Part shown: in pieces, positions 1 to 64,000 of the stretch
Numbering within the stretch: the first letter of the stretch is position 1
Layout of the letters: every line of letters begins with the position of its first letter
DNA from: an uncultured Gammaproteobacteria bacterium
GTDB taxonomy: Bacteria > Patescibacteriota > Patescibacteriia > Magasanikbacterales > GWA2-37-8
Length of the DNA stretch: 64,000 nucleotides
Direction: 5' to 3'
NCBI GenBank assembly: GCA_964533715.1
Contig: CAZHNI010000002.1
Coordinates: forward strand, 46,496-110,495
Translations under genes and position numbers: made by a program
The notes under the pieces: model-generated
Told to the model about the DNA's origin: nothing
Seen by the model: the letters and a program-made list of their open reading frames with translations, nothing else
Database searches by the model: none

Positions 1-163
1 ACAGGAAGGTCGCGATGACCAGAGAAAAATACTTTAAATCCTTAAAAAGTAAAATTGCTTTAAAAAATTTTATAAAAAATAATGCTAAAGTTGGTTAGAG
101 TCCCGACCTGTCGGGATTTACACCGAGGGGGTCGAGGGTTCGAATCCCTTGGCGTGCACGCCA
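1..163 (+). ncRNA. tRNA-like 3' domain ending in CCA (T-arm GGTTCGAATCC). Possibly the 3' portion of tmRNA (ssrA) or an atypical tRNA; the 5' partner strand is not found in the window.
   Basis: The canonical T-loop GGTTCGAATCC lies at 137-147 within a 5-7 bp T-stem (gaggg/ccctt), followed by a 7-nt strand and discriminator, and then CCA at 161-163. A D-loop-like AGTTGGTTAGAG is at 89-100. No standard 7-nt anticodon loop and no 5' acceptor strand could be folded. An intrinsic terminator follows immediately. Confidence 0.35.
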
Positions 164-167
164 TTTG

Positions 168-192
168 AAACAGAGTAAAACCTCTGTTTTTT
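168..192 (+). terminator. Rho-independent terminator (stem AAACAGAG / CTCTGTTT followed by a T-run)
   Basis: Perfect 8-bp inverted repeat with a 6-nt loop, followed by TTTTTT, directly after the tRNA-like CCA end. Confidence 0.6.
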
Positions 193-275
193 GTTGGGTA
201 AGTACATTACATTGACTGAAAAAATCAAGTCTGTTAGGATGGGCCTACACCAGCCATCCCGGCTAGGAGGTGCAC

Positions 276-1121
276 ATGTCGGCAAGAAGCTTCGTGCGAA
301 TGCTGAAAGCGCAGTGGGTGCTGCGGAAGTTCGTCTGCGTCGGGCTCGATCCCGATCCGAGCAAGATCCCCGGCTACACCGAGCAGGCGGGGACCATGGC
401 GGTCCGCGGGTTCCTCGAGGAGATCATCCTGAGCACCCACGACCTCGTGGGCGCCTACAAGCCGAACCTGGCGTTCTTCGAGCAGTTCGGCCCCGAGGGT
501 CTCCAGCTTCTGGTCGAGATCTGTCAGCACATCCGGTCGGTGTGCCCGCAGGTTCCCATCATCCTCGACGCCAAGCGCGGTGACATCGGGAACACCAACG
601 AGGGGTATGCCCGCTTCCTGTTCGATCGGTGCTGCGGCGACGCGGTCACCGTCCACCCGTACCTGGGGCAGGAGGCGCTCGCGCCGTTCCTCGCCCGCAA
701 GGACAAGGGCGTCTTTGTCCTCTGCCGGACCTCGAACCCAGGCGCGGGCGAGTTCCAGGATTTTCTCGGTCCGGACGGCACGCCGCTGTACCTGCGCGTC
801 GCCAGGAACGTGGCCACGAGCTGGAACGCGAACAACAACTGCGGCCTGGTCACCGGCGCCACCTATCCCATCGAGATCGCGGCGGTGCGCGAGGTAGCGC
901 CGAACCTGCCGCTCCTCATCCCGGGCGTCGGCAAGCAGGGCGGCGATCTGGAGTCGGCCGTGAAGGCGGCCCTGGCCGCCGACGGCGAGGGCAACTTCCT
1001 GGTCAACGCCTCGCGCGACATTCTGTACGCCTCGAAGGGCGACGACTACGCCCGGGCGGCACGGGCTGCCACGCTGCGGCTCCACGGCGAGATCATCCGG
1101 CACCTCGGGCTCACGGACTGA
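276..1121 (+). CDS. pyrF: Orotidine 5'-phosphate decarboxylase, type 2 (long, actinobacterial-like form)
   Basis: Motifs GLDPDP, KPNLAFFE, ILDAKRGDIGNT, VTVHPYLG, VFVLCRTSNP and LIPGVGKQGG line up with type-2 OMP decarboxylases. AGGAGG sits 5 nt upstream of the ATG at 276 (the listed ORF starts at an in-frame GTG at 270). The gene is markedly GC-rich compared with its flanks. Confidence 0.85.
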   Translation: MSARSFVRMLKAQWVLRKFVCVGLDPDPSKIPGYTEQAGTMAVRGFLEEIILSTHDLVGAYKPNLAFFEQFGPEGLQLLVEICQHIRSVCPQVPIILDAKRGDIGNTNEGYARFLFDRCCGDAVTVHPYLGQEALAPFLARKDKGVFVLCRTSNPGAGEFQDFLGPDGTPLYLRVARNVATSWNANNNCGLVTGATYPIEIAAVREVAPNLPLLIPGVGKQGGDLESAVKAALAADGEGNFLVNASRDILYASKGDDYARAARAATLRLHGEIIRHLGLTD

Positions 1122-1180
1122 TTCACCCCCGTTCTTCCCGCGGCGCGCGCCGTACCTACGAATTCGTCCCATCATCGATT

Positions 1181-1253
1181 CAGTGGTGGCGGGGCGATCG
1201 CAAGGTCCCCCGCCACTGTTATGTCTACAAAACAAAAGTGGGCATAACAGTGG
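1181..1253. repeat. Two overlapping GC-rich hairpins after pyrF: GTGGCGGGG...CCCCCGCCAC, and the 11-bp inverted repeat CCACTGTTATG...CATAACAGTGG
   Basis: Inverted repeats read directly from the sequence. The second one resembles the ACTGTYAT termini of the palindromic elements at 5207 and 22173. Confidence 0.35.
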
Positions 1254-1271
1254 GGATCTTGTGAAAATGAA

Positions 1272-1310
1272 ACCACCCCGATTTATTTCGGAGTGGTTTT
1301 TAATTTTTTT
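1272..1310. terminator. Bidirectional terminator-like hairpin (ACCACCCCGA / TCGGAGTGGT) with T-runs on the + side and an A-run on the other
   Basis: 10-bp stem with 1 mismatch and a 6-nt loop, followed by TTTTTAATTTTTTT. It lies between convergent genes (pyrF on + and the surface protein on -). Confidence 0.45.
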
Positions 1311-1365
1311 GGTGTGACGTCTTATAACCAAATAATGGTAAGGTGAAGATTTTTTTTGTGATTTC

Positions 1366-2937
1366 CTAAATTTTTATTAATCGTCTAATCAACCATGTCC
1401 CACCACCGATAATTACTACTCCTAGAGCAACCGCAATTGGTATTGTCGACGATCTGGACTGAGATATATTTTGTTTGAATATAACAGTGCTTGTAACGGT
1501 AGAAAACGGTTCCGTGCTGTTGCCGGCATAAGCGAGAAGTTTCAACAAATTCTCACCGTTCTCAAGCGTAAGTGTTTTTTTATATGTTCCATCTGTATTA
1601 ACAGCCAACTCAATTTTTTCACCGTTGAAGTTAAGAAATACCTGGGCATTAGGATTTGTGGACGTTCCGGAAATAACAAACTTATCGTTGGTGGTTTTAA
1701 CAGTCTGGCCAGAAGACAGGTTGCTAGTAAAAGAGGGTGCCATTGCAATGGTAATTTTCTCCCCTTCTTTCACATATTTTGTAATTGCGCTAGATTTAAC
1801 TGTAACGCTCTTTGCCCCCTCCTTTGTGAGAGCAACAGTATATTCATCCTTTTGGAGTGCACGACCATTTAAGGTAACCGGTGAATCGACAGTAAGTGTC
1901 TTGGCTGTATCGTAGAACGTGCAGTTAACGTCGGTTTTAAACAGTGCCCAGAATTTCCACTCAAACCAGACGTAGTAATAATCCAGGTGAGTCATGTTGT
2001 CGAGGTTTTTGAAGGTGTCGGCAGCAGTCTTGCTGGTCAAATTGGCCTGTCCTAAAAATGTAAAGTACATGAAGTTAGCGCGATCCAGGGAAAAATTTTT
2101 GACTCGGGCAGGATCGGTGCGTTTTAAATCCGTTGATTTTGAACCGGGAAAATAGTAATAGTTGTTGATCTGCACCTGGGTGATGGACGTAATAGCAGTT
2201 TGTTGGATAGCAACGACGGTGTTTTGTGTGTTTACTTGTTGAGGAGACTCTTTAATAACACTCGGAAACGCACATGAACCATTATCATGGGTGGCGTTTG
2301 GATCGTAATTAGTCGCGGCACGATCGGTGCATCCATACACTACGTTGGTGGTGGGGGTAATTACTGCTTTTGCAAACGTACAGGATCCATCGTCATTCGT
2401 CGCGGCGGCGTTATAATTGGTGGCGGTTCTATTGGTACAGCCATATACTACTGTGGGGCTCGTAACCGTTGTTGCTTTGGGGAGCACGCACGAGCCATCG
2501 TCTTGGGTTGCTTTTGGGTTGTAGTTAGAAGCGCGGTAATCGGTGCAACCTGTCACAACCGGATGGTTAATGGTAAAAATACCCGACAAATCTTCAACAC
2601 TTCCTTCACCTGTTTGACCGCCTATGAGGTCGATATAGAATTTAGTGTTAGCATTGTTGCTCATGTTAATTTTCCAAACGTATGATCCTGTGTTCGGTAT
2701 GTGAAATGCAATCCAGTCTAAGCAACTGGGGCAGGTTTTATACCCAATGGTAACAGTATCAATGTTTGGCGAAGAATCCCATTTTATAGTTACGGTATCC
2801 CCATCATTGTACACTTCACCGCCTGTGGGGTTAGTGAGTTTAACATATCCGGTCATGACTGCCTCACTACTCTCGGCACCTATGGTCGTAAACAGCACAA
2901 GACAGACGAAAAAGAGGAGAGTTTTAAAATAGCGCAT
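1366..2937 (-). CDS. Secreted, C-terminally membrane-anchored surface protein with three tandem ~37-aa Cys-containing repeats
   Basis: N-terminal signal peptide (MRYFKTLLFFVCLVLFTTIGA). Three repeats of the form VVxGCTDxxAxNYNxxATxDDGSC. C-terminal hydrophobic helix IPIAVALGVVIIGGGTWLI followed by RRLIKI. Confidence 0.7.
   Translation of the reverse strand: MRYFKTLLFFVCLVLFTTIGAESSEAVMTGYVKLTNPTGGEVYNDGDTVTIKWDSSPNIDTVTIGYKTCPSCLDWIAFHIPNTGSYVWKINMSNNANTKFYIDLIGGQTGEGSVEDLSGIFTINHPVVTGCTDYRASNYNPKATQDDGSCVLPKATTVTSPTVVYGCTNRTATNYNAAATNDDGSCTFAKAVITPTTNVVYGCTDRAATNYDPNATHDNGSCAFPSVIKESPQQVNTQNTVVAIQQTAITSITQVQINNYYYFPGSKSTDLKRTDPARVKNFSLDRANFMYFTFLGQANLTSKTAADTFKNLDNMTHLDYYYVWFEWKFWALFKTDVNCTFYDTAKTLTVDSPVTLNGRALQKDEYTVALTKEGAKSVTVKSSAITKYVKEGEKITIAMAPSFTSNLSSGQTVKTTNDKFVISGTSTNPNAQVFLNFNGEKIELAVNTDGTYKKTLTLENGENLLKLLAYAGNSTEPFSTVTSTVIFKQNISQSRSSTIPIAVALGVVIIGGGTWLIRRLIKI
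2263..2564 (-). repeat. Three tandem in-frame coding repeats (~111 bp each) inside the surface-protein gene
   Basis: Protein repeats at residues ~126-152, 163-189 and 199-225. The opposite-strand ORF 2287-2685 shows the same periodicity. Confidence 0.7.
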
Positions 2938-3036
2938 AGATTTGGTTACAAAATTGATATTTTAAAGATGTTGGGAACATACCACATATTGCTTGGCTTG
3001 GCAATAAATAAATAAGATTATTTTTATATAAATTGA

Positions 3037-3065
3037 TTGACTTATTGACGAAAAAAGAGTTTAAT
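3037..3065 (+). promoter_or_regulatory. Candidate sigma70-type promoter (TTGACT - 17 nt - TTTAAT) for the gene at 3097
   Basis: Hexamers and spacing read from the sequence, about 30 nt upstream of the ORF start in an AT-rich divergent intergenic region. Confidence 0.35.
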
Positions 3066-3096
3066 TTGTTTACTTATTAAGTAGCAATTTTAAACT

Positions 3097-4242
3097 ATGA
3101 CAGGATCAGGCAATAATAGGCATGGTGGTATTATAACAGAAGTTTTACAAAGGGAGACAGAAAGAACCCAACCCGACATGGCTCACAAAAAAATTGAGGA
3201 AGCAAAGAAACTTTTTATATCCATGGGTTTAGAGGTGAGCGGCGGTGGGTTTATTTCAAATAATATTTCGCCAAAAAAATTGGCAGAACTTCACGAGTGG
3301 CACGAATCGACGAGAGGGAAGGGAGGTATTGATATGCCAACAGAAGACTCTTTTTATGAAAAAGTTTATCTCGCCGTTTCTTTGTGGCCCCAAAGGGAAG
3401 ATACAAAAATAAACTATTTGTTAGGAAAGGGAGTTGGGGTGGAGGTTGCACTGAGGGGAACAGTTGTTGGAAGAGAAAAAAGGAAAATTGTTTTTCCTTA
3501 TCGGACACATTCCGACTTTGAATTGTACGGAGTTGACTATGAAAATGAAACATCTGAACAAACACCAAGTCTAGCTAAGCCGGTTTATACTCCAGGATTT
3601 AAGCAGGTATTTGGAGCCCAGGAGTATTATCCGCCAACCAAAACAAAAGGTCTTAAAGATATACCTCCTGGGCTACTGTATAAGACTGCCGAATCAGTAG
3701 ATTTAGGTGGAGTGCGAGTGCTTGTTCCAAAATTAGAATTACTATTTTTAGATAAATGGATGGCTCAAGAAACAACACCTAGAGCAGAAGGCAATGACGC
3801 TGAATTATTGGCCAGGCAATATAGTCTCGACAAGGATGAATTGCACGAATATTTGCAAAGATTTGTGGTTGAACCACGAATAAAATCAGTAGAGGCTGAC
3901 GGGAAAGTTTTATCAACCAGACATCTAAGCAATATAGAAAGATATCTGATAATCAAAATGAAAAGTATTGAAGAACCAACAAAAGAAAATATGGTTGCTT
4001 CTCTAAATACAGAAATAGCGCAATATTTATCTATTGATCCAAATGTAAGCATATCTGGGATTAGCGGAAAGTTGTGGATTCCTTTGTCGGCAGACCAAAT
4101 TGATGAGGGTGGTAAGTTAATTGATCAGTCTTATATAGATGAAGTAAATCGTAAAGTTGAAACTCAAACCAAAGTAAAAATAGAAAAAATCAATAATTTT
4201 CACACTGATCTAGATAAATTCTTGAGTCGTGTTGCTGATTGA
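3097..4242 (+). CDS. Hypothetical protein (381 aa; no recognisable domain; start could be the internal Met at 3178)
   Basis: Long ORF with native low-GC composition. No family-level motif recognised. Confidence 0.6.
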   Translation: MTGSGNNRHGGIITEVLQRETERTQPDMAHKKIEEAKKLFISMGLEVSGGGFISNNISPKKLAELHEWHESTRGKGGIDMPTEDSFYEKVYLAVSLWPQREDTKINYLLGKGVGVEVALRGTVVGREKRKIVFPYRTHSDFELYGVDYENETSEQTPSLAKPVYTPGFKQVFGAQEYYPPTKTKGLKDIPPGLLYKTAESVDLGGVRVLVPKLELLFLDKWMAQETTPRAEGNDAELLARQYSLDKDELHEYLQRFVVEPRIKSVEADGKVLSTRHLSNIERYLIIKMKSIEEPTKENMVASLNTEIAQYLSIDPNVSISGISGKLWIPLSADQIDEGGKLIDQSYIDEVNRKVETQTKVKIEKINNFHTDLDKFLSRVAD

Positions 4243-4450
4243 AGCTCATTTTATTTCTTTATACAACCCAGTGAGTTTGTTAAAAACTAATTCCGGAGTA
4301 CAAGTTACTAAAATCAACCCATCTTGATTTCATTAACTTTTAAAAAACAACCCTATCACTTTTATCACAATGTATTATGGTAAAAGTGACAGATCGGGTG
4401 GTTTTAATTCCCGAGCTATCATCGGGAGTTGATGCGGACGCCTCGGTGAC

Positions 4451-5059
4451 TTACTTGGGTGAGTGGACGGAGTGGTAGAGGGGGTGGCCGTAGACCGGAT
4501 AGCTGCCGGTCCCTTCGGCGGAGCAGGACGCGTAGCCGCCCCACTCGATGTAGAGGGCCGCGCCTGGGGGTGCCTCGTTCCAGTTCGTGCACACCACCTG
4601 GAAAGGAATCAGCTTGTCCTTTTCCAGGTGAAGCGGCGTGCTGCCTGGCATCCAGTAGCCAGAGTTGGGGCCGATTTGCTCGCCGATGGTGTCCCCCCCG
4701 CCGTAGCCAATTTCTCCGGTGGGGACTCCGTTCAGCCAGACCTCGATCCGGGGCACCCAGTTGCTGCGTTCATAGCCGAGCCACAGGGACACACCCTCAA
4801 GGTTGATCGGCTGGCAGTCGGCGCTGTCAGCGGCGTGCATGGCGCCGTTGATCAGCACCGCGACCGACTGAGACGCCGGCACCTCATCCGGCGGAGGGGT
4901 GGCCGGCTCAAAGACCGGGAAGCCCGGCACGATCATGTACTTGGCCGTCAGGGTGTACCCCGGGCGGGTTTCGGACAGCACCGGACCGCACTGTGGCTCC
5001 GGCCGATCGGCACCGCAACTAGCCGCGAGCAGCAGAGACAAAACAACCAGTTGGCGCAT
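4451..5059 (-). CDS. High-GC lipoprotein of unknown function
   Basis: Lipobox LLLAASCGA. RBS GAAAGGAAG 6 nt upstream of the ATG. GC-rich codon usage unlike the flanks. The antisense ORFs 4459-4806 and 4463-5110 are judged spurious. Confidence 0.7.
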   Translation of the reverse strand: MRQLVVLSLLLAASCGADRPEPQCGPVLSETRPGYTLTAKYMIVPGFPVFEPATPPPDEVPASQSVAVLINGAMHAADSADCQPINLEGVSLWLGYERSNWVPRIEVWLNGVPTGEIGYGGGDTIGEQIGPNSGYWMPGSTPLHLEKDKLIPFQVVCTNWNEAPPGAALYIEWGGYASCSAEGTGSYPVYGHPLYHSVHSPK

Positions 5060-5206
5060 CGGACACTTCCTTTCTTGTTTTTTAAGGAGCTACCCACTTC
5101 AGCCCCATAGAGCACGCTCTCCTTTGAGATGCTCAGGTGAGGCTTAAATGTTAGTATGTGATGTGTATCAAAGCATATTATTATAAGATGCGTCAATTGG
5201 CAAACC

Positions 5207-5375
5207 CCTTAAGCTTTGAATTACGAAACACCCATTTTGTCATCCTGAACCCCGCTCAAGCGGGGTGAAGGATCTCTGTCCGGTTGTTAACTTGGCCAAC
5301 GTTGGCCAATTAAGACAGAGATTCTTCGCTCTGCTCAGAATGACAGTTGAGTTTCGTAACTCAAAGCCCTTAAGG
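5207..5375. repeat. ~170-bp imperfect palindromic (MITE-like) element, copy A
   Basis: Outer inverted repeat CCTTAAGCTTTGAATTACGAAAC / GTTTCGTAACTCAAAGCCCTTAAGG. Inner termini TTGTCATCCTGA / TCAGAATGACAGTT. Internal hairpin CCCCGCTCAAGCGGGG. Central perfect palindrome TTGGCCAACGTTGGCCAA. Homologous to the element at 22173-22330. Confidence 0.55.
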
Positions 5376-5421
5376 GTCATAATAATAGCGTTTATCTAAA
5401 AAATATGCTAAAATATTACAC

Positions 5422-6618
5422 ATGTATAATCAGCCAGTTGCGCCAGAGAAAGTAGACCGCCCGGTGGTGCTCCACCAGGGCGTGTATAAACAAACCGCCA
5501 CTACCGCCGAGGCGGTGTTTATGATTACCGGCATGACCATTGGAGCCGGTATTTTGGGTATACCGTATGTTGTTGCCAAAGTGGGAATTTTAATTGGGCT
5601 CACGTATATAGTAATTCTTGGTCTTATCATGTTATTTTTAAATATCATGATAAGCGAAGTAGCGGGGCGGACCGGGGAGAATTTGCAGTTGCCAGGTTTA
5701 GCGGGCAAGTATTTAGGCCCGCGAGCTAAAGAAATTTTGTCTATTTCTACTGTGGTAAGTGCGGTGGGCGCGCTGCTTGCTTATATTATTGGTGAGGGCA
5801 AAGCTTTGAGCGCGCTTCTTGGAGGCAATTCTGATGTGTGGAGTGTTATTTTTTGGTCGGTAGGGAGTGGTCTTATATTAGCTGGCCTCCACCGCGTTAA
5901 AGTCGCAGAAAAAATTTTAAGTGCTTTGGTTATTGGCTGTATTACTTTTTTGTCGCTGTACTTATTACCACATATTTCGGTAAGTAATTTGACTCATTTT
6001 GACCCCAAAAATATTTTATTACCGTATGGCGTTATTTTATTTGCGCTCCACGGCACACCGGCTATCGCCGAAGCGCGGGCACTACTTAGTAATGATCGCC
6101 GCCGTTTTCGTAAAGCCGTTATTATTGGCACCTTAATTCCAATTGCGGTCTATATTCTATTTGCTCTTAGCGTGGTAGGGGCGAGTGGTCTTACTACTAC
6201 CGAAGTGGCCTCGGTCGGCCTCGGAGCCCGATTTGGTGGTTTTGTGTTGATTTTAGCCAATGTGTTTGCAGTGTTTGCTATGAGCACCGGTTTTATGGGG
6301 CTTGGTACGGCGCTGAAGGAAGTATTGGTGTGGGACCACAAACTGCCCAAATGGCTCGCCCAAAGCTTGGTCATTGGTATTCCTATTTTGTTATTTTTGG
6401 CGGGCTTTAATAATTTTGTTAATATTTTAGGTATTATCGGTGGCGTTTTTATAGGGCTTGAAGCAATTATAATGATTATGGTATATTGGCAGGCACGAAC
6501 CACCGGTCTATTTGCCCGTTCCCGGTCGGGCGCTCACCATATGTGGTTTCTGAGTGTGCCGCTTCTGGTGGTTTTTATGTTTATAACCATGCATAGTATT
6601 TTTAAATTATTAAATTAA
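5422..6618 (+). CDS. Amino-acid permease (about 11 TM helices; aromatic amino-acid / HAAAP-type transporter family-like)
   Basis: Polytopic membrane protein of 398 aa. The N-terminal GMTIGAGILGIPY motif is typical of Trp/Tyr-permease-like transporters. Confidence 0.55.
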   Translation: MYNQPVAPEKVDRPVVLHQGVYKQTATTAEAVFMITGMTIGAGILGIPYVVAKVGILIGLTYIVILGLIMLFLNIMISEVAGRTGENLQLPGLAGKYLGPRAKEILSISTVVSAVGALLAYIIGEGKALSALLGGNSDVWSVIFWSVGSGLILAGLHRVKVAEKILSALVIGCITFLSLYLLPHISVSNLTHFDPKNILLPYGVILFALHGTPAIAEARALLSNDRRRFRKAVIIGTLIPIAVYILFALSVVGASGLTTTEVASVGLGARFGGFVLILANVFAVFAMSTGFMGLGTALKEVLVWDHKLPKWLAQSLVIGIPILLFLAGFNNFVNILGIIGGVFIGLEAIIMIMVYWQARTTGLFARSRSGAHHMWFLSVPLLVVFMFITMHSIFKLLN

Positions 6619-6626
6619 AGTGGTGT

Positions 6627-6690
6627 TCGTCCCGATTTCGCTTCGGCGAAATCGAGGATCCTCGATTTTCCTCCACAGGAAAATCGGGAT
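6627..6690 (+). promoter_or_regulatory. Structured element in the metK 5' leader with mutually exclusive hairpins
   Basis: Three elements read directly: CGATTTCGC-TTCG-GCGAAATCG (9 bp, UUCG tetraloop), the palindrome GAGGATCCTC, and CGATTTTCC-tccacag-GGAAAATCG. An alternative long-range pairing CCCGATTT / AAATCGGG is also possible. GGTGTTCG is repeated at 6623 and 6703. Confidence 0.35.
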
Positions 6691-6798
6691 TGTTATTCAG
6701 TTGATGGTGTTCGTTGTTGGTTGGTTTACCATTTCGTGGTCGATCGAGCGGGTTACTTATCAACAACGTCCTTCTATCCCAAATTAAATATTCATATT

Positions 6799-7953
6799 AT
6801 GTCAAATTCATATTTATTTACTTCGGAGTCCGTTACGGAAGGTCACCCAGATAAAATTTGTGATCAAATTTCCGATGCGGTGCTCGACAGTCTTTTGGAT
6901 CAAGACCCCAATTCACATGTGGCAGTGGAATGTTTTACTACTACCGGGCTTGTAATTGTGGGTGGTGAGGTAACCACCAAAGGGTATGTGGATGTGCAAA
7001 AAATTACCCGTGCAGTTTTGGATGATATTGGGTATACCGACCCAGCGTATGGCATTGATGCTGAACACGCCGGTATTTTAGTTTCAATCCACGAACAGTC
7101 ACCTGATATTGCCCAGGGGGTAAACAGAACCAGTGTGGAAGATCAGGGCGCGGGCGACCAGGGGCTTATGTTTGGTTACGCCTGTAACGAAACTCCAGAA
7201 TTAATGCCACTCCCAATAACTTTGGCACATCGTTTGGCCGAGCAGCTGGCTAACGTGCGTAAAAGTGGCGAATTGCCATATTTACGTCCAGACGGCAAGA
7301 CACAAGTGGCGGTTGTGTATGAAAATAATAAACCGGTTAGACTTGAGAATGTGGTAGTGGCGGCGCAGCATCATGACACGGTAACGCTTGAACAAATTAG
7401 AAAAGATATTATTGAGCATGTTATAGAGCCAATATGCAGCCATTATATTGACGACAAAACCCAGTTTTTTATAAATATGACCGGAAAATTTGTGGTGGGT
7501 GGGCCGCAAGGCGATACTGGTTTAACTGGCCGTAAAATTATTGTGGATACCTATGGCGGCATGGGTCGGCACGGCGGTGGTTGTTTTTCTGGTAAAGATC
7601 CAAGTAAAGTGGATCGTTCTGGTGCCTATATGGCTCGCTATGTTGCCAAAAATATTGTGGCCGCCGGGTTGGCCGAGCGCTGTGAAGTACAAGTCTCTTA
7701 TGTAATTGGTCGCGCTGAGCCTACCAGTATTAACGTTAATTCTTTTGGCACATCAAAAGCGGGCGACGACAAGCTAATTGAGGCAGTTAAAAAAGTTTTT
7801 GATTTTCGTCCCGGTAAAATTATTGAAGCGTTGGATTTGCTTCGTCCCATATATCGAGCCACGGCGGCATATGGACATTTTGGTAGAGCGGAATTTCCGT
7901 GGGAAAAAATAGATAAAGTAGAAGCTCTTAAAGCACAGGTTGGAAACAAATAA
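6799..7953 (+). CDS. metK: S-adenosylmethionine synthetase
   Basis: Motifs [30 protein letters not shown] and [19 protein letters not shown]. The real start is the ATG at 6799 ([19 protein letters not shown]); the listed 5' extension from 6721 is non-coding leader. Confidence 0.92.
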
Positions 7954-7966
7954 TAAAATAATAAAA

Positions 7967-7995
7967 AACATCGGTTTAAAGCCGGTGTTTTTTTG
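7967..7995. terminator. Intrinsic terminator (8-bp stem AACATCGG / CCGGTGTT plus T7). Likely bidirectional, with an A-run on its 5' side.
   Basis: Hairpin with a 7-nt loop followed by TTTTTTT, between the convergent metK and the minus-strand gene ending at 8006. Confidence 0.6.
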
Positions 7996-8005
7996 TTCTA
8001 ATTTT

Positions 8006-9745
8006 TTATGGGGCGCTAACGGCGGCACCAAATTTGGCTCCACGATCGTCCGATGCTAGCTGATTAGAAAGGGCAGGGAGTTTAGTGTCAAAAATTTTGC
8101 CTACTACAGTGTCTTCTGCATGTACGGTTATTTCTTTTGTTATGGATAGAATGTTGCCAATTTGCTGTGGGGAAGGCGAGACGGAAACCTCAAAATATAA
8201 CCCGGTTTGGCTTTGGGCGGGCAGTTCTCTAAAATTCCAGTGTACCGTTCTAGTGTCTGCGGAATAGGTGAGCTCGGGGCCGATAGTAACGCTTTGTTTG
8301 CCGGTAAAGGCAACCCCGGGAGCAAGCGGGATGTTTACTGAAACATTGTCTACGGCGTTAACGGTGTTATTTAATGTAAGGAAAATCCAGTATTTAGTAG
8401 TTTCGCCAACGCGTGGTGGCAATGGGCCACGACCAAGCTGGTCGCCTTCAGCGGTGTAATAACGAATTTCATTTTTTCCGGAAAAATCTGTAGCCATTTG
8501 TATACTGAGAGGAGCGCTAGACTGCTTAAGCAATTGTCCAGAAACAAGTTCCGTTGATGCCTCCCAGGTAGGAGAGACGGTAAGTTGGTTGTTCGTCGGG
8601 TCGGAAGAGGCAAAGTTTTTTGCCAGTTGCAGGTTAATTATAAAATCATCTGTGGCGCCAGGTTTTGGTGCAGTTAAGGCGGTGCGTGCAAGATTATTAA
8701 TAATTAAATCTTCATGATCAACGGTGAGACGGTTATTTTTGGCTGTGGCAATTAGGTTTACCGCATGCGTGTTAAAGTGGAGACGGATTTGAGCGTTTGA
8801 AAATGCGAATGAGCTGTTATTGCGCCAGGTTATGTGGAGAGGTAATTCATCGCCGCTGTTTATAAAGGGTGGAGAGGTAGGAAAATCGGTGGTCAAATTT
8901 ACTTCTGGCTTAATAAGGGATATGCTTTGAGTATTTCTACCGAGTGGAATTGGTTGTTTGCCAACGGTGATAGTTGGAACCACTTGCGCGTTAAAGGTGG
9001 TCGCTGAAGTTGGAATAGTAAGTGTGCCGGTAAATGTTTTTGTTTCGCCTCCTTTAAGGAAAATATTTTCAAATTTTTCTTTTTCAAGGGTGCTTTGTTT
9101 CCAGTTAGTAACAATCGAAATATTTGGTACGTCGGTTGATCTTGAGTTAAAAATACTAATAGTATACGGGAGTGGTTGGTTGGGGAAAGAGGACGAAGCG
9201 GAGGAAAAAGAGGAAACCACTATACTCGCAGGTAATTCAACGAGCGTGGAGCTTAATTTTTGCTCGGTGCTAGTGTGCCCATCGGCACGATATGAAAGCG
9301 TGCCTATAATTTTTATTTCGGAGTTAGGAGTTGTCCATAGTATACCGGGGAGAACAACGCTACCCTTAGCCCCGGGTTTAATGTCGGGAAGAGTAAATCC
9401 GTTTTCTGCTGAAAAAGTTGAAGATGAAATTGTACTATAGTCAATTATAAAACCCGGAGGGAGCCGCAGTGTGATAGCGGCTTGATGAAGGGTAAATTTA
9501 TTTCGGTTGGTATATGTTGCGGACAGTTCAACTCGTTCGCCACTTTTTATGCGCGAGGTGCCGAGAGAGATTGAAAAATCAACGAGGCCGGTTGTGCCCG
9601 GTTTCCAAAAGAAGAAAAAAATGCTGGCGCCGAAAAAGGCGATGGCCAATCCAAGAAGCACGAGATCGAACACAAACAATTGCTGGGCATGTTGATAAAT
9701 ACCATGATATCGTTTGTGGTATAATTTGTGAAAAAAAGAGGTCAC
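8006..9745 (-). CDS. N-terminally membrane-anchored extracytoplasmic protein of unknown function (579 aa, Thr/Ser/Asn-rich beta-type domains)
   Basis: Single N-terminal TM helix (LVLLGLAIAFFGASIFFFFW) followed by a large hydrophilic, low-complexity beta-rich region. Confidence 0.6.
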   Translation of the reverse strand: MTSFFHKLYHKRYHGIYQHAQQLFVFDLVLLGLAIAFFGASIFFFFWKPGTTGLVDFSISLGTSRIKSGERVELSATYTNRNKFTLHQAAITLRLPPGFIIDYSTISSSTFSAENGFTLPDIKPGAKGSVVLPGILWTTPNSEIKIIGTLSYRADGHTSTEQKLSSTLVELPASIVVSSFSSASSSFPNQPLPYTISIFNSRSTDVPNISIVTNWKQSTLEKEKFENIFLKGGETKTFTGTLTIPTSATTFNAQVVPTITVGKQPIPLGRNTQSISLIKPEVNLTTDFPTSPPFINSGDELPLHITWRNNSSFAFSNAQIRLHFNTHAVNLIATAKNNRLTVDHEDLIINNLARTALTAPKPGATDDFIINLQLAKNFASSDPTNNQLTVSPTWEASTELVSGQLLKQSSAPLSIQMATDFSGKNEIRYYTAEGDQLGRGPLPPRVGETTKYWIFLTLNNTVNAVDNVSVNIPLAPGVAFTGKQSVTIGPELTYSADTRTVHWNFRELPAQSQTGLYFEVSVSPSPQQIGNILSITKEITVHAEDTVVGKIFDTKLPALSNQLASDDRGAKFGAAVSAP

Positions 9746-9915
9746 ATTTTTCTTTTAAGTTTAGTATATAAAGTATAACGATTTTAGGGTAATACTGTCA
9801 AATTAAATTTATGTTGGTTGAAAGTCAATTCGTGATTAATTCTATTTTTATTTATTGTGTGCATAAATTAATTAAAAAACCACCGGCGTTTAGGATGATG
9901 GTTTTTTAAGATTGC

Positions 9916-10254
9916 TTAGTTAGATGTTGGAGGTGGTGGTTCAGAATTTTTTGGTTGAGTAGGGGAGAGGGTTTTTGGATTGGGAGAGAACAGGGGGTTT
10001 TTTATCTTCCATTTATCAACAAATTGGCCGATTCCTTTTTGCATGAGCTTGTTTTTGATAGTAGTATGGCGCTGTGACCATTTTACTAGGCTTTCGAAAT
10101 TAAGTTTATAGCGCCCGCCAACTACCACGTAAGTTACCTCTTGGGCACGAATGGCGCGACGGATAGTTTGAGCGTTAACTCCGAACAGTCTGCCTGCTTC
10201 GGAAATAGATACCCGGATTAATTCTTTTGGTTTGTTTAATGGTGTTTCATTCAT
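9916..10254 (-). CDS. Small helix-turn-helix DNA-binding protein (excisionase/MerR-like HTH_17-type) with a Pro-rich tail
   Basis: ISEAGRLFGVNAQTIRRAIR is a typical HTH. 112 aa. Confidence 0.6.
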   Translation of the reverse strand: MNETPLNKPKELIRVSISEAGRLFGVNAQTIRRAIRAQEVTYVVVGGRYKLNFESLVKWSQRHTTIKNKLMQKGIGQFVDKWKIKNPLFSPNPKTLSPTQPKNSEPPPPTSN

Positions 10255-10405
10255 ATTTGTATACTATAGTATATACAAAATTTGAATTTTTGTCAAGTAA
10301 TGATGATTTTATGTTAGGATAGATTCTGTTTGTTTTGTATTAATATTTATTTTGTGTACACTATATTATACAATTATTGTATACACTATTGTATACAAAT
10401 TGTAA
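10253..10405. promoter_or_regulatory. Array of TTGTATAC(A) boxes, a candidate operator for the adjacent HTH protein
   Basis: TTGTATA-ctatagta-TATACAA (7-bp inverted repeat) at 10253-10274. GTGTACACTATA and ATTGTATACAC-T-ATTGTATACAA-ATTGTA direct repeats at 10353-10403. Confidence 0.4.
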
Positions 10406-10536
10406 AATTTAACACAGAGTTGCACTATTGTTTACCCTAATAACACCTACATAAAATATTTGTGGCAGGCTGTTTATTTGGAATTTAAAATCTTTTCTAA
10501 CTAAAATTGACCGATGATATATTTGTGCTCAATTGG

Positions 10537-10566
10537 TTGACCATTTAGCGGGTTATCTGATATACT
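10537..10566 (+). promoter_or_regulatory. Candidate promoter (TTGACC - 18 nt - TATACT) upstream of the ECF sigma gene
   Basis: Hexamers and spacing read from the sequence. Confidence 0.35.
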
Positions 10567-10612
10567 GGAAGAGCTAAAGTGTAACACTTTTGTTTTTTTT
10601 ACGTCTTCTAAA

Positions 10613-11170
10613 ATGCCAAGTAAGCTTAACGAAAAAATTCTTCTTTACAAATTACTTACCGAGCGCGACCCGGAAGCTTTTGCAGCTCTGTATGATATAT
10701 ATTTAACGCGCATATATCGTTTTGTGTACTTTAAAGTTTCTTCACATGAAGAAGCTGAAGATTTGACATCCGAAGTTTTTTTGAAAACTTGGCACTATAT
10801 ACAGGAGAAGCGCGAAGTGGAAAGTTTTAGTGGTCTTCTCTACAGAATTGCGCGCAACTGCATTATAGACTTATATCGTCAGAAAGCAAGCAAGCCAGAG
10901 ATTTTTACGGATGAAGAGATTGACGCCAGCGATGAAGGAAAGTGGCTCGGGGCTATGAATGTAAAGGCAGAGAATCAACAACTGTTTATAGCCTTGAAAA
11001 AATTAAAACAAGAATATCAAGAAGTTTTGACACTAAAGTATATTGATGAATTGGAGATCGATGAAATTTCGGCGATAACAGAAAAAGGGAGGGTAGCAGT
11101 ACGAGTAACCCTTCATCGCGCGCTAAAAAAATTACGAGAGATAATAGATGTTGAGGTAACCGTGCAATAA
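10613..11170 (+). CDS. ECF-type RNA polymerase sigma factor (sigma-70 regions 2 and 4)
   Basis: Region 2: AFAALYDIYLTRIYRFVYFKV...AEDLTSEVFLKTW. Region 4: LTLKYIDELEIDEISAITEKGRVAVRVTLHRALKKLRE. Confidence 0.85.
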   Translation: MPSKLNEKILLYKLLTERDPEAFAALYDIYLTRIYRFVYFKVSSHEEAEDLTSEVFLKTWHYIQEKREVESFSGLLYRIARNCIIDLYRQKASKPEIFTDEEIDASDEGKWLGAMNVKAENQQLFIALKKLKQEYQEVLTLKYIDELEIDEISAITEKGRVAVRVTLHRALKKLREIIDVEVTVQ

Positions 11171-11172
11171 AA

Positions 11173-12543
11173 ATGTACAATACTATGGGGAATCAGGATT
11201 TGATTCAACAATTAAAATCTTTGCGAAGAGCGGAAATTAACCCGCGTAAGGAATGGTTGGAAAGCAACCGGGCTTTGTTGTTGTCTCAAATTAACAATAC
11301 GTTACCGCCAGCCAGCTTGCGAAGTAAAACAGATCGCTGGCAAAATGTTTGGTCTGCCATGAGTGTGTTTGTGCCACAACGAATTGTTTATACTATAGTT
11401 AGACCGATGGCAGTAGTGGTAATTGCAGCTCTTATAATTACTACTGGTTCAATTGGCGCAGTAGACGCTGCGTATCAAGCTTTGCCGGGTGATTGGCTTT
11501 ATCCAGCCAAGCGTGCCGGTGAAAAAACACAAGTAGTCGTGGCTGGCTTAATTGGTGGGAAAAATGCCGAAACAAAATTACATGCCGAATTTGCCAAACG
11601 TCGCGCTGTAGAAACTCGTCAAATAATTACACGTGATGACCCGGGAACGGTGGCGCAAGTAGTGGCAACTGTGGCAGATTTAAAAAATGAAATTTCTACT
11701 CTGAGTCAAAGTTTAAATGATGAAAGAAAAAATGTTGGTACGTCGCTTCCGTCTGACGTGGTTCGAGAAGTAAAACAAAATGCAGAACAAATTAAAACGG
11801 TTCTCCAAGATGTTAAAATTAGTTTGAATACCACTTCTTCCCCCGAAACCCAAGCTGCTTCTCAGGCGGTGAGTGAAACCAAAGATTTGGTAAAGGACGT
11901 TTCTTTAAAAGCTGTAGGTGTTATTGTTTCAAAACATTTAGATGGTGATCAATCTATTTCTAAGGATGAAGTAACCAACGTTTTGGGTAAAACAATTCAA
12001 GATGCCGCCCTAGAAGCGGGTGATGCTAAACAAAATGTATCTGGAGTAAAAATTATTGTTGATGCCGCGAAAGTAGAAGTAAAAAATTTGGTAAATGATG
12101 ATAAGACCCAGGGGGTTACCACCACACAGCAGTTTGTGGACAAACTGGCGGCGGTTTCAAATCAAACTGTGGCCGCGGTGCTTAAAACAGAGGCGATGTC
12201 CGCTCAGGTAGATAAAAATGTTTCTGAAGCCAGAAAGTTACTTTCGGATGGAGATTTGAATAAAGTGGTTGATAAATTGAAAGAAGCCAATGAAACAACT
12301 AAAGAAGCAGAAAAAATTTCTGACGCAACTTTGCAGAAAGCCCAAACTGTTTTGCCAATTGTACAGGTTATAAAAGATTCAACTGAGGATATTAATGCGG
12401 CAGTTGTAACCACGACAGCCATAAAATCAAATCCATTAACAAACAGCGCAGACGGTCCGGTTATTGTTATGAGCTCAACACTTGTGGTAAAACCAACCTC
12501 TACCCCAGTGGTGGTACCTATTAACGTTATTATTAAGAAATAA
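11173..12543 (+). CDS. Putative anti-sigma factor / membrane protein, DUF5667-like, coupled to the ECF sigma
   Basis: Start lies 2 nt after the sigma stop. Single TM helix (MAVVVIAALIITTGSIGAV), then LPGDWLYPAKRAGEKTQ (a DUF5667-type motif, recalled from memory), then a long Lys/Glu/Thr-rich coiled region. Confidence 0.5.
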   Translation: MYNTMGNQDLIQQLKSLRRAEINPRKEWLESNRALLLSQINNTLPPASLRSKTDRWQNVWSAMSVFVPQRIVYTIVRPMAVVVIAALIITTGSIGAVDAAYQALPGDWLYPAKRAGEKTQVVVAGLIGGKNAETKLHAEFAKRRAVETRQIITRDDPGTVAQVVATVADLKNEISTLSQSLNDERKNVGTSLPSDVVREVKQNAEQIKTVLQDVKISLNTTSSPETQAASQAVSETKDLVKDVSLKAVGVIVSKHLDGDQSISKDEVTNVLGKTIQDAALEAGDAKQNVSGVKIIVDAAKVEVKNLVNDDKTQGVTTTQQFVDKLAAVSNQTVAAVLKTEAMSAQVDKNVSEARKLLSDGDLNKVVDKLKEANETTKEAEKISDATLQKAQTVLPIVQVIKDSTEDINAAVVTTTAIKSNPLTNSADGPVIVMSSTLVVKPTSTPVVVPINVIIKK

Positions 12544-12779
12544 TTTTAATAATTTTAATTTTTATCTCTCTCGAATAATTTTGGCAGACCGCGAAGGTTG
12601 TTTGAGAGAGGTAAGTTTATCGAATATGAACAGTGCTCCAAGGTCGAGGGTCCGTAAAGGATTCGCCTGTTCGGTTGTATCTTGCGGGGGTTTTAAATTC
12701 TCGTAAGAACGGCCCTAGAGTGATTGACTCAGAAATTTTTTCTGGGCGCAGCCATCTGGGGTTCATATTAATTTATTGT

Positions 12780-15700
12780 ATGTCGAATGTATTAAAGATT
12801 GCTAAAAAAGCCCTTACACTCGGCGTAGTATCGTCCACAATTTTGTGGTCCAGCATGGTTTCGGTATTGGTACCGTCTGTCGCGCAAGCGGCTTCGTGCC
12901 CAGTCCTTAACCCAGGTGACATGATTAAAGTTACCGGCAAGGCTGCTATCTACGCTGTAAATAATAGTAATAAAGTATTGTATTTCCCAAGTGGCGATGA
13001 GTTCAAGAGTTGGCGCCCGACCTACGGCGGATATGTTTCCGTCAGTCAGGATTGCTTTGACTCTTTGCAAGTTCCATCAACCTATCCTGGCGCGGTTAAC
13101 TTCCACCCAGGTTCATATGTTGTAAAACGCCCATCATCTGATCAGCTCTACGTAGTTGAACCAGGCAATACCTTAGCCAAAGTTACCCCAGAAGCAGCGA
13201 AAGCTCTTTACGGAACTGGTTATAAGGTAATGACTGTGGCGGATGCTTTCTGGCCACACTACGTTAATCGTGGTGCTGACGTAACAGAAGGCAAACCACA
13301 CCCAGGCATGCTCGTCATGAATGGTGGCAAGACATGGTATGTTGACACTGACATGAAATTGCGCGAAGTAACCGCGACCGGTATGACCGCAAACGGTTTC
13401 CAGAGCAAATTCGTACACGTGGTAACTGATGCCATGATTGCTGGTATGAGCTTTGGCGATAAAATTGACGCCGAAGTAAAAGCTTTAACTGACAAAACAC
13501 AAAGCGGTGGTGTTGCAGCTCCTACGACTCCAGTAGCCGGTGGTAGCCTTTCCTTAGCTTTGGCTTCGGACAACCCATTCTCCGCAACTGTAGTATCTGA
13601 TAACGCCAGCACTTCAAATGGTGCTCAAGCCATGATTCCAGTTTTGAAGGTTGTCTTCACTGCTGGTAATGACGGAGACGTTAAAGTTACCAGTCTTAAA
13701 TTGAAGCGTGGTGGTGTCTCGGCTGATACTGATATCAGCAACATGTACCTCTACGATGGGGATATGTTGGTTGCAAGCAACCCAAGCATCGCCAACAACA
13801 TGGTTACTTTCAGCAACTCTAACGGTGTTTTCACCGTTTCAAAGGGTAGCTCAAAGACCATTTTAGTCAAGTTGGATCTTAAGAATTCTGTATCTGCCGG
13901 TAAAACTTTGTCGTTCGGCGTTAATGCCGCTTCCGACGTAGTTCCAGCCGCCAGCTCCGGTTCTTTCCCACTTGTTGGTAACACCTTTACCACTGCTTCG
14001 GTAACTGATCTTGGTAAGCTCGCGCTTTCCAACGTCAGCCCAACTGTGGCCGGTACTGTAGATCCTGGAACCACTAACTTTGAGGTTTGGAGAATGCAAG
14101 CCCAAGGCAGTAACCAGGACATGGAATTACGCAAACTCAAAATTACTATGGTTGGCTCTGTCAACCCAGGTGATTTGAAGAATTTCGGTCTTTTTGCCGG
14201 CGCCACTCAAATTGGTTCTACCGTCGCTGAGATGGCTTCCGACAAGACAGTTACCTTTGATTTCTCCAGCGCTCCATACGTTATTACAAAGGGTCAAACC
14301 AAACAACTAAGCGTCCGCGCTGACGTTGTTGGCGGTACCAATCGTACCTTCTATGCTTCGATCCAGAATTCTGGCGATGTCATTACCTTTGACAAGAACT
14401 ATGGTGTGTTTGTAAAGACAAACGGTACCGACAGCTTCACGATTGTGCAAGCTGGTGGCAGCAGTTCAGTAAACTGGACTGTTAACACGGGTACTCTTTC
14501 CCAGACCTTGTCCAGTGATTCTCCGACTGGTAACGTAGCTTCAAGCTCCGTTAATACCATTCTCGCCAGATTCATGTGGAAAGCCAATGGTGAAGATATC
14601 AAAGTTTCAAGTCTCAACGTATCAAGTACCATTACCGGTGGCCCTGCCACACCTGTCCTCAAGAATGTTCGTCTCTTGGTTGACGGATCGCAAGTTGGTT
14701 CAACCATTTCAAGCTTAACCGCCAACGGTGCTTCCAACAATGGTTGGGGAACGTTTGGCAGTAGCTTTATTGTAAAATCAGGAACTTCTGCTAAGGTAGA
14801 AATTTCTGCCGATCTCACCGATACATCTATTGGTGCTGGTCAAACAATAACTGTTGGCACCCCAGCCGGTTCCAGCAATGGTCAAGGCACTGTTTCTCTT
14901 ACGAACGTAAGTTCCGTATTGAAGAATGGTAACACTCTTACTGTAAAAGGCGGTACCGTTAATGTTACCAAGAACGCTTCCTTCGGCGACAAATCATCGA
15001 CTAACCCAACTGGTCCAGTTAATGCCCAGGCCGTCAAAGTAGCCTCCTTTGTGGTTACTGCTGGCGCGGGTGAAGATGTAGAACTCAGTCAAGTAGTTTT
15101 GAAGGACAATAGCTCCAACTGTATCGGAACTTCCCTTCAAAATGTATTGTTGAAAGATGCTTCTGGTAAACAACTCGGAGCCACCTGGACTAACCCGGGA
15201 ACCTCGAGCTGTGGAAACAACAGCAACACCTTTAACATCACTCCAGCTGTTACTATTTCCAATGGTGCTCAATACGTGGTTGATGTGTACGCCGATCTTA
15301 AGGCCTCACTTTCTGCCACCGCTATCATGAAGGTTGACTCAGTAACCGCTACCGGCAAGAATACCGGTACCGATGCCAGCTACAGCACTGCCGTAGCTTT
15401 GCAGAACATGTTTGTATCTTCGTCCGGCGCCTTAATGGTGCAAACCGACTCAGATACATCCGTTGCTACTAACCAACTCATGGGTCAAACCGATCAGGTT
15501 ATTGGCAAATTCAAAATTTCTGCCAGTTCAACCGAAGCGGTAAATATTACTCAATTAGTAGTAAGTGGTATTTTCAGTAGCGGAGCTACCGGTACCGTTC
15601 GCAATATTCGCTTAGTCGATGATGCAACCGGTCAACAGGTAGGCAGCGCTGTTTCAGCCTTCAGTGATACTGTGGCTGGTACTAATGCAGCGACCACCAC

Positions 15701-16505
15701 ATACTCGCATGCTACTTTCAGCAGCCTCAATCTCCAGATTGCCAAGGGTACTTCCAAGACCTTGTCTGTAAAGGTTGACTTTACATCCTACGAGGACACT
15801 GGTCTTAGTACCACCGGTCAAACTGTTGCTCTAGTTGTCTTACGCACCTATTATGGTTCTTCAGGCAACAATCCAGTAACAGCTACCGGCGCTTCTTCTG
15901 GAACTTCGCTGACAGCAACAATTTCTGATTCTGGAACTATTCAGTCATTCGCGGGTGCTATTGGTGGCTATGGCTCTACCTCCACCTTGTATCGCGCCAA
16001 GCTTACAACCGCTTGGGCCTCCGATACACCAAGTGGTGCTTCTTCACCATCATCCGCTCAGACAATTGCTAAGTTTGTAATTACCAACTTAGCTAACTCT
16101 GGATCGTACACAGCTACAGTTAACTTAGTTAACTTTAACTTCTCCACCACGATCTCAGCCGCGGCTGGGGCTTCCATGAGCCAAGCCATGAATGTCTATA
16201 AGGATTCGCTTTCGACAACAGCCTTAGCTACTACATACTGGACGTACACCGGTGCTTCAACTGGTAACCCGTATGCTATGTCTGGCAATACTATTATCAC
16301 TGATGCAAACTTTACAGATGTAGATATTGCAGCCGGCGCCTCCAAGACATTCTACGTAACTCAAGACACCAGTGCCGCCGCGAGCACGAAGTCGCTCTCG
16401 GTTAGAATCGCTGGTAGCCAGGTGACGTGGACAGATGGCGTAAGCAGTAGTCTTACTGTTATGGGCCAAGATCTGCCACTTCAATTCAAGACGTTCACTT
16501 ACTAA
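12780..16505 (+). CDS. Giant secreted Thr/Ser/Gly/Val-rich cell-surface protein (1241 aa; repeated Ig-like beta-sandwich-type segments; S-layer/adhesin candidate)
   Basis: Signal peptide MSNVLKIAKKALTLGVVSSTILWSSMVSVLVPSVAQAAS. The real start is the ATG at 12780. The listed extension from 12633 has no coding character. Confidence 0.75.
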   Translation: MSNVLKIAKKALTLGVVSSTILWSSMVSVLVPSVAQAASCPVLNPGDMIKVTGKAAIYAVNNSNKVLYFPSGDEFKSWRPTYGGYVSVSQDCFDSLQVPSTYPGAVNFHPGSYVVKRPSSDQLYVVEPGNTLAKVTPEAAKALYGTGYKVMTVADAFWPHYVNRGADVTEGKPHPGMLVMNGGKTWYVDTDMKLREVTATGMTANGFQSKFVHVVTDAMIAGMSFGDKIDAEVKALTDKTQSGGVAAPTTPVAGGSLSLALASDNPFSATVVSDNASTSNGAQAMIPVLKVVFTAGNDGDVKVTSLKLKRGGVSADTDISNMYLYDGDMLVASNPSIANNMVTFSNSNGVFTVSKGSSKTILVKLDLKNSVSAGKTLSFGVNAASDVVPAASSGSFPLVGNTFTTASVTDLGKLALSNVSPTVAGTVDPGTTNFEVWRMQAQGSNQDMELRKLKITMVGSVNPGDLKNFGLFAGATQIGSTVAEMASDKTVTFDFSSAPYVITKGQTKQLSVRADVVGGTNRTFYASIQNSGDVITFDKNYGVFVKTNGTDSFTIVQAGGSSSVNWTVNTGTLSQTLSSDSPTGNVASSSVNTILARFMWKANGEDIKVSSLNVSSTITGGPATPVLKNVRLLVDGSQVGSTISSLTANGASNNGWGTFGSSFIVKSGTSAKVEISADLTDTSIGAGQTITVGTPAGSSNGQGTVSLTNVSSVLKNGNTLTVKGGTVNVTKNASFGDKSSTNPTGPVNAQAVKVASFVVTAGAGEDVELSQVVLKDNSSNCIGTSLQNVLLKDASGKQLGATWTNPGTSSCGNNSNTFNITPAVTISNGAQYVVDVYADLKASLSATAIMKVDSVTATGKNTGTDASYSTAVALQNMFVSSSGALMVQTDSDTSVATNQLMGQTDQVIGKFKISASSTEAVNITQLVVSGIFSSGATGTVRNIRLVDDATGQQVGSAVSAFSDTVAGTNAATTTYSHATFSSLNLQIAKGTSKTLSVKVDFTSYEDTGLSTTGQTVALVVLRTYYGSSGNNPVTATGASSGTSLTATISDSGTIQSFAGAIGGYGSTSTLYRAKLTTAWASDTPSGASSPSSAQTIAKFVITNLANSGSYTATVNLVNFNFSTTISAAAGASMSQAMNVYKDSLSTTALATTYWTYTGASTGNPYAMSGNTIITDANFTDVDIAAGASKTFYVTQDTSAAASTKSLSVRIAGSQVTWTDGVSSSLTVMGQDLPLQFKTFTY

Positions 16506-16557
16506 GCCAATGTAGTGGTTTAGCAGTAACGTTCGTTTATCGGTACACAACCGATAC

Positions 16558-16590
16558 AACCCCCGCCGCAATGGCGGGGGTTGTTTTATT
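16558..16590 (+). terminator. Intrinsic terminator (CCCCCGCC-gcaat-GGCGGGGG followed by TTGTTTT)
   Basis: Perfect 8-bp GC stem plus a T-run immediately after the giant surface-protein gene. Confidence 0.7.
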
Positions 16591-16619
16591 ATTAAAATTA
16601 TAGTAAAATAAAATAAAAA

Positions 16620-18890
16620 ATGACGAAAATTAGCAAATTATTGTATTTTATTATGACTTGCAATTATATTAAATTTCAACGCTACAGTCTTTATGCAAGC
16701 CTGATATTACCGTTACTTTTTACTTCATTCACCTTTTCTCCCTGGCATTTTGGAAAAACAATTTTTTTTCAAATTTTGGTGGAAGTAATGGTTGCAAGTT
16801 TATTTATATATTGGTTGCGCGTGGCTGGAGAAAAAGAAAAGTTAGTTTTGTGGAGCAAAAATCTAATTAGGCGTATAAATTGGCTCGATTGGTCAGTGAT
16901 TATTTTTTTGTTAGTACTTACTATCACTGCCTTAAGCGGATTTGATGTAAACAATAGTTTTTGGGGTAACCAAGCGCGAACCAACGGCGTATTTACGTGG
17001 TGGCATTTTGTAATATGGTACCTATTTCTTCGTAATATATTCAAAGAGAAAAAAGAATGGCTTTATTTTTTTGGTGTAATTATCGCCGTATCGCTTGTAG
17101 TGTCGTTCACTATTTTTTTCCCAAATTTGCTACCAATGTCGTGGCAGAGCGCTTCTGGCGGTGGCATTATTGGTAATCGGGCATTTGCTGCTAATTATCT
17201 TTTAGTCGCAGTAGGTCTGGCTGTTTATTTAGCAATAATTTTAAAAGGTTTTTGGAAATATGCTGTGATCATGGCTACCATTATACTTTTGGCAGCCCTT
17301 TTTTATCTGGGTACGCGCGGGGCGCAGCTTGGTTTGGTTGTGGGCGTAGTGGTTGGCTGCGGTCTCAGAATAGTGTATATGTCTCGTACAAAATATCGCC
17401 GCGCCGCTTTCGTAGCTGCTTGTTGTGCGGTTGGTATCGTTGGTATTTTAGTCTTTTTTGGACAATCTAATTCTTTTCGTCAAAATTGGCCAAGACTCGG
17501 CAATCTCATCAATTATCATCAGCTTATTTCAGGCACCGGGGAAACCCGTCTTATGGCGTGGCGTATCGCGCTTCAAGGCATTAAAGATAAACCAATTGTC
17601 GGCTGGGGAATGGAAAATTACACTATTGTTTTTAATAAATATTTTAATCCTCAATTTCTCAAACATAGTTTTCAAGAAACGGTTTGGGACAAACCACACA
17701 ATTGGCTTTTGGAAATTGGTATCAGCGCGGGCGTAATAGGTATATTGAGTTATATAAGTATTTTTTGTGCCGCTGGTTATTATATCTTACGTCGACAAGC
17801 TCTGCCGCCTTTTGCGCGAGCAATTTATGCCGGCACGTTGGTTGGTTATTTTGTGGCAAATTTATTTTTGTTTGAAACCAGTAACAGCTTGCTTATGTGG
17901 TTTGCGGTGCTGGCATTTATATCCAGTCAACAATCCATTGGTACCGAGCAATTATCGCAAGCAAGTGGGGCGGCGCAGAGCCAAGCCTCATCATTTAAAA
18001 AAGTATGGTTGGTTGGTGGTATACTATGTATAGTAATATTATTGTGGAAATACAATGTACTTCCTCTTCGTGTGTCATACTACCTTCGCTCTGCCCAAAA
18101 TGCGGTCACGGCGGAATCGTGGGCAGATTATGCGCAAAAAACTCTCAGCCTGCCAAGTTTGTTTCGTGGCGAAAGCGCTATTTTTTTGGCAGAAAGGTTT
18201 ACCCAGCTCGATAAATCAGGGATTTCTATAACCAGTACGTCTACAGTATCGGCCGCGTTGGCAGCAGCGCACGTGTTAGATAAGGAAAGCGAAACACACC
18301 CAACTAATCCGCTCTTTGCAGTCTGGTCGGGGCAAATGTATATGGTTTTAGGAGAGAAACTAAACGAAAAATATTACGCCGATGCCGAGCGCGCCCTCCT
18401 GGTTGCTTACCATTTATCCCCACGCAAACAGGAATTTTTATTTTTCTTGGGTCGGCTCTATCTTCTTAAAAAAGATTTTTCCACTGCCCTGGCCTATCAA
18501 AAGCAAGCCGTTGCCGCCGCGCCAAATATTAGTACAAGCCATTGGTTTTTAGGGCTTACCTATATAGCAAGCGGAGATAAACAAAATGGGCTTCTCGAAA
18601 TTGAACAAGCCTTAAAGTTGGGCTATTATTATAGTTTGACACCCAATCAAAAATTATATATTATAGACCTTTACGCAGAGACTCAACAATACGATAAAGT
18701 TATTGAATGGTATAAAAAATTTATTATCGAAGAACCGGAAAATGTGAATTGGTATATAAAATTGGCTACGGCTTATGCAGTTGCCGGTAAAAAAGATTTA
18801 GCTCTTGAGACAGTGCGTCAGGCAATAGATATGTACCCGCCGCTCGCGCCCCAGGCCGCGGCCTTCATTAAACAATATCATTTACAATAA
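16620..18890 (+). CDS. O-antigen-ligase-domain (Wzy_C-like) polytopic membrane protein with C-terminal TPR repeats
   Basis: Motifs GTRGAQLGLVVGVV, GWGMENYTIVFNKYFNP and WDKPHNWLLEIGISAGVIG. TPR-like C-terminus. Paralogous to 22384-24441. The start may be the internal Met at 16653. Confidence 0.75.
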   Translation: MTKISKLLYFIMTCNYIKFQRYSLYASLILPLLFTSFTFSPWHFGKTIFFQILVEVMVASLFIYWLRVAGEKEKLVLWSKNLIRRINWLDWSVIIFLLVLTITALSGFDVNNSFWGNQARTNGVFTWWHFVIWYLFLRNIFKEKKEWLYFFGVIIAVSLVVSFTIFFPNLLPMSWQSASGGGIIGNRAFAANYLLVAVGLAVYLAIILKGFWKYAVIMATIILLAALFYLGTRGAQLGLVVGVVVGCGLRIVYMSRTKYRRAAFVAACCAVGIVGILVFFGQSNSFRQNWPRLGNLINYHQLISGTGETRLMAWRIALQGIKDKPIVGWGMENYTIVFNKYFNPQFLKHSFQETVWDKPHNWLLEIGISAGVIGILSYISIFCAAGYYILRRQALPPFARAIYAGTLVGYFVANLFLFETSNSLLMWFAVLAFISSQQSIGTEQLSQASGAAQSQASSFKKVWLVGGILCIVILLWKYNVLPLRVSYYLRSAQNAVTAESWADYAQKTLSLPSLFRGESAIFLAERFTQLDKSGISITSTSTVSAALAAAHVLDKESETHPTNPLFAVWSGQMYMVLGEKLNEKYYADAERALLVAYHLSPRKQEFLFFLGRLYLLKKDFSTALAYQKQAVAAAPNISTSHWFLGLTYIASGDKQNGLLEIEQALKLGYYYSLTPNQKLYIIDLYAETQQYDKVIEWYKKFIIEEPENVNWYIKLATAYAVAGKKDLALETVRQAIDMYPPLAPQAAAFIKQYHLQ

Positions 18891-18896
18891 AAATAT

Positions 18897-19580
18897 ATGT
18901 ATAAAAAAATTATTATTGGTGTTGTCGCACTCGTCGTAATTGGTGGGGTGGCAGGACTCTGGTATACGGGGTTTTTGGGAGGGGAGAGGGCCGTGCGCCG
19001 TTCCATAAGTTCTAACCCCGAATGGCTTGCTAACTACGAAAAGGCCAAACAACGCGAGGCCGAAATACAAAAAAACCCAGAAAAAGCCGGCTTGTATTTT
19101 TCGCTCGGCTTGGCTTGGAAGAGTATTGGCGAACTGGGCGGACCAAAAGAATTTTTTAATCGTTCGCTTGCGGTATATGAACAAGGCATTGCTAAATTTG
19201 GCGCACAAAATATTTTGTTTTATCTTAATGCTGGCAAATTGGCCGAACGAGTGGATGACTTAGCCAAAGCGGAAAATTATTATAAAAAAGCTATAGAAAT
19301 TTCTCCCGCCGATGACAGTGGCTACAAATATTTAGCGGAGCTTTATGAGTATCGTTTAAAAAAATCTAAAGCCGAGGTATTGGCTGTTTTCCATATGGGT
19401 GATATTAAAATGGTTAACCCTTCCTCGCTTTTGATGGCCGAAGCATCCTATTTGCATCGGGTTGGTGATGTGCTTGGTGCATTAAAAATTTATCGTGTTT
19501 TGGTTGAGGCGTACCCTAGTAACCAAGGCTACAAACGAGTTGTTCAAGAGTTAGAAACCGAAGCTGCTGCTCAAAAATAG
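18897..19580 (+). CDS. N-terminally anchored TPR-repeat protein
   Basis: TM helix IIIGVVALVVIGGVAGLWY followed by TPR-like helical repeats. Confidence 0.6.
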   Translation: MYKKIIIGVVALVVIGGVAGLWYTGFLGGERAVRRSISSNPEWLANYEKAKQREAEIQKNPEKAGLYFSLGLAWKSIGELGGPKEFFNRSLAVYEQGIAKFGAQNILFYLNAGKLAERVDDLAKAENYYKKAIEISPADDSGYKYLAELYEYRLKKSKAEVLAVFHMGDIKMVNPSSLLMAEASYLHRVGDVLGALKIYRVLVEAYPSNQGYKRVVQELETEAAAQK

Positions 19581-19597
19581 CCTGTAGATTTACATAA

Positions 19598-19622
19598 CCT
19601 CGGTATCAGCCGGGGTTTTTTG
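19598..19622 (+). terminator. Intrinsic terminator (CCTCGG-tatcag-CCGGGG followed by TTTTTTG)
   Basis: 6-bp stem with one G-U pair plus a T-run after the TPR gene. Confidence 0.5.
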
Positions 19623-19663
19623 TTACAATTTTTGTTTATTTACTAATAAAAGTGGATTTTCTA

Positions 19664-19692
19664 TTGACAAAAGGCTCATTTTATGGTATAAA
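19664..19692 (+). promoter_or_regulatory. Consensus sigma70 promoter: TTGACA - 17 nt - TATAAA
   Basis: Perfect -35 hexamer, 17-nt spacer and a near-consensus -10, about 270 nt upstream of the high-GC gene at 19961. Confidence 0.5.
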
Positions 19693-19785
19693 GGGATGTT
19701 CAAATTGCGTCTTTTTGGGCATAATTTGAATGTTAAAACTGTTCTTTTACAATCTATTTGAAGCAATACAAAATGTAATAACGTT

Positions 19786-19903
19786 CCTTGGCACGAAGAG
19801 AGGATAGAAACTAGAAATTGGAAATTGGAAATTGGGGATTTTTAAATCGTCCCGAGTTTCTTATTTCTAGTTTTTAATTTCCAATTTTTCTCCGTGCCAA
19901 GGG
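19786..19903. repeat. Complex repeat/hairpin region: inverted repeat CCTTGGCACG...CGTGCCAAGG enclosing three tandem GAAATTG units plus interleaved complementary blocks
   Basis: AAACTAGAAAT pairs with ATTTCTAGTTT, and AATTGGAAATT pairs with AATTTCCAATT. The block order is not compatible with a single simple hairpin. Followed by the hairpins GGGAC-taaggtt-GTCCC and TCCGGC-tctaa-GCCGGA, the latter abutting the RBS GGAGGAGG. Confidence 0.5.
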
Positions 19904-19960
19904 ACTAAGGTTGTCCCAAGGCTTGTCCCCATTTCCGGCTCTAAGCCGGAGGAGGTTCCC

Positions 19961-20746
19961 ATGTACCAGCAGATCATCCGCATCGCCGCCCTCGTCTTCG
20001 CGCTTTTCGTCCTCAACTCCGCCCCGGCCTCGGCCAAGAAGCCGGCCCCGGTCGCCGAGATCGAGAGTCCCGACCTCTCCCTCGCGAAGGTCCGTTTCAA
20101 GACCGGCGAAAAGAAGTACGAGGCCGAGGACTACGCCGGCGCCCTCAAGGAGTTCGAGGGCGCGAAGTTCCTGCAGCCCAAGCGCATCGAGCTCGATTAC
20201 AACATCGCGCGCTGCCACGATCGGCTGGGCAACTGGGAGCAGGCGGTGAAGTTCTACACCGCCTACGCCGACACGAAGCCGAAGGACGAGAAGGAGGTGA
20301 GGGAGCGTATCGCGATCCTCAAGGAGAGGCTCGCGGCGAAGCCCCTCACCACCCCCGCCGTTGCCGGCACCCAGCCCGCTCCGCCCGCCCTGGCTCCCGC
20401 CCCCGCGACGCGGACTGACGGTGGCGTCACGCCCGCGGCTCCCGCCACCCCCTACGCCGGCAGCAAGCCGAACCTCAACCTGCCGGCCCCCGCCCCGGCC
20501 CCGCCCGCCGCGACTGTCCCGCTCGTTCCGACGACCCAGCCCGTGGCCCCCACGTCGACCAGCCCGCCCTTCTACAAGAAGTGGTGGTTCTGGACGGCCG
20601 TGGGCGCCGCCGCGCTCGTCGCGGTCGGCGTCGGCATCGGCGTCGGAGCTTCGCGGGAAACCACCTATTCCCAGACCCGCCCGGACCTGGGGACCGTTCA
20701 CTTCAACCTCAACCTCTTTCCCACCCCCGACACGGGGGGGAGGTGA
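19961..20746 (+). CDS. High-GC secreted TPR-like / proline-rich protein with a C-terminal TM helix
   Basis: RBS GGAGGAGG. Signal peptide IAALVFALFVLNSAPASA. Long Pro/Ala-rich linker. TM helix WWFWTAVGAAALVAVGVGIGVG. GC-rich. Confidence 0.65.
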   Translation: MYQQIIRIAALVFALFVLNSAPASAKKPAPVAEIESPDLSLAKVRFKTGEKKYEAEDYAGALKEFEGAKFLQPKRIELDYNIARCHDRLGNWEQAVKFYTAYADTKPKDEKEVRERIAILKERLAAKPLTTPAVAGTQPAPPALAPAPATRTDGGVTPAAPATPYAGSKPNLNLPAPAPAPPAATVPLVPTTQPVAPTSTSPPFYKKWWFWTAVGAAALVAVGVGIGVGASRETTYSQTRPDLGTVHFNLNLFPTPDTGGR

Positions 20747-20749
20747 CCC

Positions 20750-22006
20750 ATGCGCCAGACCCTCTTCGCCTTGATGGTCGCCGCCCTCCTCGCGGGGTGC
20801 GGCGCCGACATGCGCCCGTGCCCCAAGGGCGCGGTCCGTATCCACATGCAGTTCGACCAGGTCGTCCGTGATCGTGGGTACGCCGTCACGGCGACCCTCA
20901 CGATCGATGGGGTGTCGGTCCAGACCCCCTTCGACCCCAGCATCAACGGGGATGCGGAAGGGAATATGGACTTCGTCTTCACCCATGGCTACCCGGCGAT
21001 CGGTGCAGAGGCGCAGATCGACCTGGTCGTGCGTCGCAACAGCGACATCGTCGGCGAGGGGCACGCAACCTTCGAGATCACCGAAGGGTGCACCTACGTC
21101 GTCGTCCCGGTGACCGCTTCGGTGGCACCTGAGGACGGCGGCACTGATCTCGCGCGGCTCGACGGCGGCGCTGACCTGTCTCGGCCGGACCTCGCCAGTG
21201 GCGACGGTTCGGTCGACCAGGCCACCCCGCCTGACCTCACGACGCCCCCCGACCTGACGCGCCCCCCCGGCGACCTCACCGTTCCGCCCCCTGACCTCAC
21301 CGTCGCGGGGGACATGGCGCGGCTCCCGGACGCGGCCCTCCCCGACCTGACCACCGCCCCGCCTGACCTCACGACGCCCCCCGACCTGACGCGCCCCCCG
21401 GACCTCGTGGCCACGCCCGATCTGGTTCTCGCCTGCAATCTCGACGCCGACTGTGGCAGCAAGACCGGTGGTGCCTGCAAGAACGGCACCTGCCAGCCCC
21501 CTGCATGCACCGACGGCCTCAAGAACCAGGACGAGACTGACGTCGACTGCGGCGGCGCCAAGTGCGTGCCGTGCGTGCCCACCAAGGCGTGTATCAAGGA
21601 CGCCGATTGCATCATTCCGTGGTGCAACCCCAGCACCAAGAGGTGCGGCAACATGGTCGGTACGGTCTTCATCGGATCGGAGGGCGAGAAAATTGACCTG
21701 AACAACCCGGCGAACAACCCGCCGCCCGTGTGGAGCTGCCTCGACGCCTGCGCCAAGAAGTTCGGTGCCGGTACCTACCGCTGCTCCACCGTGCTCGGCT
21801 CCGTCAACGGGCTGAGCTGGTCGCAGTGCTACGGCGACGGGCAGCACTGCTCCCCTGGTGGAGAGGTGTCCGAGAGCTACAAACTCGGCACCACCTACTA
21901 CTGCCCAGGGGCGCCGGGCTGCGCCTGCTCGGCGTGGGTCGACTACCAGAACAGCGGTGGTTCGGCCTGCGCCAACGCGGGCGCCAAGTCCTACTGCTTC
22001 AAGTAG
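20750..22006 (+). CDS. High-GC lipoprotein with PPDLT(T/R)P repeats and a Cys-rich C-terminal domain
   Basis: Lipobox LLAGCGA. RBS GGGAGG overlaps the upstream stop. Repeated TPPDLTTPPDLTRPP. About 30 Cys in the C-terminal 190 aa (CxxGxCxxxxC patterns). The antisense ORF 19874-22150 is rejected. Confidence 0.7.
   Translation: MRQTLFALMVAALLAGCGADMRPCPKGAVRIHMQFDQVVRDRGYAVTATLTIDGVSVQTPFDPSINGDAEGNMDFVFTHGYPAIGAEAQIDLVVRRNSDIVGEGHATFEITEGCTYVVVPVTASVAPEDGGTDLARLDGGADLSRPDLASGDGSVDQATPPDLTTPPDLTRPPGDLTVPPPDLTVAGDMARLPDAALPDLTTAPPDLTTPPDLTRPPDLVATPDLVLACNLDADCGSKTGGACKNGTCQPPACTDGLKNQDETDVDCGGAKCVPCVPTKACIKDADCIIPWCNPSTKRCGNMVGTVFIGSEGEKIDLNNPANNPPPVWSCLDACAKKFGAGTYRCSTVLGSVNGLSWSQCYGDGQHCSPGGEVSESYKLGTTYYCPGAPGCACSAWVDYQNSGGSACANAGAKSYCFK
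21226..21398 (+). repeat. Two copies of a ~43-bp direct repeat (CCCCGCCTGACCTCACGACGCCCCCCGACCTGACGCGCCCCCC) encoding the PPDLTTPPDLTRPP motif
   Basis: Identical DNA blocks at 21226-21268 and 21356-21398. Confidence 0.6.
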
Positions 22007-22011
22007 ACCCC

Positions 22012-22057
22012 CGCCAGAGGGCGGAGCCCACTTCGGTGGTGCTCCGCCCTCGGCGGA
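22012..22057 (+). other. GC-rich hairpin (GCCAGAGGGCGGAGC...GCTCCGCCCTCGGCGG) at the 3' end of the high-GC islet
   Basis: Near-perfect 16-bp inverted repeat with no T-run after it. Confidence 0.4.
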
Positions 22058-22140
22058 TCTAACCTCGCGGTTGCCTACGGCGACCGCTTCTCTCTTGTAC
22101 TCAAGATTAGTTAAATCGTGGTTACAAGTATAGAAAAAAT

Positions 22141-22172
22141 AAAATCCCAAGGCACATGTCCGGGATTTTTTT
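22141..22172 (+). terminator. Terminator-like hairpin AAATCCC...GGGATTT followed by TTTTTTT
   Basis: 7-bp stem with an imperfect GGCACATGTCC interior, plus a T-run. Confidence 0.45.
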
Positions 22173-22330
22173 ATTAAGTTTGGTTAATAACTGTCATTCC
22201 GACTGAGGAGCTCGCGCGACGAGTGGAGGAATCCCTTGGTTCGTTAAATGGCGATTTTGGTAAAAGGGATTTCTCGACTAGGCCTCCGGCCTCGCTCGAA
22301 ATGACAGTTTTTCATTGAGCTATTTTTGTT
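22173..22330. repeat. ~150-bp imperfect palindromic (MITE-like) element, copy B, homologous to 5207-5375
   Basis: Termini AACTGTCATTCCGACTGAGG / CTCGCTCGAAATGACAGTT, inner GGAATCCCTT / AAGGGATTTC, internal hairpin CTCGcgcgaCGAG. Shares TGTCATYC, GTGRAGGA-TC and GAAATGACAGTT with copy A. The left flank ATTAAGTTTGG resembles copy A's CTTAAGCTTTG. Confidence 0.55.
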
Positions 22331-22383
22331 TGACAGTAATTGTTTAGGCCAGGTATACTATACTGGTATTATTACACTTTTTT

Positions 22384-24441
22384 ATGAAAAATATCATTGA
22401 ACGGATTGTTAAATTCTGTATCTACGCCACATTTTTTGTGCCGCTGGTGGTGGTACCGTCGTCGTTTATTTTTCCGTTTATTGTCCCCAAAATTTTGTTA
22501 TTTCGCGCCCTGGTTACTATAATGCTTGCTGGTTACATTTTGCTTTTAGCTGTAGATTTTGAATCGTATCGGCCAATTCGTTCTATTTTGTCGTTATCTG
22601 TTTTGTTGTTCTTGTTAAGTTTTGGTTTGTCAACTTTTTTAGGCGTGGATGCCTACCATAGTTTTTGGGACAACCACGAACGCATGTTGGGCCTGTTTAC
22701 TATTACTCACTATATTATTTATTTTTTTATTTGTGGCGCCGTGCTGCGAAGCTGGTCGGATTGGAAGTGGGCGTTGCGCCTATTTTTATTGGCTGGTTCC
22801 ATAGTAATGTTTATTGCAGTTTTGCAAAAAGGCAATCCAGAATTACTCTTAAACCAGGGTAGCGACCGCACCGCAAGCACGCTTGGCAATGCAATTTATG
22901 TGGGCGGTTATGGTTTGTTTTTGTTTTTTGTTTCCTTGCTTCTTTTTACCAAGGATAAAATAACAAGTTGGCGGTTTGCCTATGGTTTAGCGGGTATTTT
23001 GGCCATACTTGGTATATTTTTTAGTGGCACGCGCGGATCAGTTATTGGTTTATTGGCAGGCTTGTTTGTAACTATTGTGGGTTATTTAATTATTATAAAA
23101 AATCACGCTCGCGTGCGGTATAGTTTACTTGGCATTTTAGGACTTGTAGTCTTTGGTGTCCTCGTATTGTATGCCAATCGTAATTCAGCGTGGGTGGAAT
23201 CATTGCCGGCCATCGGTCGTTTGTCCGCCACTTCGTTTTCTGATATTAAAAACGGCACTCGTTTTATTGCTTGGCAAATTGCTTGGCAAAGCGCGGCCGA
23301 AAAGCCTTTTTTTGGCTGGGGGCCCAACAACTTTTTTTACGCGTTTAACAAATATTACAATCCACGCTCGCTGGAATTTGGTTATGGCGAAACCTGGTTT
23401 GATAATGCCCACAATATTATTCTTAACACGCTTACCGTACAAGGGTGGTTCGGTCTTATAGTATATCTTTCTGTTTTTGGCGTGGCCGGAGTTGTTTTGT
23501 GGAGAAACAAAAATTTTCGTGAAAGCCAGCCGCACGTAGTGGTTATTGGATCTGCTTTTTTGTTTGCACATTTAGTGCAGAATATTACGGTTTTTGAAAA
23601 CCCCACTTCATATTTGTACTTTATGTTTTGGCTGGCGCTCGTGGCGCAGAGCACAACCGCGGTTGTTAAAAGTGATGAGAATAATATTCAAAAAATAAAA
23701 ACAGCCGCAGCGTCGCAGCCGGTTGGGATCGGCGCGGTTGTGCTCACTGGGCTGGCAGCGTTGGCGGTAATTTTTGTTTTTGAAATTCAACCAGCTCGCG
23801 CTAATATTAAAACACTCGACGCACTTAACGCTTTTGCGACAGACCCGACAACCGGGTTCGCTGTTATGCAGGAAACTCTAAAATTTAACTCTCCCCATAT
23901 TGATGATATTAGAAGCGACCTTGCCCGCATGGTGGTTGACTTGGTTGGGAGATATTATCAAAAATTAGGCAAAGAGCAGTCAGTGCAATTTATTGATTTT
24001 ACTCGAACTTCACTTGAAGAGAATGTTAAACTTCACCCTTTGGATATTCGTAACAACATGACGTTAACGCAGCTTAACCAGCTTAGTTACGCCATTACGA
24101 ATGATCCGCGTTTTATAGTGTCCGCACACGAATACCTTGTAGACGCATTAAGTAAGAGCCCGCGGCGCCAACAACTTATGTATATGTTGGCAAGCATTAA
24201 ATTGCAGCTCGGTCGCAAAGATGAAGCAATACGCCTAATGGAACAATCAATTGAAGAAGACCAGAAAATTTCTGAAGGTTACTGGCGTTTAGCTTTTATC
24301 TACCAGTTTATTGGCGACACAATTCGTGCCAGAGCCACTCTTGGTTTGGCTCATGAGCGGGGAGTAGTATTTGACGCTCAGGGTCAAGATGTTGAAACCC
24401 AGATTATGGCTGGACTTGGAAAGAACGGTACAAAGAAGTAG
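22384..24441 (+). CDS. O-antigen-ligase-domain membrane protein with C-terminal TPR repeats (paralog of 16620-18890)
   Basis: Motifs GTRGSVIGLLAGLFV, FFGWGPNNFFYAFNKYYNP and WFDNAHNIILNTLTVQGWFGL. TPR-like C-terminus. Confidence 0.75.
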   Translation: MKNIIERIVKFCIYATFFVPLVVVPSSFIFPFIVPKILLFRALVTIMLAGYILLLAVDFESYRPIRSILSLSVLLFLLSFGLSTFLGVDAYHSFWDNHERMLGLFTITHYIIYFFICGAVLRSWSDWKWALRLFLLAGSIVMFIAVLQKGNPELLLNQGSDRTASTLGNAIYVGGYGLFLFFVSLLLFTKDKITSWRFAYGLAGILAILGIFFSGTRGSVIGLLAGLFVTIVGYLIIIKNHARVRYSLLGILGLVVFGVLVLYANRNSAWVESLPAIGRLSATSFSDIKNGTRFIAWQIAWQSAAEKPFFGWGPNNFFYAFNKYYNPRSLEFGYGETWFDNAHNIILNTLTVQGWFGLIVYLSVFGVAGVVLWRNKNFRESQPHVVVIGSAFLFAHLVQNITVFENPTSYLYFMFWLALVAQSTTAVVKSDENNIQKIKTAAASQPVGIGAVVLTGLAALAVIFVFEIQPARANIKTLDALNAFATDPTTGFAVMQETLKFNSPHIDDIRSDLARMVVDLVGRYYQKLGKEQSVQFIDFTRTSLEENVKLHPLDIRNNMTLTQLNQLSYAITNDPRFIVSAHEYLVDALSKSPRRQQLMYMLASIKLQLGRKDEAIRLMEQSIEEDQKISEGYWRLAFIYQFIGDTIRARATLGLAHERGVVFDAQGQDVETQIMAGLGKNGTKK

Positions 24442-25567
24442 TTTTGTTTATCATTTCTGCGAGTGAAGGCAAAGGAGGTGCGTTTTTGGCAAGTTCTTTC
24501 ATTTTTTCAGGGTGCTCAGCAGCCCAAACCAGCGCTTCGCTTAATTCTTCAATTGAATCCGGTTGTACCAACAGGCCGGATTTTTTATTTTCAATTAATT
24601 CGGGGATCCCGCCCACACGTGTGGCGATAATTGGGACATGCGCCCTCAGTGCTTCTAAGAGAACATACGGCAAACCTTCTTTGCGGGAGGGGAGAACAAA
24701 AGTTGAAAATTTGGTCAGAAATTGCGCTGCATTTTCTGTTTGGCCCTTCAAAAAGATATTTGCACCAAGATTGTATTCAGCAATCAATTTTTGGATATAT
24801 TTTTTTTCTGGTCCATCACCGTAAATTAAAAATAAACTGTTATGTAATTTAATTTTCGCTTTGGCGACCGCTTTAATAAGTACATCAATACCTTTTGTTT
24901 TGTATAAATTAGCAATGGTACCAAAATATATTTTCGGTAATTGATTTAGTGGGTCCGCGTTCGGCAAAAGATTGGCTTTTCCGTCAGCAAGTGGGTTAAT
25001 TCCGTTTTGCACTAAGTGTATTTTTTCTTTTGGTATACCAATTGTCGTTCCACGCTCAGCGTCATGCTTTGAGAGCGTAATAATAGCCGACTTATCCAAA
25101 GCGGTAGATTTTTCTAAATAGCGGTACAGCGCTTGTCGCCACGACGCAAGTGGTTCATCAAATACCCAGCCGTGAACTGTATACACAATGTGCGGGCGCA
25201 GAGCTTTGGGTAGTCTTCGCGCCGCATACGAACCAATTACGCCAGCTTTGGAACTGTTTAAATGAACAATTCCAGGTCCAAAATTTTTATACAATTTTCT
25301 TAATTCCCATACCGCTCGAATATCGTCCCAAAGAGAGATGTTTCTTACTAAGTATTTTAATTGGACAATTTTAATTTTTTTTGTTAGTTGTTCATTGTTA
25401 ATTGTTAATTTATGTTGCAAATCTCTTCCTCCACTCGGTTCTCCCACCGCCACCGTTACCTCAAATTCAGGTCCCAAATTGGTGGCCAAATCAAACACAT
25501 AGCGTTGCGCACCACCCCACTCGCTTTGAGTAATAACGTACAGAATTTTTATCTTGGTGTGTAACAT
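24404..25567 (-). CDS. Glycosyltransferase, GT4 family
   Basis: N-terminal ILYVITQSEWGGAQRYVFDLA and C-terminal EGLPYVLLEALRAHVPIIATRVGGIPELI. Overlaps the convergent upstream gene by 38 nt. Confidence 0.8.
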   Translation of the reverse strand: MLHTKIKILYVITQSEWGGAQRYVFDLATNLGPEFEVTVAVGEPSGGRDLQHKLTINNEQLTKKIKIVQLKYLVRNISLWDDIRAVWELRKLYKNFGPGIVHLNSSKAGVIGSYAARRLPKALRPHIVYTVHGWVFDEPLASWRQALYRYLEKSTALDKSAIITLSKHDAERGTTIGIPKEKIHLVQNGINPLADGKANLLPNADPLNQLPKIYFGTIANLYKTKGIDVLIKAVAKAKIKLHNSLFLIYGDGPEKKYIQKLIAEYNLGANIFLKGQTENAAQFLTKFSTFVLPSRKEGLPYVLLEALRAHVPIIATRVGGIPELIENKKSGLLVQPDSIEELSEALVWAAEHPEKMKELAKNAPPLPSLAEMINKTTSLYRSFQVQP

Positions 25568-25663
25568 AAAAATGCTTATTTAAGCCAAGCCTGAACGAAT
25601 TGTATCATTTCAGGTAAACAATTGTCAAAAATGCTTTTTAAGATCTGTTAACTGCTAATTTTA

Positions 25664-25692
25664 TTGACTTTTTGTGTTTTTTGTTGTATACT
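25664..25692 (+). promoter_or_regulatory. Candidate promoter TTGACT - 17 nt - TATACT for the long plus-strand glycan operon
   Basis: Hexamers and spacing read from the sequence, 44 nt upstream of the ATG at 25736. Confidence 0.45.
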
Positions 25693-25735
25693 ACTTTGTA
25701 GGTTTTAGCTCAAAAAGGCTTATTTTATTTAAAAT

Positions 25736-26671
25736 ATGACCATAGTAGTAACTGGTGGGGCAGGGTTTATTGGTTCTCACCTGTGTGACCGTCTTGTGGC
25801 CGAAGGGCATCGTGTAATTTGTGTTGACAGTCTTTTTACTGGTAGCCGTGCCAACATTGCCGCTTTGCTGTCTAGCAAAAACTTTTCTTTTCTTGAACAT
25901 GATATTGTTCATCCTTTATTTATTGAAGAGAAAATTGATCAGATCTATAACTTGGCTTGTCCGGCCTCAACTATTCAGTATCAAGAAAACCCAGTGCACA
26001 CTATTAAGGCTAATACACTTGGCGTTATTAACATGCTGGGGTTAGCGCGTAAACATAAGGCTCGTTTTTTGCAAACATCTACTTCCGAAGTGTATGGTGA
26101 TCCAGAAATTCACCCGCAGACAGAAGAGTACCGTGGCAATGTAAACCCGGTTGGTCCGCGGGCCTGTTACGACGAGGGCAAACGTTGTTCCGAAACTCTT
26201 TGTTTTGATTATCATCGTATGCATGGTATGGAAATAAAAGTGGTGCGTATTTTTAACACTTATGGACCGAGAATGGCGTTTGACGACGGGCGTGTTATTT
26301 CTAATTTTATAATCCAAGCTCTTCGAAATGAACCAGTAACAGTATATGGCGATGGGAGCCAAACGCGCAGCTTTTGTTATGTGGATGATTTAGTAGATGG
26401 GCTCATTAAGATGATGAACAGTGATAAAACAATAACCGGGCCGATTAATCTTGGTAACCCAGGTGAACGTAGCATGCGCGAGATGGCCGAAAAAGTTATT
26501 GCACTTACAAAATCAAAAAGTGTCATTGTTAAGCGTAGTCTACCCACCGATGACCCGCGTCGACGTTGCCCAGATATAACTAAAGCACGTGAGCTGCTTA
26601 GTTGGCAGCCAAAAATCAAAATGGAAGATGGGCTTACAAAAACAATCGCCAATTTTAAATCACGACTCTAA
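25736..26671 (+). CDS. UDP-glucuronate decarboxylase / UDP-xylose synthase-like NAD-dependent sugar-nucleotide epimerase/dehydratase
   Basis: Motifs [39 protein letters not shown] and [10 protein letters not shown]. Closely resembles UXS/ArnA-type decarboxylases. Confidence 0.8.
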
Positions 26672-26687
26672 AGTGGACAGCTACGCT

Positions 26688-28382
26688 ATGCGCCTTTCCA
26701 ATCGAATTCGCACGTATGTTTCCCAAAATAAAATATTGGCTATCACCCTGTTGTTAGCCAGTTTTTTTATTTTTTTCCGAATCTCTCACGTCGATATGCT
26801 CGGCGATGACGCACATTACAGCGTGCGATCCATTGGTCTTGTGGATTTTATGTTTTCGGATGTGGAATTTCAACCCACCCCCCTACAGTGGTTTGATCAG
26901 ATGCCTCTTTGGGCACGCCTATCCTTCCACGACCATCCCTTGGTGCTTTTTATTATTCAACATTTCTTCTTAACAATTCATCTCAGTATATTTTTTTCCA
27001 AGTTGCCGTATGCACTCATGGCTCTTGGAACAATGTTTGTTACGTATACATGGATTAAAAAATTATTTGGACAGCGCGTTGCTGAGCTAAGCGCCGCGCT
27101 GTTCCTTCTCAACGCACATTTTATATGGCAGGGCAGAGTGGCTTTTATGGAGAGCGGCGTTCTATTTTTTATTTCACTTGCGTGCTATTATTTTATTTTA
27201 TTTCTCGAGAATCCTAAAAAGTGGCTGCGATTTGGTTTCTTTTTAGGTCTGCTTGTGGAAGTAAAATTTACCACTCTTTTTATTTTTCCGGCGTTTCTTA
27301 CCTATCTTATTATCAAAAAACGTTCATTTTTTAGAGATGTCCGGTTGTATTATGCGGCTCTTGTGGCTGTTCTCGTTGTTTTACCAGTAGTTATTTACAA
27401 CGTGGCTATGTATAGTGCGCGCGGGCATTTTGCCCTGCAGTTAGCCAGACTATTTCATCAATCGGCAAGCCCCTGGCATTTATCAGGAGTAGGGGCCTCA
27501 AGTGGAGTTGGTTTTTTTGGTTATTTCTCTTTTCTTGGCGGGCTTATTTCATATCCGTTTCTGGTTATTTTTGTTTTATCAATTATTTACACCCTTATTT
27601 TTCGGCGCGATGCCTTGCTTATTCATTTGGCGCTAGGTTTTTTTATTGTCGAAGACTTGCTTATAGGTGCGCGTGATTTGTATCCTGTTTTTGCTGCTTC
27701 GCTTACCGCTATCGCCGGGTATGATTTATCTCAGCGTTTGGCTTTAAAACACGCTAAGTTAAGGCGATTTTTTTTGGGATTTGCAGTGGTGTTTAGCGCG
27801 TATCTGCTTTTTTTTATGGCGCGTAGTATTACTTTATTTTCTCCTCAAAATAAAATATATGCTGGTTGGTTGCAATCCAGCGAACCGATGATTAATGTGG
27901 GGGTTGCCCAGATGGATTCGTATCTCAATTCGCTTATAGCTCGCGACCACTCGCTTACTTTTTTGGATGGTTATGGAGATTTAAAATTAAAACAAAATAA
28001 TTTACAAAAATATCTTTTGCGTTTGACTACGGACGAGTTGGAACAAAAGCAGTCACATGCTCGCATTATTATTTTTGATGGCAATATTAATTGGTTTGCG
28101 CGGGTGTGGTTGTTTGAACGGCGGCGGTTTTACCAAAATGTACCCATTTTTTCGCTTAATGAAAAACAAATTTTAGACCAGCTTTCGTTGGAAGATTATT
28201 ATTTTATCAAAGTAACCGAAGACGGTCCGCTTGATCCATATCGTACTCCAAATGGAGAGGCGACCGAGCAGAATATTACGGCGCTTGGAATTAAACCCGA
28301 TTTAGTTTACCGGAATGATGGTAAAGTCGCGTTCAAAATATATCATGTGAGTCAGGGGTCGATACCAAAAAAATATGATTAA
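26688..28382 (+). CDS. Polytopic membrane glycosyltransferase, GT39/GT83 (PMT / ArnT-like) family
   Basis: About 12 TM helices in the N-terminal half and a soluble C-terminal domain. The start is the ATG at 26688 (MRLSNRIR...); the listed extension overlaps the upstream gene. Confidence 0.6.
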   Translation: MRLSNRIRTYVSQNKILAITLLLASFFIFFRISHVDMLGDDAHYSVRSIGLVDFMFSDVEFQPTPLQWFDQMPLWARLSFHDHPLVLFIIQHFFLTIHLSIFFSKLPYALMALGTMFVTYTWIKKLFGQRVAELSAALFLLNAHFIWQGRVAFMESGVLFFISLACYYFILFLENPKKWLRFGFFLGLLVEVKFTTLFIFPAFLTYLIIKKRSFFRDVRLYYAALVAVLVVLPVVIYNVAMYSARGHFALQLARLFHQSASPWHLSGVGASSGVGFFGYFSFLGGLISYPFLVIFVLSIIYTLIFRRDALLIHLALGFFIVEDLLIGARDLYPVFAASLTAIAGYDLSQRLALKHAKLRRFFLGFAVVFSAYLLFFMARSITLFSPQNKIYAGWLQSSEPMINVGVAQMDSYLNSLIARDHSLTFLDGYGDLKLKQNNLQKYLLRLTTDELEQKQSHARIIIFDGNINWFARVWLFERRRFYQNVPIFSLNEKQILDQLSLEDYYFIKVTEDGPLDPYRTPNGEATEQNITALGIKPDLVYRNDGKVAFKIYHVSQGSIPKKYD

Positions 28383-29505
28383 AAAACGTATTCTCATTTT
28401 TTCTACCGCGTATTTCCCGCTTGTCGGCGGAGCAGAAGTAGCGGTTAAAGAAATTACCGACCGTCTCCCCGAGTTTGAGTTTGTCATGATTACCGCTAGA
28501 ATTAAACCGGAATTCCCTGAAGTTGAGCAAATTGGCAATATTCAAGTTCACCGTATTGGACTTGGTAATCAATGGGACAAATTTCGCCTTATTTTAAACG
28601 GCTCGAAAAAAGCTAAAGAGTTAGGAAAATTTGATGCAGTGTGGTCAATTATGGCGAGCTACGCCGGTTTTGCCGCGCTTAGATTCAAGAAAAAAAATAA
28701 ACAGGTGCCATTTTTGTTAACGCTTCAGGAAGGGGATAGCCGTTTCCAAATTTATAAACACGTGTGGTGGTGTTGGTGGTATTTTAAACACATTTTTAAA
28801 AAAGCCGATAAAATCCAAGCGATTAGCAGCTATTTGGCACGTTGGGCAAGGCAGCTTGGTGCCAACGCCGAAACAATTGTAGTGCCGAATGGTGTTGATG
28901 TTCAAAAGTTCGCCTTTAATAATTCACAATCAGGAGCGCGAAACGAATTATTAAACAAACTCAATATTCCGCCCCAAGCAAAAATTGTTTGTACTATTTC
29001 TCGCCTAGTTAAAAAAAATGGAGTTGGCCCACTTATCAAATCACTCCAATATTTAAATCCTTCTGTTCATTTATTAATTTTAGGGAGTGGTGAACTGGAG
29101 CAGAACCTCAAAGCCCTTGCGCTAAAGCTGGGTCTTTCGGGGCGAGTTCATTTTTTAGGCAATACTCCTCATAATGTCCTGCCCCAGTACTTAGCAGTAA
29201 GTTCGGTATTTTGTCGCCCCAGCTTGTCGGAAGGTCTTGGAGTAGCCTTTTTGGAGGCTATGGCAGCAGGTGTGCCAGTGGTAGCGCCGGCAATTGGCGG
29301 TATCCCGGATTTTTTACTGGATGGTGAAACGGGTCTTTTTTGTAAAGTTAATAACCCTAAAGATATTGCCGAAAAAATTGAGCGAGTTTTAAATGACGAG
29401 ATGTTGGGAACTAGGCTCCGCGAAACAGGGCGAAAACTGGTTGAGCTTAAATATACTTGGGAGAGCGTTACTCGCCAAATGAAAAATATTTTTGAAAAAT
29501 TATGA
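28375..29505 (+). CDS. Glycosyltransferase, GT4 family
   Basis: EGLGVAFLEAMAAGVPVVAPAIGGIPDFL. ATGA overlap with the upstream gene. Confidence 0.8.
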   Translation: MIKKRILIFSTAYFPLVGGAEVAVKEITDRLPEFEFVMITARIKPEFPEVEQIGNIQVHRIGLGNQWDKFRLILNGSKKAKELGKFDAVWSIMASYAGFAALRFKKKNKQVPFLLTLQEGDSRFQIYKHVWWCWWYFKHIFKKADKIQAISSYLARWARQLGANAETIVVPNGVDVQKFAFNNSQSGARNELLNKLNIPPQAKIVCTISRLVKKNGVGPLIKSLQYLNPSVHLLILGSGELEQNLKALALKLGLSGRVHFLGNTPHNVLPQYLAVSSVFCRPSLSEGLGVAFLEAMAAGVPVVAPAIGGIPDFLLDGETGLFCKVNNPKDIAEKIERVLNDEMLGTRLRETGRKLVELKYTWESVTRQMKNIFEKL

Positions 29506-30635
29506 AATTATTAATTGCAGCGGATATTTTTCCTCCCGAGTCCGGCGGCCCGGCTACGTACTCTGTTACGCTGGCGAATGAACTCGTGAAGCGGGGAGTT
29601 GAGGTTGTAATCGTTTCGCTTAACCCTAATTCGGATAAAAGCAAGGTTAATTGTCCTGTATTTGTAGTTAAAAGTAGTTTTAAGCCACTGCGTTATTGGC
29701 AGTATTATCAATTATTGTTACAGCATGGAAAAGATGCTCATGTAATTTACGCCATGGGTCCGGTAAACGCTGGCTATCCAGCCAAATGTGCGGCGCAAAA
29801 ATTAAAAAAGAAATTTGTGGTCAAAGTAGTGGGGGATTACGCGTGGGAACAAGGCCAAGTTTCCGGGGTAGTCAGAGATTCGATTGATGATTTTCAGAAA
29901 AAGAAGTACGGCGGAAAAATCGGGTTGTTACAAAAAGTCGAGAAGAAAGTTGTTAAATGTGCCGACCGAGTAATTGTGCCCAGCAAATATCTGGCGGGAA
30001 TAGTAAAGGGCTGGGGAGCGGCAGGTGACAAAATAAGTGTGGTGTATAACTCCGCAGAGTTTACGTCCGTTATCGGGAAATTTTCACACCCCGGTGAGCG
30101 GTGGATTGTATCGGTAGGACGTTTGGTGCCCTGGAAAGGAATGTCGGCACTTGTTGAAATTATGCCAAATTTATTGGCGGCGCTACCAAACTGTAAATTA
30201 AAAATTGTTGGCGATGGTCCCGAAATTCAGAATTTAAAAAATTTAATTAAGGTTTTAAATCTAGAGAACGTTGTTGAGTTGGTAGGTAATTTATCACACC
30301 AAAAAACACTTAATTACATTCAGTCGGCTGATGTCTTTGTTCTCAACAGTGGGTATGAAGGCTTGTCACACGTGCTACTTGAAGCGCTTAATTCCGAGGC
30401 GCCTGTTCTGGCTAGTAATGTTGGTGGTAATTCAGAAGTAGTTCGTCGACAGGAGGATTTATTTGAGTTTAATAACAAACAAAGTTTGATTAAAAAAATT
30501 CTCACATCGCTCGCGTCTCCAGTTGTGAATAGGGCGTCGGAATGGATGAGAGGCGATAATTTTTATGGTCGCTTCATGTTGCCGATCATGGTCTCGAAAA
30601 CCAAAGAAATATTAGAAAAAGTATGCGCCAACTAA
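29502..30635 (+). CDS. Glycosyltransferase, GT4 family
   Basis: EGLSHVLLEALNSEAPVLASNVGGNSEVV. 4-nt overlap with the upstream gene. Confidence 0.8.
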   Translation: MKLLIAADIFPPESGGPATYSVTLANELVKRGVEVVIVSLNPNSDKSKVNCPVFVVKSSFKPLRYWQYYQLLLQHGKDAHVIYAMGPVNAGYPAKCAAQKLKKKFVVKVVGDYAWEQGQVSGVVRDSIDDFQKKKYGGKIGLLQKVEKKVVKCADRVIVPSKYLAGIVKGWGAAGDKISVVYNSAEFTSVIGKFSHPGERWIVSVGRLVPWKGMSALVEIMPNLLAALPNCKLKIVGDGPEIQNLKNLIKVLNLENVVELVGNLSHQKTLNYIQSADVFVLNSGYEGLSHVLLEALNSEAPVLASNVGGNSEVVRRQEDLFEFNNKQSLIKKILTSLASPVVNRASEWMRGDNFYGRFMLPIMVSKTKEILEKVCAN

Positions 30636-31591
30636 TGATAAGTTTGGACAAAAAAATATTGGACCAAACGTCCGCGGCTGCTCGGCGCATGGTTGAATAT
30701 GGAAAAGACAACGAATTGTACATAGTTATTCCACACGTCCAAAAACTGGAGCAAAATTTAAGTAGTTCCGTTCACGTATACGGCTCTGGCGGTAGCAGTA
30801 AAGTGTGCCAATTTTTTAATACCTGCAAAACCGCTCGCGGCCTGGTGCCGAAGTTTAAAATTAATTCAGTCACCACACAAGATCCGTTCTTTACCGGCTT
30901 GCTCGGGCTTCGCGTTTCCCATAAATTTAAGATTCCGCTTGAAGTGCAGGTGCACGGTGATTTTTTTAGCGGCACATATTATAACGCAACGTTTTTTGGC
31001 AAATTAAAAAATTTGCTCGCAAAATTTGTTTTACGCCACTCCGACTCGGTGCGCACGGTGGGGGAGCGAGTCCGCGCTAGTCTTGTAAAAATAGGCGTAC
31101 CAAAAGAAAAAATTTACGTAAAACCTATTAATTTAAATATTGGCACGGTGTCCAAAAAAAATGATTTGCCAAATAAGAAATATTTTGTGTGGGCCGGTCG
31201 AATGGACCCGGTAAAGAACTTGCCGTTTTTGCTCGAAGTATTTTGTGAAGTTTGCAAAACAAGGCCGGAGGCCCGCCTTGTATTAATAGGAGAAGGCAGC
31301 GAGGCAAATAAACTTCGAGAACTTGTGCGCGCGCTTGGTTTAGAAAAAAATGTTACATTTGTTGGCTGGCATTCAGCGCCATTCATGGATATATACAATG
31401 CTAGCGCCCTGCTTTTGCCAAGCTTAAGCGAAAGTTATAGCGCGGTCGCGATGGAGGCAAATGCAATCGGCACGCCAGTGATTATGAGCGACGTCGGAGT
31501 TGCCAATTACGAACTAAAGCCTAGTGACAAGGTAACTATCCTGCCTATTAATGACAAAGAAAAGTGGGTGCAGGCGATCTTAAAAGTATAA
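30623..31591 (+). CDS. Glycosyltransferase, GT4-like
   Basis: C-terminal SESYSAVAMEANAIGTPVIMSDVGVANYEL. Confidence 0.7.
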   Translation: MRQLMISLDKKILDQTSAAARRMVEYGKDNELYIVIPHVQKLEQNLSSSVHVYGSGGSSKVCQFFNTCKTARGLVPKFKINSVTTQDPFFTGLLGLRVSHKFKIPLEVQVHGDFFSGTYYNATFFGKLKNLLAKFVLRHSDSVRTVGERVRASLVKIGVPKEKIYVKPINLNIGTVSKKNDLPNKKYFVWAGRMDPVKNLPFLLEVFCEVCKTRPEARLVLIGEGSEANKLRELVRALGLEKNVTFVGWHSAPFMDIYNASALLLPSLSESYSAVAMEANAIGTPVIMSDVGVANYELKPSDKVTILPINDKEKWVQAILKV

Positions 31592-31597
31592 ATTAAT

Positions 31598-32209
31598 ATG
31601 GAAAAGCCCTGGGAGATTTTTTTAAAAGAAAAAATTAAAAAGATTTTTACGGAAAAGAAAACCATAATCGATATTGGTGGCGGTTTGCGTATTGATGCCA
31701 AGCGCAACAATCGTATCGATCCAAAAAATGTTTGGATTCAGGAGTTGCTGCCTAAAGTTGATTACAAAATTTTAGACAAAGTAGCGGATTATCATCCGGA
31801 TATTGTTGGCGATGTCCACCATCTTCCATTTGCCGACAACAGCATTGACGCCGTGGTTTGTATTGCGGTTTTAGAACACGTGGAGGAGCCTCAGCAGGCG
31901 ATGCGGGAAATATATCGCGTGCTAAAACCCGGCGGTTATTGTTTTTTTTACGCCCCGTTTTTGTATTATTACCATCCTATGAGCGGGTACTATAGCGATT
32001 TCTATCGGTTTACCTATGACGGTGTTAAATATCTCGCCAAAGATTTTAAAACAGTCCAAATTCAAAATGTGCGCGGCGCTTTGGCTACGCTAGGCAATCT
32101 GGTACCTGCTTTTTCCAAGCGCACCGGAATTTTTGAATTCTTGGACAAAGTATTCAAAAAAGAAAAAAGCAATCAAACGAGTGGTTACAGCGTATTTTGC
32201 ATTAAGTAG
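31598..32209 (+). CDS. Class I SAM-dependent methyltransferase (type 11)
   Basis: Motifs IDIGGG, DNSIDAVVCIAVLEHVEEP and LKPGGYCFF. Confidence 0.75.
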   Translation: MEKPWEIFLKEKIKKIFTEKKTIIDIGGGLRIDAKRNNRIDPKNVWIQELLPKVDYKILDKVADYHPDIVGDVHHLPFADNSIDAVVCIAVLEHVEEPQQAMREIYRVLKPGGYCFFYAPFLYYYHPMSGYYSDFYRFTYDGVKYLAKDFKTVQIQNVRGALATLGNLVPAFSKRTGIFEFLDKVFKKEKSNQTSGYSVFCIK

Positions 32210-32214
32210 AGGTT

Positions 32215-33252
32215 ATGAATCTTTTGGTTACAACTCAAGTAGTTAACAAAAATGATGCTAACCTTGGATTTTTTCATGAGTGGCTTAAGCGTTTAGCTGC
32301 TGAGGTCGACAAACTATATGTTGTTTGTCTTTTTAAAGGTGACTACGATCTGCCGTCAAATGTTGAAGTAATTTCGCTTGGCAAAGAGCAGGGGAAAGTG
32401 AATAAATTGATCTATTCTTTTCGTTTTTATAAAATTTTTTGGCAGCTGCGGGGCAAATACGACGGAGTATTCGTGCATATGAATCCCGAGTATGCCGTGC
32501 TCGCGGGGTGTCTGTGGAAATTGGCCAAGAAAAAAGTTTTGCTCTGGTATACGCACAAGTCGGTTGATTTTAAATTGCGCCTTGCCGAAAAATTGGTTGA
32601 TAAAATATTTACCGCCTCCAAGGAAAGTTTCCGCCTGCCAAGTAAAAAGGTTGAAGTGGTGGGGCATGGTATTGATACGGAACATTTCAGGCCTGGGCAA
32701 CGATTGTTACCATCAAATTATTTTTTGTCAGTTGGTCGCCTTTCTCAGTCAAAAGATTGGGAAACCGTTGTGAAAGCGCTGAAAGCAATAAACGACAATG
32801 GAATTATTATTAACCCTCTGCTCGATATTGCTGGTGTGCCTGTTACTGGTGCAGATTTTGAATATGTAAAAGAACTGCATAAAACATTTGGCAACATTAC
32901 TTTTAAATCATTTACTTATGATGAAATGCCACAACGCTATCAGTTGCACAGCTTACTCATTCATACCAGTCGTACCGGTAGTATGGATAAAGTCGTCTTG
33001 GAAGCTCTAGCTTCTGGGCGGCCCGTAGTTACTTCCAGTGAAGCCTATGCTAGTTTGGCTGATGGGGAGCTTAAAGGCGTGGTTTTTCGTTTTACTCCAG
33101 GTAATTATAAAGAATTGGCTAAGACTATTGAAAAAATATATACAGATGGTATACTTAACACTATCCCTAACCAAAAAGGGATTGATTATGTTAGGCAACA
33201 CCATAATTTAGATAATCTGATACAAAAGATTGTTGGATATTTTAAGGCATAA
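32215..33252 (+). CDS. Glycosyltransferase, GT4-like
   Basis: C-terminal TSRTGSMDKVVLEALASGRPVVTS. Confidence 0.65.
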   Translation: MNLLVTTQVVNKNDANLGFFHEWLKRLAAEVDKLYVVCLFKGDYDLPSNVEVISLGKEQGKVNKLIYSFRFYKIFWQLRGKYDGVFVHMNPEYAVLAGCLWKLAKKKVLLWYTHKSVDFKLRLAEKLVDKIFTASKESFRLPSKKVEVVGHGIDTEHFRPGQRLLPSNYFLSVGRLSQSKDWETVVKALKAINDNGIIINPLLDIAGVPVTGADFEYVKELHKTFGNITFKSFTYDEMPQRYQLHSLLIHTSRTGSMDKVVLEALASGRPVVTSSEAYASLADGELKGVVFRFTPGNYKELAKTIEKIYTDGILNTIPNQKGIDYVRQHHNLDNLIQKIVGYFKA

Positions 33253-33255
33253 TAT

Positions 33256-33954
33256 ATGAAACTATCGGTTGTCATTCCGGTCTATAACGAGATTAAAACC
33301 ATTGAGCAAACTCTAGCGACGGTAAAAGAAGCCGAATTGCCTAATTTAGAACGAGAAATTGTTATAGTTGATGACTGCTCAACGGACGGTACGCGAGAGT
33401 GGCTCCAAAAATTATCCGACCCGATGGCTAAAATTTTTTACCATGAAGTTAATTGCGGCAAAGGAGCGGCGCTCCGTACGGGTTTTAAGGAAGCGACGGG
33501 CGATTTTTGTATTATTCAAGACGCCGATTTAGAGTATGATCCGAATGAGTATCACCTGCTTCTCAAACCGTTAATAAACGGTAGAGCTGATGTGGTGTAT
33601 GGATCCCGTTTTGTTGGCGGTAAGCCTCATCGCATTTTATTTTTTTGGCATTCATTTGGTAATAAACTCCTCACCATTTTTTCTAACATGTTTACCGATT
33701 TAAATTTAACCGACATGGAAACGTGTTACAAAGCGTTTACCAAAGACGCCTTGCATAAAATTTTATCGCGGCTCACTGCTAACCGTTTTAATATTGAACC
33801 GGAAATTACCGCGCGAGTGGCACAAGCCAAGTTGCGTATCTACGAAGTTGGTATTTCGTATTACGGTCGTACGTATGCCGATGGAAAAAAAATTGGCTGG
33901 AAGGATGGTTTTAGTGCGGTGTGGTCAATTATTAAATTTAATATATGGCGGTAA
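33256..33954 (+). CDS. GT2 glycosyltransferase (polyprenyl-phosphate sugar transferase, DPM1/ArnC-like)
   Basis: Motifs SVVIPVYNE, VIVDDCSTDGT, GKGAALRTG and QDADLEYDP. Confidence 0.8.
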   Translation: MKLSVVIPVYNEIKTIEQTLATVKEAELPNLEREIVIVDDCSTDGTREWLQKLSDPMAKIFYHEVNCGKGAALRTGFKEATGDFCIIQDADLEYDPNEYHLLLKPLINGRADVVYGSRFVGGKPHRILFFWHSFGNKLLTIFSNMFTDLNLTDMETCYKAFTKDALHKILSRLTANRFNIEPEITARVAQAKLRIYEVGISYYGRTYADGKKIGWKDGFSAVWSIIKFNIWR

Positions 33955-35159
33955 AGAAGGTGCTTGTTGTTACACCAAAATTTCCATATCCCCCCAAGGG
34001 AGCATGTGAGTTGGATCGTGCCAGCGGAATAGAAATGCTGATTGCGAAAGGATTTGAAGTGCAGGTGATAACCAAGGTATACGACAGCGAACACGCTTTG
34101 GTTGCCAAGCATACTGCGGATAGATTGGGCATAAAAATTATGCCGATTGCTTATAAAAATTTAAGCATGAATTTTTTTGGTAGATTAAAATCAATTTTTA
34201 CGCGGGTAATTAAACCGTGGTATCTTGATGGCGCGGCTTTTGAATACGCCGATGCAGAAATTCAGACCGTACTCAAAACAACCCTGGATTCTTTTAAGCC
34301 GGATGTGGTGTGGTTTGATTATACGTATTTATGGCCGCTGTATAAATTTGTCAGACGGCGGAATATCCCCATAGTGACACGCTCAATTAATTTTGAACCA
34401 AATCATTTTTTAGAAGAGGATGGGCGATCGTTAATTAATTATTTCAAATTTTTACCTAAGTTATTAAGTGAATATCTTTCTGCCAAGTGGAGTGCTGTTG
34501 TCTTTGCCATTACTCCGAGCGAGGAGGCAATTTATAAAAAAATTGGCGCACCTAAAGTGGTCACTCTTCCGCTTCGCAGTTTGTCACGGTGTGTTAATTT
34601 TAAAATTACCGAACACGTCGGCGCCCCGCTCCAAGTTTTTTTTATGGGCTCCACCTATAATGTGGCCCATAATTTGGCTGCCCTGCGCTTTTTATTGTTA
34701 GAAATTGTTCCCAGAACGGAGAAAATGTTCCCGGGCCGTTTTCAGTTTAATATTTTTGGCGCTAAAATTCCCGAATCATTAAAGGTACAGCTCCGCCCTG
34801 CGGTTAGTTTTGTTGGTCATGTGCCTTTCGAGAGGTTAGACGGAGTCTTATCTCGCATGGACATCGCGGTAGTTCCTTCCTTATATGGCGCCGGTATGCA
34901 GCAGAAAATTTTTGAACCGATTACTCGCGGATTTTCCACAGTTGTTTCTCCGCGCGGCTTGGCCGGTTATCCTTTTAAAAATGACGAGCACCTGCTTCTT
35001 GCTTCCACGGGCGAAGAGTTTGCCAATAGCCTGGGCCGGTTGCTTGATGTTAATTTGCGTCGCCGGTTGTCGTCTGCCGCCAAACAAGCTGCTGCTCAAA
35101 TTTTTTCCAGCCAGACAATAGAGAAGATTATGTTCGACTCTTCACTTGGAGTTTTTTAA
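33945..35159 (+). CDS. Glycosyltransferase, GT4-like
   Basis: N-terminal VLVVTPKFPYPPKGACELD and C-terminal VVPSLYGAGMQQKIFEPITRGFSTVVS. Confidence 0.65.
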   Translation: MAVKKVLVVTPKFPYPPKGACELDRASGIEMLIAKGFEVQVITKVYDSEHALVAKHTADRLGIKIMPIAYKNLSMNFFGRLKSIFTRVIKPWYLDGAAFEYADAEIQTVLKTTLDSFKPDVVWFDYTYLWPLYKFVRRRNIPIVTRSINFEPNHFLEEDGRSLINYFKFLPKLLSEYLSAKWSAVVFAITPSEEAIYKKIGAPKVVTLPLRSLSRCVNFKITEHVGAPLQVFFMGSTYNVAHNLAALRFLLLEIVPRTEKMFPGRFQFNIFGAKIPESLKVQLRPAVSFVGHVPFERLDGVLSRMDIAVVPSLYGAGMQQKIFEPITRGFSTVVSPRGLAGYPFKNDEHLLLASTGEEFANSLGRLLDVNLRRRLSSAAKQAAAQIFSSQTIEKIMFDSSLGVF

Positions 35160-35161
35160 TT

Positions 35162-36190
35162 ATGCAAAATACCTACTTAATTATAGGGGGAGCCGGTTTT
35201 ATCGGCAGCAATGCCGCAGAATATTTTTTGAATCAAGGTCATCGTGTTATTATTTTTGATAATTTTTCTCGTTCCGGTTGCGTCGCAAACTCAGAGTGGC
35301 TTAAATCGTTGGCTTCAGGAGGGTCGCTGGAAATTGTAAAATGTGATGTCATCGATGTGAACCAAGAGGTCTTAAAAAATTTGGTGGAAAAAGCGGATTT
35401 TGTTTTGCATCTGGCCGCACAAGTTGCCGTTACCACTTCTGTTATTGATCCCAGAGCCGATTTTTTAACTAACGCTTTTGGAACCTTTAATGTGCTAGAA
35501 GCAGTTAGGTTATCCAAAAAACGTCCTGGCCTGATTTATGCCTCAACCAATAAAGTATATGGCGGTTTAGAGAATTTGGCGGTTATAGAAAACGATACGC
35601 GCTACGTATTCCGCGATGTGCCGTCTGTTTCCGAAACTCAACCGTTGGATTTTCACTCGCCATATGGCTGTAGTAAGGGCGCTGCCGACCAATATGTGCG
35701 GGATTATTCGCGCATTTTTGGTCTTAAAACTGCCGTCTGCCGTCAATCATGCATTTATGGCACGCGTCAGTTTGGGGTTGAAGATCAGGGGTGGGTAGCC
35801 TGGTTTATAATTGCTGTGCAGACCGGTAAAAAAATTACAGTTTATGGCAACGGTAAGCAGGTACGCGATTTGTTGTTTGTTACAGATCTGGTGCGTCTTT
35901 ATGATACCATCTGTAACAACTTTGATCGTGTGTCCGGCTCAATATTTAATGTCGGTGGGGGAGAGAACAACACGCTTTCACTTCTTGAATTTTTGGATAT
36001 TTTATCAAAAAAGATGGGGCGGCCTATTCAATACACCGCTGGCGATATTCGTCCCGGCGACCAGCCTATATATATTAGTGACAATAGCTTGGCTAAATCG
36101 AAATTGGATTGGGTTCCGAAAGTAGATGTTAATCATGGTATAGAAAAATTGTGGGTATGGGTAAAAAATAATCCGTCGCTTTTTGTGTAA
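35162..36190 (+). CDS. NAD-dependent nucleotide-sugar epimerase (CDP-paratose 2-epimerase / UDP-Glc 4-epimerase family)
   Basis: [15 protein letters not shown], a YGCSKGAADQYV active-site Tyr-xxx-Lys motif, and Rossmann fold. Confidence 0.75.
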   Translation: MQNTYLIIGGAGFIGSNAAEYFLNQGHRVIIFDNFSRSGCVANSEWLKSLASGGSLEIVKCDVIDVNQEVLKNLVEKADFVLHLAAQVAVTTSVIDPRADFLTNAFGTFNVLEAVRLSKKRPGLIYASTNKVYGGLENLAVIENDTRYVFRDVPSVSETQPLDFHSPYGCSKGAADQYVRDYSRIFGLKTAVCRQSCIYGTRQFGVEDQGWVAWFIIAVQTGKKITVYGNGKQVRDLLFVTDLVRLYDTICNNFDRVSGSIFNVGGGENNTLSLLEFLDILSKKMGRPIQYTAGDIRPGDQPIYISDNSLAKSKLDWVPKVDVNHGIEKLWVWVKNNPSLFV

Positions 36191-37529
36191 GATTATGATT
36201 AATTGGTTATATCAAAATAAAATTATACTCAGTATAGTGTTTTTGTCATTTATTTTTTCTCTGACCTATTCTTTCATCTATCGCATTCAACCGGTTGTGG
36301 ATGCCTATGCGTACGATCAAATTGCACTTAATATAGCGTCCGGGTACGGTTTCCGTGAAAATATTGACGTCGACATTCTAAACGATGTGTCTATCGTTCG
36401 GGCCGGCCCTGGATATGAATATATGTTGGCGGCCCTGTATCGATTATTTGGGCATTATTATGAAGCGGTTTGGATATTGCAGGCCATATTGCACGCTTTA
36501 TCGTCTGGTGTGCTCTATTTGGCTGCCAAACGTTTATTTAAAGGGAACGGTCACGTAATTGGGGTAGTTGCTGCACTTGTTTTTGGTTTTCATCCGGATC
36601 TAATAGAAATTTCTGCCATGTTGATGACGGAAACTCTGTATCTGTTTTTTACCACCATAATAATTTATGGGTTAGTTCGTTTTTTTGATGAGCCTAAAAA
36701 CCGTGTGTTGGCCGCGCTCCTCGGTGTCGCTCTCGCCGCCGGCGTACTTACTAGGCCCCCACTCATACTTCTGGTTCCGATAGTTTTATTTATAGCTTAT
36801 CGATTTCGCGCCTGGCATACCGGCATAATATTTATTTTAGCTCTCGGTTTGTCGCTACTGCCGTGGGTTGTTCGCAACTATCTCATTTATCATCAGCTAA
36901 TCCTCGCAACTCTTATCGGGGAATATAATTTGTGGGTTGGCAATACGCTTCTTTCTAATGGCGGCCAAATATCGGGCGGCTTTAATGCTGTTACAAATTA
37001 TACAGATGCGCATGGTTTTTTGAATTTGTCTAAAGTTGCCCATCATGAATTTTGGAATTTTATTTTTACCCACCCTGTGGTTTTTGTTAAGTTGTGTTTG
37101 TTTAGAGCTCTGCGTTATGTCAGTCTTATTCGCCCCATGGGTTTTTGGTTTTATCAAACTGGTTTGTCGCAGATGATTTTTGTGGGCAGTTCTCTTATTG
37201 GCATAGCGGTTTTATTTATTGGTGGTGTTACCGGCATGACTATTTTGCTTAAGGAAAAGCAGTTTCGCTACAACGTGCTTGTTGTTTCTGCGCTAACTGC
37301 ACCGCTTCTTCTCATACCGACGGTTGTTCAGTCGCGTTATCGTTTTCAAATTTATCCTTTTCTGGCCATATTTGCGGCCTATGCGTTCGTAAAAGCTAAG
37401 CAAACTCCTGTCTGGTGGAAAAGCCCCTGGTTCGTAGCACCCGGCGCTGCTTTAGCTGTGTTGTCTGCTATCGACATATTGCTGAGTTCTCCGGTTATTA
37501 TGCAGAGGATTTTTTCACTTCTCCAATAG
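36183..37529 (+). CDS. Polytopic membrane glycosyltransferase, GT39/ArnT-like
   Basis: About 12 TM helices. ATGA-type overlap with the upstream gene. Confidence 0.6.
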   Translation: MCKIMINWLYQNKIILSIVFLSFIFSLTYSFIYRIQPVVDAYAYDQIALNIASGYGFRENIDVDILNDVSIVRAGPGYEYMLAALYRLFGHYYEAVWILQAILHALSSGVLYLAAKRLFKGNGHVIGVVAALVFGFHPDLIEISAMLMTETLYLFFTTIIIYGLVRFFDEPKNRVLAALLGVALAAGVLTRPPLILLVPIVLFIAYRFRAWHTGIIFILALGLSLLPWVVRNYLIYHQLILATLIGEYNLWVGNTLLSNGGQISGGFNAVTNYTDAHGFLNLSKVAHHEFWNFIFTHPVVFVKLCLFRALRYVSLIRPMGFWFYQTGLSQMIFVGSSLIGIAVLFIGGVTGMTILLKEKQFRYNVLVVSALTAPLLLIPTVVQSRYRFQIYPFLAIFAAYAFVKAKQTPVWWKSPWFVAPGAALAVLSAIDILLSSPVIMQRIFSLLQ

Positions 37530-37537
37530 TTTTTATT

Positions 37538-38986
37538 GTGTCCTTAAAGATAATAAAACAATTTTCTAATCGAACCGCTATTGCTGGCGCTGCTATCGCT
37601 GTAGCGTTGTTGTTTTTCAGCACCTGGAATTTGGGGAATAGCCCGGCTACATGGTTTGATGAAGGTATTAACATGGGAATAGCCAAATCATTTTTGAATT
37701 CAAGTGTTTATAGTTTACCAATCGGTCCGGACGAATACGTTTCGGAAAGATTTCAATTGATCACTACCAATTTTCCCCTACTTATTCCAGTGTCATTCTC
37801 GCTCGCAATATTCGGCAATTCAATTGCAGTTGCGCGTCTGCCTATGGTTTTGTTCTTGTTTGTTTTTGTAGTTTTGGCGTACTTCTTCGTTAAGAAGGAG
37901 GCTTCGCAGTTTGCTGCTTTGTGGAGCGCCGCCCTTATCGTTGCGTTTTCCCCATTTTATGGAAATGGTAAGGCTGTCTTGGGGGAGGTCCCAGGGCTAG
38001 TGTTTTTTTTGGCGGCCCTGCTTTTTTTGCCAATTGAATTCAAACGAAGGAGACTGTTTTCAGCGGGATTATTTTTTGGCTTGGCGGCGACGACTAAGCC
38101 TTTTTTTCTCATCATCGGTTTGTCCCTTTTGTTTGGGGAATTGATTGCAAATTTTAATAAAAATAATATTAAATTGTTGCTTACCAGACTAGTTTACTTG
38201 GGTATAGGTGCGTTTTTACCGCTCACAATTTGGATTTTTACAATCATGCCGGAAATATCTTTGTCGGGTTTACAAAACACTTTTTCGTTTTATTCAAACT
38301 CATATGCAGCGCAAAGTTTTTTTCCGTTGATATTTAAGAATGCAGTTCGATTTTTTTCCGAAACCACCCCTCTTCACATGACACTGCTTGTCGTTATTTC
38401 TTTGTATGCGTGGTATAAAAGTTGTCGCAGTGGCGAAAAATCGAGTGAACGTAAGCGAATTGTTTGGATTTTTATTATCATTAATATTTTGTGGTATTTA
38501 AAAACCCCCGGCTGGTATCGTTATTTTTTTACCGCCCACATACTGGCGTTCTTATGGTTTCCCGCTGCTTTAGAAAAGATTTTTTCAAAGCGCTTGGCAA
38601 CCGTCATGCTTAGCGTTCTCCTGGTAGTCCAGCTTGGGTATCTGCTACAAAGGAGAAATGACCCTTTATATTTTTCGGTTGAGTCGGACACCGCTTCTGC
38701 CAAGATTAATAGTTTAGCCAGACGCGACGACTCCGTATTGTTTGTAAACGCCCCCAGCTTGGCGTTTGTTAACAAGGATCACAAGGTTTATCAGTTTCTG
38801 CAAATTAATCCACAGCTTTTTTTTGGAAACAAACGACTTAATGATGAAATGGGGGAGCCCTACCGCTGGTTAGTTGTTAACGGAGATATCGGTGCGACCG
38901 CCCTTGCGAGTGAGACACAAGTTTTAAAACAGCAGTACAGCAGGGTCGCCGAAGAAGGCCATTTTGTTTTTTACAAGCACTTATGA
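37538..38986 (+). CDS. Polytopic membrane glycosyltransferase, GT39/ArnT-like (tandem paralog). The start is uncertain: GTG at 37538 or ATG at 37415, the latter overlapping the upstream gene by 115 nt.
   Basis: TM1 (AIAGAAIAVALLFFSTW) begins only after the upstream stop, and the ORF is in a different frame from 36183-37529. Confidence 0.5.
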   Translation: MSLKIIKQFSNRTAIAGAAIAVALLFFSTWNLGNSPATWFDEGINMGIAKSFLNSSVYSLPIGPDEYVSERFQLITTNFPLLIPVSFSLAIFGNSIAVARLPMVLFLFVFVVLAYFFVKKEASQFAALWSAALIVAFSPFYGNGKAVLGEVPGLVFFLAALLFLPIEFKRRRLFSAGLFFGLAATTKPFFLIIGLSLLFGELIANFNKNNIKLLLTRLVYLGIGAFLPLTIWIFTIMPEISLSGLQNTFSFYSNSYAAQSFFPLIFKNAVRFFSETTPLHMTLLVVISLYAWYKSCRSGEKSSERKRIVWIFIIINILWYLKTPGWYRYFFTAHILAFLWFPAALEKIFSKRLATVMLSVLLVVQLGYLLQRRNDPLYFSVESDTASAKINSLARRDDSVLFVNAPSLAFVNKDHKVYQFLQINPQLFFGNKRLNDEMGEPYRWLVVNGDIGATALASETQVLKQQYSRVAEEGHFVFYKHL

Positions 38987-39711
38987 ATCCAGTTTTAACC
39001 TTGATCGTGCCGGTATATAATGGAGAGGATTTTTTGGCCGCTACGCTGGCGAATTTAATAAAATGGCGTAATGGCCGGTCTGAAATAGAGATTATTATCG
39101 TTAATGATGGTAGTACTGATGCGACCGAAAGCATTATTAAAGAGGCACAAAAACAATCTGACCTACGCAGTATTTTATTAGCACACAACAAAGGTAAGGG
39201 GGCGGCGCTACGTGCCGGGCTTGCTTCTGCAAAGGGGAGCGTGGTCGCCTTTACTGACGCAGATCTGCCGTACGGGCTAGAAAGTATAGATGCGATGTGT
39301 GAAAGAATTCGCACGGCCCCCGCACTCCAGCTTTTATACGGTTCGCGTAGCCACCACAAATCAGTGGTCAGAAAAGACTACGGAATACTGAGAAAATTTG
39401 GCAGGTTATTTTTTTCACTCGCCGTTAGAATATTGGCTATACCGGGAGTTCCCGATACGCAATGCGGAATTAAGATGCTCCGCAGAGAATTGGTAAATGC
39501 CGCAGTTAAGCTCGCTCGTTTAGATAGGTTTGCTTTTGATATCGAATTGTTTACTATTGCTCGCCAAAACGGTATGATAATGGAGCCTTTTCCAGTTGAG
39601 TTGAATCATCGACGGGAGAGTAGCGTCCGGGTTGTGGTAGATACTCTAAAAATGCTTTTTGATATTCTTAGAATCCGTTTGCGATCAATTCGTGGTTTTT
39701 ATCGTCCTTAA
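38983..39711 (+). CDS. GT2 glycosyltransferase (polyprenyl-phosphate glucosyl/mannosyltransferase-like)
   Basis: Motifs LIVPVYNGE, IIIVNDGSTDAT, NKGKGAALRAG and TDADLPYG. Confidence 0.8.
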   Translation: MNPVLTLIVPVYNGEDFLAATLANLIKWRNGRSEIEIIIVNDGSTDATESIIKEAQKQSDLRSILLAHNKGKGAALRAGLASAKGSVVAFTDADLPYGLESIDAMCERIRTAPALQLLYGSRSHHKSVVRKDYGILRKFGRLFFSLAVRILAIPGVPDTQCGIKMLRRELVNAAVKLARLDRFAFDIELFTIARQNGMIMEPFPVELNHRRESSVRVVVDTLKMLFDILRIRLRSIRGFYRP

Positions 39712-39718
39712 TTTCATT

Positions 39719-41590
39719 ATGTGTGGCATTAATGGTTTTAGTTTTAAAAATGATGACTGCCTCAAACGAATGAACGAGGTAACGAAACACCGTGGGCCAG
39801 ACCAGACGGCTCTATTTAGCGATGCACACATTTCGCTTGGTTTTAATCGCTTGTCAATTATTGATTTATCAGAGCGCGGTAATCAGCCCATGTGGGACGA
39901 ACGCGAAGAACTCGTTATTGTTTTTAATGGAGAAATTTATAACTTTAAAGAACTCCGCTCCGTTCTTGAAAAAAAATATGCGTTTCGTTCGCAGAGTGAT
40001 ACCGAAGTAATTCTGTATGCCTATCGTGAGTGGGGGATAGAGTGTATTAAAAAATTAAATGGCATGTTTGCCTTGGCAATTTGGGATACTCGAACGAGTG
40101 AATTATTTTTGGCGCGTGACCCCATGGGTGTTAAACCGCTGTATTATTATTTTGATGGAGAACGATTAATTTTTTCTTCGGAAATAAAGGCCGTTTTGGA
40201 ACATAATATACCACGCAGTGTGGATGTTGACGCTTTTAATTTTTATTGCCGTATTCTTTACGTTCCGGAACCACTAACCATGTTTGAGGATATTAAAAAA
40301 TTGCCTGCCGCACACTACGCACATTTTAAAAATAACAAACTCACCATTACGCGCTATTGGCAGATTGATAATTTTACCGACTTCACATCGTATAATAATA
40401 CTCGTGAGCAAGTTCGTAATTTATTTGACGATTCAGTTCGCCGACAATTAGTCTCAGATCGCCCAGTGGGTGTATTTTTAAGCGGAGGCATTGATTCAAC
40501 GGCGGTACTTGGTGCTGTAAAAAAATATACAACTGGCCTAGTTAGCACATTTTCTGTTGGTTTCGCGACCAAAAAAGTCGATGAGAATAAGTTTAACGCC
40601 GATTTTTTATTAGCACGAAAATCAGCTCAATTTTTTAATTCCAACCACCATGAGCTCGTGATTAGCGCGCGCGACATTGGTGATAACTTAGAAAAAATTG
40701 TCTGGCATTTGGACGAACCAAATTTTAACGCTACAGCCGGAGCAGTTTATTTGCTGTCGCAGGAAGCCAAAAAAAAGGTAACAGTAGTTTTAGGAGGTGA
40801 CGGCGGTGACGAGTTGTTTGGTGGGTATCCGCGCTATTATTACAGTCGTTTGCTTAGTTATTATTGGCGTTTACCAAGGGCCGCGCGAACATTAATTGAA
40901 ACAGCTCTACAGCGAATTCAGCAGGGAGATCTTGCCACAAAAATACATATGGGCTCAAAGGAGAGTCGGATACTCCGATTTTTGTCACAAAAAAATGATA
41001 CAGTTGCAGATATTATGAATCCGTCGCAACTGCGCCCAAACGTTGTCAATGGATATTTTGCGCATAGATTTTTTAGTAATTCAGAACAACAAGACGATTT
41101 TGAAAAAAAATTCATGAATATCGATCGACAAAGTTGGCTTGTGGATGAATCGCTCACGCGAACAGACAGAATGACGATGGCGTTTGGCATTGAAGAGCGC
41201 GTGCCTATTTTAGATATTCCGCTTGCAACCTTAGCGTATCGTATTCCGACAAAGTGGAAATTTTCTGTTTGGCAGAAAGGGAGTACATTTCAAGGGAAGA
41301 AAATTTGGATAGACGCGGTAAAAGATTATTTACCAGCCCATGTTTTGCACCAAGAGAAACGCGGTTGGTTTACCCCAATGGCCAAATGGATTAGAGAAGA
41401 TTTGCTCGACCAGGTAGCCGATATTATTAGCCCGCATAATATTCAAAAAGAATTTTTCAATCCCCAAGCGGTACAACGGATTTGGCGCGATCACCTCAGT
41501 GGTAAAAAATACAACTTGAACATTATTTGGGCAATTGTGATGTGGCAACTGTGGTATAATGCTTTTATTAAAAAATATGAATCTCGTTAA
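39719..41590 (+). CDS. asnB: Asparagine synthetase (glutamine-hydrolysing) family amidotransferase, copy 1
   Basis: Starts MCGINGF (class-II GATase with N-terminal Cys). PP-loop SGGIDS. The real start is the ATG at 39719. Confidence 0.85.
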   Translation: MCGINGFSFKNDDCLKRMNEVTKHRGPDQTALFSDAHISLGFNRLSIIDLSERGNQPMWDEREELVIVFNGEIYNFKELRSVLEKKYAFRSQSDTEVILYAYREWGIECIKKLNGMFALAIWDTRTSELFLARDPMGVKPLYYYFDGERLIFSSEIKAVLEHNIPRSVDVDAFNFYCRILYVPEPLTMFEDIKKLPAAHYAHFKNNKLTITRYWQIDNFTDFTSYNNTREQVRNLFDDSVRRQLVSDRPVGVFLSGGIDSTAVLGAVKKYTTGLVSTFSVGFATKKVDENKFNADFLLARKSAQFFNSNHHELVISARDIGDNLEKIVWHLDEPNFNATAGAVYLLSQEAKKKVTVVLGGDGGDELFGGYPRYYYSRLLSYYWRLPRAARTLIETALQRIQQGDLATKIHMGSKESRILRFLSQKNDTVADIMNPSQLRPNVVNGYFAHRFFSNSEQQDDFEKKFMNIDRQSWLVDESLTRTDRMTMAFGIEERVPILDIPLATLAYRIPTKWKFSVWQKGSTFQGKKIWIDAVKDYLPAHVLHQEKRGWFTPMAKWIREDLLDQVADIISPHNIQKEFFNPQAVQRIWRDHLSGKKYNLNIIWAIVMWQLWYNAFIKKYESR

Positions 41591-42239
41591 ATATTTAAAA
41601 GAAATGTGGCGCGGTAAAGACATTTACCGTATTCTTATGAACGCGGAATGTTCGGAACATTCATTATCTGGTGTCACCTTAGATGTAGGAAGTGGAGAAA
41701 ACATGGCCAGTTATCACCGATTTTTAAAAAGAAAACCGGATGTAGAAGTTATGTCTTTAGATTTGCATTTTGTTTCGGATGGAAATGAGAAACAGTTTAT
41801 TGATTTAGAGAAAGACGCATTGCCAAAAAATGATTCTAGCGTTGACACCGTACTTTTATTCAATTTTTTGGAACATATATATAACTATTCTCATGTCTTT
41901 AATGAAATTAAGCGGGTTTTAAAACCGAACGGCACATTAATTGGAGCAGTGCCATTTTTAGTGGCGTACCATCCCGACCCGCACGATTACTGGCGGTATA
42001 CAAAAGAGACGTTGGAAAAGATTTTTACTTCTGCTGGATTTATGCATGCGAGCATTAAGTCGTTTGGTTGTGGTCCGGCCACAGCCGCTTTCTCGCAGTT
42101 TGAAGTCGTGTGCCCGCGGATTTTAAAAATGTTTTTATTCCCAATTGTTTTTTTATTAGATTCAATTATAGTTCGTTTGCGCCCACAATTTGGTAAAGAG
42201 AAGTTTTCGCTTGGCTTATTTTTTGAGGTTTCTCCGTAA
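41577..42239 (+). CDS. Class I SAM-dependent methyltransferase
   Basis: Motifs LDVGSGEN, DTVLLFNFLEHIYN and LKPNGTLIGAVPF. Overlaps the asnB end; the listed start at 41559 is also possible. Confidence 0.65.
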   Translation: MNLVKYLKEMWRGKDIYRILMNAECSEHSLSGVTLDVGSGENMASYHRFLKRKPDVEVMSLDLHFVSDGNEKQFIDLEKDALPKNDSSVDTVLLFNFLEHIYNYSHVFNEIKRVLKPNGTLIGAVPFLVAYHPDPHDYWRYTKETLEKIFTSAGFMHASIKSFGCGPATAAFSQFEVVCPRILKMFLFPIVFLLDSIIVRLRPQFGKEKFSLGLFFEVSP

Positions 42240-42242
42240 CAT

Positions 42243-43370
42243 ATGCAGAAAATATATTACATTGCCAATATTCGTCTGCCGACCGAAAAAGCGCATGGTT
42301 TGCAAATAATGAAGACATGCGAAGCCATGGCTAGGCAAGGAGTTGAGGTTGAATTGATTGTTCCAAAACGTTTTAATCATATTACGGAGGATCCATTTGT
42401 GTTTTATGGTGTGAAAAAAAATTTTACAATTACCAAATTATGGTGTTTGGATTTAATTTCTCTAAATTTTTTTGGCTCAGTAGGGTTCTGGGTTGAAAGT
42501 TGGACATTTTATCGGAGTGTGCGAAAATATCTCAAGCAACAACAATCTGGTGTTTATTATACGCGCGATTTACCAATTGCAAATTGGCTTTCAAAAAGTT
42601 TTGGTCCATTGTTTTATGAAATTCACACCTTGCCCGATGTTATTTCGTCGCGCTACAGGTCGGCATGGCAGCGGGCCAAAGGCTTAGTGGTAATTAGTAA
42701 TGGGCTAAAAAGTGCCTTGCTTAAACAGGGGATAGTAGAAAGTAAAATACTTGTGGCGCGTGATGCAGTAGATATTGAACAGTTTTCCATTGCTCTTTCA
42801 CAAATTGAATGCCGACGAAAACTTGAATTACCTCAAGACAAAAAAATTGTTCTTTATTCCGGACACTTGTATTCGTGGAAAGGGGTATATAATGTTTTGG
42901 CGGTAGCTAAGTTATTGCCAGAGGTTTTATTTATTTTTGTTGGTGGAACGACTGAAGATTTATTATCATTCCGGCAGAGAGCTAAGACTGAAGGAACTAC
43001 CAATGTTCTTATTTTTGGTTACAAAAAGCATGAAGAGATTCCCCCTTTTCTTAAAGCGGCAGATGTGTTATTATTGCCGAATAGTGCAATGGAAAAAATT
43101 TCAGAGTATTACACCTCTCCTTTAAAACTATTTGAGTATATGGCTTCAGGAGTACCGATCGTGGCCTCTGACATCCCTTCAATTCGAGAAGTTTTATCGG
43201 AGAAGAACGCCTTTTTTTTCCCGACTGACAATTTAAATAAGTTTGTTGATACAATTAATTTTGTCTTGAATAACCCGGCTTTTTCTGGCAAGATTGCCGC
43301 ACAGGCCCATGAAGATTCCAAGCGGTTTAGTTGGGCTAACCGAACTAAGGCTATTATTAATTTTTTATAA
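42243..43370 (+). CDS. Glycosyltransferase, GT4 family
   Basis: C-terminal domain with SEYYTSPLKLFEYMASGVPIVASDIPSIREVL. Confidence 0.75.
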   Translation: MQKIYYIANIRLPTEKAHGLQIMKTCEAMARQGVEVELIVPKRFNHITEDPFVFYGVKKNFTITKLWCLDLISLNFFGSVGFWVESWTFYRSVRKYLKQQQSGVYYTRDLPIANWLSKSFGPLFYEIHTLPDVISSRYRSAWQRAKGLVVISNGLKSALLKQGIVESKILVARDAVDIEQFSIALSQIECRRKLELPQDKKIVLYSGHLYSWKGVYNVLAVAKLLPEVLFIFVGGTTEDLLSFRQRAKTEGTTNVLIFGYKKHEEIPPFLKAADVLLLPNSAMEKISEYYTSPLKLFEYMASGVPIVASDIPSIREVLSEKNAFFFPTDNLNKFVDTINFVLNNPAFSGKIAAQAHEDSKRFSWANRTKAIINFL

Positions 43371-43406
43371 TATATTTTTAGAAAAAGTGTATCATCCTTT
43401 TTTATT

Positions 43407-43808
43407 ATGGAATATTATAATAAATTAGGGTTTATTAAACAGTTCGCACGCTTTGTGTTGTCTGGCGGGTTAGCTGGTTTTTTAGGGATATTCACAATTT
43501 ATATTTTGGTTGATCTGCTTCATTTATGGTATTTGGTTTCAAGTATAGCAGCATTTTTTGTTACTTTTGTGGCTGCATTTTTTTTACAAAAGTTTTGGAC
43601 CTTTAAAAATTATGCTTTGTTTTTGTTGCCTAAGCAGGCGACTTTCAGTTTTGGGATTGCGGTGTTGAATTTTTTCCTTAACACTTTTTTGATGTATGGT
43701 TTGGTCGATAGGTTAAGCTTAAACTATCTTTTTTCACAATTTCTTACATATATTTTTTTTGGTGTAGTTGATTTTTATATTTATAAGTTTGTTATTTTCA
43801 AAAGTTAA
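43407..43808 (+). CDS. GtrA-family membrane protein
   Basis: 133 aa, 4 TM helices, FARFVLSGGLAGFLGIFTIYILVDLL and a KFWTFKN motif. Confidence 0.7.
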   Translation: MEYYNKLGFIKQFARFVLSGGLAGFLGIFTIYILVDLLHLWYLVSSIAAFFVTFVAAFFLQKFWTFKNYALFLLPKQATFSFGIAVLNFFLNTFLMYGLVDRLSLNYLFSQFLTYIFFGVVDFYIYKFVIFKS

Positions 43809-43820
43809 TTAAGAATATGT

Positions 43821-45989
43821 ATGCATGATTTGTCCATTATTTCTGGCTGTTTAAATGAAAGTCGAAATGTCGTGGAACTTGTTGAAAGACTACAGGCGGT
43901 TTTTGTTAAAGATAAAATTAATGGAGAAATTATTTTGGTGGATGACGGGTCCACCGATGATACGGGGCAGCTAATTGAGGAAATGTCCAAAAAATTTTCT
44001 AATGTAAAAAAAATCACTCATTCTCATAATCGAGGCATAGAGCAATCCTGGAAATCTGGCCTTCGCGCTGCCTCCGGTGTGTACGTCTGTCTTATTGATT
44101 CAGATTTACAAAATTTGCCAGAAGACTCAGGGAGATTGTATAGAGAAATTCAGTTTTCGCACGTTGATGTTGTTCAAGGTTGGCGCAACCACATTGGAAG
44201 GCTGCAAGATAGTTTTTTGCGACACTGGTTTAGCCGCGGCCTTAATGCGTTGTTAAATATGGTTTTTGGGATGTCTCTCAAGGACAATAAATCCGGGTTT
44301 ATTTTGTGTCGTAAATCAGTATTGGAAGATATTTTAAATCACCACTTGAACTATCATTATTACCAGACGTTTGTTACTGTGGCAGCTAAATATAAAGGGT
44401 ATACCATTAAAGAGGTAGAAACTCTTTTTCAAAGCAGAGTTTTGGGCAAGTCTTATTTAACAAATTCTTTTAAAGCTAGTTTTTTGACTTTTGTCGATAT
44501 ATTAAAAGGATTTTTTGAATTTCATTTTATTTCTAAGTACGATAATTTTTTAAGGGATTTTTTGCGAGAGAATCCTGTTGTTTCAAAAGATAAAGAAAGC
44601 TCTTGGTTCAGACGTTTGTATTTTAAATTATATATTTTTTTGTTTCCGCTCCATCATTGGTTTATTTCCAAGAATTCTTATGAGTACTTACAGGATTTAA
44701 ATAATAGTCAATGGCTAACTCCCCAAAAAATTAGGGAATATCAAGAAAATCGATTAAAAAAATTAATTAACCACGCGTATTACCACGTGCCTTTTTATCG
44801 CGATCTGTTTAATGCTCAAGGAATTAAACCAGAACATATTCAGACATTGGAAGATTTGCAAAAATTGCCAATAATTAATAAAAAAATTGTAAAGGAAAAT
44901 ATCTATTTTGGGTTACTGTCGGATAACCACAATAAGAAAAACCTCCAAAAGGTACAGACCAGCGGCTCGACCGGGGAACCTTTTTATACGTTCGCCGAAA
45001 GGAAACAGCTCGAAATGAGGTGGGCAGCCACTCAGCGTGCGTTTGATTGGACCGGGTATCGTTTTGGTGATCGTCAGGTCCGGTTATGGCACAAATATCT
45101 TGGTATGAAGCCGCTAGAGATCGTCCGTGAGTTGCTGGACGCGCTGCTCACTAGGCGTAAATTCATCCCCGCCTACGAAATTAAGGAAGACAACTTGGGG
45201 GAGTATGTTGACTCCATCATGAAATATAAGCCGGTACTGCTTGATGGTTATGCAGAATCATTTAATTTTTTAGCGCACTATCTTAAACATCATACTTATG
45301 ATGGCTATAAACCAAAAGCCATTATGTCGTCGGCCCAGTCGATGCCGCCGGAGAGTCGTAGAATAATTGAGGAAGTTTTTGGGTGTGGAGTCTATGATAA
45401 ATACGGTTCACGAGAATTTGGCGGGGGAGTGGCGTATCAATGCAAGGAACGTAATGGGTACCATGTTGTAGCGGAGTGTGGTATCGTGGAAATAATTAAG
45501 GATGGCCGACCGGCACAGCCGGGTGAAATAGGCGAAATTGTTATAACCGAGCTGAATAATTTTGCCTTGCCATTGATCCGCTACAACATAGGCGATCTCG
45601 CTGTAAAAATAGACCCCAATCAAACGTGTAAATGCGGGCGCGGTTTGCCACTAATTGGTGAGATTCAGGGGCGTGTTCAATCCATTGTTGTTGGTACCAA
45701 CAAGCAATTTATTCCGGGAACTTTTTTTAATCGCGTTTTTTTTAAACATGATTTGGCAGTGCGCCAATACCAAGTCGTTCAGGAAGAACTGGGCAAATTA
45801 AATATAAAAATAATTAAAGGTAATTTATTTACCGACCAAATCCTTGAAACCATCTCCAAAGATATTAAAATACACATGGGAGAAAACATGGTTATCCAAT
45901 TTGAATTTGTCGACGAAATACCGCTTGGTAGAACCGGTAAAAGACAATATTGTGTGTCCAAAATTAATCCGCTTGAATATCTAAAATAA
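43821..45989 (+). CDS. Bifunctional protein: N-terminal GT2 (polyprenyl-phosphate sugar transferase-like) fused to a C-terminal adenylate-forming ligase (PaaK/CapK/F390-synthetase family)
   Basis: GT2 motifs ILVDDGSTDDT, NRGIEQSW and LIDSDLQN. Ligase motifs TSGSTGEPF (ANL P-loop) and YDKYGSREFGG. Confidence 0.7.
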   Translation: MHDLSIISGCLNESRNVVELVERLQAVFVKDKINGEIILVDDGSTDDTGQLIEEMSKKFSNVKKITHSHNRGIEQSWKSGLRAASGVYVCLIDSDLQNLPEDSGRLYREIQFSHVDVVQGWRNHIGRLQDSFLRHWFSRGLNALLNMVFGMSLKDNKSGFILCRKSVLEDILNHHLNYHYYQTFVTVAAKYKGYTIKEVETLFQSRVLGKSYLTNSFKASFLTFVDILKGFFEFHFISKYDNFLRDFLRENPVVSKDKESSWFRRLYFKLYIFLFPLHHWFISKNSYEYLQDLNNSQWLTPQKIREYQENRLKKLINHAYYHVPFYRDLFNAQGIKPEHIQTLEDLQKLPIINKKIVKENIYFGLLSDNHNKKNLQKVQTSGSTGEPFYTFAERKQLEMRWAATQRAFDWTGYRFGDRQVRLWHKYLGMKPLEIVRELLDALLTRRKFIPAYEIKEDNLGEYVDSIMKYKPVLLDGYAESFNFLAHYLKHHTYDGYKPKAIMSSAQSMPPESRRIIEEVFGCGVYDKYGSREFGGGVAYQCKERNGYHVVAECGIVEIIKDGRPAQPGEIGEIVITELNNFALPLIRYNIGDLAVKIDPNQTCKCGRGLPLIGEIQGRVQSIVVGTNKQFIPGTFFNRVFFKHDLAVRQYQVVQEELGKLNIKIIKGNLFTDQILETISKDIKIHMGENMVIQFEFVDEIPLGRTGKRQYCVSKINPLEYLK

Positions 45990-45994
45990 AATTT

Positions 45995-46786
45995 ATGAAT
46001 CTGATAGAAAAAAACACCGGTGACCTATACTCTGATTGTTGGCAGGTATTAAGAAAGGAGCAGTGGTTGGCGCAGGGGGAGCTTTTGTCCGATCAGCTGG
46101 GGCTTACCTCGGATCAGGTGCAGGGCAAAATTTGCCTGGATGGAGGTTGTGGCCACGGCGCCCTTAGTTATAGGCTGCATTTGTTGGGAGCCAAAGAAGT
46201 AGTCGGTGTTGATTTAAAGCCTACTCCTCCCAAGGAAGTTTTTCAGGATATTACATCAGTTAAATTTGTCGAGGCGTCTCTAATCAAAGTTCCATTTAAC
46301 GATCAGTCTTTTGATTTGGTGGTTTCCAGCGGAGTTATTCATCACACAATCGATCCGGAGAAATGTTTCTCCGAACTTGCTCGTGTGTTAAAACCAGGAG
46401 GAATACTTACTTTGGGTGTATATGGTAAACACGGTTTATTTTCTTATTGTCTTTGGGTGGCCAGATTATTTACTATCAAATTGCCAATTCTACGTAAAAA
46501 TATTGTTTCTAAAATAGTCGATCTTTTTAGGCTGGATCCTATTTGGAGGTACCAAGTTTTAGATTATCTTTATGTTCCCATACTACATCGTTATAGCCCA
46601 GAACAGGTTAAAGAAATGTTTATAAGAAACGGATTGATGGATCCTCGGCGCGTATCCAATATTAGTAGCGACAAGGCCAAGAAATATATTTCCCAAAATA
46701 CATCATATTCTTATGATCATCGTCGCTGGACTTCAAAACTACTTTTTGGTTATGGTTTCATTGTAATTAAGGGACGTAAAAAATAA
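45995..46786 (+). CDS. Class I SAM-dependent methyltransferase
   Basis: Motifs LDGGCGHGALS, VVSSGVIHHTIDP and LKPGGILTLGVY. Confidence 0.75.
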   Translation: MNLIEKNTGDLYSDCWQVLRKEQWLAQGELLSDQLGLTSDQVQGKICLDGGCGHGALSYRLHLLGAKEVVGVDLKPTPPKEVFQDITSVKFVEASLIKVPFNDQSFDLVVSSGVIHHTIDPEKCFSELARVLKPGGILTLGVYGKHGLFSYCLWVARLFTIKLPILRKNIVSKIVDLFRLDPIWRYQVLDYLYVPILHRYSPEQVKEMFIRNGLMDPRRVSNISSDKAKKYISQNTSYSYDHRRWTSKLLFGYGFIVIKGRKK

Positions 46787-46790
46787 TAAT

Positions 46791-48566
46791 ATGTGTGGGG
46801 TTGTGGGTTTTTTTGATAAAAAAAACCAACTTACCGAAGTCGAAAGGCAGAGGTTAATTGGACAAATGATAGAGCAAATTGATCATCGCGGCCGTGATGA
46901 TCGTGGTTCGTACTCAGAAAATGGCGTAGTATTGGGCCACACCCGTCTTAGTATTTTAGACCTAAGTAAGAACGGCGCGCAGCCATTTTTTAGCTATGAT
47001 AATTCGGTTGTGTTGTCATATAATGGAGAAGTTTACAATTATCAAACGCTCAATGAGGAATTATCAAAAAGACACCCTCTAAAATCAAACTGCGACACGG
47101 AGACCATTGCTGTTAGTTATGTTGATAAAGGGGTATCATGTGTCCAGACCTTTAATGGCATGTTTGCTTTTTCTTTATACGATAAAAAAAAGCAAAATAT
47201 TGTTTTAGCAGTAGACCGTTTTTCCATTAAGCCTTTGTATTTCATTGATACGCCAAATTGGTTCGCTTGGAGTTCTGAGGCCAAGAGCCTGCTGTTGCTT
47301 CCAGGGTTTAAGGCTGAGTTTAATGAAAAAAAGCTGTCGGAATATTTAATGTTTAGACAAATTGCTGGCAAAGAAACCCTTTTTAAAAATATATATCGTG
47401 TTCTACCAGCGCAAATCATTAATTTTGAAACATCATCAAACGAGTTCACTAGTAATATTTATTGGGATTTGGCCAAAAATGATTTTGGTGATATTGATTA
47501 CGAAACGTTTTTGCTTAAAAAATTGGAGAGTAGTGTTTCCAGTCATCTCATGTCGGATGTGCCGGTTGGAGTTCAATTAAGCGGCGGATTAGATTCTAGT
47601 TTAGTTGCGGCCATTGCCAAGAGGCAGATTAAAAATTTGAATACCTTTTCTATTGGTTTAAAGACAGAGGGTTGGAATGAGTTCGAATATTCGCAAAAAG
47701 TTGCCGGTGAAATCAATACTACACATCACCAAATAACTTTTTCGGAAGATGATTTTTGTCGGGAGTTGCCAAACCTTACTTATTTTCACGACGAACCAAT
47801 AAGCCACTCTCATTCTGTGCCCATGTATTTATTAGCCAAAGAAGCCGCGAAATATGTAAAGGTTCTGCTCAGTGGTGAGGGTGCGGATGAGGTTTTTTTC
47901 GGCTACAGGCGATACTTGAATTTTTTTGGTAAAAATATTCAAGCTAATGATTTAGTCTTTTCTAATGCATGGGTAGGAGCGGCTTTTGCCCAAAAAGTTA
48001 GCAGACTAGAATTTAACCAGCTTGAGGCCTTGGAGCAAAGATTCGCTCTCGCTAAGAAGGTAGATAACCTTTCTACAGTGGATAAATTGAGCTTTTATGA
48101 TATAAAAACTTATCTGCCATCTTTGTTGTTGCGACAAGACAAAATGGGTATGGCGGTAACTTTAGAAAATCGGGTGCCGTTTTTGGATTATACTTTGGTT
48201 GAGTTCGGTTTTTCATTGCCGGAGAATTTAAAAATTGACAGGAGTGGAAATAAAATTTTGTTAAAAAAAGTGGCTGAAAGTTTTATATCGCAGAATATTA
48301 TATATCGCAAGAAGTGTGGTTTTGCTCAACCGCTGTCCGAGTGGTTTAAAAACAAAAATGGTTTAGGGGCTTTTCTTAGCTTGCTTTTGGAAAGTAAAAG
48401 AGATTTCTTGAACTATGAAGAAATAAACAAAATAGTTGTTGAACATCAGGCAGATAAATCTGATCATTCAGAAATCCTGTGGGTTTTAGTTAATTTGGAA
48501 ATATGGTTTCGGATTTTTATTGACGGCATCAAACCAAGCGAAATTCTAAATAGTGTTTATAGGTAG
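46791..48566 (+). CDS. asnB: Asparagine synthetase family amidotransferase, copy 2
   Basis: Starts MCGVVGFF. PP-loop SGGLDSS. Confidence 0.85.
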   Translation: MCGVVGFFDKKNQLTEVERQRLIGQMIEQIDHRGRDDRGSYSENGVVLGHTRLSILDLSKNGAQPFFSYDNSVVLSYNGEVYNYQTLNEELSKRHPLKSNCDTETIAVSYVDKGVSCVQTFNGMFAFSLYDKKKQNIVLAVDRFSIKPLYFIDTPNWFAWSSEAKSLLLLPGFKAEFNEKKLSEYLMFRQIAGKETLFKNIYRVLPAQIINFETSSNEFTSNIYWDLAKNDFGDIDYETFLLKKLESSVSSHLMSDVPVGVQLSGGLDSSLVAAIAKRQIKNLNTFSIGLKTEGWNEFEYSQKVAGEINTTHHQITFSEDDFCRELPNLTYFHDEPISHSHSVPMYLLAKEAAKYVKVLLSGEGADEVFFGYRRYLNFFGKNIQANDLVFSNAWVGAAFAQKVSRLEFNQLEALEQRFALAKKVDNLSTVDKLSFYDIKTYLPSLLLRQDKMGMAVTLENRVPFLDYTLVEFGFSLPENLKIDRSGNKILLKKVAESFISQNIIYRKKCGFAQPLSEWFKNKNGLGAFLSLLLESKRDFLNYEEINKIVVEHQADKSDHSEILWVLVNLEIWFRIFIDGIKPSEILNSVYR

Positions 48567-48577
48567 CCTATATATTT

Positions 48578-49156
48578 ATGAGTGTTGCAGAAATTAAATT
48601 AAATTTAGGTTGTGGCGAGACCAAGAAGGCCGGCTATGTTAATGTCGATTGGAATTTTCGCGACAACCCGGATGTAGTTCATGATTTGAATGTTTTCCCG
48701 TATCCTTTTGCTGACAGCACGTTTGATTTAGTTGAAGCCGATCATGTTTTGGAGCATTTAGATAAACCTTTTCTCGTAATGAAGGAACTGCATCGCATAT
48801 TAAAGCCATCGGGGCGCGTGGTTATTCGGGTCCCGCATTTTAGTCGCGGTTTTACACACGCTGAACATGCTCACGGTTTCGATGTCACATTCCCCTTATA
48901 TTTTAACAAAAAGACGACCGTGGCCAATTACTATGGTAGTGACTTTGAACTAGTTAATTTGGAATTAAAATGGGAGGCATTTCTTCATTTGTTGCCATTT
49001 ATGGGCTATGGGAAAATTACTATAATGTTTATTAAATTGCTGAATCACATAATTTCTTTTTTGGCCAATTTAAGTCCGGCTTTTTGTAGCCGGGTGTGGT
49101 GTTTTTGGGTGGGGGGATTCAATGAAATAAAATTTGAAATGAAGTGTATTAAATAG
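48578..49156 (+). CDS. Class I SAM-dependent methyltransferase (type 11)
   Basis: Motifs LNLGCGETKK, EADHVLEHLDKP and LKPSGRVVIRVP. Confidence 0.7.
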   Translation: MSVAEIKLNLGCGETKKAGYVNVDWNFRDNPDVVHDLNVFPYPFADSTFDLVEADHVLEHLDKPFLVMKELHRILKPSGRVVIRVPHFSRGFTHAEHAHGFDVTFPLYFNKKTTVANYYGSDFELVNLELKWEAFLHLLPFMGYGKITIMFIKLLNHIISFLANLSPAFCSRVWCFWVGGFNEIKFEMKCIK

Positions 49157-49163
49157 TTTTGGT

Positions 49164-50057
49164 ATGAAATCAATTTCTGAATTTTTAAAAATTCTTCGTT
49201 GTACTTGCGGCGCTGATTTAAATAGTATCCAAAAAAATATTGCTTGTTCAAAATGTGGACAAATATATGGATCGGCGGACAATGCTTATTTTAATTACAC
49301 AAAAGAACACAAAAATAAAGAAAACGTTGAATCAAATCCGGATGGTCTTGTGGCGCGACTTAAATATTTTTTTAAAAAATTTCCGAAATTTTACTATTTT
49401 CTGGCCTATTTATTTGGCGGTCGTCAGGTAAATACTACGGCAGAAAAATTTTGTAAGACACTCCGTTCCGACGCCGTTGTAGTTAATGTTGGATCTGGCA
49501 CAAAAAGATTGGGGGAAAATGTGATAAACGTTGATTTTTTTCCATTTTCTGTAGTTGATGTGGTGACCCTAGCAGAGCAGCTACCATTCAAAGATGGTTC
49601 GGTGGATGCAGTGGTGTGCGATAACCTGCTTGAACACGTCAAAAAACCGCTGGCCGTAATTAGAGAAATACACCGTGTTTTGAAAACGGGTGGTATTGTT
49701 TATGTTGGTATACCTTTTATGCTTGGTTATCATTCGTCACCAAATGATTTTCAGCGTTGGACTGCTGAGGGGCTTCGTGAACTAATGTTCGGGTTTAGCG
49801 AGAGAGAACTAAAAATCGCTTATGGTCCAACTTCAGCTATGGTAACCGTTTTGAGTGAGTGGTTGGCCTTGGTTTTTTCTTTTAACATCTCCTTTCTTTA
49901 CAATAGTTTACTTATTATCCTTACCATCATCTTGTCGCCACTTAAGTTGCTTGATTGTGTTGTTTCGCATTATAAAACAGCCGAAAATATTGCTTATGGA
50001 TTTTATTATATTGGTACCAAAAAGTCAGTCAACAGTAGCCTATGTCTATCTTTATAA
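49164..50057 (+). CDS. SAM methyltransferase with N-terminal Cys4 zinc-ribbon (Trm112-like) and a C-terminal hydrophobic segment
   Basis: CTCG...CSKCG zinc ribbon. Methyltransferase motifs VNVGSGTKR, DAVVCDNLLEHVKKP and LKTGGIVYVGIPF. C-terminal TM-like stretch. Confidence 0.7.
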   Translation: MKSISEFLKILRCTCGADLNSIQKNIACSKCGQIYGSADNAYFNYTKEHKNKENVESNPDGLVARLKYFFKKFPKFYYFLAYLFGGRQVNTTAEKFCKTLRSDAVVVNVGSGTKRLGENVINVDFFPFSVVDVVTLAEQLPFKDGSVDAVVCDNLLEHVKKPLAVIREIHRVLKTGGIVYVGIPFMLGYHSSPNDFQRWTAEGLRELMFGFSERELKIAYGPTSAMVTVLSEWLALVFSFNISFLYNSLLIILTIILSPLKLLDCVVSHYKTAENIAYGFYYIGTKKSVNSSLCLSL

Positions 50058-51790
50058 GAAAAAATTTTATATTTATTATGGGCGCTCTTTTGGTTGGCGT
50101 CGTTTCTATTCTACCCCAAATTATTCCAGTTTTGCATTTGGGCAATGAGTATAAAGGCATCCCTTTTATATACACCGCTAACGAAGACACCTACCTTGCC
50201 AGAATTAGAGAAGTCATTGACGGGCACCCGTTAGTTGGGTCGGCTTTTTTTTATGAATATAAAAATTGGCGCCCAATTGTTCCGGCAATCGGAGAAAACT
50301 TATATGCAATTCCAACCTTATTGTTTTCTGCGCCCCTGCTTGGCGTAGTTACGGCTAGTAAATTTCTGCTCCCAGCCGGTCTATTTATCCTGGCGTCTCT
50401 TTTAATTCTGCGTTTAAGCACCGACCCACAATCAAAGTGGTCCAAAGTTAATGCGTTTGTGGGTGCTCTTCTCATTACTTTGGGCTATGATATCTTTGAT
50501 TACCAACATTTTTTTAAGCTGGTTACTAATCCGGTAGATGCTTTTAGCCTCTCTGTGTGGACTAGGCCGATTAACCCGATATTGGGGGCAATTTTTTTAC
50601 TAATTTTTTTGTTGCTCATCTTAAAAATAATAGAACAAAGGAAAATAATTTATATTATTCCGGCCGCCGTAGTGTGGGCGCTGTCAGTGGGGTATATATT
50701 CAGCTGGACGCTTATTCTGGCAATTGTTGGTCTCTTTATTTTGCTATTCATAATAAAGAAAGATTTCGTCCTTGTTCGTCAGCTAATCTTACTTGTTTTG
50801 CTTTGGTTCGTGTTAACTTTTCCGTATTGGTACAGTTTGTTGGGTGCTTTAGGTAATTCGGTTGGGGGGGTGGCTGCTGCTTCTCGAAATGGAATTTTTT
50901 TAACTCATCGCCCCATTATCAATAAAATTGTTTTGGCATTTACCTTTATTTTTTTGGGATTTTCCGGTTATTTTCGATGGTATCAGAAAGGAAAAAATTC
51001 GCCGGAAACTTGGTGGTATGTTTTAGAGGTATTCGTAGCCGCCTCCTGGGCGGTTTTCAATCAGCAAATTATCACCGGTCGAACCGTTTGGTATCATCAT
51101 TACGTGCAATACACGATTCCGCTTGGTATTGTTGTGGTTATGGTTATCTTTAATAATTGGGTTAGACCGATTTTATTTAAGGTTTGGGCTGGGTTTATTG
51201 TCAGTATCATTCTGTTTGTCAGTTTTTATAATTTTATAGATTTGCGCGCGATAAATTATCGTTATTTAGATTTTCAAAATTTGCAAAGTTACGCCCCGCT
51301 TTTTTTGTGGATTAATAAAAACGCCGCAAGAGAATGTGTAATATTAAATCAAGACACCCCTGTTAGATTTGAATTGTTGGTCTCGGCGTTTACCGGCTGT
51401 AATAGTTATGCCCCTTCATGGGTTTTTGATGGTGTCCCTGCGGAGAGAATCAGACATGATTATTTAGTTATGCTTAGGCTTAGGGGTATTAACCCAGAAT
51501 CAGTTAAACAATATCTAATCGATCACGAAACTGAAGTTCGCTCATACTTTTTTAAAGACTGGGATCAGATGTTTGGCCGAGGACCAGACCCGTACATAAC
51601 AGAAGTTATTGACCGTTTGTCGAGCGATTATGCAAGTTTTGTTAAGGGTAATTTTGTCGATGAATTAAAAAAGTATAAGTTGGATTATATACTTTTTGTC
51701 GGGCCACCATCTCCTGATCTGACGAAATCCCTGCCAGGAATTATGCCGGCGTTTCAATATGATAATTTTTATCTCTATAGATTTAATTGA
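50042..51790 (+). CDS. Polytopic integral membrane protein of unknown function (possible GT-C-fold glycosyltransferase)
   Basis: 582 aa, more than 12 predicted TM helices, and a soluble C-terminal region. Confidence 0.5.
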   Translation: MSIFIRKNFIFIMGALLVGVVSILPQIIPVLHLGNEYKGIPFIYTANEDTYLARIREVIDGHPLVGSAFFYEYKNWRPIVPAIGENLYAIPTLLFSAPLLGVVTASKFLLPAGLFILASLLILRLSTDPQSKWSKVNAFVGALLITLGYDIFDYQHFFKLVTNPVDAFSLSVWTRPINPILGAIFLLIFLLLILKIIEQRKIIYIIPAAVVWALSVGYIFSWTLILAIVGLFILLFIIKKDFVLVRQLILLVLLWFVLTFPYWYSLLGALGNSVGGVAAASRNGIFLTHRPIINKIVLAFTFIFLGFSGYFRWYQKGKNSPETWWYVLEVFVAASWAVFNQQIITGRTVWYHHYVQYTIPLGIVVVMVIFNNWVRPILFKVWAGFIVSIILFVSFYNFIDLRAINYRYLDFQNLQSYAPLFLWINKNAARECVILNQDTPVRFELLVSAFTGCNSYAPSWVFDGVPAERIRHDYLVMLRLRGINPESVKQYLIDHETEVRSYFFKDWDQMFGRGPDPYITEVIDRLSSDYASFVKGNFVDELKKYKLDYILFVGPPSPDLTKSLPGIMPAFQYDNFYLYRFN

Positions 51791-51796
51791 AGCAGT

Positions 51797-52456
51797 ATGA
51801 ACATATTTATAAAAGAATTTTTAAAATATAAAGAAAAAATATTTCCCGACAGAAAGTTCCGTCGCGCCAGAATTTGGTCCAACCAAGAACTAAAAAAAAT
51901 CGCCAATCTTTTTGAGGGAGACATAATAAATGTGAGTGGGTGGAAAGACAGTGACAAACGGGATGGTTTTTATCGGGACTATTTTCCCAAAGCCAAGTCT
52001 TATTGGCTTTCTAACTTTTCCGGTCCATCTGGTTTCCAGGGCAATAATCCAAATGAAATTTTTCTTGATTTGGAAAAAGACTTAGACAATGATTTTGTGG
52101 GGAAATTTGACGTGGTATTTAACCACACCACTCTTGAGCATGTATACAATTTTCAAAAAGCTTTTCAGAATTTATGTCATTTAAGCAAGGACGTAGTCAT
52201 TATTGTTCTGCCTTTTTTGCAACAATTACATGCGGTTAAGGGTGATTATGAAGACTATTGGAGATTTAGCCCGTATGCTATAGAAAAAATGATGAAAGAA
52301 AACGGATTGGCGTTATTGTATATGTCAGCCAATAACAAAAAGTCCGAGAGTGTTTACGTGTTTGCTGTTGGGACAAAAAACCCGCTCCGGTGGGCGGGAA
52401 AAATACAAAACGGTAATCAGGATTTTTTTAATAATTTAGGCGATAAAGCCTTTTAA
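51797..52456 (+). CDS. Putative SAM-dependent methyltransferase-like protein
   Basis: Motifs FDVVFNHTTLEHVYNFQKAF and VVIIVLPF, resembling type-11 methyltransferase motifs. Confidence 0.5.
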   Translation: MNIFIKEFLKYKEKIFPDRKFRRARIWSNQELKKIANLFEGDIINVSGWKDSDKRDGFYRDYFPKAKSYWLSNFSGPSGFQGNNPNEIFLDLEKDLDNDFVGKFDVVFNHTTLEHVYNFQKAFQNLCHLSKDVVIIVLPFLQQLHAVKGDYEDYWRFSPYAIEKMMKENGLALLYMSANNKKSESVYVFAVGTKNPLRWAGKIQNGNQDFFNNLGDKAF

Positions 52457-52457
52457 T

Positions 52458-53957
52458 TTAGGCAAGATTGATTCTTTTGGCAATCAGATCAACCAACGGT
52501 TCTATTCCTGTCAAAATTTTGTTGAAATCACGTTCGTGGTACCAAAGGTGCACAATATCAACCGGTACAGTGTCGCGCTTGAGCGCCGCAATAAACTGCA
52601 CCAATTCGTCATGGTTATAAGAGAAGTTTTTTAATTGGTGCTCCACTGTTTGTGGTAGCTGAGCAATGTTTTCACAGTTTTTTACCATCGATAGACAATT
52701 ATAAAAAGTATTGCCAAATGTGATGGGCGGTTTTTTATAGAGCAACGCTTCCCATGCGGCAGTTCCGGTTATGGTAACGATCAGTTTTGCATTTTTAATT
52801 AATTCAAAGCTTTTTATGTTCGGTCGAATTAATTTTACATTCGGCATTTTCTTCAACTCTTTATAAAATGTTTTAGTACGATAGCCAACCATGGCTGGGT
52901 GTTCTTTTACGTACAATTTAAAATTAAGCGGCAACGATCGGGCCAGCTGGCGAACGTAAAACAATTGGTTGGTAGCGTGTTGTGCGTAGAGCAATAAAAA
53001 AATTTCCGGTTCAACGGCCAATGGAAAGTAGACAAAATCTTCTCCTGGCGCAACCTCATCGTATAAATCTTCAAAACCAACCAACATTCTAATTTTTCGT
53101 TTCATTCTGTCTAGTAAATGGTTCCAGGGGCTAATGCTAGTATAGCCTTTCCAGTTTTTGGAATAATATTGTTTGAACATGAAAGCAACCCCACCGAGTG
53201 ATTTTAGCCAGTTTTTTGGATGCAAGAATTTAAATTGACGCAATCTATTGATTGGTTGGCGATCCGGTGAATCCCCCTGGTGGTAGGGGCGGGGAGTCTC
53301 GGCGAATTGGGTGATGTATGAATTAATTTCTTCGACTTCAGTTTCTTTAAGTTTTATTTCCCCGCTTTGTATTTTGTGCCAGTTTTCCTCGGCCCAGTAG
53401 TATCGCTTAAAATCGTTTGTTATCATGTAGCTGTCAGGAAAGCGTGATAATTCGCCAAAAATGACCCTGATGCCTCTTTTTTTGGCAACTTCATAAAGCA
53501 CGTAACTGCTCATGTTATTTATAACGGCGAAGAAAATGGCGTCCGGTTTTTCCCTTTCAATAAAATTTATGACCTCTCTAATCGTCACCTGGAGGAGTTT
53601 CATTAAATCCTCGTGACTGTATTGGGTTTGGTCGTATGGGTATTCCCTTAAAAGTTGGCCATGCATTAATACTCTGTCTACCAGAAGATAGGGCCACAAA
53701 AAAGGTATCCCATATTCAGTTTCCATTTTTTTTAAATATTCTATATCCAACTTTTCTACTTTATAGGACTCATGCAGTTTCTCATCGAGTAAAAGAGAAG
53801 TATAGGCAATATCTCTTTGATTTTTTAAAAAATTATAACTATAACGCGTAGAAACAAGCGCACAAAAATCATGCACCCCATATTTTTTTTTAAATTGTAT
53901 TGCCATGGCGTGTCCAACGCGAACAAAGCTACGTTGCATGTGGAAGCAGATTTTCAT
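52458..53957 (-). CDS. Polysaccharide-biosynthesis protein of uncertain family (capsule-polysaccharide-biosynthesis / KpsS-LpsZ-like or glycosyl-phosphate transferase-like)
   Basis: 499 aa soluble protein. Motifs VKEHPAMVGYRTKTFYKELKK and IVTITGTAAWEALLYKKP resemble capsule-synthesis family proteins. The assignment is tentative. Confidence 0.3.
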   Translation of the reverse strand: MKICFHMQRSFVRVGHAMAIQFKKKYGVHDFCALVSTRYSYNFLKNQRDIAYTSLLLDEKLHESYKVEKLDIEYLKKMETEYGIPFLWPYLLVDRVLMHGQLLREYPYDQTQYSHEDLMKLLQVTIREVINFIEREKPDAIFFAVINNMSSYVLYEVAKKRGIRVIFGELSRFPDSYMITNDFKRYYWAEENWHKIQSGEIKLKETEVEEINSYITQFAETPRPYHQGDSPDRQPINRLRQFKFLHPKNWLKSLGGVAFMFKQYYSKNWKGYTSISPWNHLLDRMKRKIRMLVGFEDLYDEVAPGEDFVYFPLAVEPEIFLLLYAQHATNQLFYVRQLARSLPLNFKLYVKEHPAMVGYRTKTFYKELKKMPNVKLIRPNIKSFELIKNAKLIVTITGTAAWEALLYKKPPITFGNTFYNCLSMVKNCENIAQLPQTVEHQLKNFSYNHDELVQFIAALKRDTVPVDIVHLWYHERDFNKILTGIEPLVDLIAKRINLA

Positions 53958-54061
53958 ATTTTTAATTTAACTAAAATTTTTGATATCTTAGCAATTTCCT
54001 AATAAAATTGCAAACTCTCGCTTAGAACGTATAACCGAAAATTTTTTCGCTTTAAGTTACA

Positions 54062-54898
54062 TTAGCGAATTAATAATAAAAGTCCCAAGATAAGGCAAAC
54101 TCCTAGGATTAGTTTTTTTAAAATGTGCTCTTCCCCAAAATATAATTTACCAGAGATTACGGCTAGCACTAATGCTGAGGCACGTATAGCAGATAAAATT
54201 ATGGCAGCAGGTGCGAATTTATAAGCAAAGCTTGTTAGAATTGCTGCTCCAACTTGGGTGCTGGATTGAATTAAAAAAAGTGGTTTAAATAAATTATACG
54301 AAAAATTCTGTTGTTTCTTCAGAAATGTGCCAATAAAAAAATAAATTGTTAACCCACCATACGCTATAGTTTGTTCTGCAATTACAGAATTAAAGTGAGT
54401 AATATTATATTTATATAAAGAAATAGTGCATGCCGCATTAATAGCCGAAATAATAATAAGGCCCGCTCCTGTACGGCTAAATTCTTGTTTAATAAAAGCG
54501 ATTATAAGCGCCAGTAGGATTAAAATAATGCCCATTATTTGTCGATTAGATATAGAATATCCTAGCGTTAAGTCTATAATTAGAACAAGAGGGATGGCTG
54601 TGCTGCGTAGAAAACTAAACGTACTGCGATCACTTTTAACAAGCGCTAAAATTGCTAAATGTGCCTGGGTGATTTCTAAAATTAAGCGAATTGCTACAAA
54701 TGGCAGGGAAGCGGCAACAAAGACAAAACCGCCGGGTTGGATTATTGCTAAAAGTATGAAAACAGCAAGTGTCGCCGAGTTTTGGATAAACCCAAGCGTG
54801 TAGATACTTTCTCGGCCGGCTGCTACTGCCCATTTCCCAATAGAACCGGATAATTCATCGCCGAGTGATCCGAGAGCTGCAAGTAAAACTCCAAACAT
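54062..54898 (-). CDS. DMT-superfamily (EamA-like) membrane transporter
   Basis: 278 aa, about 10 TM helices, with a two-repeat architecture. Confidence 0.55.
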   Translation of the reverse strand: MFGVLLAALGSLGDELSGSIGKWAVAAGRESIYTLGFIQNSATLAVFILLAIIQPGGFVFVAASLPFVAIRLILEITQAHLAILALVKSDRSTFSFLRSTAIPLVLIIDLTLGYSISNRQIMGIILILLALIIAFIKQEFSRTGAGLIIISAINAACTISLYKYNITHFNSVIAEQTIAYGGLTIYFFIGTFLKKQQNFSYNLFKPLFLIQSSTQVGAAILTSFAYKFAPAAIILSAIRASALVLAVISGKLYFGEEHILKKLILGVCLILGLLLLIR

Positions 54899-54959
54899 AG
54901 TACTTTTGAGTATATCACAATTTTAAAAAATTAGCTGTAGATGCCCTAATCAGTCTTTA

Positions 54960-54998
54960 AATCAAAACCGTCCAGATGATTTCTGGACGGTTTTGATT
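54960..54998. terminator. Perfect 15-16-bp hairpin (ATCAAAACCGTCCAG-atgattt-CTGGACGGTTTTGAT) between two minus-strand genes, at the edge of the high-GC islet
   Basis: Inverted repeat read directly. Likely the terminator of the high-GC gene ending at 55058. Confidence 0.5.
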
Positions 54999-55057
54999 AG
55001 TGCTCGAGGGGGGTGGAAACCTCAGGGGGATGTCGAGCGGCATCGTGAGGGGGGGCT

Positions 55058-55894
55058 CTAGAAGATCTGGAGGTCGAGGAGGGCGCGGAGCGCCAGGGCG
55101 CGGCACATGTTGCCGCCCTTGGTCTGCATCCGCACCACCCGGTTCAGCGTCTGGAAGGCGCCGGCCGGGTTGTCGAGTCGGAGCTGGGCCTTGGCCGCGA
55201 AGAGGAGCGCGGTCCCGATGGCGTCCCCGTACTCGCCGGTGAGCGCGGTCGCCTCGGCGATCTCGATGGCGCTGGTGAAGTCGCCGGCGTCGTAGAGCCT
55301 GGCCACCTGGGCCATCATCCAGAACGGGCGGAACAGGTCGTGGTAGCGGTTGTCGGCCGCCTCCATCGCCTGCATCGCCGCCAGGTACGACGAGCGGCCC
55401 TGGTACTGGTTGATGTTGGCGAGCATGCTCGCCTCGACGACGTGGGCCGGGATGTTCCCCTCGACCCACTCGAGCGCACGAGGGGACTCGTCGCCCGCGA
55501 GCGCCTGCTGCGCCACTGCGGCGGCGGCGGCGAGCCGGTTGAAGGTGTGGCCCAGCTCGTCGCCCCTGACCACGGCGTTGTTGAACGCCGAGACCGTGGC
55601 GAGGAACGCCTCGATCGCGTAGCTGGTGTCGGTCTCGCGCGTTGCCGGGGGCGAGCGGTACTGCTCGGCGGCCAGCAGGTGCAGGTTGATCAGCGCACCG
55701 TAGCCGCCGCCGTCGCGCGTCATGATGCGGGCGTTGTAGCCGGCGCGGAGCGCGAGCGCCGTGCGCTCGACCCCGTCCGGCAGCTCCGCGATCTCCGCCA
55801 TGACCTCACGCAGGAGGACGGCGGCTTCCCCGAATCCCTCGTTGGTCTGGCGCAGCGCGTACACCCGGTCGATTTTTTTTCCGATTTCTTCCAT
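55058..55894 (-). CDS. High-GC all-helical hypothetical protein (278 aa)
   Basis: RBS AAGGAGGG 8 nt upstream of the ATG at 55894 (MEEIGKKIDRVY). GC-rich throughout. The plus-strand antisense ORFs 55340-55939 and 55000-55242 are judged spurious. Confidence 0.6.
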   Translation of the reverse strand: MEEIGKKIDRVYALRQTNEGFGEAAVLLREVMAEIAELPDGVERTALALRAGYNARIMTRDGGGYGALINLHLLAAEQYRSPPATRETDTSYAIEAFLATVSAFNNAVVRGDELGHTFNRLAAAAAVAQQALAGDESPRALEWVEGNIPAHVVEASMLANINQYQGRSSYLAAMQAMEAADNRYHDLFRPFWMMAQVARLYDAGDFTSAIEIAEATALTGEYGDAIGTALLFAAKAQLRLDNPAGAFQTLNRVVRMQTKGGNMCRALALRALLDLQIF

Positions 55895-56044
55895 GTGCTT
55901 GCCCTCCTTGTGGGCGTTTTGGGTCAAAATTTTGCTTAGCAAAAATTAAAGCACCCCTCATTTTATCATATAATAAGGTTTTTGTCAATTCGCGATCATC
56001 GATTCGTTTAAAATTTTTAACCCGCTAGTTTTTCTTGATAAATT

Positions 56045-56053
56045 TGGTATAAT
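56045..56053 (+). promoter_or_regulatory. Extended -10 element TGGTATAAT
   Basis: TGnTATAAT match 46 nt upstream of the ATG at 56099. Confidence 0.4.
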
Positions 56054-56098
56054 ATGGTACTCTTAACTCAGATTAGATTGAAAGAAATTACCTTAAAT

Positions 56099-56821
56099 AT
56101 GAAAATTCTTGGTATTATTCCAGCGCGTGGCGGCAGTAAAGGTATTAAAAATAAGAATATTAGACAGTTTTGTGGAAGGCCATTAATCTCGTACGTTATT
56201 GATTGCGCCAAAAAATCAAAATACATTCAAAAAACCATAGTTTCTACCGAATCAGAGGAAATTGTCAAAGTTGCTAGGCGTTATGGCGCAGAAGTTCCAT
56301 TTTTGCGCCCTCCCCAATTTGCGCAAGATAAAAGCAGGGTTTCTGATGCGATAATTCATTTGTTAAGCAAGCTAAAAACGGATTTCGATTATATACCAGA
56401 TATTATCGTTTTGCTTCAGACAACTTCTCCTCTTAGAACCCCTCAAGATATCGACGGCGCTATTAAGTTATTAATCGATAAAAAAGCGGATTCGGTGGTG
56501 AGTGTGTGTGCTACAGAGCAACTGGTTTTTACTAAAGATTCGGAGAATCGGCTCAAAAATTTAATTACAAAAAAAGAATTCCTGCGTTCTAATAATCGAC
56601 AGGAACTGCCTCGTACTTTTAAACTGGATGGTTCCATGGTGTATGCCATTAAAACAAAAATTTTTCTAAAGTATAAATCTTTTTTAGCCGGTAAATTGGT
56701 GGGTTATGAAATTCCACGTTGGAGAAGTGTTGATTTAGACGAACCTGAGGATTTTGTGGTAGGAGAGTTGATTTTTTCTCAATTTAAAAAATTGGCACAT
56801 AAAATTGAGCATTTTAAGTAA
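56099..56821 (+). CDS. Acylneuraminate (CMP-nonulosonate / CMP-sugar) cytidylyltransferase family protein, copy 1
   Basis: ILGIIPARGGSKGIKNKN and LLQTTSPLR motifs. The real start is the ATG at 56099. Confidence 0.8.
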   Translation: MKILGIIPARGGSKGIKNKNIRQFCGRPLISYVIDCAKKSKYIQKTIVSTESEEIVKVARRYGAEVPFLRPPQFAQDKSRVSDAIIHLLSKLKTDFDYIPDIIVLLQTTSPLRTPQDIDGAIKLLIDKKADSVVSVCATEQLVFTKDSENRLKNLITKKEFLRSNNRQELPRTFKLDGSMVYAIKTKIFLKYKSFLAGKLVGYEIPRWRSVDLDEPEDFVVGELIFSQFKKLAHKIEHFK

Positions 56822-56831
56822 TTAAAATCAT

Positions 56832-58148
56832 ATGTCTTCCAAACCACACATTAAAGAATTGCTAAAAAAGCGGCACGATCTAATTCCGGGTGCTGCTCAT
56901 ACCTACTCCAAAGGCGACGACCAATTTCCAGCCAACGCCCCCAAAGCCATGCTAAAAGGCAAGGGCGCTTATGTGTGGGGAGATGATGGTAAAAAATATC
57001 TTGATTGGTGCATGGGGCTTAGATCAGTATCGCTTGGACATGGTTATTCAACAGTTGTTAAAGCGGTGTCCAAAATAATCAAAGACGGAACTAACTACGG
57101 TCGTCCCCATATTTCTGAGTTTGCCTTGGCTAACAAAATTACAAAAATTATTCCATATGCGGAAATGGTAAAATTTGCTAAAAACGGCTCTACCGTTACC
57201 ACCGCCGCCACCAAACTGTCTAGGGCCTTTACTGGTAGAAAATATATCGCTGTGTGTAGTAGCCATCCTTTTTTTAGCTATGACGATTGGTTTATTGGTA
57301 CTACCCAATGCGACGCCGGAATTCCCGAGGAGATTAAACAATTGACGCTAACTTTCAAATACAACGATATCGACAGCGTTGAAAAATTGTTTGCGGAACA
57401 TCCCAAAGAAATAGCCTGCGTTATAATGGAGGTTGTAACCACCGACGAGCCGCAAAATAATTTTTTGCAAAAAGTTCAGGATATAACCAAGCGCAATGGC
57501 GCCGTGTTTATTTTGGATGAGATGATTACCGGTTTCCGTTTTGATTTGCAGGGCGCCACTAAATTATATGGGTTAAAGCCTGATTTAATAACATATGGCA
57601 AAGGCATCGCCAATGGTTTTTCTTTGGCAGTGTTAGCGGGCCGCAAAGACATTATGGAATTAGGTGGGCTCAAACACAAAAAAGAAAGGGTGTTTCTTAT
57701 TTCCACTACTCACGGCGCGGAAACTTCCGCCCTAGCAGCGGCCAGCGAAACAATCCAAGAAATGAAAAAGAAAAGAATCCAACAACATTATTGGAAGATG
57801 GGAGGTAAGCTACGCAAAGGCCTGGCAGACTTAATAAAAAAACATGGTTTGTCGAAGAATTTGGATTTAATTGGGTTTGCCCCAAATTTGAGTTTGAATT
57901 TTAAGGACAACTCTGGCACTGTGTCGTTTGTTTATAAATCAATTTTTTTACAGGAAATAATCAAGCGCGGTATTCTCTTTCAGGGTTATTTTGCAATTTC
58001 TTTTTCCCATAAAGAAGCTGAAATTAAACACACGATAAAAGTTTTTGACGAAGCTATGAAAACTTTTAAACAGATAATTTCAACAGGTAACCCAGAAAAA
58101 TATTTGTTAGGCGAGGCGGTTAAGCCGGTCTTCAGAAAATATAATTAA
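56832..58148 (+). CDS. Class-III PLP-dependent aminotransferase (glutamate-1-semialdehyde 2,1-aminomutase-like)
   Basis: Motifs YVWGDDGKKYLDWCMG, FILDEMITGFRF and YGKGIANGFSLAVLAGR (PLP-Lys region). Confidence 0.75.
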   Translation: MSSKPHIKELLKKRHDLIPGAAHTYSKGDDQFPANAPKAMLKGKGAYVWGDDGKKYLDWCMGLRSVSLGHGYSTVVKAVSKIIKDGTNYGRPHISEFALANKITKIIPYAEMVKFAKNGSTVTTAATKLSRAFTGRKYIAVCSSHPFFSYDDWFIGTTQCDAGIPEEIKQLTLTFKYNDIDSVEKLFAEHPKEIACVIMEVVTTDEPQNNFLQKVQDITKRNGAVFILDEMITGFRFDLQGATKLYGLKPDLITYGKGIANGFSLAVLAGRKDIMELGGLKHKKERVFLISTTHGAETSALAAASETIQEMKKKRIQQHYWKMGGKLRKGLADLIKKHGLSKNLDLIGFAPNLSLNFKDNSGTVSFVYKSIFLQEIIKRGILFQGYFAISFSHKEAEIKHTIKVFDEAMKTFKQIISTGNPEKYLLGEAVKPVFRKYN

Positions 58149-58155
58149 TTGAGGT

Positions 58156-58956
58156 ATGCAAAAAGGTGTGGTAAGGGTCGCATTGGCACAAATGAACGTT
58201 GAATGGGAAGACAAAACAAAAAATCAAACAACGTGTGAAGAACTGGTTGCTAAAGCCGCTAACCGCGGGGTTGATATTGTGATATTTCCGGAAATGACTT
58301 TGACCGGATTCTCAATGAACGTTGCTAAGGTCGGGGAGTTAAACAATCGGAGCCAAACCACAAGATTTTTTGCAGATTTGGCAAGTAAATACAAACTGGG
58401 TATAGTTTTTGGTGTGGTAGAGAAAACACTCTCGGCTAAGGGGGCCAATACGGCAATCTTTGTAGATAGATCTGCTCGCGTCAAGGCGCGTTATCAAAAA
58501 ATTCATCCCTTCAGTTTTTCTGGAGAGCACAAGCATTTTATTTCGGGTGAAAAACTATCTTTTTTTACAGTCAACGGACTAAGATTTGTTTTGGCAATCT
58601 GTTATGATCTTAGATTCCCCGGAATGTTTGAAGCCATATCTAGATATAAACCGGATGCCACGATAGTGATTGCTAACTGGCCACAACAACGAATTAGTCA
58701 TTGGAAGACGCTTCTTTGTGCCCGTTCGCTGGATTTACAAAGTTATGTCATCGGAGTTAACCGGCTAGGGGATAGCCCCGTTGGAAAATATAACGGAGAA
58801 TCAACCGTGTATGATCCCGGAGGTAAAGCAATACTAAAATTAAACAATAAGGCGGGGGTTGGATATGTAGATTTGAAAAAGGCCGATGTTTTAGAGGCTC
58901 GAAGAAAATTTCCTTCTGTTAAAGACAAGAAGTTTTCTGTATATAAGAATCTGTAA
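58156..58956 (+). CDS. Carbon-nitrogen hydrolase (nitrilase superfamily)
   Basis: Motifs VALAQMN, DIVIFPEMTLTGF, KIHPF and AICYDLRFP (catalytic Cys). Confidence 0.75.
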   Translation: MQKGVVRVALAQMNVEWEDKTKNQTTCEELVAKAANRGVDIVIFPEMTLTGFSMNVAKVGELNNRSQTTRFFADLASKYKLGIVFGVVEKTLSAKGANTAIFVDRSARVKARYQKIHPFSFSGEHKHFISGEKLSFFTVNGLRFVLAICYDLRFPGMFEAISRYKPDATIVIANWPQQRISHWKTLLCARSLDLQSYVIGVNRLGDSPVGKYNGESTVYDPGGKAILKLNNKAGVGYVDLKKADVLEARRKFPSVKDKKFSVYKNL

Positions 58957-58958
58957 TT

Positions 58959-59960
58959 TTGGTTCTATTATTTATGAATAAAAGGCTGGTTACTATTGTT
59001 ACATACCACTACGTTCGCGATTTAAAGAATTCTCGCTACCCGGCAATAAAGGGGCTGACAGTCTCTGATTTTAAAGAGCAGCTTTCTTATATTAAACGTC
59101 ATTATGAGGTTGTCTCCATGGAGTCGATCCTCAATGCCGTTGTTTACGGTGGTGATTTGCCGACCAATTCACTATTGCTTACCTTTGATGATGGTTATGC
59201 CGACCACTTTAACACGGTATTTCCTATTTTGGATGACCTTGGTTTGCAAGGAAGTTTTTTTCCTCCATTTAAGGCGGTATTAGAGCACGAAGTTTTGGGT
59301 GTAAATAAGGTACATTTTATTTTGGCCACAGTATTAGATCGTAAAAAATTGTTGCGCGAAATTTTTTCAGAATTAAACGTGTATCGTAAAAGTAATAAAA
59401 TAGAAAGCAACCAGTATTTTGTTGACATGATCACAAAAGATCATCGCTTTGATGACCGGGAAACTCTGGTTGTAAAACGGTTGTTGCAGAGGGAAATTCC
59501 TGAAAAGATTCGGGGTGGCATCGTCGATAAGCTATTTAAAAAATATGTCACCTCTGACGAAGCATCCTTTGCCAGTGAACTTTATGTAACTATGGATCAG
59601 TTGCGGTGTATGAAAAAAAATAATATGTATATTGGTGGCCACGGATATAGCCACTCCTGGTTGGGGCGTCTAAATCCGATCGAGCAAAAAAAAGAAGTTA
59701 AACTTATGATTAAAAATCTTAAGGCTGTCGGCGCAGATACAAAACGCTGGGTGATGTGCTTCCCGCACGCCTCATATAACGATTCTCTCATCCAAATATT
59801 AAAAGAAAACGGCTGTGTTGTGGGTTTGGATGTGGTTCAAAGAGTCGCCAACTTGGATAGCGACAACACCTTTCTTTTACCCAGGCTAGATACCAACGAT
59901 TTGCCGCACAAAGCCTCGGCTAAACAGGATAAATGGATAAAAAACTATGATGTTTGCTAA
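58959..59960 (+). CDS. Polysaccharide deacetylase (NodB / CE4 family)
   Basis: LLTFDDGYADHFNTVFPIL and HGYSH motifs. Confidence 0.75.
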   Translation: MVLLFMNKRLVTIVTYHYVRDLKNSRYPAIKGLTVSDFKEQLSYIKRHYEVVSMESILNAVVYGGDLPTNSLLLTFDDGYADHFNTVFPILDDLGLQGSFFPPFKAVLEHEVLGVNKVHFILATVLDRKKLLREIFSELNVYRKSNKIESNQYFVDMITKDHRFDDRETLVVKRLLQREIPEKIRGGIVDKLFKKYVTSDEASFASELYVTMDQLRCMKKNNMYIGGHGYSHSWLGRLNPIEQKKEVKLMIKNLKAVGADTKRWVMCFPHASYNDSLIQILKENGCVVGLDVVQRVANLDSDNTFLLPRLDTNDLPHKASAKQDKWIKNYDVC

Positions 59961-61737
59961 CAACAAAATAGTAAGGGCGTTCAGAATTTTTCGGCGCGCT
60001 TATGGCGAGTACAAATATCGCGCATTGCTCCAAGTGGCTTTGAGTTTTGCCAACTCAGTTTTGGAGGGTGTTGGTATTACGGCCATTATTCCTATATTTT
60101 CGTTCATCGTAAAAAATCAGAATCCAAGCAGTGATTTTATTTCTAATATTATCTCTCGTGTTTTCGGTTATTTTAATATAGCCTTTAGCCTGCGTTATCT
60201 GCTTGTTTTTGTAGCTTTTCTATTATTTAGTAAGGTTGTGGTTTTATTTTTAGCTAATTATTTAGCTGCTAAGATGGCCGCAGAGTACGAGTCTAGGACC
60301 CGAGACAGGTTATTGTCCGCTACCCTTTCAGCCAATTGGTCAGTGCTATCAAAACAAAAGATTGGGCATCTAGACCAAGTTGTCACTACAGATGTGATAA
60401 ATGCATCCAGCTTGCTTCTGAATCTCAATACATTTTTACTTTTCTTGGCGCAGCTGATAACTTATACGCTCGTTGCGGTCAACATTTCTTTTGTTGTAAC
60501 TGTTCTTGTTGGAATTGTTGGGTTGCTTATACTCTTTGTATTTAAAAAATACTTTTATCTTAATAAAGTTGTTGGAAGACAAGGCGAGCAGCTGTATAAA
60601 AAAGTTGCTCATTTTATCAATCAAAATGTTTTGGGTTTAAAAACGGTTAAAGCCATGGCGGTAGAGGACAGCGTAATTAAAGAAGGGGTTGGTTATTTTG
60701 GTGAACTAAGAAGGATTAATATTAAGACGGCAGTTTTTCGTAATATTACCACAATTTTTATTCAGCCGATCGGGATTTTGTTTGTCATTGGTGTCTTCAC
60801 TTATTTATATAAAACAACTAACTTTAATTTTGCATCTTTTGTTGTTATTATTTTTGCCATCGGTCGAATTTTCACACAAATTCAGACAGGACAAACCCAG
60901 CTGCATAATATTATCGGTTTAGTTCCATATCTTCAGAACATACTTAATTATACAGACTTGATGGAAGGTGGGCGGGAAGAGACAACCGGCGCTCTGTCTT
61001 TTGTAATGAATGTAGGATTGGAATTTAAAAATGTTAGCTTTTCCTATCCGGGACGCGACTTGGCAATTTCCGATGTAAGCTTCCTGCTTAAAAAAGGCGA
61101 GCTCACCGGGCTTATTGGTCCATCGGGTGCTGGTAAAACCACGATCGCTGATTTGTGTCTTCGTTTGTTTTACCCTGTGGAAGGAAAAATTTTGCTAGAC
61201 GCGGTAGACAGTAGGGGGGTCAGCCTCAAGGAATGGCGTAAAAACATCGGCTATGTTTCTCAGGATAACGTGCTGATCAACGATACTGTTGAGGCGAATA
61301 TCCGTTTTTATGATAGTTCTATTTCCGAGAATGATGTGATGGCGGCGGCGCGCAGTGCTTATATTTATGATTTTATAAAAAGCATGCCAAATGGTTTTTC
61401 CACCGTAATCGGTGATCGCGGAATCGATTTATCAGCCGGTCAACGTCAAAGGGTTATGTTGGCTCGGGTTTTGGCTCGTCGACCGCGCATGCTCATTCTA
61501 GACGAGGCCACCAGCGCTCTGGATAATGAATCCGAGGATTATATTCAGAATGTAATAAATAATTTACGAGGTTCCGTAACTGTTTTAATAATTGCACACC
61601 GACTTTCTACGATAATTAATTGTGATAATTTATTGGTTCTAGATCGAGGAAAAATTGCCGAAAGTGGTTCCCCGCAATCATTGCTAAGTGATGAAAGCAG
61701 CTATTTTTTTAAGATGTATAATATTAAAGTCAAGTAA
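59947..61737 (+). CDS. ABC transporter, fused permease/ATPase (MsbA-like exporter)
   Basis: Six N-terminal TM helices. Walker A GPSGAGKTT, ABC signature LSAGQRQR and Walker B ILDEATSALD. Confidence 0.85.
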   Translation: MMFANNKIVRAFRIFRRAYGEYKYRALLQVALSFANSVLEGVGITAIIPIFSFIVKNQNPSSDFISNIISRVFGYFNIAFSLRYLLVFVAFLLFSKVVVLFLANYLAAKMAAEYESRTRDRLLSATLSANWSVLSKQKIGHLDQVVTTDVINASSLLLNLNTFLLFLAQLITYTLVAVNISFVVTVLVGIVGLLILFVFKKYFYLNKVVGRQGEQLYKKVAHFINQNVLGLKTVKAMAVEDSVIKEGVGYFGELRRINIKTAVFRNITTIFIQPIGILFVIGVFTYLYKTTNFNFASFVVIIFAIGRIFTQIQTGQTQLHNIIGLVPYLQNILNYTDLMEGGREETTGALSFVMNVGLEFKNVSFSYPGRDLAISDVSFLLKKGELTGLIGPSGAGKTTIADLCLRLFYPVEGKILLDAVDSRGVSLKEWRKNIGYVSQDNVLINDTVEANIRFYDSSISENDVMAAARSAYIYDFIKSMPNGFSTVIGDRGIDLSAGQRQRVMLARVLARRPRMLILDEATSALDNESEDYIQNVINNLRGSVTVLIIAHRLSTIINCDNLLVLDRGKIAESGSPQSLLSDESSYFFKMYNIKVK

Positions 61738-61811
61738 TCATTTTGGTTGGAGGGGAAAGATCGGCGTAAATTTATCGAAACAATATATCAACTTCATTTA
61801 TAGAATATACT

Positions 61812-62546
61812 ATGGAGAAAAAAACTATTTTGGCAATCATCCCTGCTCGCTCTGGCTCTAAGCGTATTCCTAATAAAAACATTAAGAAATTTTTAGGCAA
61901 ACCATTGATCGCTTACACTATAAAGCAGGCCTTATCTAGCCCTCTGGTTGACCGTGTAATTGTTGATACGGATTCCGATGAAATCGGAAAAATTGCCAGG
62001 CATTTTGGCGCTGAAGTTCCATGGCTTCGCCCGAAAAAACTGGCTTCAGACAAAGCCAATGTTGTTGATAGTATATTGTATACGTTGAAAAGGCTTTCTG
62101 CAGAAGAAGGTTATCACCCCACACACTTAATGGTTTTGCAAACCACCTCACCGCTCAGAGAACAAGAAGACATTGAGGCGTGTTGGAATCTTTTGAAAAA
62201 AACTAAAGCCACCACAGTTTTAACTGTCGCGCCCACCCACCCAAAGCTGTATCATTTGTCAAAGTACCAAGACACCATTTTGGTAAACGGTTCGGAGAAA
62301 CACTCCAACAATACCCAGACCTGGGAGCCGGCCTATATTCTAAACGGATGTACTGTATATATAGTCGAGGTAAAAGCGTTGTTAAGGGAAAAGCGGGTAA
62401 TTACCGAGAAGACTAAAGCAGTTATCTTGCCAAAATGGCGCTCCGTTGATTTGGATACACCGGAAGAATGGGTGATGGCGGAACTTTTTTATAAAAATAA
62501 AGACTTTATTAAACGGCGGATTAAGTACATTGTAAACAAGGTATGA
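61812..62546 (+). CDS. Acylneuraminate cytidylyltransferase family protein, copy 2
   Basis: ILAIIPARSGSKRIPNKN and LQTTSPLR motifs. Confidence 0.8.
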   Translation: MEKKTILAIIPARSGSKRIPNKNIKKFLGKPLIAYTIKQALSSPLVDRVIVDTDSDEIGKIARHFGAEVPWLRPKKLASDKANVVDSILYTLKRLSAEEGYHPTHLMVLQTTSPLREQEDIEACWNLLKKTKATTVLTVAPTHPKLYHLSKYQDTILVNGSEKHSNNTQTWEPAYILNGCTVYIVEVKALLREKRVITEKTKAVILPKWRSVDLDTPEEWVMAELFYKNKDFIKRRIKYIVNKV

Positions 62547-63481
62547 GAATAGGAATCATCGGTTTCGGTTCGGCGGGGGAACGCCATTATAATAATTTAC
62601 AAAAATATACCAAAGACATCGTTGTTTTTTCTAAGAGAAAAGATGTTAATGTATCTTGTTTGGTAAATGATTGGGGGGAATTCAAAAAATTCGGGCCATT
62701 TGATTTGGTTTTTATTACGAACGAAACACATAAACATGTCCAGACAATTAAGAAGTGTTTAAAGATGGGTTTTAGAGCTTTTTTTGTTGAAAAACCGATT
62801 TCACACAATTTACGCGGTCTAGCCGCCCTGCGCAGGCTAGTGCATCAGAAAAAAATTATTTTGTGGGTCGGCTATAATCGACACTTCTACCAACCGCTCA
62901 TAGAAATTAAAAAGTTTATTCAAGGAAATAAGCTTGGAAAAATTTATTATTTACGTGTCTCCATCGGTCAAAATCTCAAGGACTGGCGTCGGCGTGATTA
63001 CCGGCTTACTTACTCATCCAAAAAAGAACAGGGGGGCGGAGTGATGTTGGATTTGGTTCATGAAATAAATTATGCGGGTTGGATGCTCGGTGAGACCCTA
63101 GAGCCAAAGGCCGGAGTCAACCGTAAATTGTCTAATCTAGAAACCGATGTAGAAGATTGTGCGGAAAGCCTGCTGGTATCAAAAAATGGCACTATTGTTT
63201 CTATTCATCAGGATTATTTAAATACAGTATTAAAATGGAGTGTTGAAGTGGTTGGCTCGAGTGGCAATATAAATTGGGAAAGACGTGACAGGAAGATCAT
63301 TTTTCAAAATGACAAGAAAACTATCGTTAGGCCAGTTTTTGCTGAGTATAATAAAATGTTTGAGGCAGAGTTAGTTTATTTATTTAAAATGCTTGGAAAA
63401 AAGAAGTTTTTTACCAACATAGATGAAGCTTGTCGTGATATTGAAATTATTGAAAAACTTAAACGCTATGGACAGAAATAA
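62543..63481 (+). CDS. Gfo/Idh/MocA-family NAD(P)-dependent oxidoreductase
   Basis: N-terminal Rossmann motif RIGIIGFGSAGERH and the family-typical EKP motif. Confidence 0.7.
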   Translation: MRIGIIGFGSAGERHYNNLQKYTKDIVVFSKRKDVNVSCLVNDWGEFKKFGPFDLVFITNETHKHVQTIKKCLKMGFRAFFVEKPISHNLRGLAALRRLVHQKKIILWVGYNRHFYQPLIEIKKFIQGNKLGKIYYLRVSIGQNLKDWRRRDYRLTYSSKKEQGGGVMLDLVHEINYAGWMLGETLEPKAGVNRKLSNLETDVEDCAESLLVSKNGTIVSIHQDYLNTVLKWSVEVVGSSGNINWERRDRKIIFQNDKKTIVRPVFAEYNKMFEAELVYLFKMLGKKKFFTNIDEACRDIEIIEKLKRYGQK

Positions 63482-64000
63482 TTTTATTTTTTTGCACGTT
63501 GGTCTTGGCTCAATGGGGAAAAGACGAATTAGAAATTTATTGCACTGCGGTATAAGCCGTGATAAAATTTTTGGTTTTGATTTTTCCGAAAATCGCGCTG
63601 ATGAAGTGGCGAAGGAGTATGGTATTAAGACCTTCAGCAATTTTGAGAGGGCGGTGGCTGAGACCAAGCCCAGCGCGCTTATTATTTCCACCCCTCCAAA
63701 CCAACACCATTCATATTTTTTGTTTGCCGCCAAAAATAAAATTAATTTTTTTGTTGAAGTAACAACTCGGGAAGATGGCTATGATGAACTTTTTTCGTTG
63801 CTCGATGATTCTTTTGTGGCGGCGCCATCTTGTACGTACCGTTATTTTCCGGCCGTAAAAAAGATGAAAGAAGTTATAAACTCAAATATCATCGGAAGAC
63901 CGCTCTCGTTCAATCACTACTTGGGTCAATATCTGCCAGATTGGCACCCGTATGAAGACTATCGTAAAGTATACTTTGCTCAGAAAGATACTGGCGGCTG
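63468..64000 (+). CDS. Second Gfo/Idh/MocA-family oxidoreductase (5' part only; runs off the window end)
   Basis: Open frame from the ATG at 63468 (MDRNNFIFLHVGLGSMGKRRI...) to the window end, overlapping the upstream stop. Not in the ORF table because it has no stop inside the window. Confidence 0.6.
   Translation, partial: MDRNNFIFLHVGLGSMGKRRIRNLLHCGISRDKIFGFDFSENRADEVAKEYGIKTFSNFERAVAETKPSALIISTPPNQHHSYFLFAAKNKINFFVEVTTREDGYDELFSLLDDSFVAAPSCTYRYFPAVKKMKEVINSNIIGRPLSFNHYLGQYLPDWHPYEDYRKVYFAQKDTGG

Follow-up and report, generated by a model that had tools for sequence, protein, structure and literature searches.

A conserved sigma factor, DUF5667 and surface-protein unit with a structured leader RNA in Patescibacteria

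In cultured bacteria, an S-layer gene is normally driven by its own strong promoter. In Patescibacteria, a large group whose members are ultra-small and uncultured, S-layer proteins of 1131 to 1274 aa that form hexagonal lattices were predicted in a 2024 preprint (10.1101/2024.05.28.596244). The locus described here lies within a 64-kb window, by which we mean the whole stretch of DNA that was analyzed, and encodes a 1241-aa secreted protein that can be likened to those predicted proteins by size. Upstream of it are genes for a sigma factor and a presumed anti-sigma factor, and between them and the large gene is a 236-nt leader. The layout proposed in a first-pass annotation proved exact at every coordinate, with the sigma gene, the DUF5667 gene, the leader, the 1241-aa gene, and the terminator all found.

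The regulator pair and its linkage to the large gene

The sigma gene (10613-11170, plus strand, as are all features below unless stated otherwise) encodes a 185-aa ECF (group 4) sigma factor. It scored 49 bits for Sigma70_r2, 43 bits for Sigma70_r4_2, and 82 bits against TIGR02937 (sigma70-ECF; cutoff, 42.9), while its best specific model, TIGR02952 (BldN family), scored 123 bits, below the cutoff of 206 for that model. The next gene (11173-12543) starts after the 2-nt gap that had been described and encodes a 456-aa single-pass DUF5667 membrane protein (PF18915, 42.4 bits; gathering score, 27). A DUF5667 gene lies immediately 3′ of sigma in every locus, and the gap is 2 to 11 nt in loci L001 to L005. 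The protein has a single hydrophobic peak (KD19 of 2.45 at residues 71 to 89), and its predicted topology would place ~70 aa in the cytoplasm, a transmembrane segment at residues ~70 to 100, and ~350 aa outside. Conservation is highest at residues 21 to 40 and 101 to 120. Profile searches recognized no sigma-binding domain in it; we presume that it is the anti-sigma partner and infer that it has anti-sigma activity.

The large gene occupies 12780-16505, downstream of the leader (12544-12779). Its reading frame is already open from a GTG at 12633, but the N termini of homologs read M[ST][ND]V[LI]K..., and the ATG at 12780 was therefore taken as the start. An intrinsic terminator with a 13-bp stem (9 G-C pairs) followed by TTTTATTATT closes the unit at 16556-16593 (the end is also given as 16584).

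We looked at the linkage from both sides. When loci were anchored on the large protein, the sigma/anti-sigma pair was upstream in 41 of 41 nonredundant genome loci. When they were anchored on the orthologous sigma factor, the large gene was present in all 39 metagenome loci with enough downstream DNA; orthologous pairs without the surface protein, the case that the first-pass annotation had set against its own proposal, were looked for and not encountered among these 39. A first synteny sample had likewise shown the arrangement in five of five diverse homologs, and none of six distant sigma genes had the large gene beside it. The linkage holds across loci spanning 32 to 74% protein identity and is far beyond chance, so that the pair and the surface protein make up one conserved unit, as had been proposed. 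The gene order also holds in the Falkowbacteria-type clade, which lacks both the TGTAAC-CGTC motif and the core RNA module (as modeled) described below; that module was found only in the clade in which sigma is at least ~58% identical.

Promoters upstream of sigma and the divergent HTH gene

An ECF-type promoter, TGTAAC-N16-CGTC, lies at 10580-10605, with its CGTC ending 7 nt before the sigma ATG. It is the sole exact match in the window. In the genome set anchored on the large protein, the exact motif was found 5′ of sigma in 41 of 42 loci, and it occurred at no other conserved position in ~840 kb of these related loci; most metagenome loci also carry it 5′ of sigma. Its spacing to the ATG is constant except in L032 and L040, where it sits ~100 to 125 nt further upstream. 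The constant 7-nt distance suggests that the sigma mRNA would be leaderless or nearly so and autoregulated. Also upstream is a sigma-70-type promoter (TTGACC-18-TATACT, with TG before the −10; 10537-10566), and TTGAC[CTA]-N17-TAnnnT was found 46 to 160 nt 5′ of the sigma ATG in ~37 of 41 loci.

Divergent from sigma is a gene (9916-10254, minus strand) for a 112-aa HTH_17 (excisionase/MerR-like) DNA-binding protein, which scored below the cutoffs for PF12728 (23.7 bits; gathering score, 27) and TIGR01764 (25.9 bits; cutoff, 28.8). It is the divergent neighbor of sigma in 41 of 42 and 44 of 46 loci, and this regulator is as conserved as the unit itself. Operator-like repeats, TTTGTATAC(AC), occupy 10257-10398 (copies at 10258, 10355, 10378, and 10390) and overlap the −10 element of the HTH gene's own promoter, TTGACA-17-TATACT (10296-10268, minus strand). 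Each of 39 loci has 2 to 10 copies in the HTH-sigma spacer, together with the k-mers TATACAA and ATACAAA.

The first-pass annotation had looked to the leader for an ECF promoter. This did not hold up: the motif stands only before sigma and is absent from the leader in the 42 genome loci, and the sigma-anchored metagenome loci gave one match (L064) inside the leader scan interval. A consensus scan for a conserved housekeeping promoter in the leader also found none. The leader plus 100 nt reached a sigma-70 score of at least 10/12 in only 2 of 39 loci, at scattered positions; the positive control, the TTGACA-N17-TAnnnT of the HTH gene, did so in 35 of 39. No positionally conserved sigma-70-like site was found in the leader or in the last 100 to 200 nt of the anti-sigma gene, and the poor conservation of the anti-sigma C terminus leaves no embedded conserved signal apparent there. 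These scans used consensus motifs, from which the promoters of these organisms could deviate.

The leader RNA

The leader is a previously undescribed, conserved structured RNA with covarying helices. It had no match in Rfam, and the copy in the window folds with a z score of −5.8. Shortly 3′ of the anti-sigma stop codon is a long hairpin, P0 (12564-12612), with ~20 paired bases in the minimum-free-energy fold. The base of P0 is conserved (CUCUC/GAGAGAG, with GAGAGAG nearly invariant), the upper stem differs by lineage, and an equivalent hairpin had a z score below −2 in 34 of 39 loci.

The core module follows at 12621-12682. Helix P1 (12628-12636 with 12665-12672) encloses the invariant AAGGUCGA (12640-12647) and hairpin P2 (12648-12664), and 3′ of P1 is UUGUAU (12675-12680), of which UUGUA is invariant. 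P2 is 98% paired, with changes on both sides in five of its six pairs. Cognate P1 duplexes averaged −10.2 kcal/mol versus −5.4 for noncognate ones, and none of 5,000 permutations did as well. A covariance model of the core, R1, was searched against 839 kb plus 604 kb (~1.4 Mb), including loci outside the seed alignment, and gave a single hit in each locus, invariably in the leader of the large gene.

Downstream of the core are hairpin P3 (12681-12707) and P4/P5 (12713-12761), a composite hairpin whose P4-P5 junction carries conserved UUGAC and GCGC. Independent folding of 14 diverged leaders gave this two-hairpin architecture again (z = −2.3 to −7.9). Short leaders such as those of L023 and L059 lack the P3-P5 hairpins, and even the shortest leaders keep the core. 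The last stretch before the AUG (12762-12779) is A+U rich, unpaired, and without a Shine-Dalgarno sequence; the final 14 to 25 nt were unpaired in 13 of 14 folded leaders.

We favor, with somewhat better than even confidence, the explanation that sigma, anti-sigma, and an S-layer-like protein form a single operon in which an intervening RNA element serves processing or stability, the whole being a surface-protein expression module conserved in the Magasanikbacteria, Falkowbacteria, and related groups of Patescibacteria. The three genes would be cotranscribed as one unit ending at the terminator at 16556, from the two tandem promoters before sigma, and the message started at the ECF-type promoter would be leaderless and positively autoregulated. 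The 236-nt spacer would then be a folded RNA, running from P0 to the open A+U-rich start, with no promoter in it, and its most likely job would be intercistronic processing and stabilization. P0 would offer a long duplex of the type that RNase III cuts. A cut there would leave the surface-protein message with a protected 5′ end of its own and an open ribosome entry site, so that its level could rise far above that of the regulator message.

Two points count against a single operon: P0 might in fact be where transcription stops, and it would be unusual for a very abundant coat protein to rely on promoters shared with its regulators. In a rather unlikely alternative, the large gene has a promoter of its own, of a type missed by consensus scans, over or beside P0. 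P0 would then end the sigma/anti-sigma transcript, the targets of sigma would lie elsewhere, and adjacency would reflect only shared function or coinheritance. The great stability of P0, its place directly 3′ of the anti-sigma stop, the conservation of GAGAGAG beyond what pairing needs, and the usual arrangement of S-layer genes in cultured bacteria all fit this. However, P0 has no U-tract, unlike the canonical terminators found nearby, and 3 to 11 nt separate GAGAGAG from the A/T-rich element that follows it. Sigma-70-like sites are obvious at the HTH and sigma genes but not at any conserved position in the leader or the end of the anti-sigma gene, and in the genome set anchored on the large protein the ECF motif had no second conserved position in ~840 kb.

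Two further points weigh against the favored reading: the Falkowbacteria-type clade lacks the core and the ECF motif, and the invariant junction nucleotides of the core exceed the needs of a simple stabilizer. Invariant junctions and loops with covarying helices are typical of RNAs that bind ligands or proteins. It is possible, if doubtful, that P1/P2, AAGGUCGA, UUGUA, and the UUGAC/GCGC junction make up a sensor, either a riboswitch or the site of a regulatory protein, that tunes how the surface-protein message is translated or degraded; its partner might be the surface protein itself or a factor responsive to wall precursors. The retention of the core in the shortest leaders without P3-P5 and its strict gene specificity are in keeping with this. 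Yet no expression platform is visible: no terminator follows any helix, a Shine-Dalgarno sequence that could be masked is lacking, most default folds leave the start region unpaired, and the sequence points to no candidate ligand or partner.

The secreted protein and its other neighbors

The 1241-aa protein begins with a signal peptide of Sec-type appearance, MSNVLKIAKKALTLGVVSSTILWSSMVSVLVPSVAQA/AS (12780-12890), followed by an alpha/beta N-terminal module of three repeats (12891-13514) and ~9 beta-sandwich domains. It had no Pfam or NCBIfam match. AlphaFold2 modeled the whole protein as tandem beta-sandwich domains (mean pLDDT, 87.7), and Foldseek matched only generic tandem Ig-like or macroglobulin-domain proteins; the signal peptide and beta-sandwich array that had been read from the sequence were borne out. 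Searches recovered >260 homologs in one case and >1,300 in another; the best 240 of the >1,300, which reach down to 32% identity, were mostly ~1160 to 1280 aa long.

The C terminus has neither an LPXTG motif nor a transmembrane segment. The earlier statement that the protein has no C-terminal anchor therefore stands, with the qualification that its N-terminal 200 aa probably anchor it. This domain (pLDDT, 95.5; pTM, 0.89) gave its best structural matches, marginal at an E value of ~5e-3, to EccB repeat domains. The ~200-aa domain occurs in 1,195 protein clusters, in proteins of 198 to 3159 aa, always just after the signal peptide or at the extreme C terminus, and PG_binding_1 stands in for it in homologs P0028, P0061, and P0073. 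As a mobile terminal domain that is swapped for PG_binding_1, it is probably the surface anchor.

The protein is most likely an S-layer protein or a similar protein that coats the cell. Its composition (S, 13.1%; T, 12.0%; V, 10.6%; A, 10.0%; G, 9.4%; 4 Cys), with abundant Ser, Thr, Ala, Val, Gly, and Asn and hardly any Cys, is typical of S-layer proteins. A less likely reading is that it forms no lattice and is a wall-anchored adhesin or fibril by which these episymbiotic cells attach to hosts or surfaces. Patescibacteria are thought to live host attached, the top structural matches included the Ig-like-domain adhesins PrgB and antigen I/II C123 as well as integrin legs, and the outer domains evolve fast (32 to 45% identity between clades whose sigma factors are ~60% identical). 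But repeat number usually varies in adhesins, whereas here both the length and the number of domains hardly change, and the genome scan recovered at most one full-length copy per genome record. Moreover, hexagonal lattices were predicted for proteins of this size from other Patescibacteria (10.1101/2024.05.28.596244). As a coat, the product would be held on the wall by its N-terminal module while the beta-sandwich domains form the layer, and the extracellular part of the anti-sigma factor would be placed to report the state of wall or layer to sigma as feedback.

A glycan locus follows the unit, as the first-pass annotation had noted in suggesting glycosylation of the surface protein. Its first genes (16620-19580) encode a 756-aa protein with Wzy_C (O-antigen-ligase/O-oligosaccharyltransferase type; PF04932, 65.7 bits; cutoff, 31.7) and TPRs and a 227-aa TPR protein; further glycan genes lie at 22384-28382, and the content is Wzy_C-TPR (two), GT4, epimerase, and PMT_2. 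As a conserved partner the locus fared less well, with a Wzy_C homolog within 3 kb 3′ of the large gene in only 14 of 32 loci. Glycosylation is therefore plausible but does not belong to what is conserved in the unit, and the Wzy_C/TPR genes are a lineage-specific neighbor outside the conserved core.

On the other side, codirectional with the HTH gene, is a gene (8006-9745, minus strand) for a 579-aa membrane-anchored, DUF11/CLIPPER-like beta-sandwich protein (PF01345, 30.9 bits; gathering score, 24.6), whose translation shows an N-terminal hydrophobic segment. A promoter-like TTGACA-18-TATACT lies by it at 9801-9772. The DUF11 gene was present upstream in 33 of 38 genome loci and 14 of 35 metagenome loci.

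A conserved unit of sigma factor, membrane partner and surface protein

Three regulatory elements are conserved alongside the big surface protein in well over a hundred sampled loci. One is an ECF sigma factor and its membrane partner, another is a divergently encoded DNA-binding protein with its likely operators, and the third, in the Magasanikbacteria-type clade only, is a structured RNA. The sigma gene (10613-11170, +) encodes 185 aa matching Sigma70_r2 (49 bits) and Sigma70_r4_2 (43 bits). The protein scores 82 bits against TIGR02937 (cutoff, 42.9) and has regions 2 and 4 only, which places it among the ECF (group 4) sigma factors. Its best specific model was that of the BldN family, TIGR02952, at 123.2 bits, which is below the equivalog cutoff of 206.45 and rules out BldN membership.

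The next gene (11173-12543, +) starts 2 nt past the sigma stop codon and encodes a 456-aa protein with a DUF5667 domain (PF18915, residues 103 to 214; 42.4 bits versus a gathering score of 27) and a single hydrophobic segment at residues ~70 to 100, after which about 350 residues follow. In the five loci with called genes, the gap between the sigma gene and the membrane protein gene is 2 to 11 nt, and the order is constant. A domain-model search found no match between the DUF5667 protein and any anti-sigma domain, including the zinc-finger zf-HC2, a sequence search of solved structures found no relative, and the C terminus is the least conserved part of the protein. We presume that it is the anti-sigma factor of the adjoining sigma factor. 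A search of the accessible literature for DUF5667 found no paper naming the family, which gains a functional context from the conserved sigma/surface-protein unit.

Relatives of the big protein number in the hundreds, and all of them are from Patescibacteria (Magasanik-, Falkow-, Kuenen- and Parcubacteria). Five relatives at 61 to 32% identity all had the sigma and DUF5667 genes directly upstream. A scan of one genome per species yielded 54 loci, 41 of which were non-redundant and had a full-length homolog with enough upstream DNA, and the sigma/DUF5667 pair was present in all 41. For the reverse test, we scanned metagenomes with the sigma alignment, taking a sigma factor as orthologous if its profile score reached 150. 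Among metagenome loci with 2.5 kb or more of downstream sequence, the anti-sigma gene and the big gene stood behind the orthologous sigma gene in 39/39; the more distant sigma genes in metagenome loci had unrelated neighbors and were never followed by the big gene (0/6). The first-pass annotation had proposed that the pair runs a dedicated regulon with the surface protein as its main cargo, and had named as evidence against this an orthologous pair found consistently without the surface protein. Since the pair and the big gene co-occur in both directions, no such pair was encountered. Its description of the sigma, anti-sigma and secreted-protein genes, with their coordinates, spacer and terminator, was accurate in every detail.

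Divergent from the sigma gene lies a gene for a 112-aa HTH_17 protein, which was found in 41/42 and 44/46 loci. A membrane-anchored DUF11-like protein of 579 aa was present in 33/38 and 14/35 loci. Two overlapping ORFs take the place of a single one at three genes, namely, the anti-sigma and DUF11-like genes of locus L039 (5405-6776 and 2245-4003) and the big gene of locus L075 (5732-9525); these splits are frameshifts or assembly errors. Many records carrying this Patescibacteria-specific locus (L007 to L011, L017 to L020, L029 and others) are titled "uncultured Gammaproteobacteria bacterium," and one is titled "Candidatus Udaeobacter sp."; such public record titles are probably mislabeled.

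The surface protein and its putative anchor

The big gene (12780-16505, +) encodes 1241 aa with a Sec-type signal peptide and is followed by a strong intrinsic terminator (16556-16584, +). Its start codon is ATG 12780 rather than an upstream GTG, because the N termini of homologs fix the position. The protein consists of 13% Ser, 12% Thr, 11% Val, 10% Ala and 9% Gly and contains four Cys residues. Nothing in Pfam or NCBIfam matched it, SLH, CWB2 and other known anchors being absent, and a second homolog search returned only proteins named "hypothetical protein" from Falkowbacteria and Parcubacteria. Self-BLAST found no internal sequence repeats, since the domains are too diverged. AlphaFold2, run with 76 homologs, gave a confident model (pLDDT, 87.7) in which a short linker joins an N-terminal alpha/beta domain to about nine beta-sandwich domains. 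In the PDB, Foldseek matched the model only to generic arrays of macroglobulin or Ig-like domains, such as those of alpha-2-macroglobulins, PrgB, integrin legs and antigen I/II; an archaeal S-layer protein ranked 49th, and no match had a TM score above 0.2.

Residues 38 to 245 (12891-13514, +) form an N-terminal three-repeat module that is unannotated, having no Pfam match. Modeled alone, it is predicted with a pLDDT of 95.5 to consist of three beta-beta-beta-alpha-beta-alpha repeats. A sequence search of solved structures with the N-terminal 307 aa found nothing, and the only solved-structure matches of the module, of marginal significance, were to the repeat domains of EccB, a component of type VII secretion. 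A likeness has been drawn between the EccB repeats and PlyCB, a phage-lysin subunit that binds the wall, and peptidoglycan binding has accordingly been proposed for the repeats. The module resembles them at E values of 5e-3 to 4e-2, a TM score of about 0.2 and 9 to 14% identity, in a different overall assembly, and we treat this marginal match as a lead and not as a classification.

An exhaustive search found the module in 1195 protein clusters, in proteins of 198 to 3159 aa, and always in a terminal position, either directly after the signal peptide or at the extreme C terminus. In some full-length homologs, PG_binding_1 takes its place. The terminal position and the PG_binding_1 swap suggest that the module is probably a surface anchor, and it may represent a new family of wall-binding domains in Patescibacteria. 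The earlier statement that the big protein has no C-terminal anchor thus holds true, but the protein would not be unanchored if its N-terminal module serves this role.

An adhesin and a lattice-forming coat protein are both conceivable for a protein of this kind, and we favor the coat protein, for several reasons. Its length is near-constant over more than 1300 relatives (nearly all 1160 to 1280 aa), at most one full-length copy was recovered per genome record, the composition is S-layer-like, and the outer domains diverge rapidly. In addition, a preprint (bioRxiv 10.1101/2024.05.28.596244) predicts Patescibacteria S-layer proteins of 1131 to 1274 aa, candidates that the big protein matches in size.

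Promoters, likely operators and the leader RNA

An ECF-type promoter motif, TGTAAC-N16-CGTC, lies at 10580-10605 (+), with 7 nt between its CGTC and the sigma ATG. The motif was exact in 41/42 orthologous loci, in a fixed register except in L032 and L040, where it sits further upstream, and it was also found upstream of the sigma gene in most metagenome loci. Here and in most related loci, a ribosome-binding site would not fit between the CGTC of the −10 element and the ATG (10602-10615). Because the distance from CGTC to ATG is fixed and very short, the sequence suggests that the sigma mRNA is leaderless, or nearly so, and autoregulated. A sigma-70-type promoter, TTGACC-18-TATACT, lies further upstream at 10537-10566 (+), and about 37/41 loci have TTGAC[CTA]-N17-TAnnnT. 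The exact ECF motif does not recur in the 64-kb window, nor at another conserved position in ~840 kb of loci. In the Falkowbacteria-type clade (L095 to L127), GGG...CCCGTTATTTTTTGTTAAA, a short hairpin with a T-run, replaces TGTAAC-N16-CGTC ~20 to 80 nt before the sigma gene.

The 236-nt leader of the big gene (12544-12779) had been proposed to carry an ECF promoter of its own, but there is none: neither GTAAC-N15-18-CGTC nor TAAC-N15-18-CGT had a match in it. With one mismatch allowed, the ECF motif was absent from the leader in all 42 genome loci; the metagenome set gave one exact match within the leader scan interval (L064), possibly in coding sequence. Nor did we find the other arrangement that the first-pass annotation had named as counterevidence, in which the leader has a housekeeping promoter alone, since the matches were weak (8/12) and scattered and four loci had none. 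Consensus promoters are in clear use by these organisms. In 35/39 loci, the HTH gene, which served as a positive control, scores at least 10/12 for TTGACA-N17-TAnnnT. When the leader of the big gene was scanned together with the 100 nt of coding sequence before it, only 2/39 loci reached this score, and weaker matches were scattered. Judged against the HTH- and sigma-gene promoters, a housekeeping promoter in the leader was ruled out. We also rejected TTGAC...GCGC as a −35/−10 pair, its flanks covarying as helix P4 of the leader RNA and a conserved −10 being absent, and a −35 role for GAGAGAG, which stands a variable 3 to 11 nt from the A/T-rich element that comes next and reads TTGAGA in some loci only. 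As the leader has no conserved promoter, the only conserved promoters facing the big gene are the two before the sigma gene, and no canonical terminator was found between these and 16556.

The spacer between the HTH_17 and sigma genes contains TTTGTATAC(AC) repeats (10257-10398 in the window), with 2 to 10 copies per spacer in 39/39 loci (L001-L059). These repeats are likely the operator of the HTH_17 protein, which is probably a third regulator. One repeat overlaps the −10 element of the near-consensus promoter of the HTH_17 gene, and the protein would therefore at least regulate itself.

Alignment of the leaders revealed conserved blocks with variable hairpins between them. In the core module of the RNA (12621-12682, +), helix P1 surrounds an invariant AAGGUCGA and hairpin P2, and UUGUA comes next. 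P2 was 98% paired over 46 sequences, with changes on both sides at 5/6 pairs. The strands of P1 were out of register in the MAFFT alignment and in the first covariance model (~61% paired), and we used an alignment-free duplex test instead. Cognate P1 strands had a mean of −10.2 kcal/mol versus −5.4 with the strands of other loci, and 0/5000 permutations were as good. A covariance model of the core found exactly one copy per locus, always in the leader, in 839 kb of genome loci and the window, six loci outside the model-building set included, and likewise in the closer metagenome loci. The core as modeled is limited to the clade with sigma identities of about 58% or higher; in the Falkowbacteria-type clade, the genes stand in the same order but the leaders are ~450 nt long and lack this module.

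P0, a hairpin shortly after the anti-sigma stop codon (+), has up to ~20 bp, with a base that is always CUCUC/GAGAGAG and a lineage-specific top, and its z score was below −2 in 34/39 loci. P3 and the composite P4/P5, with conserved UUGAC and GCGC, were found independently in 14 diverged leaders (z, −2.3 to −7.9), and the whole leader of the window folds at −84 kcal/mol (z = −5.8). In nearly all 14 folded leaders, the last 14 to 25 nt before the AUG are A+U-rich and unpaired, and they contain no Shine-Dalgarno sequence. The start codons at 16620, 11173 and 12780 each lack a Shine-Dalgarno sequence at normal spacing and are preceded by an A+U-rich stretch. The whole window had no match to Rfam 15 at gathering score, the best sub-threshold match being cow-rumen-1 on the opposite strand (19 bits versus 53; E = 0.4), and no tRNA genes were found in it. 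A conserved core with covariation, found here together with invariant junction nucleotides, is a trait of riboswitches and other cis-regulatory leader RNAs, and we regard the leader as a candidate new RNA family.

We saw no riboswitch-type expression platform, because no U-tract stands behind any helix and the start codon is unmasked, both in the window and in most folded leaders. The invariant junction nucleotides leave room for an alternative in which the leader RNA binds a ligand or a protein. We favor the reading that it would be a transcript processing and stabilizing element. P0 is a duplex of the kind cut by RNase III, and its cleavage would allow the structural message to outlast and outnumber the regulator message.

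A proposed circuit, related systems and the downstream genes

In the mechanism that we propose, the sigma-70-type promoter would provide basal transcription and the ECF promoter self-amplifying transcription, and both would continue past the sigma gene, the anti-sigma gene and the leader to cover the surface-protein gene as well. The DUF5667 protein would tether the sigma factor to the membrane and free it once a signal reached the large external domain, and the leader would uncouple the amounts of regulator and structural message. More speculatively, the external domain might monitor the coat itself. We can also imagine, though we think it rather unlikely, a self-contained coat homeostat, in which the DUF5667/coiled extracellular region senses an incomplete layer or wall and frees the sigma factor, the P1/P2 core is a new class of sensor RNA (for a ligand or a protein) that gives a post-transcriptional input, and HTH_17 on TGTATAC operators gives a third input. 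If true, this would be the first dedicated sigma/anti-sigma/RNA circuit known for the control of an S-layer gene, and an outlay on regulation rarely seen in genomes of about 1 Mb.

If the big protein is an S-layer subunit, this would be the first known case of an S-layer gene wired to a dedicated sigma/anti-sigma pair; a search of the accessible literature did not find such a pair described for an S-layer-type gene. Sigma/anti-sigma pairs of the ECF type, ECF promoters under autoregulation, structured leaders of S-layer genes and anchoring modules at protein termini are all known as classes of component. We found no description of the parts in combination, of a function or context for DUF5667, of the RNA element, which lacks an Rfam match, or of the N-terminal module, which lacks one in Pfam. 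Patescibacteria account for a large part of bacterial diversity and are nearly all uncultured, with tiny genomes and few regulators. Their envelope, which has a regular outer layer by electron microscopy, is central to attaching to and living off other cells. The locus yields concrete parts, namely, a promoter motif, a probable leaderless start, a candidate RNA family and a terminal module that is probably wall binding (about 1200 protein clusters), and is relevant to work on Patescibacteria, cell envelopes and regulatory RNAs.

The SigW-RsiW, SigX-RsiX and SigM-YhdLK systems of Bacillus subtilis are operons of an ECF sigma factor and a membrane anti-sigma factor, autoregulated from an AAC...CGT promoter. 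Like them, the unit described here has a two-domain sigma factor and a nearly overlapping downstream gene for a single-pass membrane protein; TGTAAC-N16-CGTC resembles the SigX/SigW-type consensus of B. subtilis, and an extra housekeeping promoter precedes the sigma gene, as in sigM and sigX. Unlike them, it has a DUF5667 partner without zf-HC2 or another recognized anti-sigma domain, its ECF promoter directly adjoins the start codon, from which a leaderless message would result, the operon runs through a structured RNA into one giant structural gene, and a dispersed regulon was not detectable in the available sequence.

The closest functional analogy is with Streptomyces, where sigma-BldN/RsbN controls the chaplin and rodlin genes of the surface sheath, dispersed targets with BldN promoters of their own. 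In both systems, an ECF sigma factor and an atypical membrane anti-sigma factor, presumed in ours, are dedicated to proteins of the outer surface layer; the Streptomyces cargo consists of small amyloid proteins, whereas here it is a 1241-aa Ig-like array. The S-layer genes slpA of Lactobacillus, slpA of Thermus and rsaA of Caulobacter have long structured 5′ untranslated regions. The big gene shares with them a secreted, Cys-poor, Ser/Thr/Ala/Val-rich multidomain product with a terminal module, a long folded leader and an open start, but its leader lies between cistrons without a dedicated promoter, and its lattice is putative.

Downstream of the terminator is a gene for a Wzy_C protein fused to TPR (16620-18890; PF04932, 65.7 bits versus a gathering score of 31.7). 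Further glycan genes at 22384-28382 encode a second Wzy_C-TPR protein (685 aa), a GT4 protein, an NAD-dependent epimerase/dehydratase and a PMT_2-type mannosyltransferase-like membrane protein. PglL, PilO and WsaB (the last from Geobacillus S-layer glycosylation) are Wzy_C-type O-oligosaccharyltransferases that glycosylate surface proteins. As in those systems, the Wzy_C gene comes right after the gene for a Ser/Thr-rich surface protein, with GT4, epimerase and PMT_2 genes near; unlike in them, Wzy_C is fused to TPR, and such genes adjoin the surface gene in 14/32 loci only.

Between these glycan genes is a 2.2-kb island (19900-22100) with sharp edges and 60 to 80% G+C, in a genome of ~40% G+C. 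Both of its ORFs encode secreted proteins, one TPR-like (19961-20746) and one Cys-rich with PPDLT repeats (20750-22006). The 418-aa island ORF had only partial matches (11 to 35% coverage), the named ones from Myxococcota (Nannocystis and Labilithrix). In the syntenic locus L001, a small RF-1-domain gene stands where the window has the island. Its left edge coincides exactly with a long, imperfect inverted repeat (CCTTGGCACGAAGAGAGGATAGAAACTAGAAATTGG... / ...CCAATTTTTCTCCGTGCCAAGGG) at 19787-19912. The island is either DNA of foreign origin or a chimera of the assembly.

Follow-up and report, generated by a model that had tools for sequence, protein, structure and literature searches.

A candidate promoter and 5' leader RNA with a conserved hairpin base ahead of foreign high-GC genes in Magasanikbacteria

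Leaders of the ompA type provide bacterial mRNAs with 5'-terminal stabiliser hairpins. JUMPStart/ops elements acting with RfaH, and the EAR and LoaP leaders, are conserved and head horizontally exchanged surface-polysaccharide clusters. In the integron platform, a Pc promoter together with attI captures promoterless cassettes. Members of the CPR/Patescibacteria are believed to live on other bacteria, and their genomes are tiny; to our knowledge, almost no cis-regulatory RNA elements have been described in them, and little has been learned of how they gain and express foreign genes. Correia elements, such as that of the mtrCDE leader, are long inverted repeats transcribed as part of a leader and cleaved by RNase III at the base duplex, with a change in mRNA level (review PMC10969869). 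Horizontal transfer into Patescibacteria has already been documented in general (PMC12455944). What is new here relative to known transfer is a conserved leader paired with variable, unameliorated cargo.

The locus reported here lies in a 64-kb stretch of DNA, referred to as the window. Its predicted transcript would begin with a 5'-terminal hairpin (hairpin 1), pass through an AU-rich spacer, a long hairpin and a small one, and enter two foreign high-GC genes with no terminator on the way. Like the Correia elements of Neisseria and the ERIC elements of enterobacteria, the long hairpin is an imperfect palindrome of 100-150 nt between a sigma-70 promoter and a gene that would form one long RNA hairpin. 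Those elements are multi-copy, generate target-site duplications and often bring their own promoter, whereas the long hairpin is single-copy in the sequence covered, has no duplication and is conserved, in its base only, at the orthologous position in a distant genome (GCA_023246725.1, referred to as L084). Hairpin 1 recalls the ompA-type stabilisers in its position at the predicted +1 and in being the best-conserved part of the leader (76%). As with JUMPStart, EAR and LoaP leaders, a conserved non-coding leader precedes variable cargo of atypical composition in a cell-surface cluster; unlike them, the locus has no ops element, Rfam match or identified NusG paralogue, and its cargo consists of two secreted proteins, not sugar enzymes. 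As in an integron, foreign genes without promoters of their own stand behind a resident promoter, and the same platform carries differing cargo between genomes, but there is no adjacent integrase, no GTTRRRY/RYYYAAC core site and no attC hairpin at the cargo 3' end.

The leader occupies a 380-nt gap between a host-like gene (18897-19580, 43% GC) and an islet of 69% GC (Table 1), within a cell-surface polysaccharide cluster containing O-antigen ligase and GT4 genes. The flanking host proteins come from a single NCBI contig of 110,616 bp, each an exact singleton; their nearest relatives are ~50% identical and labelled Candidatus Magasanikbacteria. Orthologues of the flanking genes are only 3-78 bp apart in five relatives (L049, L050, L085, L119 and L118), and this spacing shows that all of 19581-22383 (2.8 kb), AT-rich promoter and hairpins included, is a lineage-specific insertion into an operon. 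An earlier note on this DNA had suggested that the region might be the left-end sequence of an inserted segment; these five empty-site relatives, and a homologous leader at the same site in L084, support that suggestion. The insertion as a whole has no terminal inverted repeats. BLAST searches of phages and plasmids with the leader and the insertion as queries gave no matches, and a metagenome scan with the 227-aa flanking protein returned TPR relatives only (26-36% identity).

Table 1. Features of the insertion and its leader, in positions of the window.
Feature	Positions	Strand	Description
Intrinsic terminator of the upstream host operon	19596-19623	+	9-pair stem and T-run, from the terminator scan; first element of the conserved module
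Promoter P1	19664-19692	+	-35 TTGACA 19664-19669; 17-nt spacer; extended -10 TGgTATAAA (TG 19684-19685, TATAAA 19687-19692)
Hairpin 1	19699-19730	+	9+4 pairs, or 13+4 with transcript start at 19695; begins at the predicted transcription start
AU-rich single-stranded spacer	19731-19782	+	two weaker promoter-like sites, 19726-19753 and 19746-19774
Long hairpin	19783-19905	+	50 pairs; conserved base 19783-19803 / 19885-19905 with mismatch A19796.C19892; variable interior 19804-19884
Heptad arrays in the long hairpin	19807-19889	+	5' arm GAAACTA then GAAATTG x3; 3' arm degenerate, complementary, period 7/14; loop 19840-19848; lineage-specific
Small hairpin and tandem duplication	19901-19929	+	GGGAC-TAAGGTT-GTCCC (19901-19917); duplication AAGGTTGTCCC/AAGGCTTGTCCCC; leader homology with L084 stops here
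GC-rich hairpin at the Shine-Dalgarno	19932-19963	+	9 pairs (19932-19952), overlaps Shine-Dalgarno GGAGGAGG (19948-19955); ATG 19961; part of the high-GC cargo
Cargo gene 1	19961-20746	+	261-aa secreted TPR protein with C-terminal YKKWWFWTAVG membrane motif; GC 0.70, GC3 0.92
Cargo gene 2	20750-22006	+	418-aa lipoprotein with PDL-type repeats and Cys-rich C-terminal domain; GC3 0.88
Cargo 3' end	22010-22172	+	GC-rich hairpins (stem 22067-22087), then AT-rich hairpin AAAATCCC...GGGATTTT and T-run
Palindromic repeat GTCATTCYGA...TCRGAATGAC	22192-22308		widespread type; between cargo and next host gene
Promoter P2	22330-22359	+	TTGACA-18-TATACT; re-starts the downstream host gene at 22384

The textbook TTGACA-17-TATAAA promoter described in the earlier note is present, and carries an additional TG ahead of the -10 hexamer. 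It is the sole match to TTGACA-N16-18-TATAAW in the window, compared with 0.14 expected. Nine sites in the window, P1 among them, match the sigma-70 consensus at 11 of 12 positions (2.5 +/- 1.5 in local shuffles), and six of the nine are intergenic and correctly oriented. P1 is thus of sigma-70 type by its 11/12 match and its TG at -15/-14. The promoter is also conserved: the aligned L084 site reads TTGACA (8803), 17 nt, TGgTATGAT, and the promoter segments of the two genomes are 69% identical. No terminator-like site was found by the terminator scan within 19624-19960, including the interval from P1 to the ATG at 19961. In the proposed scheme, the upstream host operon would be closed by its terminator and P1 would then start a transcript at about 19699. 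The claim that a promoter and a structured leader feed the first high-GC gene is supported.

Downstream of the long hairpin, both of the small GC hairpins that had been reported are present. The second has a predicted energy of -12.8 kcal/mol and takes in the first five bases of the Shine-Dalgarno sequence, seven of whose eight bases have a predicted unpaired probability of at most 0.14. A counterpart of this hairpin is absent from the L084 leader. The aligned L084 sequence lacks an ATG for both of the small leader ORFs (at 19696 and 19730), and upstream ORFs are not conserved.

In the gapless register 19783-19839 x 19849-19905, the arms of the long hairpin oppose each other in 41 Watson-Crick, 10 G.U, 3 A.C and 3 other combinations, and the longest uninterrupted runs of pairs are 14 and 13. 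The 123 bases are predicted to fold at -61.4 kcal/mol (z = -9.8 against shuffles). After correction for GC content, this fold ranks top among 8,516 windows of 130 nt on both strands, with a residual of -34.7 kcal/mol (z = -5.9). RNA from the minus strand would reach -43.4 kcal/mol; the + strand folds 18 kcal/mol better because G.U combinations outnumber A.C by 10 to 3, an excess that is marginal (one-sided p = 0.046) and could alternatively stem from C-to-T bias on a strand whose GC skew is positive. The 10-nt outer inverted repeat CCTTGGCACG/CGTGCCAAGG (19786-19795 and 19893-19902) is real and occurs nowhere else in the window. The three tandem GAAATTG units were likewise recovered (TRF, 3.1 copies at 19814-19835), and the motif is confined to this site in the window rather than being a common low-complexity motif of it.

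The earlier note had further held that the order of the complementary blocks cannot form one simple hairpin, and had offered a pseudoknot or alternative folds instead. The gapless 50-pair hairpin contradicts this. When the perfect but out-of-register block pairing was forced, the fold reached only -42.9 kcal/mol, 18.5 kcal/mol worse than the single hairpin. The blocks appear interleaved because both arms are heptad arrays, in which a shift of register by two heptads also brings perfect matches. Pseudoknots and alternative folds are unneeded because the single hairpin is better by this amount, and on the folding model the RNA is a single long hairpin, not a pseudoknot.

Comparison with L084 separates a conserved part of the leader from a variable one. 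The same site is occupied in that genome, whose host proteins are 54-66% identical to those of the window. From L084 position 8755 onward, the T-run and the sequence downstream of it align to the window. The L084 module has the order terminator, TTGACA-17-TGgTATGAT, a hairpin GTTCAAATT...ATTTGAAT, a spacer of ~53 nt, a 199-nt hairpin, GTCCC-TAATGTT-GGGAC (the counterpart of the small hairpin, followed by TAA) and a high-GC operon. The leaders are 64% identical over 188 nt, and the coding DNA of the two genomes 62-70%, suggesting a constraint on promoter and leader as strong as that on coding DNA. Identity is highest in hairpin 1 (L084 8838-8871), where the five stem substitutions are one-sided transitions that switch between Watson-Crick and wobble pairing or repair a mismatch, with pairing kept in all, and is low in the AU-rich spacer (47%). 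The base of the long hairpin, homologous to L084 8925-8942 / 9108-9125, is 67% identical. The two bases have CCTGGCACG/CGTGCCAGG and the A.C mismatch in common, and the outer stem in L084 is ACCTGGCACG.ACGATG / CATCGT.CGTGCCAGGT. Of the 17 basal pairs compared, seven are unchanged, as is the A.C mismatch; five show double changes that still pair, three show one-sided changes from G.U to Watson-Crick, and none is broken; this covariation is one pairwise comparison between the two known members, window and L084. P1, hairpin 1 and the basal 17-18 pairs are shown by these alignments to be conserved in a second genome with pairing-preserving substitutions. The hairpin interior is unrelated: the window has heptad arrays, and L084 has unique sequence with a nested palindromic element of GTCATTCCGA type at the apex.

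The genes behind the leader differ sharply in composition from the host genes. GC3 is 0.37-0.38 in host genes compared with ~0.9 in the cargo, and ~0.87 in the L084 operon. Contigs of 63-66% GC contain this gene pair, equally tightly arranged, and the named partial matches of cargo gene 2 are to Nannocystis and Labilithrix only. Both operons are of foreign origin, with Myxococcota-like affinities, and have not been ameliorated. The first proteins of the two operons are 32% identical to each other, each is 39-46% identical to proteins from high-GC contigs, and they do not group in a distance tree built from 94 columns without support values. With GC3 near 0.9 in both cargoes, amelioration reasoning makes a single ancient acquisition followed by vertical descent unlikely. 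The occurrence of leader and unameliorated genes together in two independent assemblies largely rules out an assembly chimera. An artefact of assembly or of MDA fold-back was also rejected, given that the palindrome is imperfect and conserved in the second assembly.

The reading that we favour, at about even confidence and by analogy with described leaders, is a new conserved promoter and 5' leader RNA that acts on mRNA stability or processing. On the folding model, the module would function as RNA from the + strand. Hairpin 1 may stabilise the 5' end of that RNA. In the long hairpin, the basal duplex may be a processing or stability site for an RNase III-type, double-strand-specific enzyme, which would set the expression level of the acquired operon. 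The 50 predicted pairs of the long hairpin compare with the near-continuous double-stranded RNA of at least ~20 bp expected of an RNase III substrate, and pairing in the basal stem has been maintained in evolution between the two sequences compared. The apex appears free to vary, having undergone heptad expansion in the window and gained a nested repeat in L084. Since "compensatory" changes arise automatically in palindromes aligned by position, DNA-level processes, namely arm-to-arm conversion or nested palindromic insertions, could mimic selection at the RNA level. If the module is a general one for expression or capture, it would give an epibiont a concrete mechanism for the rapid domestication of host-derived surface proteins.

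The regulatory identities first proposed for the region are hardly credible, whether a pseudoknotted riboregulator or riboswitch, an attenuator, or a protein-binding DNA array of GAAATTG units. Perfectly complementary blocks do exist in a non-nested order, and the Shine-Dalgarno is predicted to be largely paired. The nested hairpin is nevertheless much the better fold, and an H-type pseudoknot or alternative-fold riboregulator was rejected both for the energetic cost of its out-of-register helix (18.5 kcal/mol in the forced fold) and for the lack of conservation of its blocks. As for an attenuator or intrinsic terminator, no stem in the leader is followed by a U-tract, the sequence after the long stem being UAAGGUUG, and there is no conserved leader peptide. 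Rfam 15 covariance models gave no match at gathering score across the whole window, which speaks against a riboswitch or known riboregulator; the best sub-threshold match (27 bits, threshold 211) was to a plant miRNA precursor, a generic match to a long hairpin. The L084 leader gave no Rfam match at E <= 0.01, and an ARAGORN search for tRNA and tmRNA genes was negative. Both the heptads and the Shine-Dalgarno hairpin are missing from the homologous L084 leader, where the whole hairpin interior is unrelated, and the GAAATTG units are therefore not a conserved protein-binding array.

An unlikely but serious rival, less likely than the leader RNA, is that the AT-rich module is a resident capture-and-expression site, a landing pad belonging to one Magasanikbacteria lineage, just downstream of whose ready promoter foreign operons have been inserted repeatedly. 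High-GC Myxococcota-like operons would be captured next to the long palindrome, and the resident promoter and leader would express them without delay; the palindrome, or the adjacent GGGAC/GTCCC hairpin, would be a recombination hot spot through a cruciform or hairpin break or as a recombinase site. Site and leader are indeed common to two genomes with non-sister cargoes, and cargo GC3 is ~0.9 in both although the host proteins are only 54-66% identical, which argues against one old vertical acquisition; rapid divergence following just one acquisition is a less likely alternative in view of GC3, and the cargo tree has 94 columns and no support values. A 9-nt direct repeat, TCCCAAGGC, starts where leader homology stops (19913-19917) and recurs at 22145. 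This repeat is only suggestive, being reached in 10 of 300 shuffles, and its right-hand copy lies 55 nt outside the GC-rich core. Palindromic repeats have accumulated in and around both modules, and three other high-GC islets in the window each lie behind an AT-rich promoter, that of islet 4 being, self-matches aside, the top match of the leader model (25 bits). Against such capture stand the lack of an integrase or transposase among the neighbouring ORFs examined and the lack of terminal inverted repeats on the insertion; the L084 contig, moreover, ends before the right end of its islet. If true, this would be an integron-like capture platform without a recognisable integrase, and it would explain both the common leader with non-sister, unameliorated cargo and the position of all four islets behind AT-rich promoters. 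The high-GC Myxococcota-like donor is possibly the physical host of these ultra-small bacteria. It is distinctly unlikely that the palindrome is a selfish or neutral element, either a repeat of MITE/ERIC type or a heptad microsatellite duplicated in inverse orientation, lying functionless in the 5' UTR by chance. Its 123 bp (range for such elements 50-500 bp) and 13-bp terminal inverted repeat, which makes a 13-pair terminal stem, are typical of them, heptad arrays occupy both arms, the interior is not conserved, and a genuine widespread palindromic repeat is found in the same insertion. A scan of viral contigs for GAAATTG x3 returned unrelated heptad arrays, with the hairpin form in two unrelated phage contigs (L031 and L030). 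Multiple copies, however, are lacking: the long hairpin occurs once in the 64-kb window, and searching 139 kb from related genomes with the leader model gave no copy. The outer-stem pattern CCTTGGCACG-N80-110-CGTGCCAAGG had 23 matches in 185,579 species genomes, all of them high-GC chance matches, and the 32 matches to the leader pattern GTTCAAATT-N70-95-TGGCACGAA in viral contigs were likewise due to chance. The flanks (...ATAAC / element / TAAGG...) contain no direct repeat that would represent a target-site duplication, and the base has been conserved, with pairing kept, at the same position of a homologous leader between genomes as divergent as these.

Two further rivals were considered. 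The hairpins could form a processive antitermination or anti-Rho leader that loads or modifies RNA polymerase for a C-rich foreign mRNA, which we consider improbable. The cargo mRNA is rich in C, its GC skew falling as low as -0.37, and such mRNA should favour Rho loading; the locus belongs to a cell-surface polysaccharide cluster with O-antigen ligase and GT4 genes, and a conserved leader precedes variable cargo. The ops motif GGCGGTAG is nevertheless absent, there is no Rfam match to EAR or another leader, and no NusG paralogue has been identified. In addition, separate terminators serve the cargo, and a separate promoter serves the next host gene. Quite improbable is a hijacked small-RNA gene, in which P1, hairpin 1 and the long hairpin were once an independent ncRNA and the foreign operons were inserted before its terminator. 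Such an origin would fit the terminator and promoter with which the module itself begins, the terminator-like hairpin and U-run after the cargo (22137-22172), and the possible 9-nt junction repeat. A cargo-free copy of the module was found in none of the five empty-site relatives, however, and the terminator appears, from the sequences, to pair better where it now stands than it would have done in the sequence reconstructed for the time before insertion.

Other candidate identities were rejected individually. A retron msr-msd would call for a reverse transcriptase, and there is none; for IS200/IS605 ends, there is no TnpA and the hairpin is too long. The stem contains TGGCACG without TTGC at the right spacing for a sigma-54 promoter. 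The hairpin ends GTTCCTT... / ...AAGGGAC and the GTTGTCC that follows fit neither the RYYYAAC nor the GTTRRRY core of integron attC/attI sites, and the neighbouring ORFs scanned (TPR, Wzy_C and GT4) contain no recombinase domain. For a JUMPStart/ops leader, the ops element was sought on both strands of 19581-19960 and was absent.

The deposited annotation bears on how such loci are found. Both real islet proteins are absent from the protein collection, which contains a 758-aa antisense ORF over them. This ORF comes from the same contig as the flanking host proteins, and the islet therefore belongs to the deposited sequence. The deposited gene calls appear to have replaced both real genes with the spurious antisense ORF, and islets of this kind are probably missed systematically in CPR annotations.

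Four islets of 65–70% GC, set against a genome of ~40% GC, were found in the window, and their GC3 values, where measured, ranged from 0.82 to 0.95. Each islet starts with its own ribosome-binding site, which immediately follows AT-rich promoter-like sequence. In a folding scan of the whole window, the seven segments that were most structured after GC correction included five at islet borders. Coordinates of the islets and of the other elements are collected in the table.

Positions of islets, repeats and structured elements in the window and in related contigs
Feature	Source	Positions	Strand	Product or content
Islet 1	window	270-1121	+	OMP decarboxylase (pyrF-like)
Islet	window	4451-5059	-	202-aa lipoprotein
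Islet	window	19961-22006	+	TPR/lipoprotein pair
Islet 4	window	55058-55894	-	278-aa protein, weak TPR match
Islet 4 leader	window	55902-55992	-	promoter, small hairpin
Cargo-like gene pair	L121	4001-6759		TPR-YKKWWFW gene, large lipoprotein gene
Cargo-like gene pair	L032	3731-6501		TPR-YKKWWFW gene, large lipoprotein gene
Direct repeat	window	19914-19922; 22145-22153		TCCCAAGGC
Antisense ORF	window	19874-22150	-	758 aa
Palindromic repeat	window	22192-22308; 5236-5346
Palindromic repeat	L084	8634-8733; ~8967-9083
Phage hairpin	L031	40-150	-	GAAATTGG arrays and complement
tRNA/tmRNA-like stretch	window	~95-167	+	ends in GGTTCGAATCCCTTGGCGTGCACGCCA
5' UTR hairpin	window	12562-12614	+	23 pairs
Terminator region	window	16506-16610		hairpin-rich
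Terminator region	L084	5122-5239		hairpin-rich
TTTGTATACACTAGTGTATACAAA palindromes	window	10255-10400
TTTGTATACACTAGTGTATACAAA palindromes	L049	1546-1737
TTTGTATACACTAGTGTATACAAA palindromes	L050	1475-1657

The TPR/lipoprotein islet is represented in the protein collection by an antisense ORF spanning it, taken from the 110,616-bp source contig, and the two real genes on the + strand are absent from that collection. The same kind of mis-annotation probably affects high-GC islets in low-GC CPR genomes generally. A candidate donor arrangement for this cargo was seen in L121 and L032, two contigs of 63–66% GC with Myxococcota-like neighbouring genes (PilZ, PEGA, an FHA-sigma54 activator and a Ser/Thr kinase). 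In both, the large lipoprotein gene directly follows the TPR-YKKWWFW gene, with a 2-nt gap in L121 and an overlap in L032; the lipoprotein repeats are PDL-type and proline-rich in the former and NHL-type in the latter. Because the two genes are adjacent in both contigs, the pair in the window looks like a native donor operon. The cargo is flanked by a 9-nt direct repeat, TCCCAAGGC, whose left copy begins where homology with the leader of L084 (the distant relative GCA_023246725.1) ends. A direct repeat of 9 nt was reached in 10 of 300 shuffles, and TCCCAAGGC could be microhomology at the junction or could have arisen by chance.

The islet 4 leader was the top non-self match of the leader covariance model (25 bits, E ~0.014, 139 kb searched). 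Only its promoter (TTGACAAAAaCCTTATTaTATGaTAAAAT) resembles the model; beyond the promoter, near the transcript start, this leader has a small hairpin of its own. The long leader hairpin also has a likeness among phage structural genes, on the IMG/VR contig 3300028837_001956 (L031). There, just 3' of a gene stop, a hairpin composed of GAAATTGG arrays and their complement, with two AACGTTCC motifs, is 72–74% identical to the window hairpin across 77–87 nt; this is probably low-complexity convergence.

A palindromic repeat of 85–115 bp (GTCATTCYGAGCGAAGCGARGAATCYC...GRGATTCYTCGC...TCRGAATGAC) is widespread. Each of the two copies in the window separates an islet from the host gene that comes next, and in L084 the long leader hairpin has one copy nested in its apex. 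A pattern scan of viral contigs returned 37 matches in 33 contigs, with the same internal modules in most.

Just 5' of islet 1 and ahead of a terminator lies a stretch reminiscent of a tRNA or tmRNA 3' end (T-arm and acceptor). Neither ARAGORN nor Rfam recognized it, possibly because the window start truncates the element. Within the 5' UTR of the gene for a 1290-aa surface protein lies a G.U-rich hairpin, the 3' arm of which, GAGAGAGG, may be a sequestered Shine-Dalgarno sequence. The terminator region 3' of the same gene is, besides the leader, the only intergenic stretch that can be aligned at the DNA level between the window and L084. Three copies of the 24-nt palindrome TTTGTATACACTAGTGTATACAAA lie 5' of a sigma-70/DUF5667 gene pair, adjoining a divergent HTH_17 gene. 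These palindromes are kept across relatives, including L049 and L050, which have an empty insertion site, and look like an operator array.

Follow-up and report, generated by a model that had tools for sequence, protein, structure and literature searches.

A high-GC gene pair of myxobacterial type in a CPR genome: probable horizontal acquisition of a two-gene operon

Introduction

How does a compact block of high-GC DNA with two tightly coupled genes come to lie at the start of a cluster of surface-glycan genes in a CPR genome of 40-42% GC, and what might its products do there? The hosts and partners of CPR bacteria are mostly unknown, and genomes offer little evidence of physical association beyond a few kinds of clue, fresh and unameliorated gene transfers among them. 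We analyzed a 64-kb stretch of DNA (hereafter the window) from a CPR bacterium that is Magasanikiibacteriota-like and related to a Magasanikiibacteriota MAG. The window holds four high-GC islets (201-1280, 4361-5140, 19861-22140 and 54941-55960, with GC contents of roughly 61-67%), the third of which is the subject of this study. Our preferred reading of its origin and identity, to which we assign a probability of about 0.7, is that it represents a real two-gene operon of myxobacterial type that was acquired horizontally.

Results

A foreign islet with two coupled genes

The islet interval has 67% GC (67-69% between its GC steps) compared with 42% for the whole window, and is bounded by GC steps at about 19,895-19,905 on the left and 22,090-22,100 on the right. 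It contains the following coding features:

19961-20746, + strand: gene 1, 261 aa (ORF; TPR_19; GC3 92%)
20750-22006, + strand: gene 2, a lipoprotein of 418 aa (ORF; GC3 88%; 25 Cys)
19948-19955, + strand: Shine-Dalgarno sequence of gene 1, GGAGGAGG (read from the sequence)
20734-20743, + strand: Shine-Dalgarno-like G-rich run of gene 2, GGGGGGGAGG, within the 3' end of gene 1 (read from the sequence)
19874-22150, - strand: antisense shadow ORF of 758 aa, not a gene (GC1 86%, GC2 53%, GC3 62%)

A first-pass annotation had described this region as the third high-GC islet of the window, un-host-like in composition and carrying two coupled genes with ribosome-binding sites, and each of these points is borne out. 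GC3 is 88-92% in the two genes vs. 35-44% in host genes, and for RSCU r is -0.27 against host genes and 0.88 against Myxococcales-type loci, a match that is expected for any high-GC donor, high-GC phyla being indistinguishable by codon usage. Composition and codon usage are thus unlike those of the recipient and like those of the donor type. The gene 1 TGA and the gene 2 ATG are separated by 3 nt (CCC), both genes are in the same frame, and each is preceded by its own Shine-Dalgarno-type sequence. Given a GC3 near 90%, codon usage unlike that of the host and an insertion junction that is uninterrupted in four relatives, the islet is foreign DNA in a CPR genome.

The 758-aa antisense ORF, already suspected to be an artefact of GC content, occupies the only antisense frame that is free of stops across from the GC3-rich sense genes, and its GC1 of 86% and GC3 of 62% mirror those genes, which identifies it as their shadow. 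This calls for caution in annotation, as the longest ORF of the region is the shadow ORF.

Gene 1 encodes a TPR protein with a Pro-rich linker and a membrane anchor

The gene 1 product is laid out as a signal peptide (residues ~1-25), a TPR region (~45-122), a Pro/Ala/Thr-rich linker (~125-200), an anchor (~202-229) and a short tail, much as the first-pass annotation had proposed. The Pfam model TPR_19 matches with 29.2 bits (cut-off 25), with the remaining TPR models under their cut-offs, and the predicted membrane anchor, with its conserved PPFYKKWWFWTAVG segment, is hydrophobic. We identified 34 relatives with a common YKKWWFWTAVG anchor, one of which is named (Polyangiaceae). Relatives of gene 1 lie in loci of 63-69% GC. 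In all four high-GC relatives examined (L159, L178, L180 and L181), the coupled next gene encodes a lipoprotein, whose start lies at -4 to +13 nt. Searches with PHROGs profiles returned two marginal matches of unknown function, and viral contigs scanned with gene 1 gave anchor-motif matches only. The possibility that gene 1 is a diverged copy of the adjacent host gene TPR227 was ruled out by direct comparison (E = 1).

Gene 2 encodes a modular Cys-rich lipoprotein

Gene 2 is composed of four successive regions and includes an exact direct repeat:

20828-21118, + strand: beta-sandwich domain, residues 27-123 (AF2 pLDDT 65-84)
21134-21430, + strand: PDL-repeat, Pro-rich stalk, residues 129-227 (homologues of PDL repeats)
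21431-21646, + strand: about 1.5 Cys modules of the type CxDGxKNxDETDVDCGG, residues 228-299 (module homologues)
21647-22003, + strand: Cys-rich C-terminal domain, residues 300-418, ending YCFK (48 relatives; AF2)
21225-21267, + strand: copy 1 of an exact 43-bp direct repeat, encoding PPDLTTPPDLTRPP (repeat search)
21357-21399, + strand: copy 2 of the same repeat (repeat search)

The N-terminus (MRQTLFALMVAALLAGC) combines a signal peptide with a lipobox, LLAGC, that fits the pattern [LVI][ASTVI][GAS]C, with lipidation predicted at Cys17, and the encoded PPDLTTPPDLTRPP segment occurs twice, at residues 160-173 and 204-217. The earlier description of a lipoprotein with an exact 43-bp repeat is therefore accurate, but its count of about 30 Cys was too high (25 in total, 22 of them from residue 229 onward), and its comparison to EGF and Kazal domains finds no backing. 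Gene 2 matched no Pfam family (E <= 0.1) and no relevant NCBIfam family (E <= 1), and curated profiles for EGF, Kazal, MopE and the Myxococcus Cys-rich repeat gave no match to it.

The C-terminal domain, for which the first-pass annotation had suggested structure prediction, yields an AF2 model with a pLDDT of 84.4, and Foldseek returned no match for this fold to solved structures in the PDB or to models in BFVD. At the sequence level, the domain had no Pfam match and a PDB-sequence profile search was empty; a full HMMER scan of 1.84 billion representatives, by comparison, recovered 48 relatives in which the domain is nearly always C-terminal. Other components of these relatives include Big_9, cadherin-like, PKD and MopE domains as well as IPTL-CTERM sorting signals. 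For the N-terminal beta-sandwich there were no detectable homologues, and its fold matches are to generic beta-sandwiches (best CBM20, E = 1.2e-3). A word-index search with the joined N- and C-terminal domains found nothing, and a scan of viral contigs contained no relative of gene 2. Homology of the N-terminal domain to the islet-2 lipoprotein (E = 0.28) and to the partner lipoprotein of L180 was considered and rejected by comparison.

The donor is most probably a member of the Myxococcota

Both genes have identifiable family relationships, and the gene pair is conserved in high-GC genomes. The nearest relatives of both products come from other lineages than the recipient's, in genomes where such composition is native, with modest identities: a close match to the donor was not found, and identities peak at 43% for gene 1 and 47-53% for the C-terminal domain of gene 2. 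Three relatives of that domain (P0076, P0077 and P0078) lie on contigs that are natively 70-73% GC, with GC3 of 90-93% in P0076 and P0077. P0077 and P0078 lack the beta-sandwich of gene 2 but otherwise have its parts, from the lipobox through PDL repeats and Cys modules to the C-terminal domain, and P0077, from a Myxococcales MAG, is the only taxon-named relative found with this architecture. The PDL repeats and the Cys module also occur in named Nannocystis and Labilithrix proteins and at many Myxococcales/Polyangia loci.

Of 78 genome loci with the Cys module, 35 were labelled Myxococcota-type. In DPANN archaea and Paceibacterota the module is also native, with low GC (native CPR/DPANN copies have 32-48% GC), and it is therefore not diagnostic of the donor. 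The neighbourhoods of the relatives contain genes for an FHA/sigma-54 activator, a Ser/Thr kinase, PilZ, PEGA, MopE, LptD and a lipid A acyltransferase. Based on a few named sequences and this gene context, the donor was most probably a high-GC Gram-negative bacterium of the Myxococcota (Myxococcales/Polyangia-like). The high-GC, myxobacteria-like style noted in the first-pass annotation thus finds support in the Myxococcales MAG, the Polyangiaceae relative of gene 1 and the 35 module loci, while the Actinobacteria it had named as an alternative do not, as the adjoining LptD and lipid A acyltransferase genes make a donor of that group unlikely.

A donor outside the Myxococcota, whether another high-GC Gram-negative group or Actinobacteria, is nevertheless the competing account that fares best, although we consider it unlikely. 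Most of the relatives are metagenome proteins without a taxon, codon usage cannot separate high-GC phyla, and the taxon assignment was made for the studied islet alone among the four. Against this, the relatives that do carry names are Myxococcales, Polyangiaceae, Nannocystis and Labilithrix, and the neighbourhoods are of myxobacterial/Gram-negative character, which speaks against Actinobacteria in particular.

The same junction is empty or differently occupied in CPR relatives

The islet lies between the host TPR227 gene (18897-19580) and a Wzy-like O-antigen-ligase/TPR gene (22384-24441), a junction that forms the head of a surface-glycan gene cluster, with Wzy_C, PMT_2, GT4 and GT2 genes surrounding the islet. 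In four related genomes (L080, L140, L141 and L121) this site is empty, with the TPR227 orthologue abutting the Wzy-like gene across gaps of 9-105 nt. Other relatives are occupied: the independent CPR MAG L001 carries at the same site a high-GC gene with the same C-terminal domain family as gene 2, and L090 and L130 carry high-GC cargo unrelated to the islet genes, with MopE motifs present in that of L090. CPR relatives hold other high-GC Cys-rich lipoprotein genes here, and the site upstream of the Wzy-like gene has received three different cargos in four lineages (the window, L001, L090 and L130). This suggests recurrent capture of high-GC cargo, albeit with weak statistics; with 2 of 7 independent islets at the Wzy-like site across 1.03 Mb of related loci (P ~0.10), we do not claim an insertion hot spot.

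The match in L001 also bears on the expectation, raised at the outset, that best homologs within the host lineage would speak against a foreign origin. Formally, the best tblastn match among species-representative genomes is indeed this CPR MAG, but the gene matched is a high-GC insertion too, and occupies the same site. One might propose that the DNA was acquired only once, long ago, by an ancestor shared by the window lineage and L001, and was then inherited vertically, with GC kept high by a local force (selection or biased repair, for example). The common insertion site, the common C-terminal domain family (both proteins ending YCFK) and similar downstream elements (a terminator and a palindromic element) would fit such a history. 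However, the Wzy-like proteins flanking the two inserts are only 61% identical, so that synonymous sites must be saturated, and yet GC3 stands at 82-88%. Neither C-terminal domain has the other as its nearest relative (that of the window matches P0071 with 67 bits, the best match of L001 is P0096, and the window domain is missing from the top matches of L001), module numbers differ (1.5 in the window vs. ~11 in L001), and the downstream flanks gave no convincing alignment. Moreover, empty sites occur in relatives whose Wzy-like protein is about equally similar to that of the window. Taken together, we regard a shared ancient origin as improbable.

Flanking signals and the search for a mobile element

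Several signals flank the two genes:

19596-19621, + strand: intrinsic terminator of the upstream host gene TPR227, a stem-loop followed by a T-run (AT-rich, host-like)
19664-19692, + strand: candidate sigma-70-like, host-type promoter, TTGACA-17 nt-TATAAA (read from the sequence)
19783-19905, + strand: long imperfect leader hairpin with 56-nt arms, inverted repeat I1 (repeat search; RNA fold)
22016-22087, + strand: two GC-rich hairpins just past the gene 2 stop, at 22016-22051 and 22067-22087 (RNA fold, z = -8.5)
22141-22172, + strand: host-type AT-rich intrinsic terminator, AAAATCCC...GGGATTTTTTT (read from the sequence; RNA fold)
22186-22312, no strand assigned: palindromic element, CTGTCATTCCGA ... 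TCGAAATGACAG, inverted repeat I2, between the islet and the Wzy-like gene (repeat search)

The candidate promoter lies ~270 nt upstream of gene 1 and was missed by our promoter scanner only because the latter demands T as the sixth base of the second hexamer; comparable TTGACA-17-TAxxxT elements are found upstream of the foreign genes in L090 and L130. The 3' end of the leader hairpin coincides with the left GC step, and RNA folding of 19700-19975 gives -95 kcal/mol (z = -6.6). This hairpin may serve in mRNA stabilisation or regulation, or may be a relic of insertion. On the other side, the paired GC-rich hairpins, of which 22067-22087 forms a terminator-like site, are the final foreign high-GC DNA before the right GC step. 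A terminator of the same type as 22141-22172 is found in L001, and palindromic elements similar to 22186-22312 occur at 5235-5350 of the window, beside islet 2, and at ~2100-2270 of L001 (a candidate likeness).

Some of these observations, in particular the three cargos at one site in four lineages, the long hairpin exactly at the left GC boundary, and the palindromic elements beside islets 2 and 3 and the L001 insert, could be read as traces of a dedicated mobile element that targets the Wzy-like site. Such an element might be an integron-like cassette, a unit flanked by MITEs, or what remains of a phage or plasmid. Yet no integrase, transposase or phage gene was found in or near the islet (the PHROGs scan of the islet detected no phage gene, and a PADLOC scan no defence gene), nor were there flanking direct repeats, or motifs common to the boundaries of the islets and loci compared. 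Rfam searches returned no family at the leader hairpin or islet, and a tRNA search no integration tRNA. With no viral relatives of the islet genes and a site preference that is insecure, we judge a dedicated element to be a rather poor prospect.

An assembly artefact and native genes are both very unlikely explanations

An assembly chimera or binning contamination, in which a high-GC stretch from another organism was joined by the assembler, would account for the sharpness of the GC steps in a metagenome-derived contig, and exact-protein look-ups of genes 1 and 2 gave no independent copy of the locus. It would however need eight joins for the four islets, all of them intergenic and enclosing intact ORFs with their own ribosome-binding sites, and host sequence with host-type promoter and terminator signals stands on both sides. 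The same phenomenon also recurs at the same site in the independent assemblies L001, L090 and L130, and the GC junction of L130, analogous to that of the islet, is 99.9% identical to that of L092, the two having been assembled from separate samples. On these structural and comparative grounds chimerism is very unlikely.

Least credible of all is that these are native CPR genes with high GC merely from protein composition. The islet proteins do contain much G, A, D, P and C, the best genome-level match is in another CPR MAG and the Cys module is native in CPR and DPANN genomes, but GC3 is largely free of amino-acid constraint, RSCU is anticorrelated with that of the host, native copies of the module have host-like GC, and four relatives have empty sites.

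Discussion

A proposed route of acquisition and expression

In the horizontally acquired operon that we favor, ~2.2 kb of donor DNA with the complete gene pair would have inserted into the junction between TPR227 and the Wzy-like gene, most likely after uptake of DNA released by a host cell or a neighbour and its integration by illegitimate recombination. The GC3 of the islet still equals the 90-93% of donor-type genomes, which argues that the acquisition is evolutionarily recent. Transcription would run from the host-type promoter at 19664-19692 to the host-type terminator at 22141-22172. The gene 1 product would then be exported and anchored C-terminally, the Pro-rich linker keeping its TPR domain on the outer side of the membrane. 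The gene 2 product would be lipidated at Cys17 and would expose a disulfide-rich C-terminal head at the cell surface, raised on the long PDL/Pro stalk.

Possible function and significance

Judging from their architecture, the islet genes probably encode a membrane-anchored TPR protein and a Cys-rich surface lipoprotein that act in cell-surface binding. A surface role would agree with the domains and sorting signals that accompany the C-terminal domain in its relatives, and with the glycan genes around the islet. The pair may constitute an adhesin-like surface-binding module in which the TPR protein is the partner or scaffold of the lipoprotein, and a role as an adhesin specifically is one that we put forward tentatively. 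As a candidate adhesin, gene 2 has a confidently modelled domain that lacks a Foldseek counterpart among solved structures. The islet is of myxobacterial type and encodes surface proteins of the sort expected for cell-cell contact. A more speculative extension, which we hold to be doubtful, is that this lineage repeatedly captures Myxococcota surface operons under its own promoters and near surface-glycan genes, with myxobacteria as its hosts or partners, the captured lipoproteins mediating attachment or mimicry, and the Wzy-like site serving as a preferred landing pad. Our literature search found no reported link between CPR bacteria and Myxococcota, nor islets of this kind. Should the pattern prove to be genome-wide, a partnership between Myxococcota and this CPR lineage would become a testable hypothesis; if it is not general, the islet is still a clear-cut case of a streamlined genome gaining genes by transfer on a small scale.

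Comparison with known systems

Among known systems, gene 1 most resembles the Myxococcota pairs of TPR/Pro-linker/YKKWWFWTAVG proteins and lipoproteins (P0033, P0040, P0042 and P0044), for which there is no curated family and no member of known function. It agrees with them in domain order, anchor and coupled lipoprotein gene, but its identity to them is low (27-43%) and the partner lipoproteins differ, comprising NHL/beta-propeller proteins, an 875-aa protein with 78 Cys and a 70-aa peptide. BatC (NF047507) and GltE (NF033758) are, like the predicted product of gene 1, short extracytoplasmic TPR proteins of the Gram-negative envelope; with scores of 26.2 bits (cut-off 175) and 16.7 bits (cut-off 225), respectively, this is resemblance rather than membership.

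Gene 2 follows the module order of Myxococcales-type lipoproteins such as P0072, P0077, P0078 and P0083, with a C-terminal domain (NPPxYxC...NYC[WFY][KR]) that is 42-49% identical. It differs in that an additional, orphan beta-sandwich follows its lipobox, in having no more than ~1.5 Cys modules, and in lacking the CxxxxNCDGNxxNGCE module that these relatives carry. The short disulfide-rich modules of secreted myxobacterial proteins, namely MopE (PF11617), the Myxococcus Cys-rich repeat, EGF and Kazal, are of a similar kind, while the gene 2 module CxDGxKNxDETDVDCGG... is uncurated, and gene 2 matches none of the four.

At the level of the islet as a whole, the closest precedent is the set of Patescibacteria/CPR islets described in a survey of aquifer MAGs, with nzgw MAG names like that of L001, in which most transfers were CPR-to-CPR and the text contains no word beginning with Myxococc (PMC12455944). 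Those islets are likewise foreign genes in streamlined genomes, found by atypical composition, and envelope or surface functions are likewise frequent cargo. In comparison, the islets described here are tiny (1-2 genes), essentially unameliorated (GC3 ~90%), densely placed (4 in 64 kb) and of myxobacterial type.

A high-GC two-gene islet within a CPR genome

The window has a mean GC content of 42% and contains four sharp-edged high-GC islets, the largest of which, islet 3, reaches 67% GC, with GC steps at ~19,895-19,905 and ~22,090-22,100 (40-nt windows). GC3 is 92% in gene 1, which encodes a TPR/anchor protein, and 88% in gene 2, which encodes a Cys-rich lipoprotein, compared with 35-44% in host genes (n = 6), and the codon usage of islet 3 is anticorrelated with that of the host (r = -0.27); amino-acid composition therefore cannot account for its GC content. 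The genes of islets 1, 2 and 4 likewise have GC3 values of 82-94%. A 758-aa antisense ORF, previously dismissed as an artefact, has a GC1 of 86% and a GC3 of 62% that mirror the sense genes, and is therefore a shadow ORF. Judged from sequence evidence, islet 3 is foreign DNA.

Features of the window and of high-GC inserts in related loci (L-numbers, from genome and metagenome scans)
201-1280: islet 1
270-1121, + strand: islet 1 gene, type-2 orotidine-5'-phosphate decarboxylase (TIGR02127, 245 bits)
4361-5140: islet 2
4451-5059, - strand: islet 2 gene, 202-aa lipoprotein, lipobox LAASC; GC3 82%
19596-19621: terminator of TPR227, the upstream host gene
19664-19692: promoter candidate, TTGACA-17-TATAAA
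19783-19905: leader hairpin, 3' end exactly on the left GC step
19861-22140: islet 3
19961-20746: gene 1, 261 aa
20750-22006: gene 2, 418 aa
21647-22003: C-terminal Cys-rich domain, gene 2 residues 300-418; 120 aa, ends YCFK
22016-22087: two GC-rich hairpins downstream of gene 2
22141-22172: AT-rich intrinsic terminator, after these hairpins
54941-55960: islet 4
55058-55942, - strand: islet 4 gene, 294 aa, weak TPR match; GC3 94%
L090, 6661-9760: insert encoding a secreted 370-aa protein and a coupled 560-aa lipoprotein with MopE motifs
L130, 2821-3600, and L092, 1-660: insert with junction, encoding a 227-aa protein 5' of the Wzy-like gene

The host genes of the window (Wzy_C+TPR membrane proteins, a sigma-70/DUF5667 pair, MetK and a long glycosyltransferase run) point to a CPR bacterium, and the Wzy-like gene just 3' of islet 3 (22384-24441) encodes a protein that shares 61% identity with the corresponding one of L001, a Candidatus Magasanikiibacteriota MAG. 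Scanning metagenome contigs with this protein yielded 80 related loci, including four (L080, L140, L141, L121) in which the orthologue of TPR227, the host TPR gene 5' of the islet (18897-19580), sits right next to the Wzy-like gene, at a distance of 9-105 nt, compared with 2.8 kb in the window. These four loci are empty sites. Paralogous Wzy_C (O-antigen-ligase-like)+TPR membrane proteins lie on both sides of the insertion region (16620-18890 and 22384-24441), and the two genes head a cluster of >10 kb that also includes PMT_2, GT4, GT2, methyltransferase and epimerase genes.

An assembly artefact appears a very unlikely source of islet 3: chimerism would require eight joins for the four islets, every one of them intergenic and enclosing intact genes. 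An analogous GC junction is present at 99.9% identity in L130 and L092, assembled from two separate groundwater samples, which we take as useful evidence that GC junctions of this kind are real. For islet 3, neither an integrase or transposase nor flanking direct repeats or viral relatives turned up in repeat, profile and viral-contig searches, and by default its entry would be ascribed to DNA uptake followed by illegitimate recombination.

A coupled TPR protein and lipoprotein

Both ORFs described in the first-pass annotation are present and, as it proposed, coupled, lying 3 nt apart in the same frame; GGAGGAGG lies 5' of gene 1, and the Shine-Dalgarno of gene 2 is a G-rich run within the 3' end of gene 1. 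As described earlier, gene 1 encodes a signal peptide, a TPR region (Pfam TPR_19, 29.2 bits) and a Pro/Ala/Thr linker; a conserved anchor ("PPFYKKWWFWTAVG...") follows, and a short tail ends the protein. Searches detected 34 relatives with lengths of 190-350 aa, one named relative coming from Polyangiaceae; all five inspected in full (P0036, P0040, P0042, P0044, P0057) share its overall plan, and four of these carry a YKKWW[FL]WTAVG anchor. In four loci of such relatives (L159, L178, L180, L181; 63-69% GC), the next gene invariably starts at -4 to +13 nt and encodes a product with a lipobox, so that an anchored TPR protein plus lipoprotein is a recurring unit of high-GC genomes; the pair in islet 3 appears to have moved as a whole. 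Neighbours of gene 1 relatives (FHA/sigma-54 activator, Ser/Thr kinase, PilZ, PEGA, MopE, LptD and lipid A acyltransferase) seem myxobacterial and Gram-negative in flavour.

Gene 2 has a lipobox (LLAGC, Cys17) followed by a beta-sandwich of ~100 aa (AF2 pLDDT 65-84), for which sequence search returned no relatives and fold search only generic matches. Next come a disordered PDL/Pro-rich stalk, in which the previously reported PPDLTTPPDLTRPP peptide occurs twice (exact 43-bp repeat at 21225-21267 and 21357-21399), and ~1.5 copies of a six-Cys module (CxDGxKNxDETDVDCGG...). Gene 2 had been credited with about 30 Cys in EGF/Kazal-like spacing; we count 25, of which 22 lie from residue 229 onward, and no curated family of any kind in Pfam or NCBIfam matches it. 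In the same databases, gene 1 is not a member of BatC or GltE, nor gene 2 of EGF, Kazal or MopE, and the families of both are uncurated.

Stalk and Cys module are common to many proteins, including named ones of Nannocystis and Labilithrix. The module (CxDGxKNGxETDVDCGG) is also native to low-GC DNA: among L004-L078 it is present in ~32 loci with DPANN or other archaeal labels (Woesearchaeota, Nanoarchaeota, "Methanosarcinales") and in 3 loci of Paceibacterota, a frequency similar to that in loci labelled Myxococcota-type (35). It may be a surface module common to ultra-small episymbionts and myxobacteria.

When 1.84 billion representatives were scanned in full by HMMER with the C-terminal domain alone as query, 48 relatives emerged (the best at 67 bits and 47% identity), nearly all with the domain at or near the C-terminus (exceptions P0090 and P0096) and with the consensus LVGSFxVxxGPxWxxNPPxYxCxEACAxxFGG...YxCST...NYC[WFY][KR]. 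Several of them (P0072, P0077, P0078, P0083) have, besides the C-terminal domain, the lipobox, PDL repeats and Cys modules of gene 2; P0077 comes from a Myxococcales MAG, the DNA around P0076, P0077 and P0078 is uniformly 70-73% GC, and the GC3 of P0076 and P0077 (90-93%) matches that of islet 3. Structure prediction, proposed earlier for this domain, gave a confident AF2 model from an alignment of its relatives (pLDDT 84.4, pTM 0.78), with no match in Pfam, PDB sequences, or by Foldseek in PDB and BFVD. Its partners in relatives (Big_9, cadherin-like, PKD and MopE domains, also IPTL-CTERM signals) are hallmarks of cell-surface proteins, and we propose this uncurated family as a candidate new domain of such proteins. 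Composition, empty sites and relatives support the first-pass interpretation of transfer from a high-GC, myxobacteria-like donor, with corrections to the Cys count and the EGF/Kazal assignment.

Inserts at the same site in other CPR lineages

Across 185,579 species-representative genomes, the best tblastn match of gene 2 was in L001 rather than a myxobacterium. The L001 gene, itself high in GC (GC3 82% vs. 55% in its host), lies immediately 5' of the orthologous Wzy-like gene; its product has PDL repeats and ~11 Cys modules, and its C-terminal domain is of gene 2's family. The two C-terminal domains are not mutual closest relatives, the flanks give no convincing alignment, and GC3 is unameliorated although the host proteins are only 61% identical, which together make independent acquisitions of related genes more likely than one ancient event.

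Two further lineages (L090, and L130 with its match L092) carry unrelated high-GC cargo at this site, the L090 insert having a GC3 of 64-77% vs. 31-35% in its host genes. MopE-type motifs (CDGxDNDCDGxxDE) occur in Cys-rich proteins encoded by the high-GC inserts of the CPR relatives L090 (PF11617, E = 7e-20) and L099 (1-1320). The repeated occupation of the site upstream of the Wzy-like gene suggests a preferred landing site; since the 7 independent islets in 1.03 Mb of related loci include only 2 at this position (P ~0.10), the hot spot is a lead rather than an established result. Islet 2, islet 3 and the L001 insert each have a neighbouring palindromic element (5235-5350, 22186-22312 and ~2100-2270, respectively) with GTCATYCYGA ... 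TCRGAATGACAG ends; the elements are only loosely alike, with no demonstrable enrichment.

Expression signals and the other islets

Predicted host-type signals bracket the donor-type operon, which is intact and consists of two coupled genes. Its leader of ~270 nt contains a very stable 123-nt hairpin (z = -6.6, RNA fold), and the promoter/terminator arrangement is comparable in the other islets and in the L090 and L130 inserts. A stable hairpin lies directly 5' of the RBS at the left foreign-gene boundary both in the window (19783-19905) and in L130 (~2712-2770), and smaller hairpins precede islet 1 and the L090 insert; these hairpins may share a function, for example in mRNA stabilisation.

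Islet 1 (64.5% GC, GC3 91%) has its own promoter candidate (TTGACT-17-TAGGAT) and a host-type terminator, and its decarboxylase is apparently a metabolic gene acquired by transfer. Just 5' of it, a tRNA-like 3' fragment (~85-172) with a GGTTCGAATCC T-loop motif and the end ...GCACGCCA is recognised by neither ARAGORN nor Rfam; it could represent a tRNA that is degraded or unusual. Islet 2, whose lipoprotein has no family match, and islet 4 are both accompanied by promoter and terminator signals of host type.

The islet 3 operon would be transcribed by the host and both products exported. In a cell presumed to lack an outer membrane, as CPR cells generally do, both would be tethered to the outside of the cytoplasmic membrane, where the Pro-rich stalk would keep the disulfide-rich head of the lipoprotein off the membrane and the TPR protein would be the lipoprotein's partner. 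This architecture, and the position at the start of a surface-glycan cluster, would fit a role in binding or adhesion.

Comparison with known transfers

Transfers of genes into CPR genomes have been described before; one study (PMC12455944, whose MAGs share nzgw naming with L001) reports mostly CPR-to-CPR events and makes no mention of Myxococcota, and we found no literature linking these with CPR bacteria. Islet 3 is a small, recent horizontal acquisition. What is unusual here is how dense and fresh such islets are in one genome, how their cargo is biased to Cys-rich surface lipoproteins of myxobacterial type, and the well-modelled but uncharacterised C-terminal domain of gene 2.
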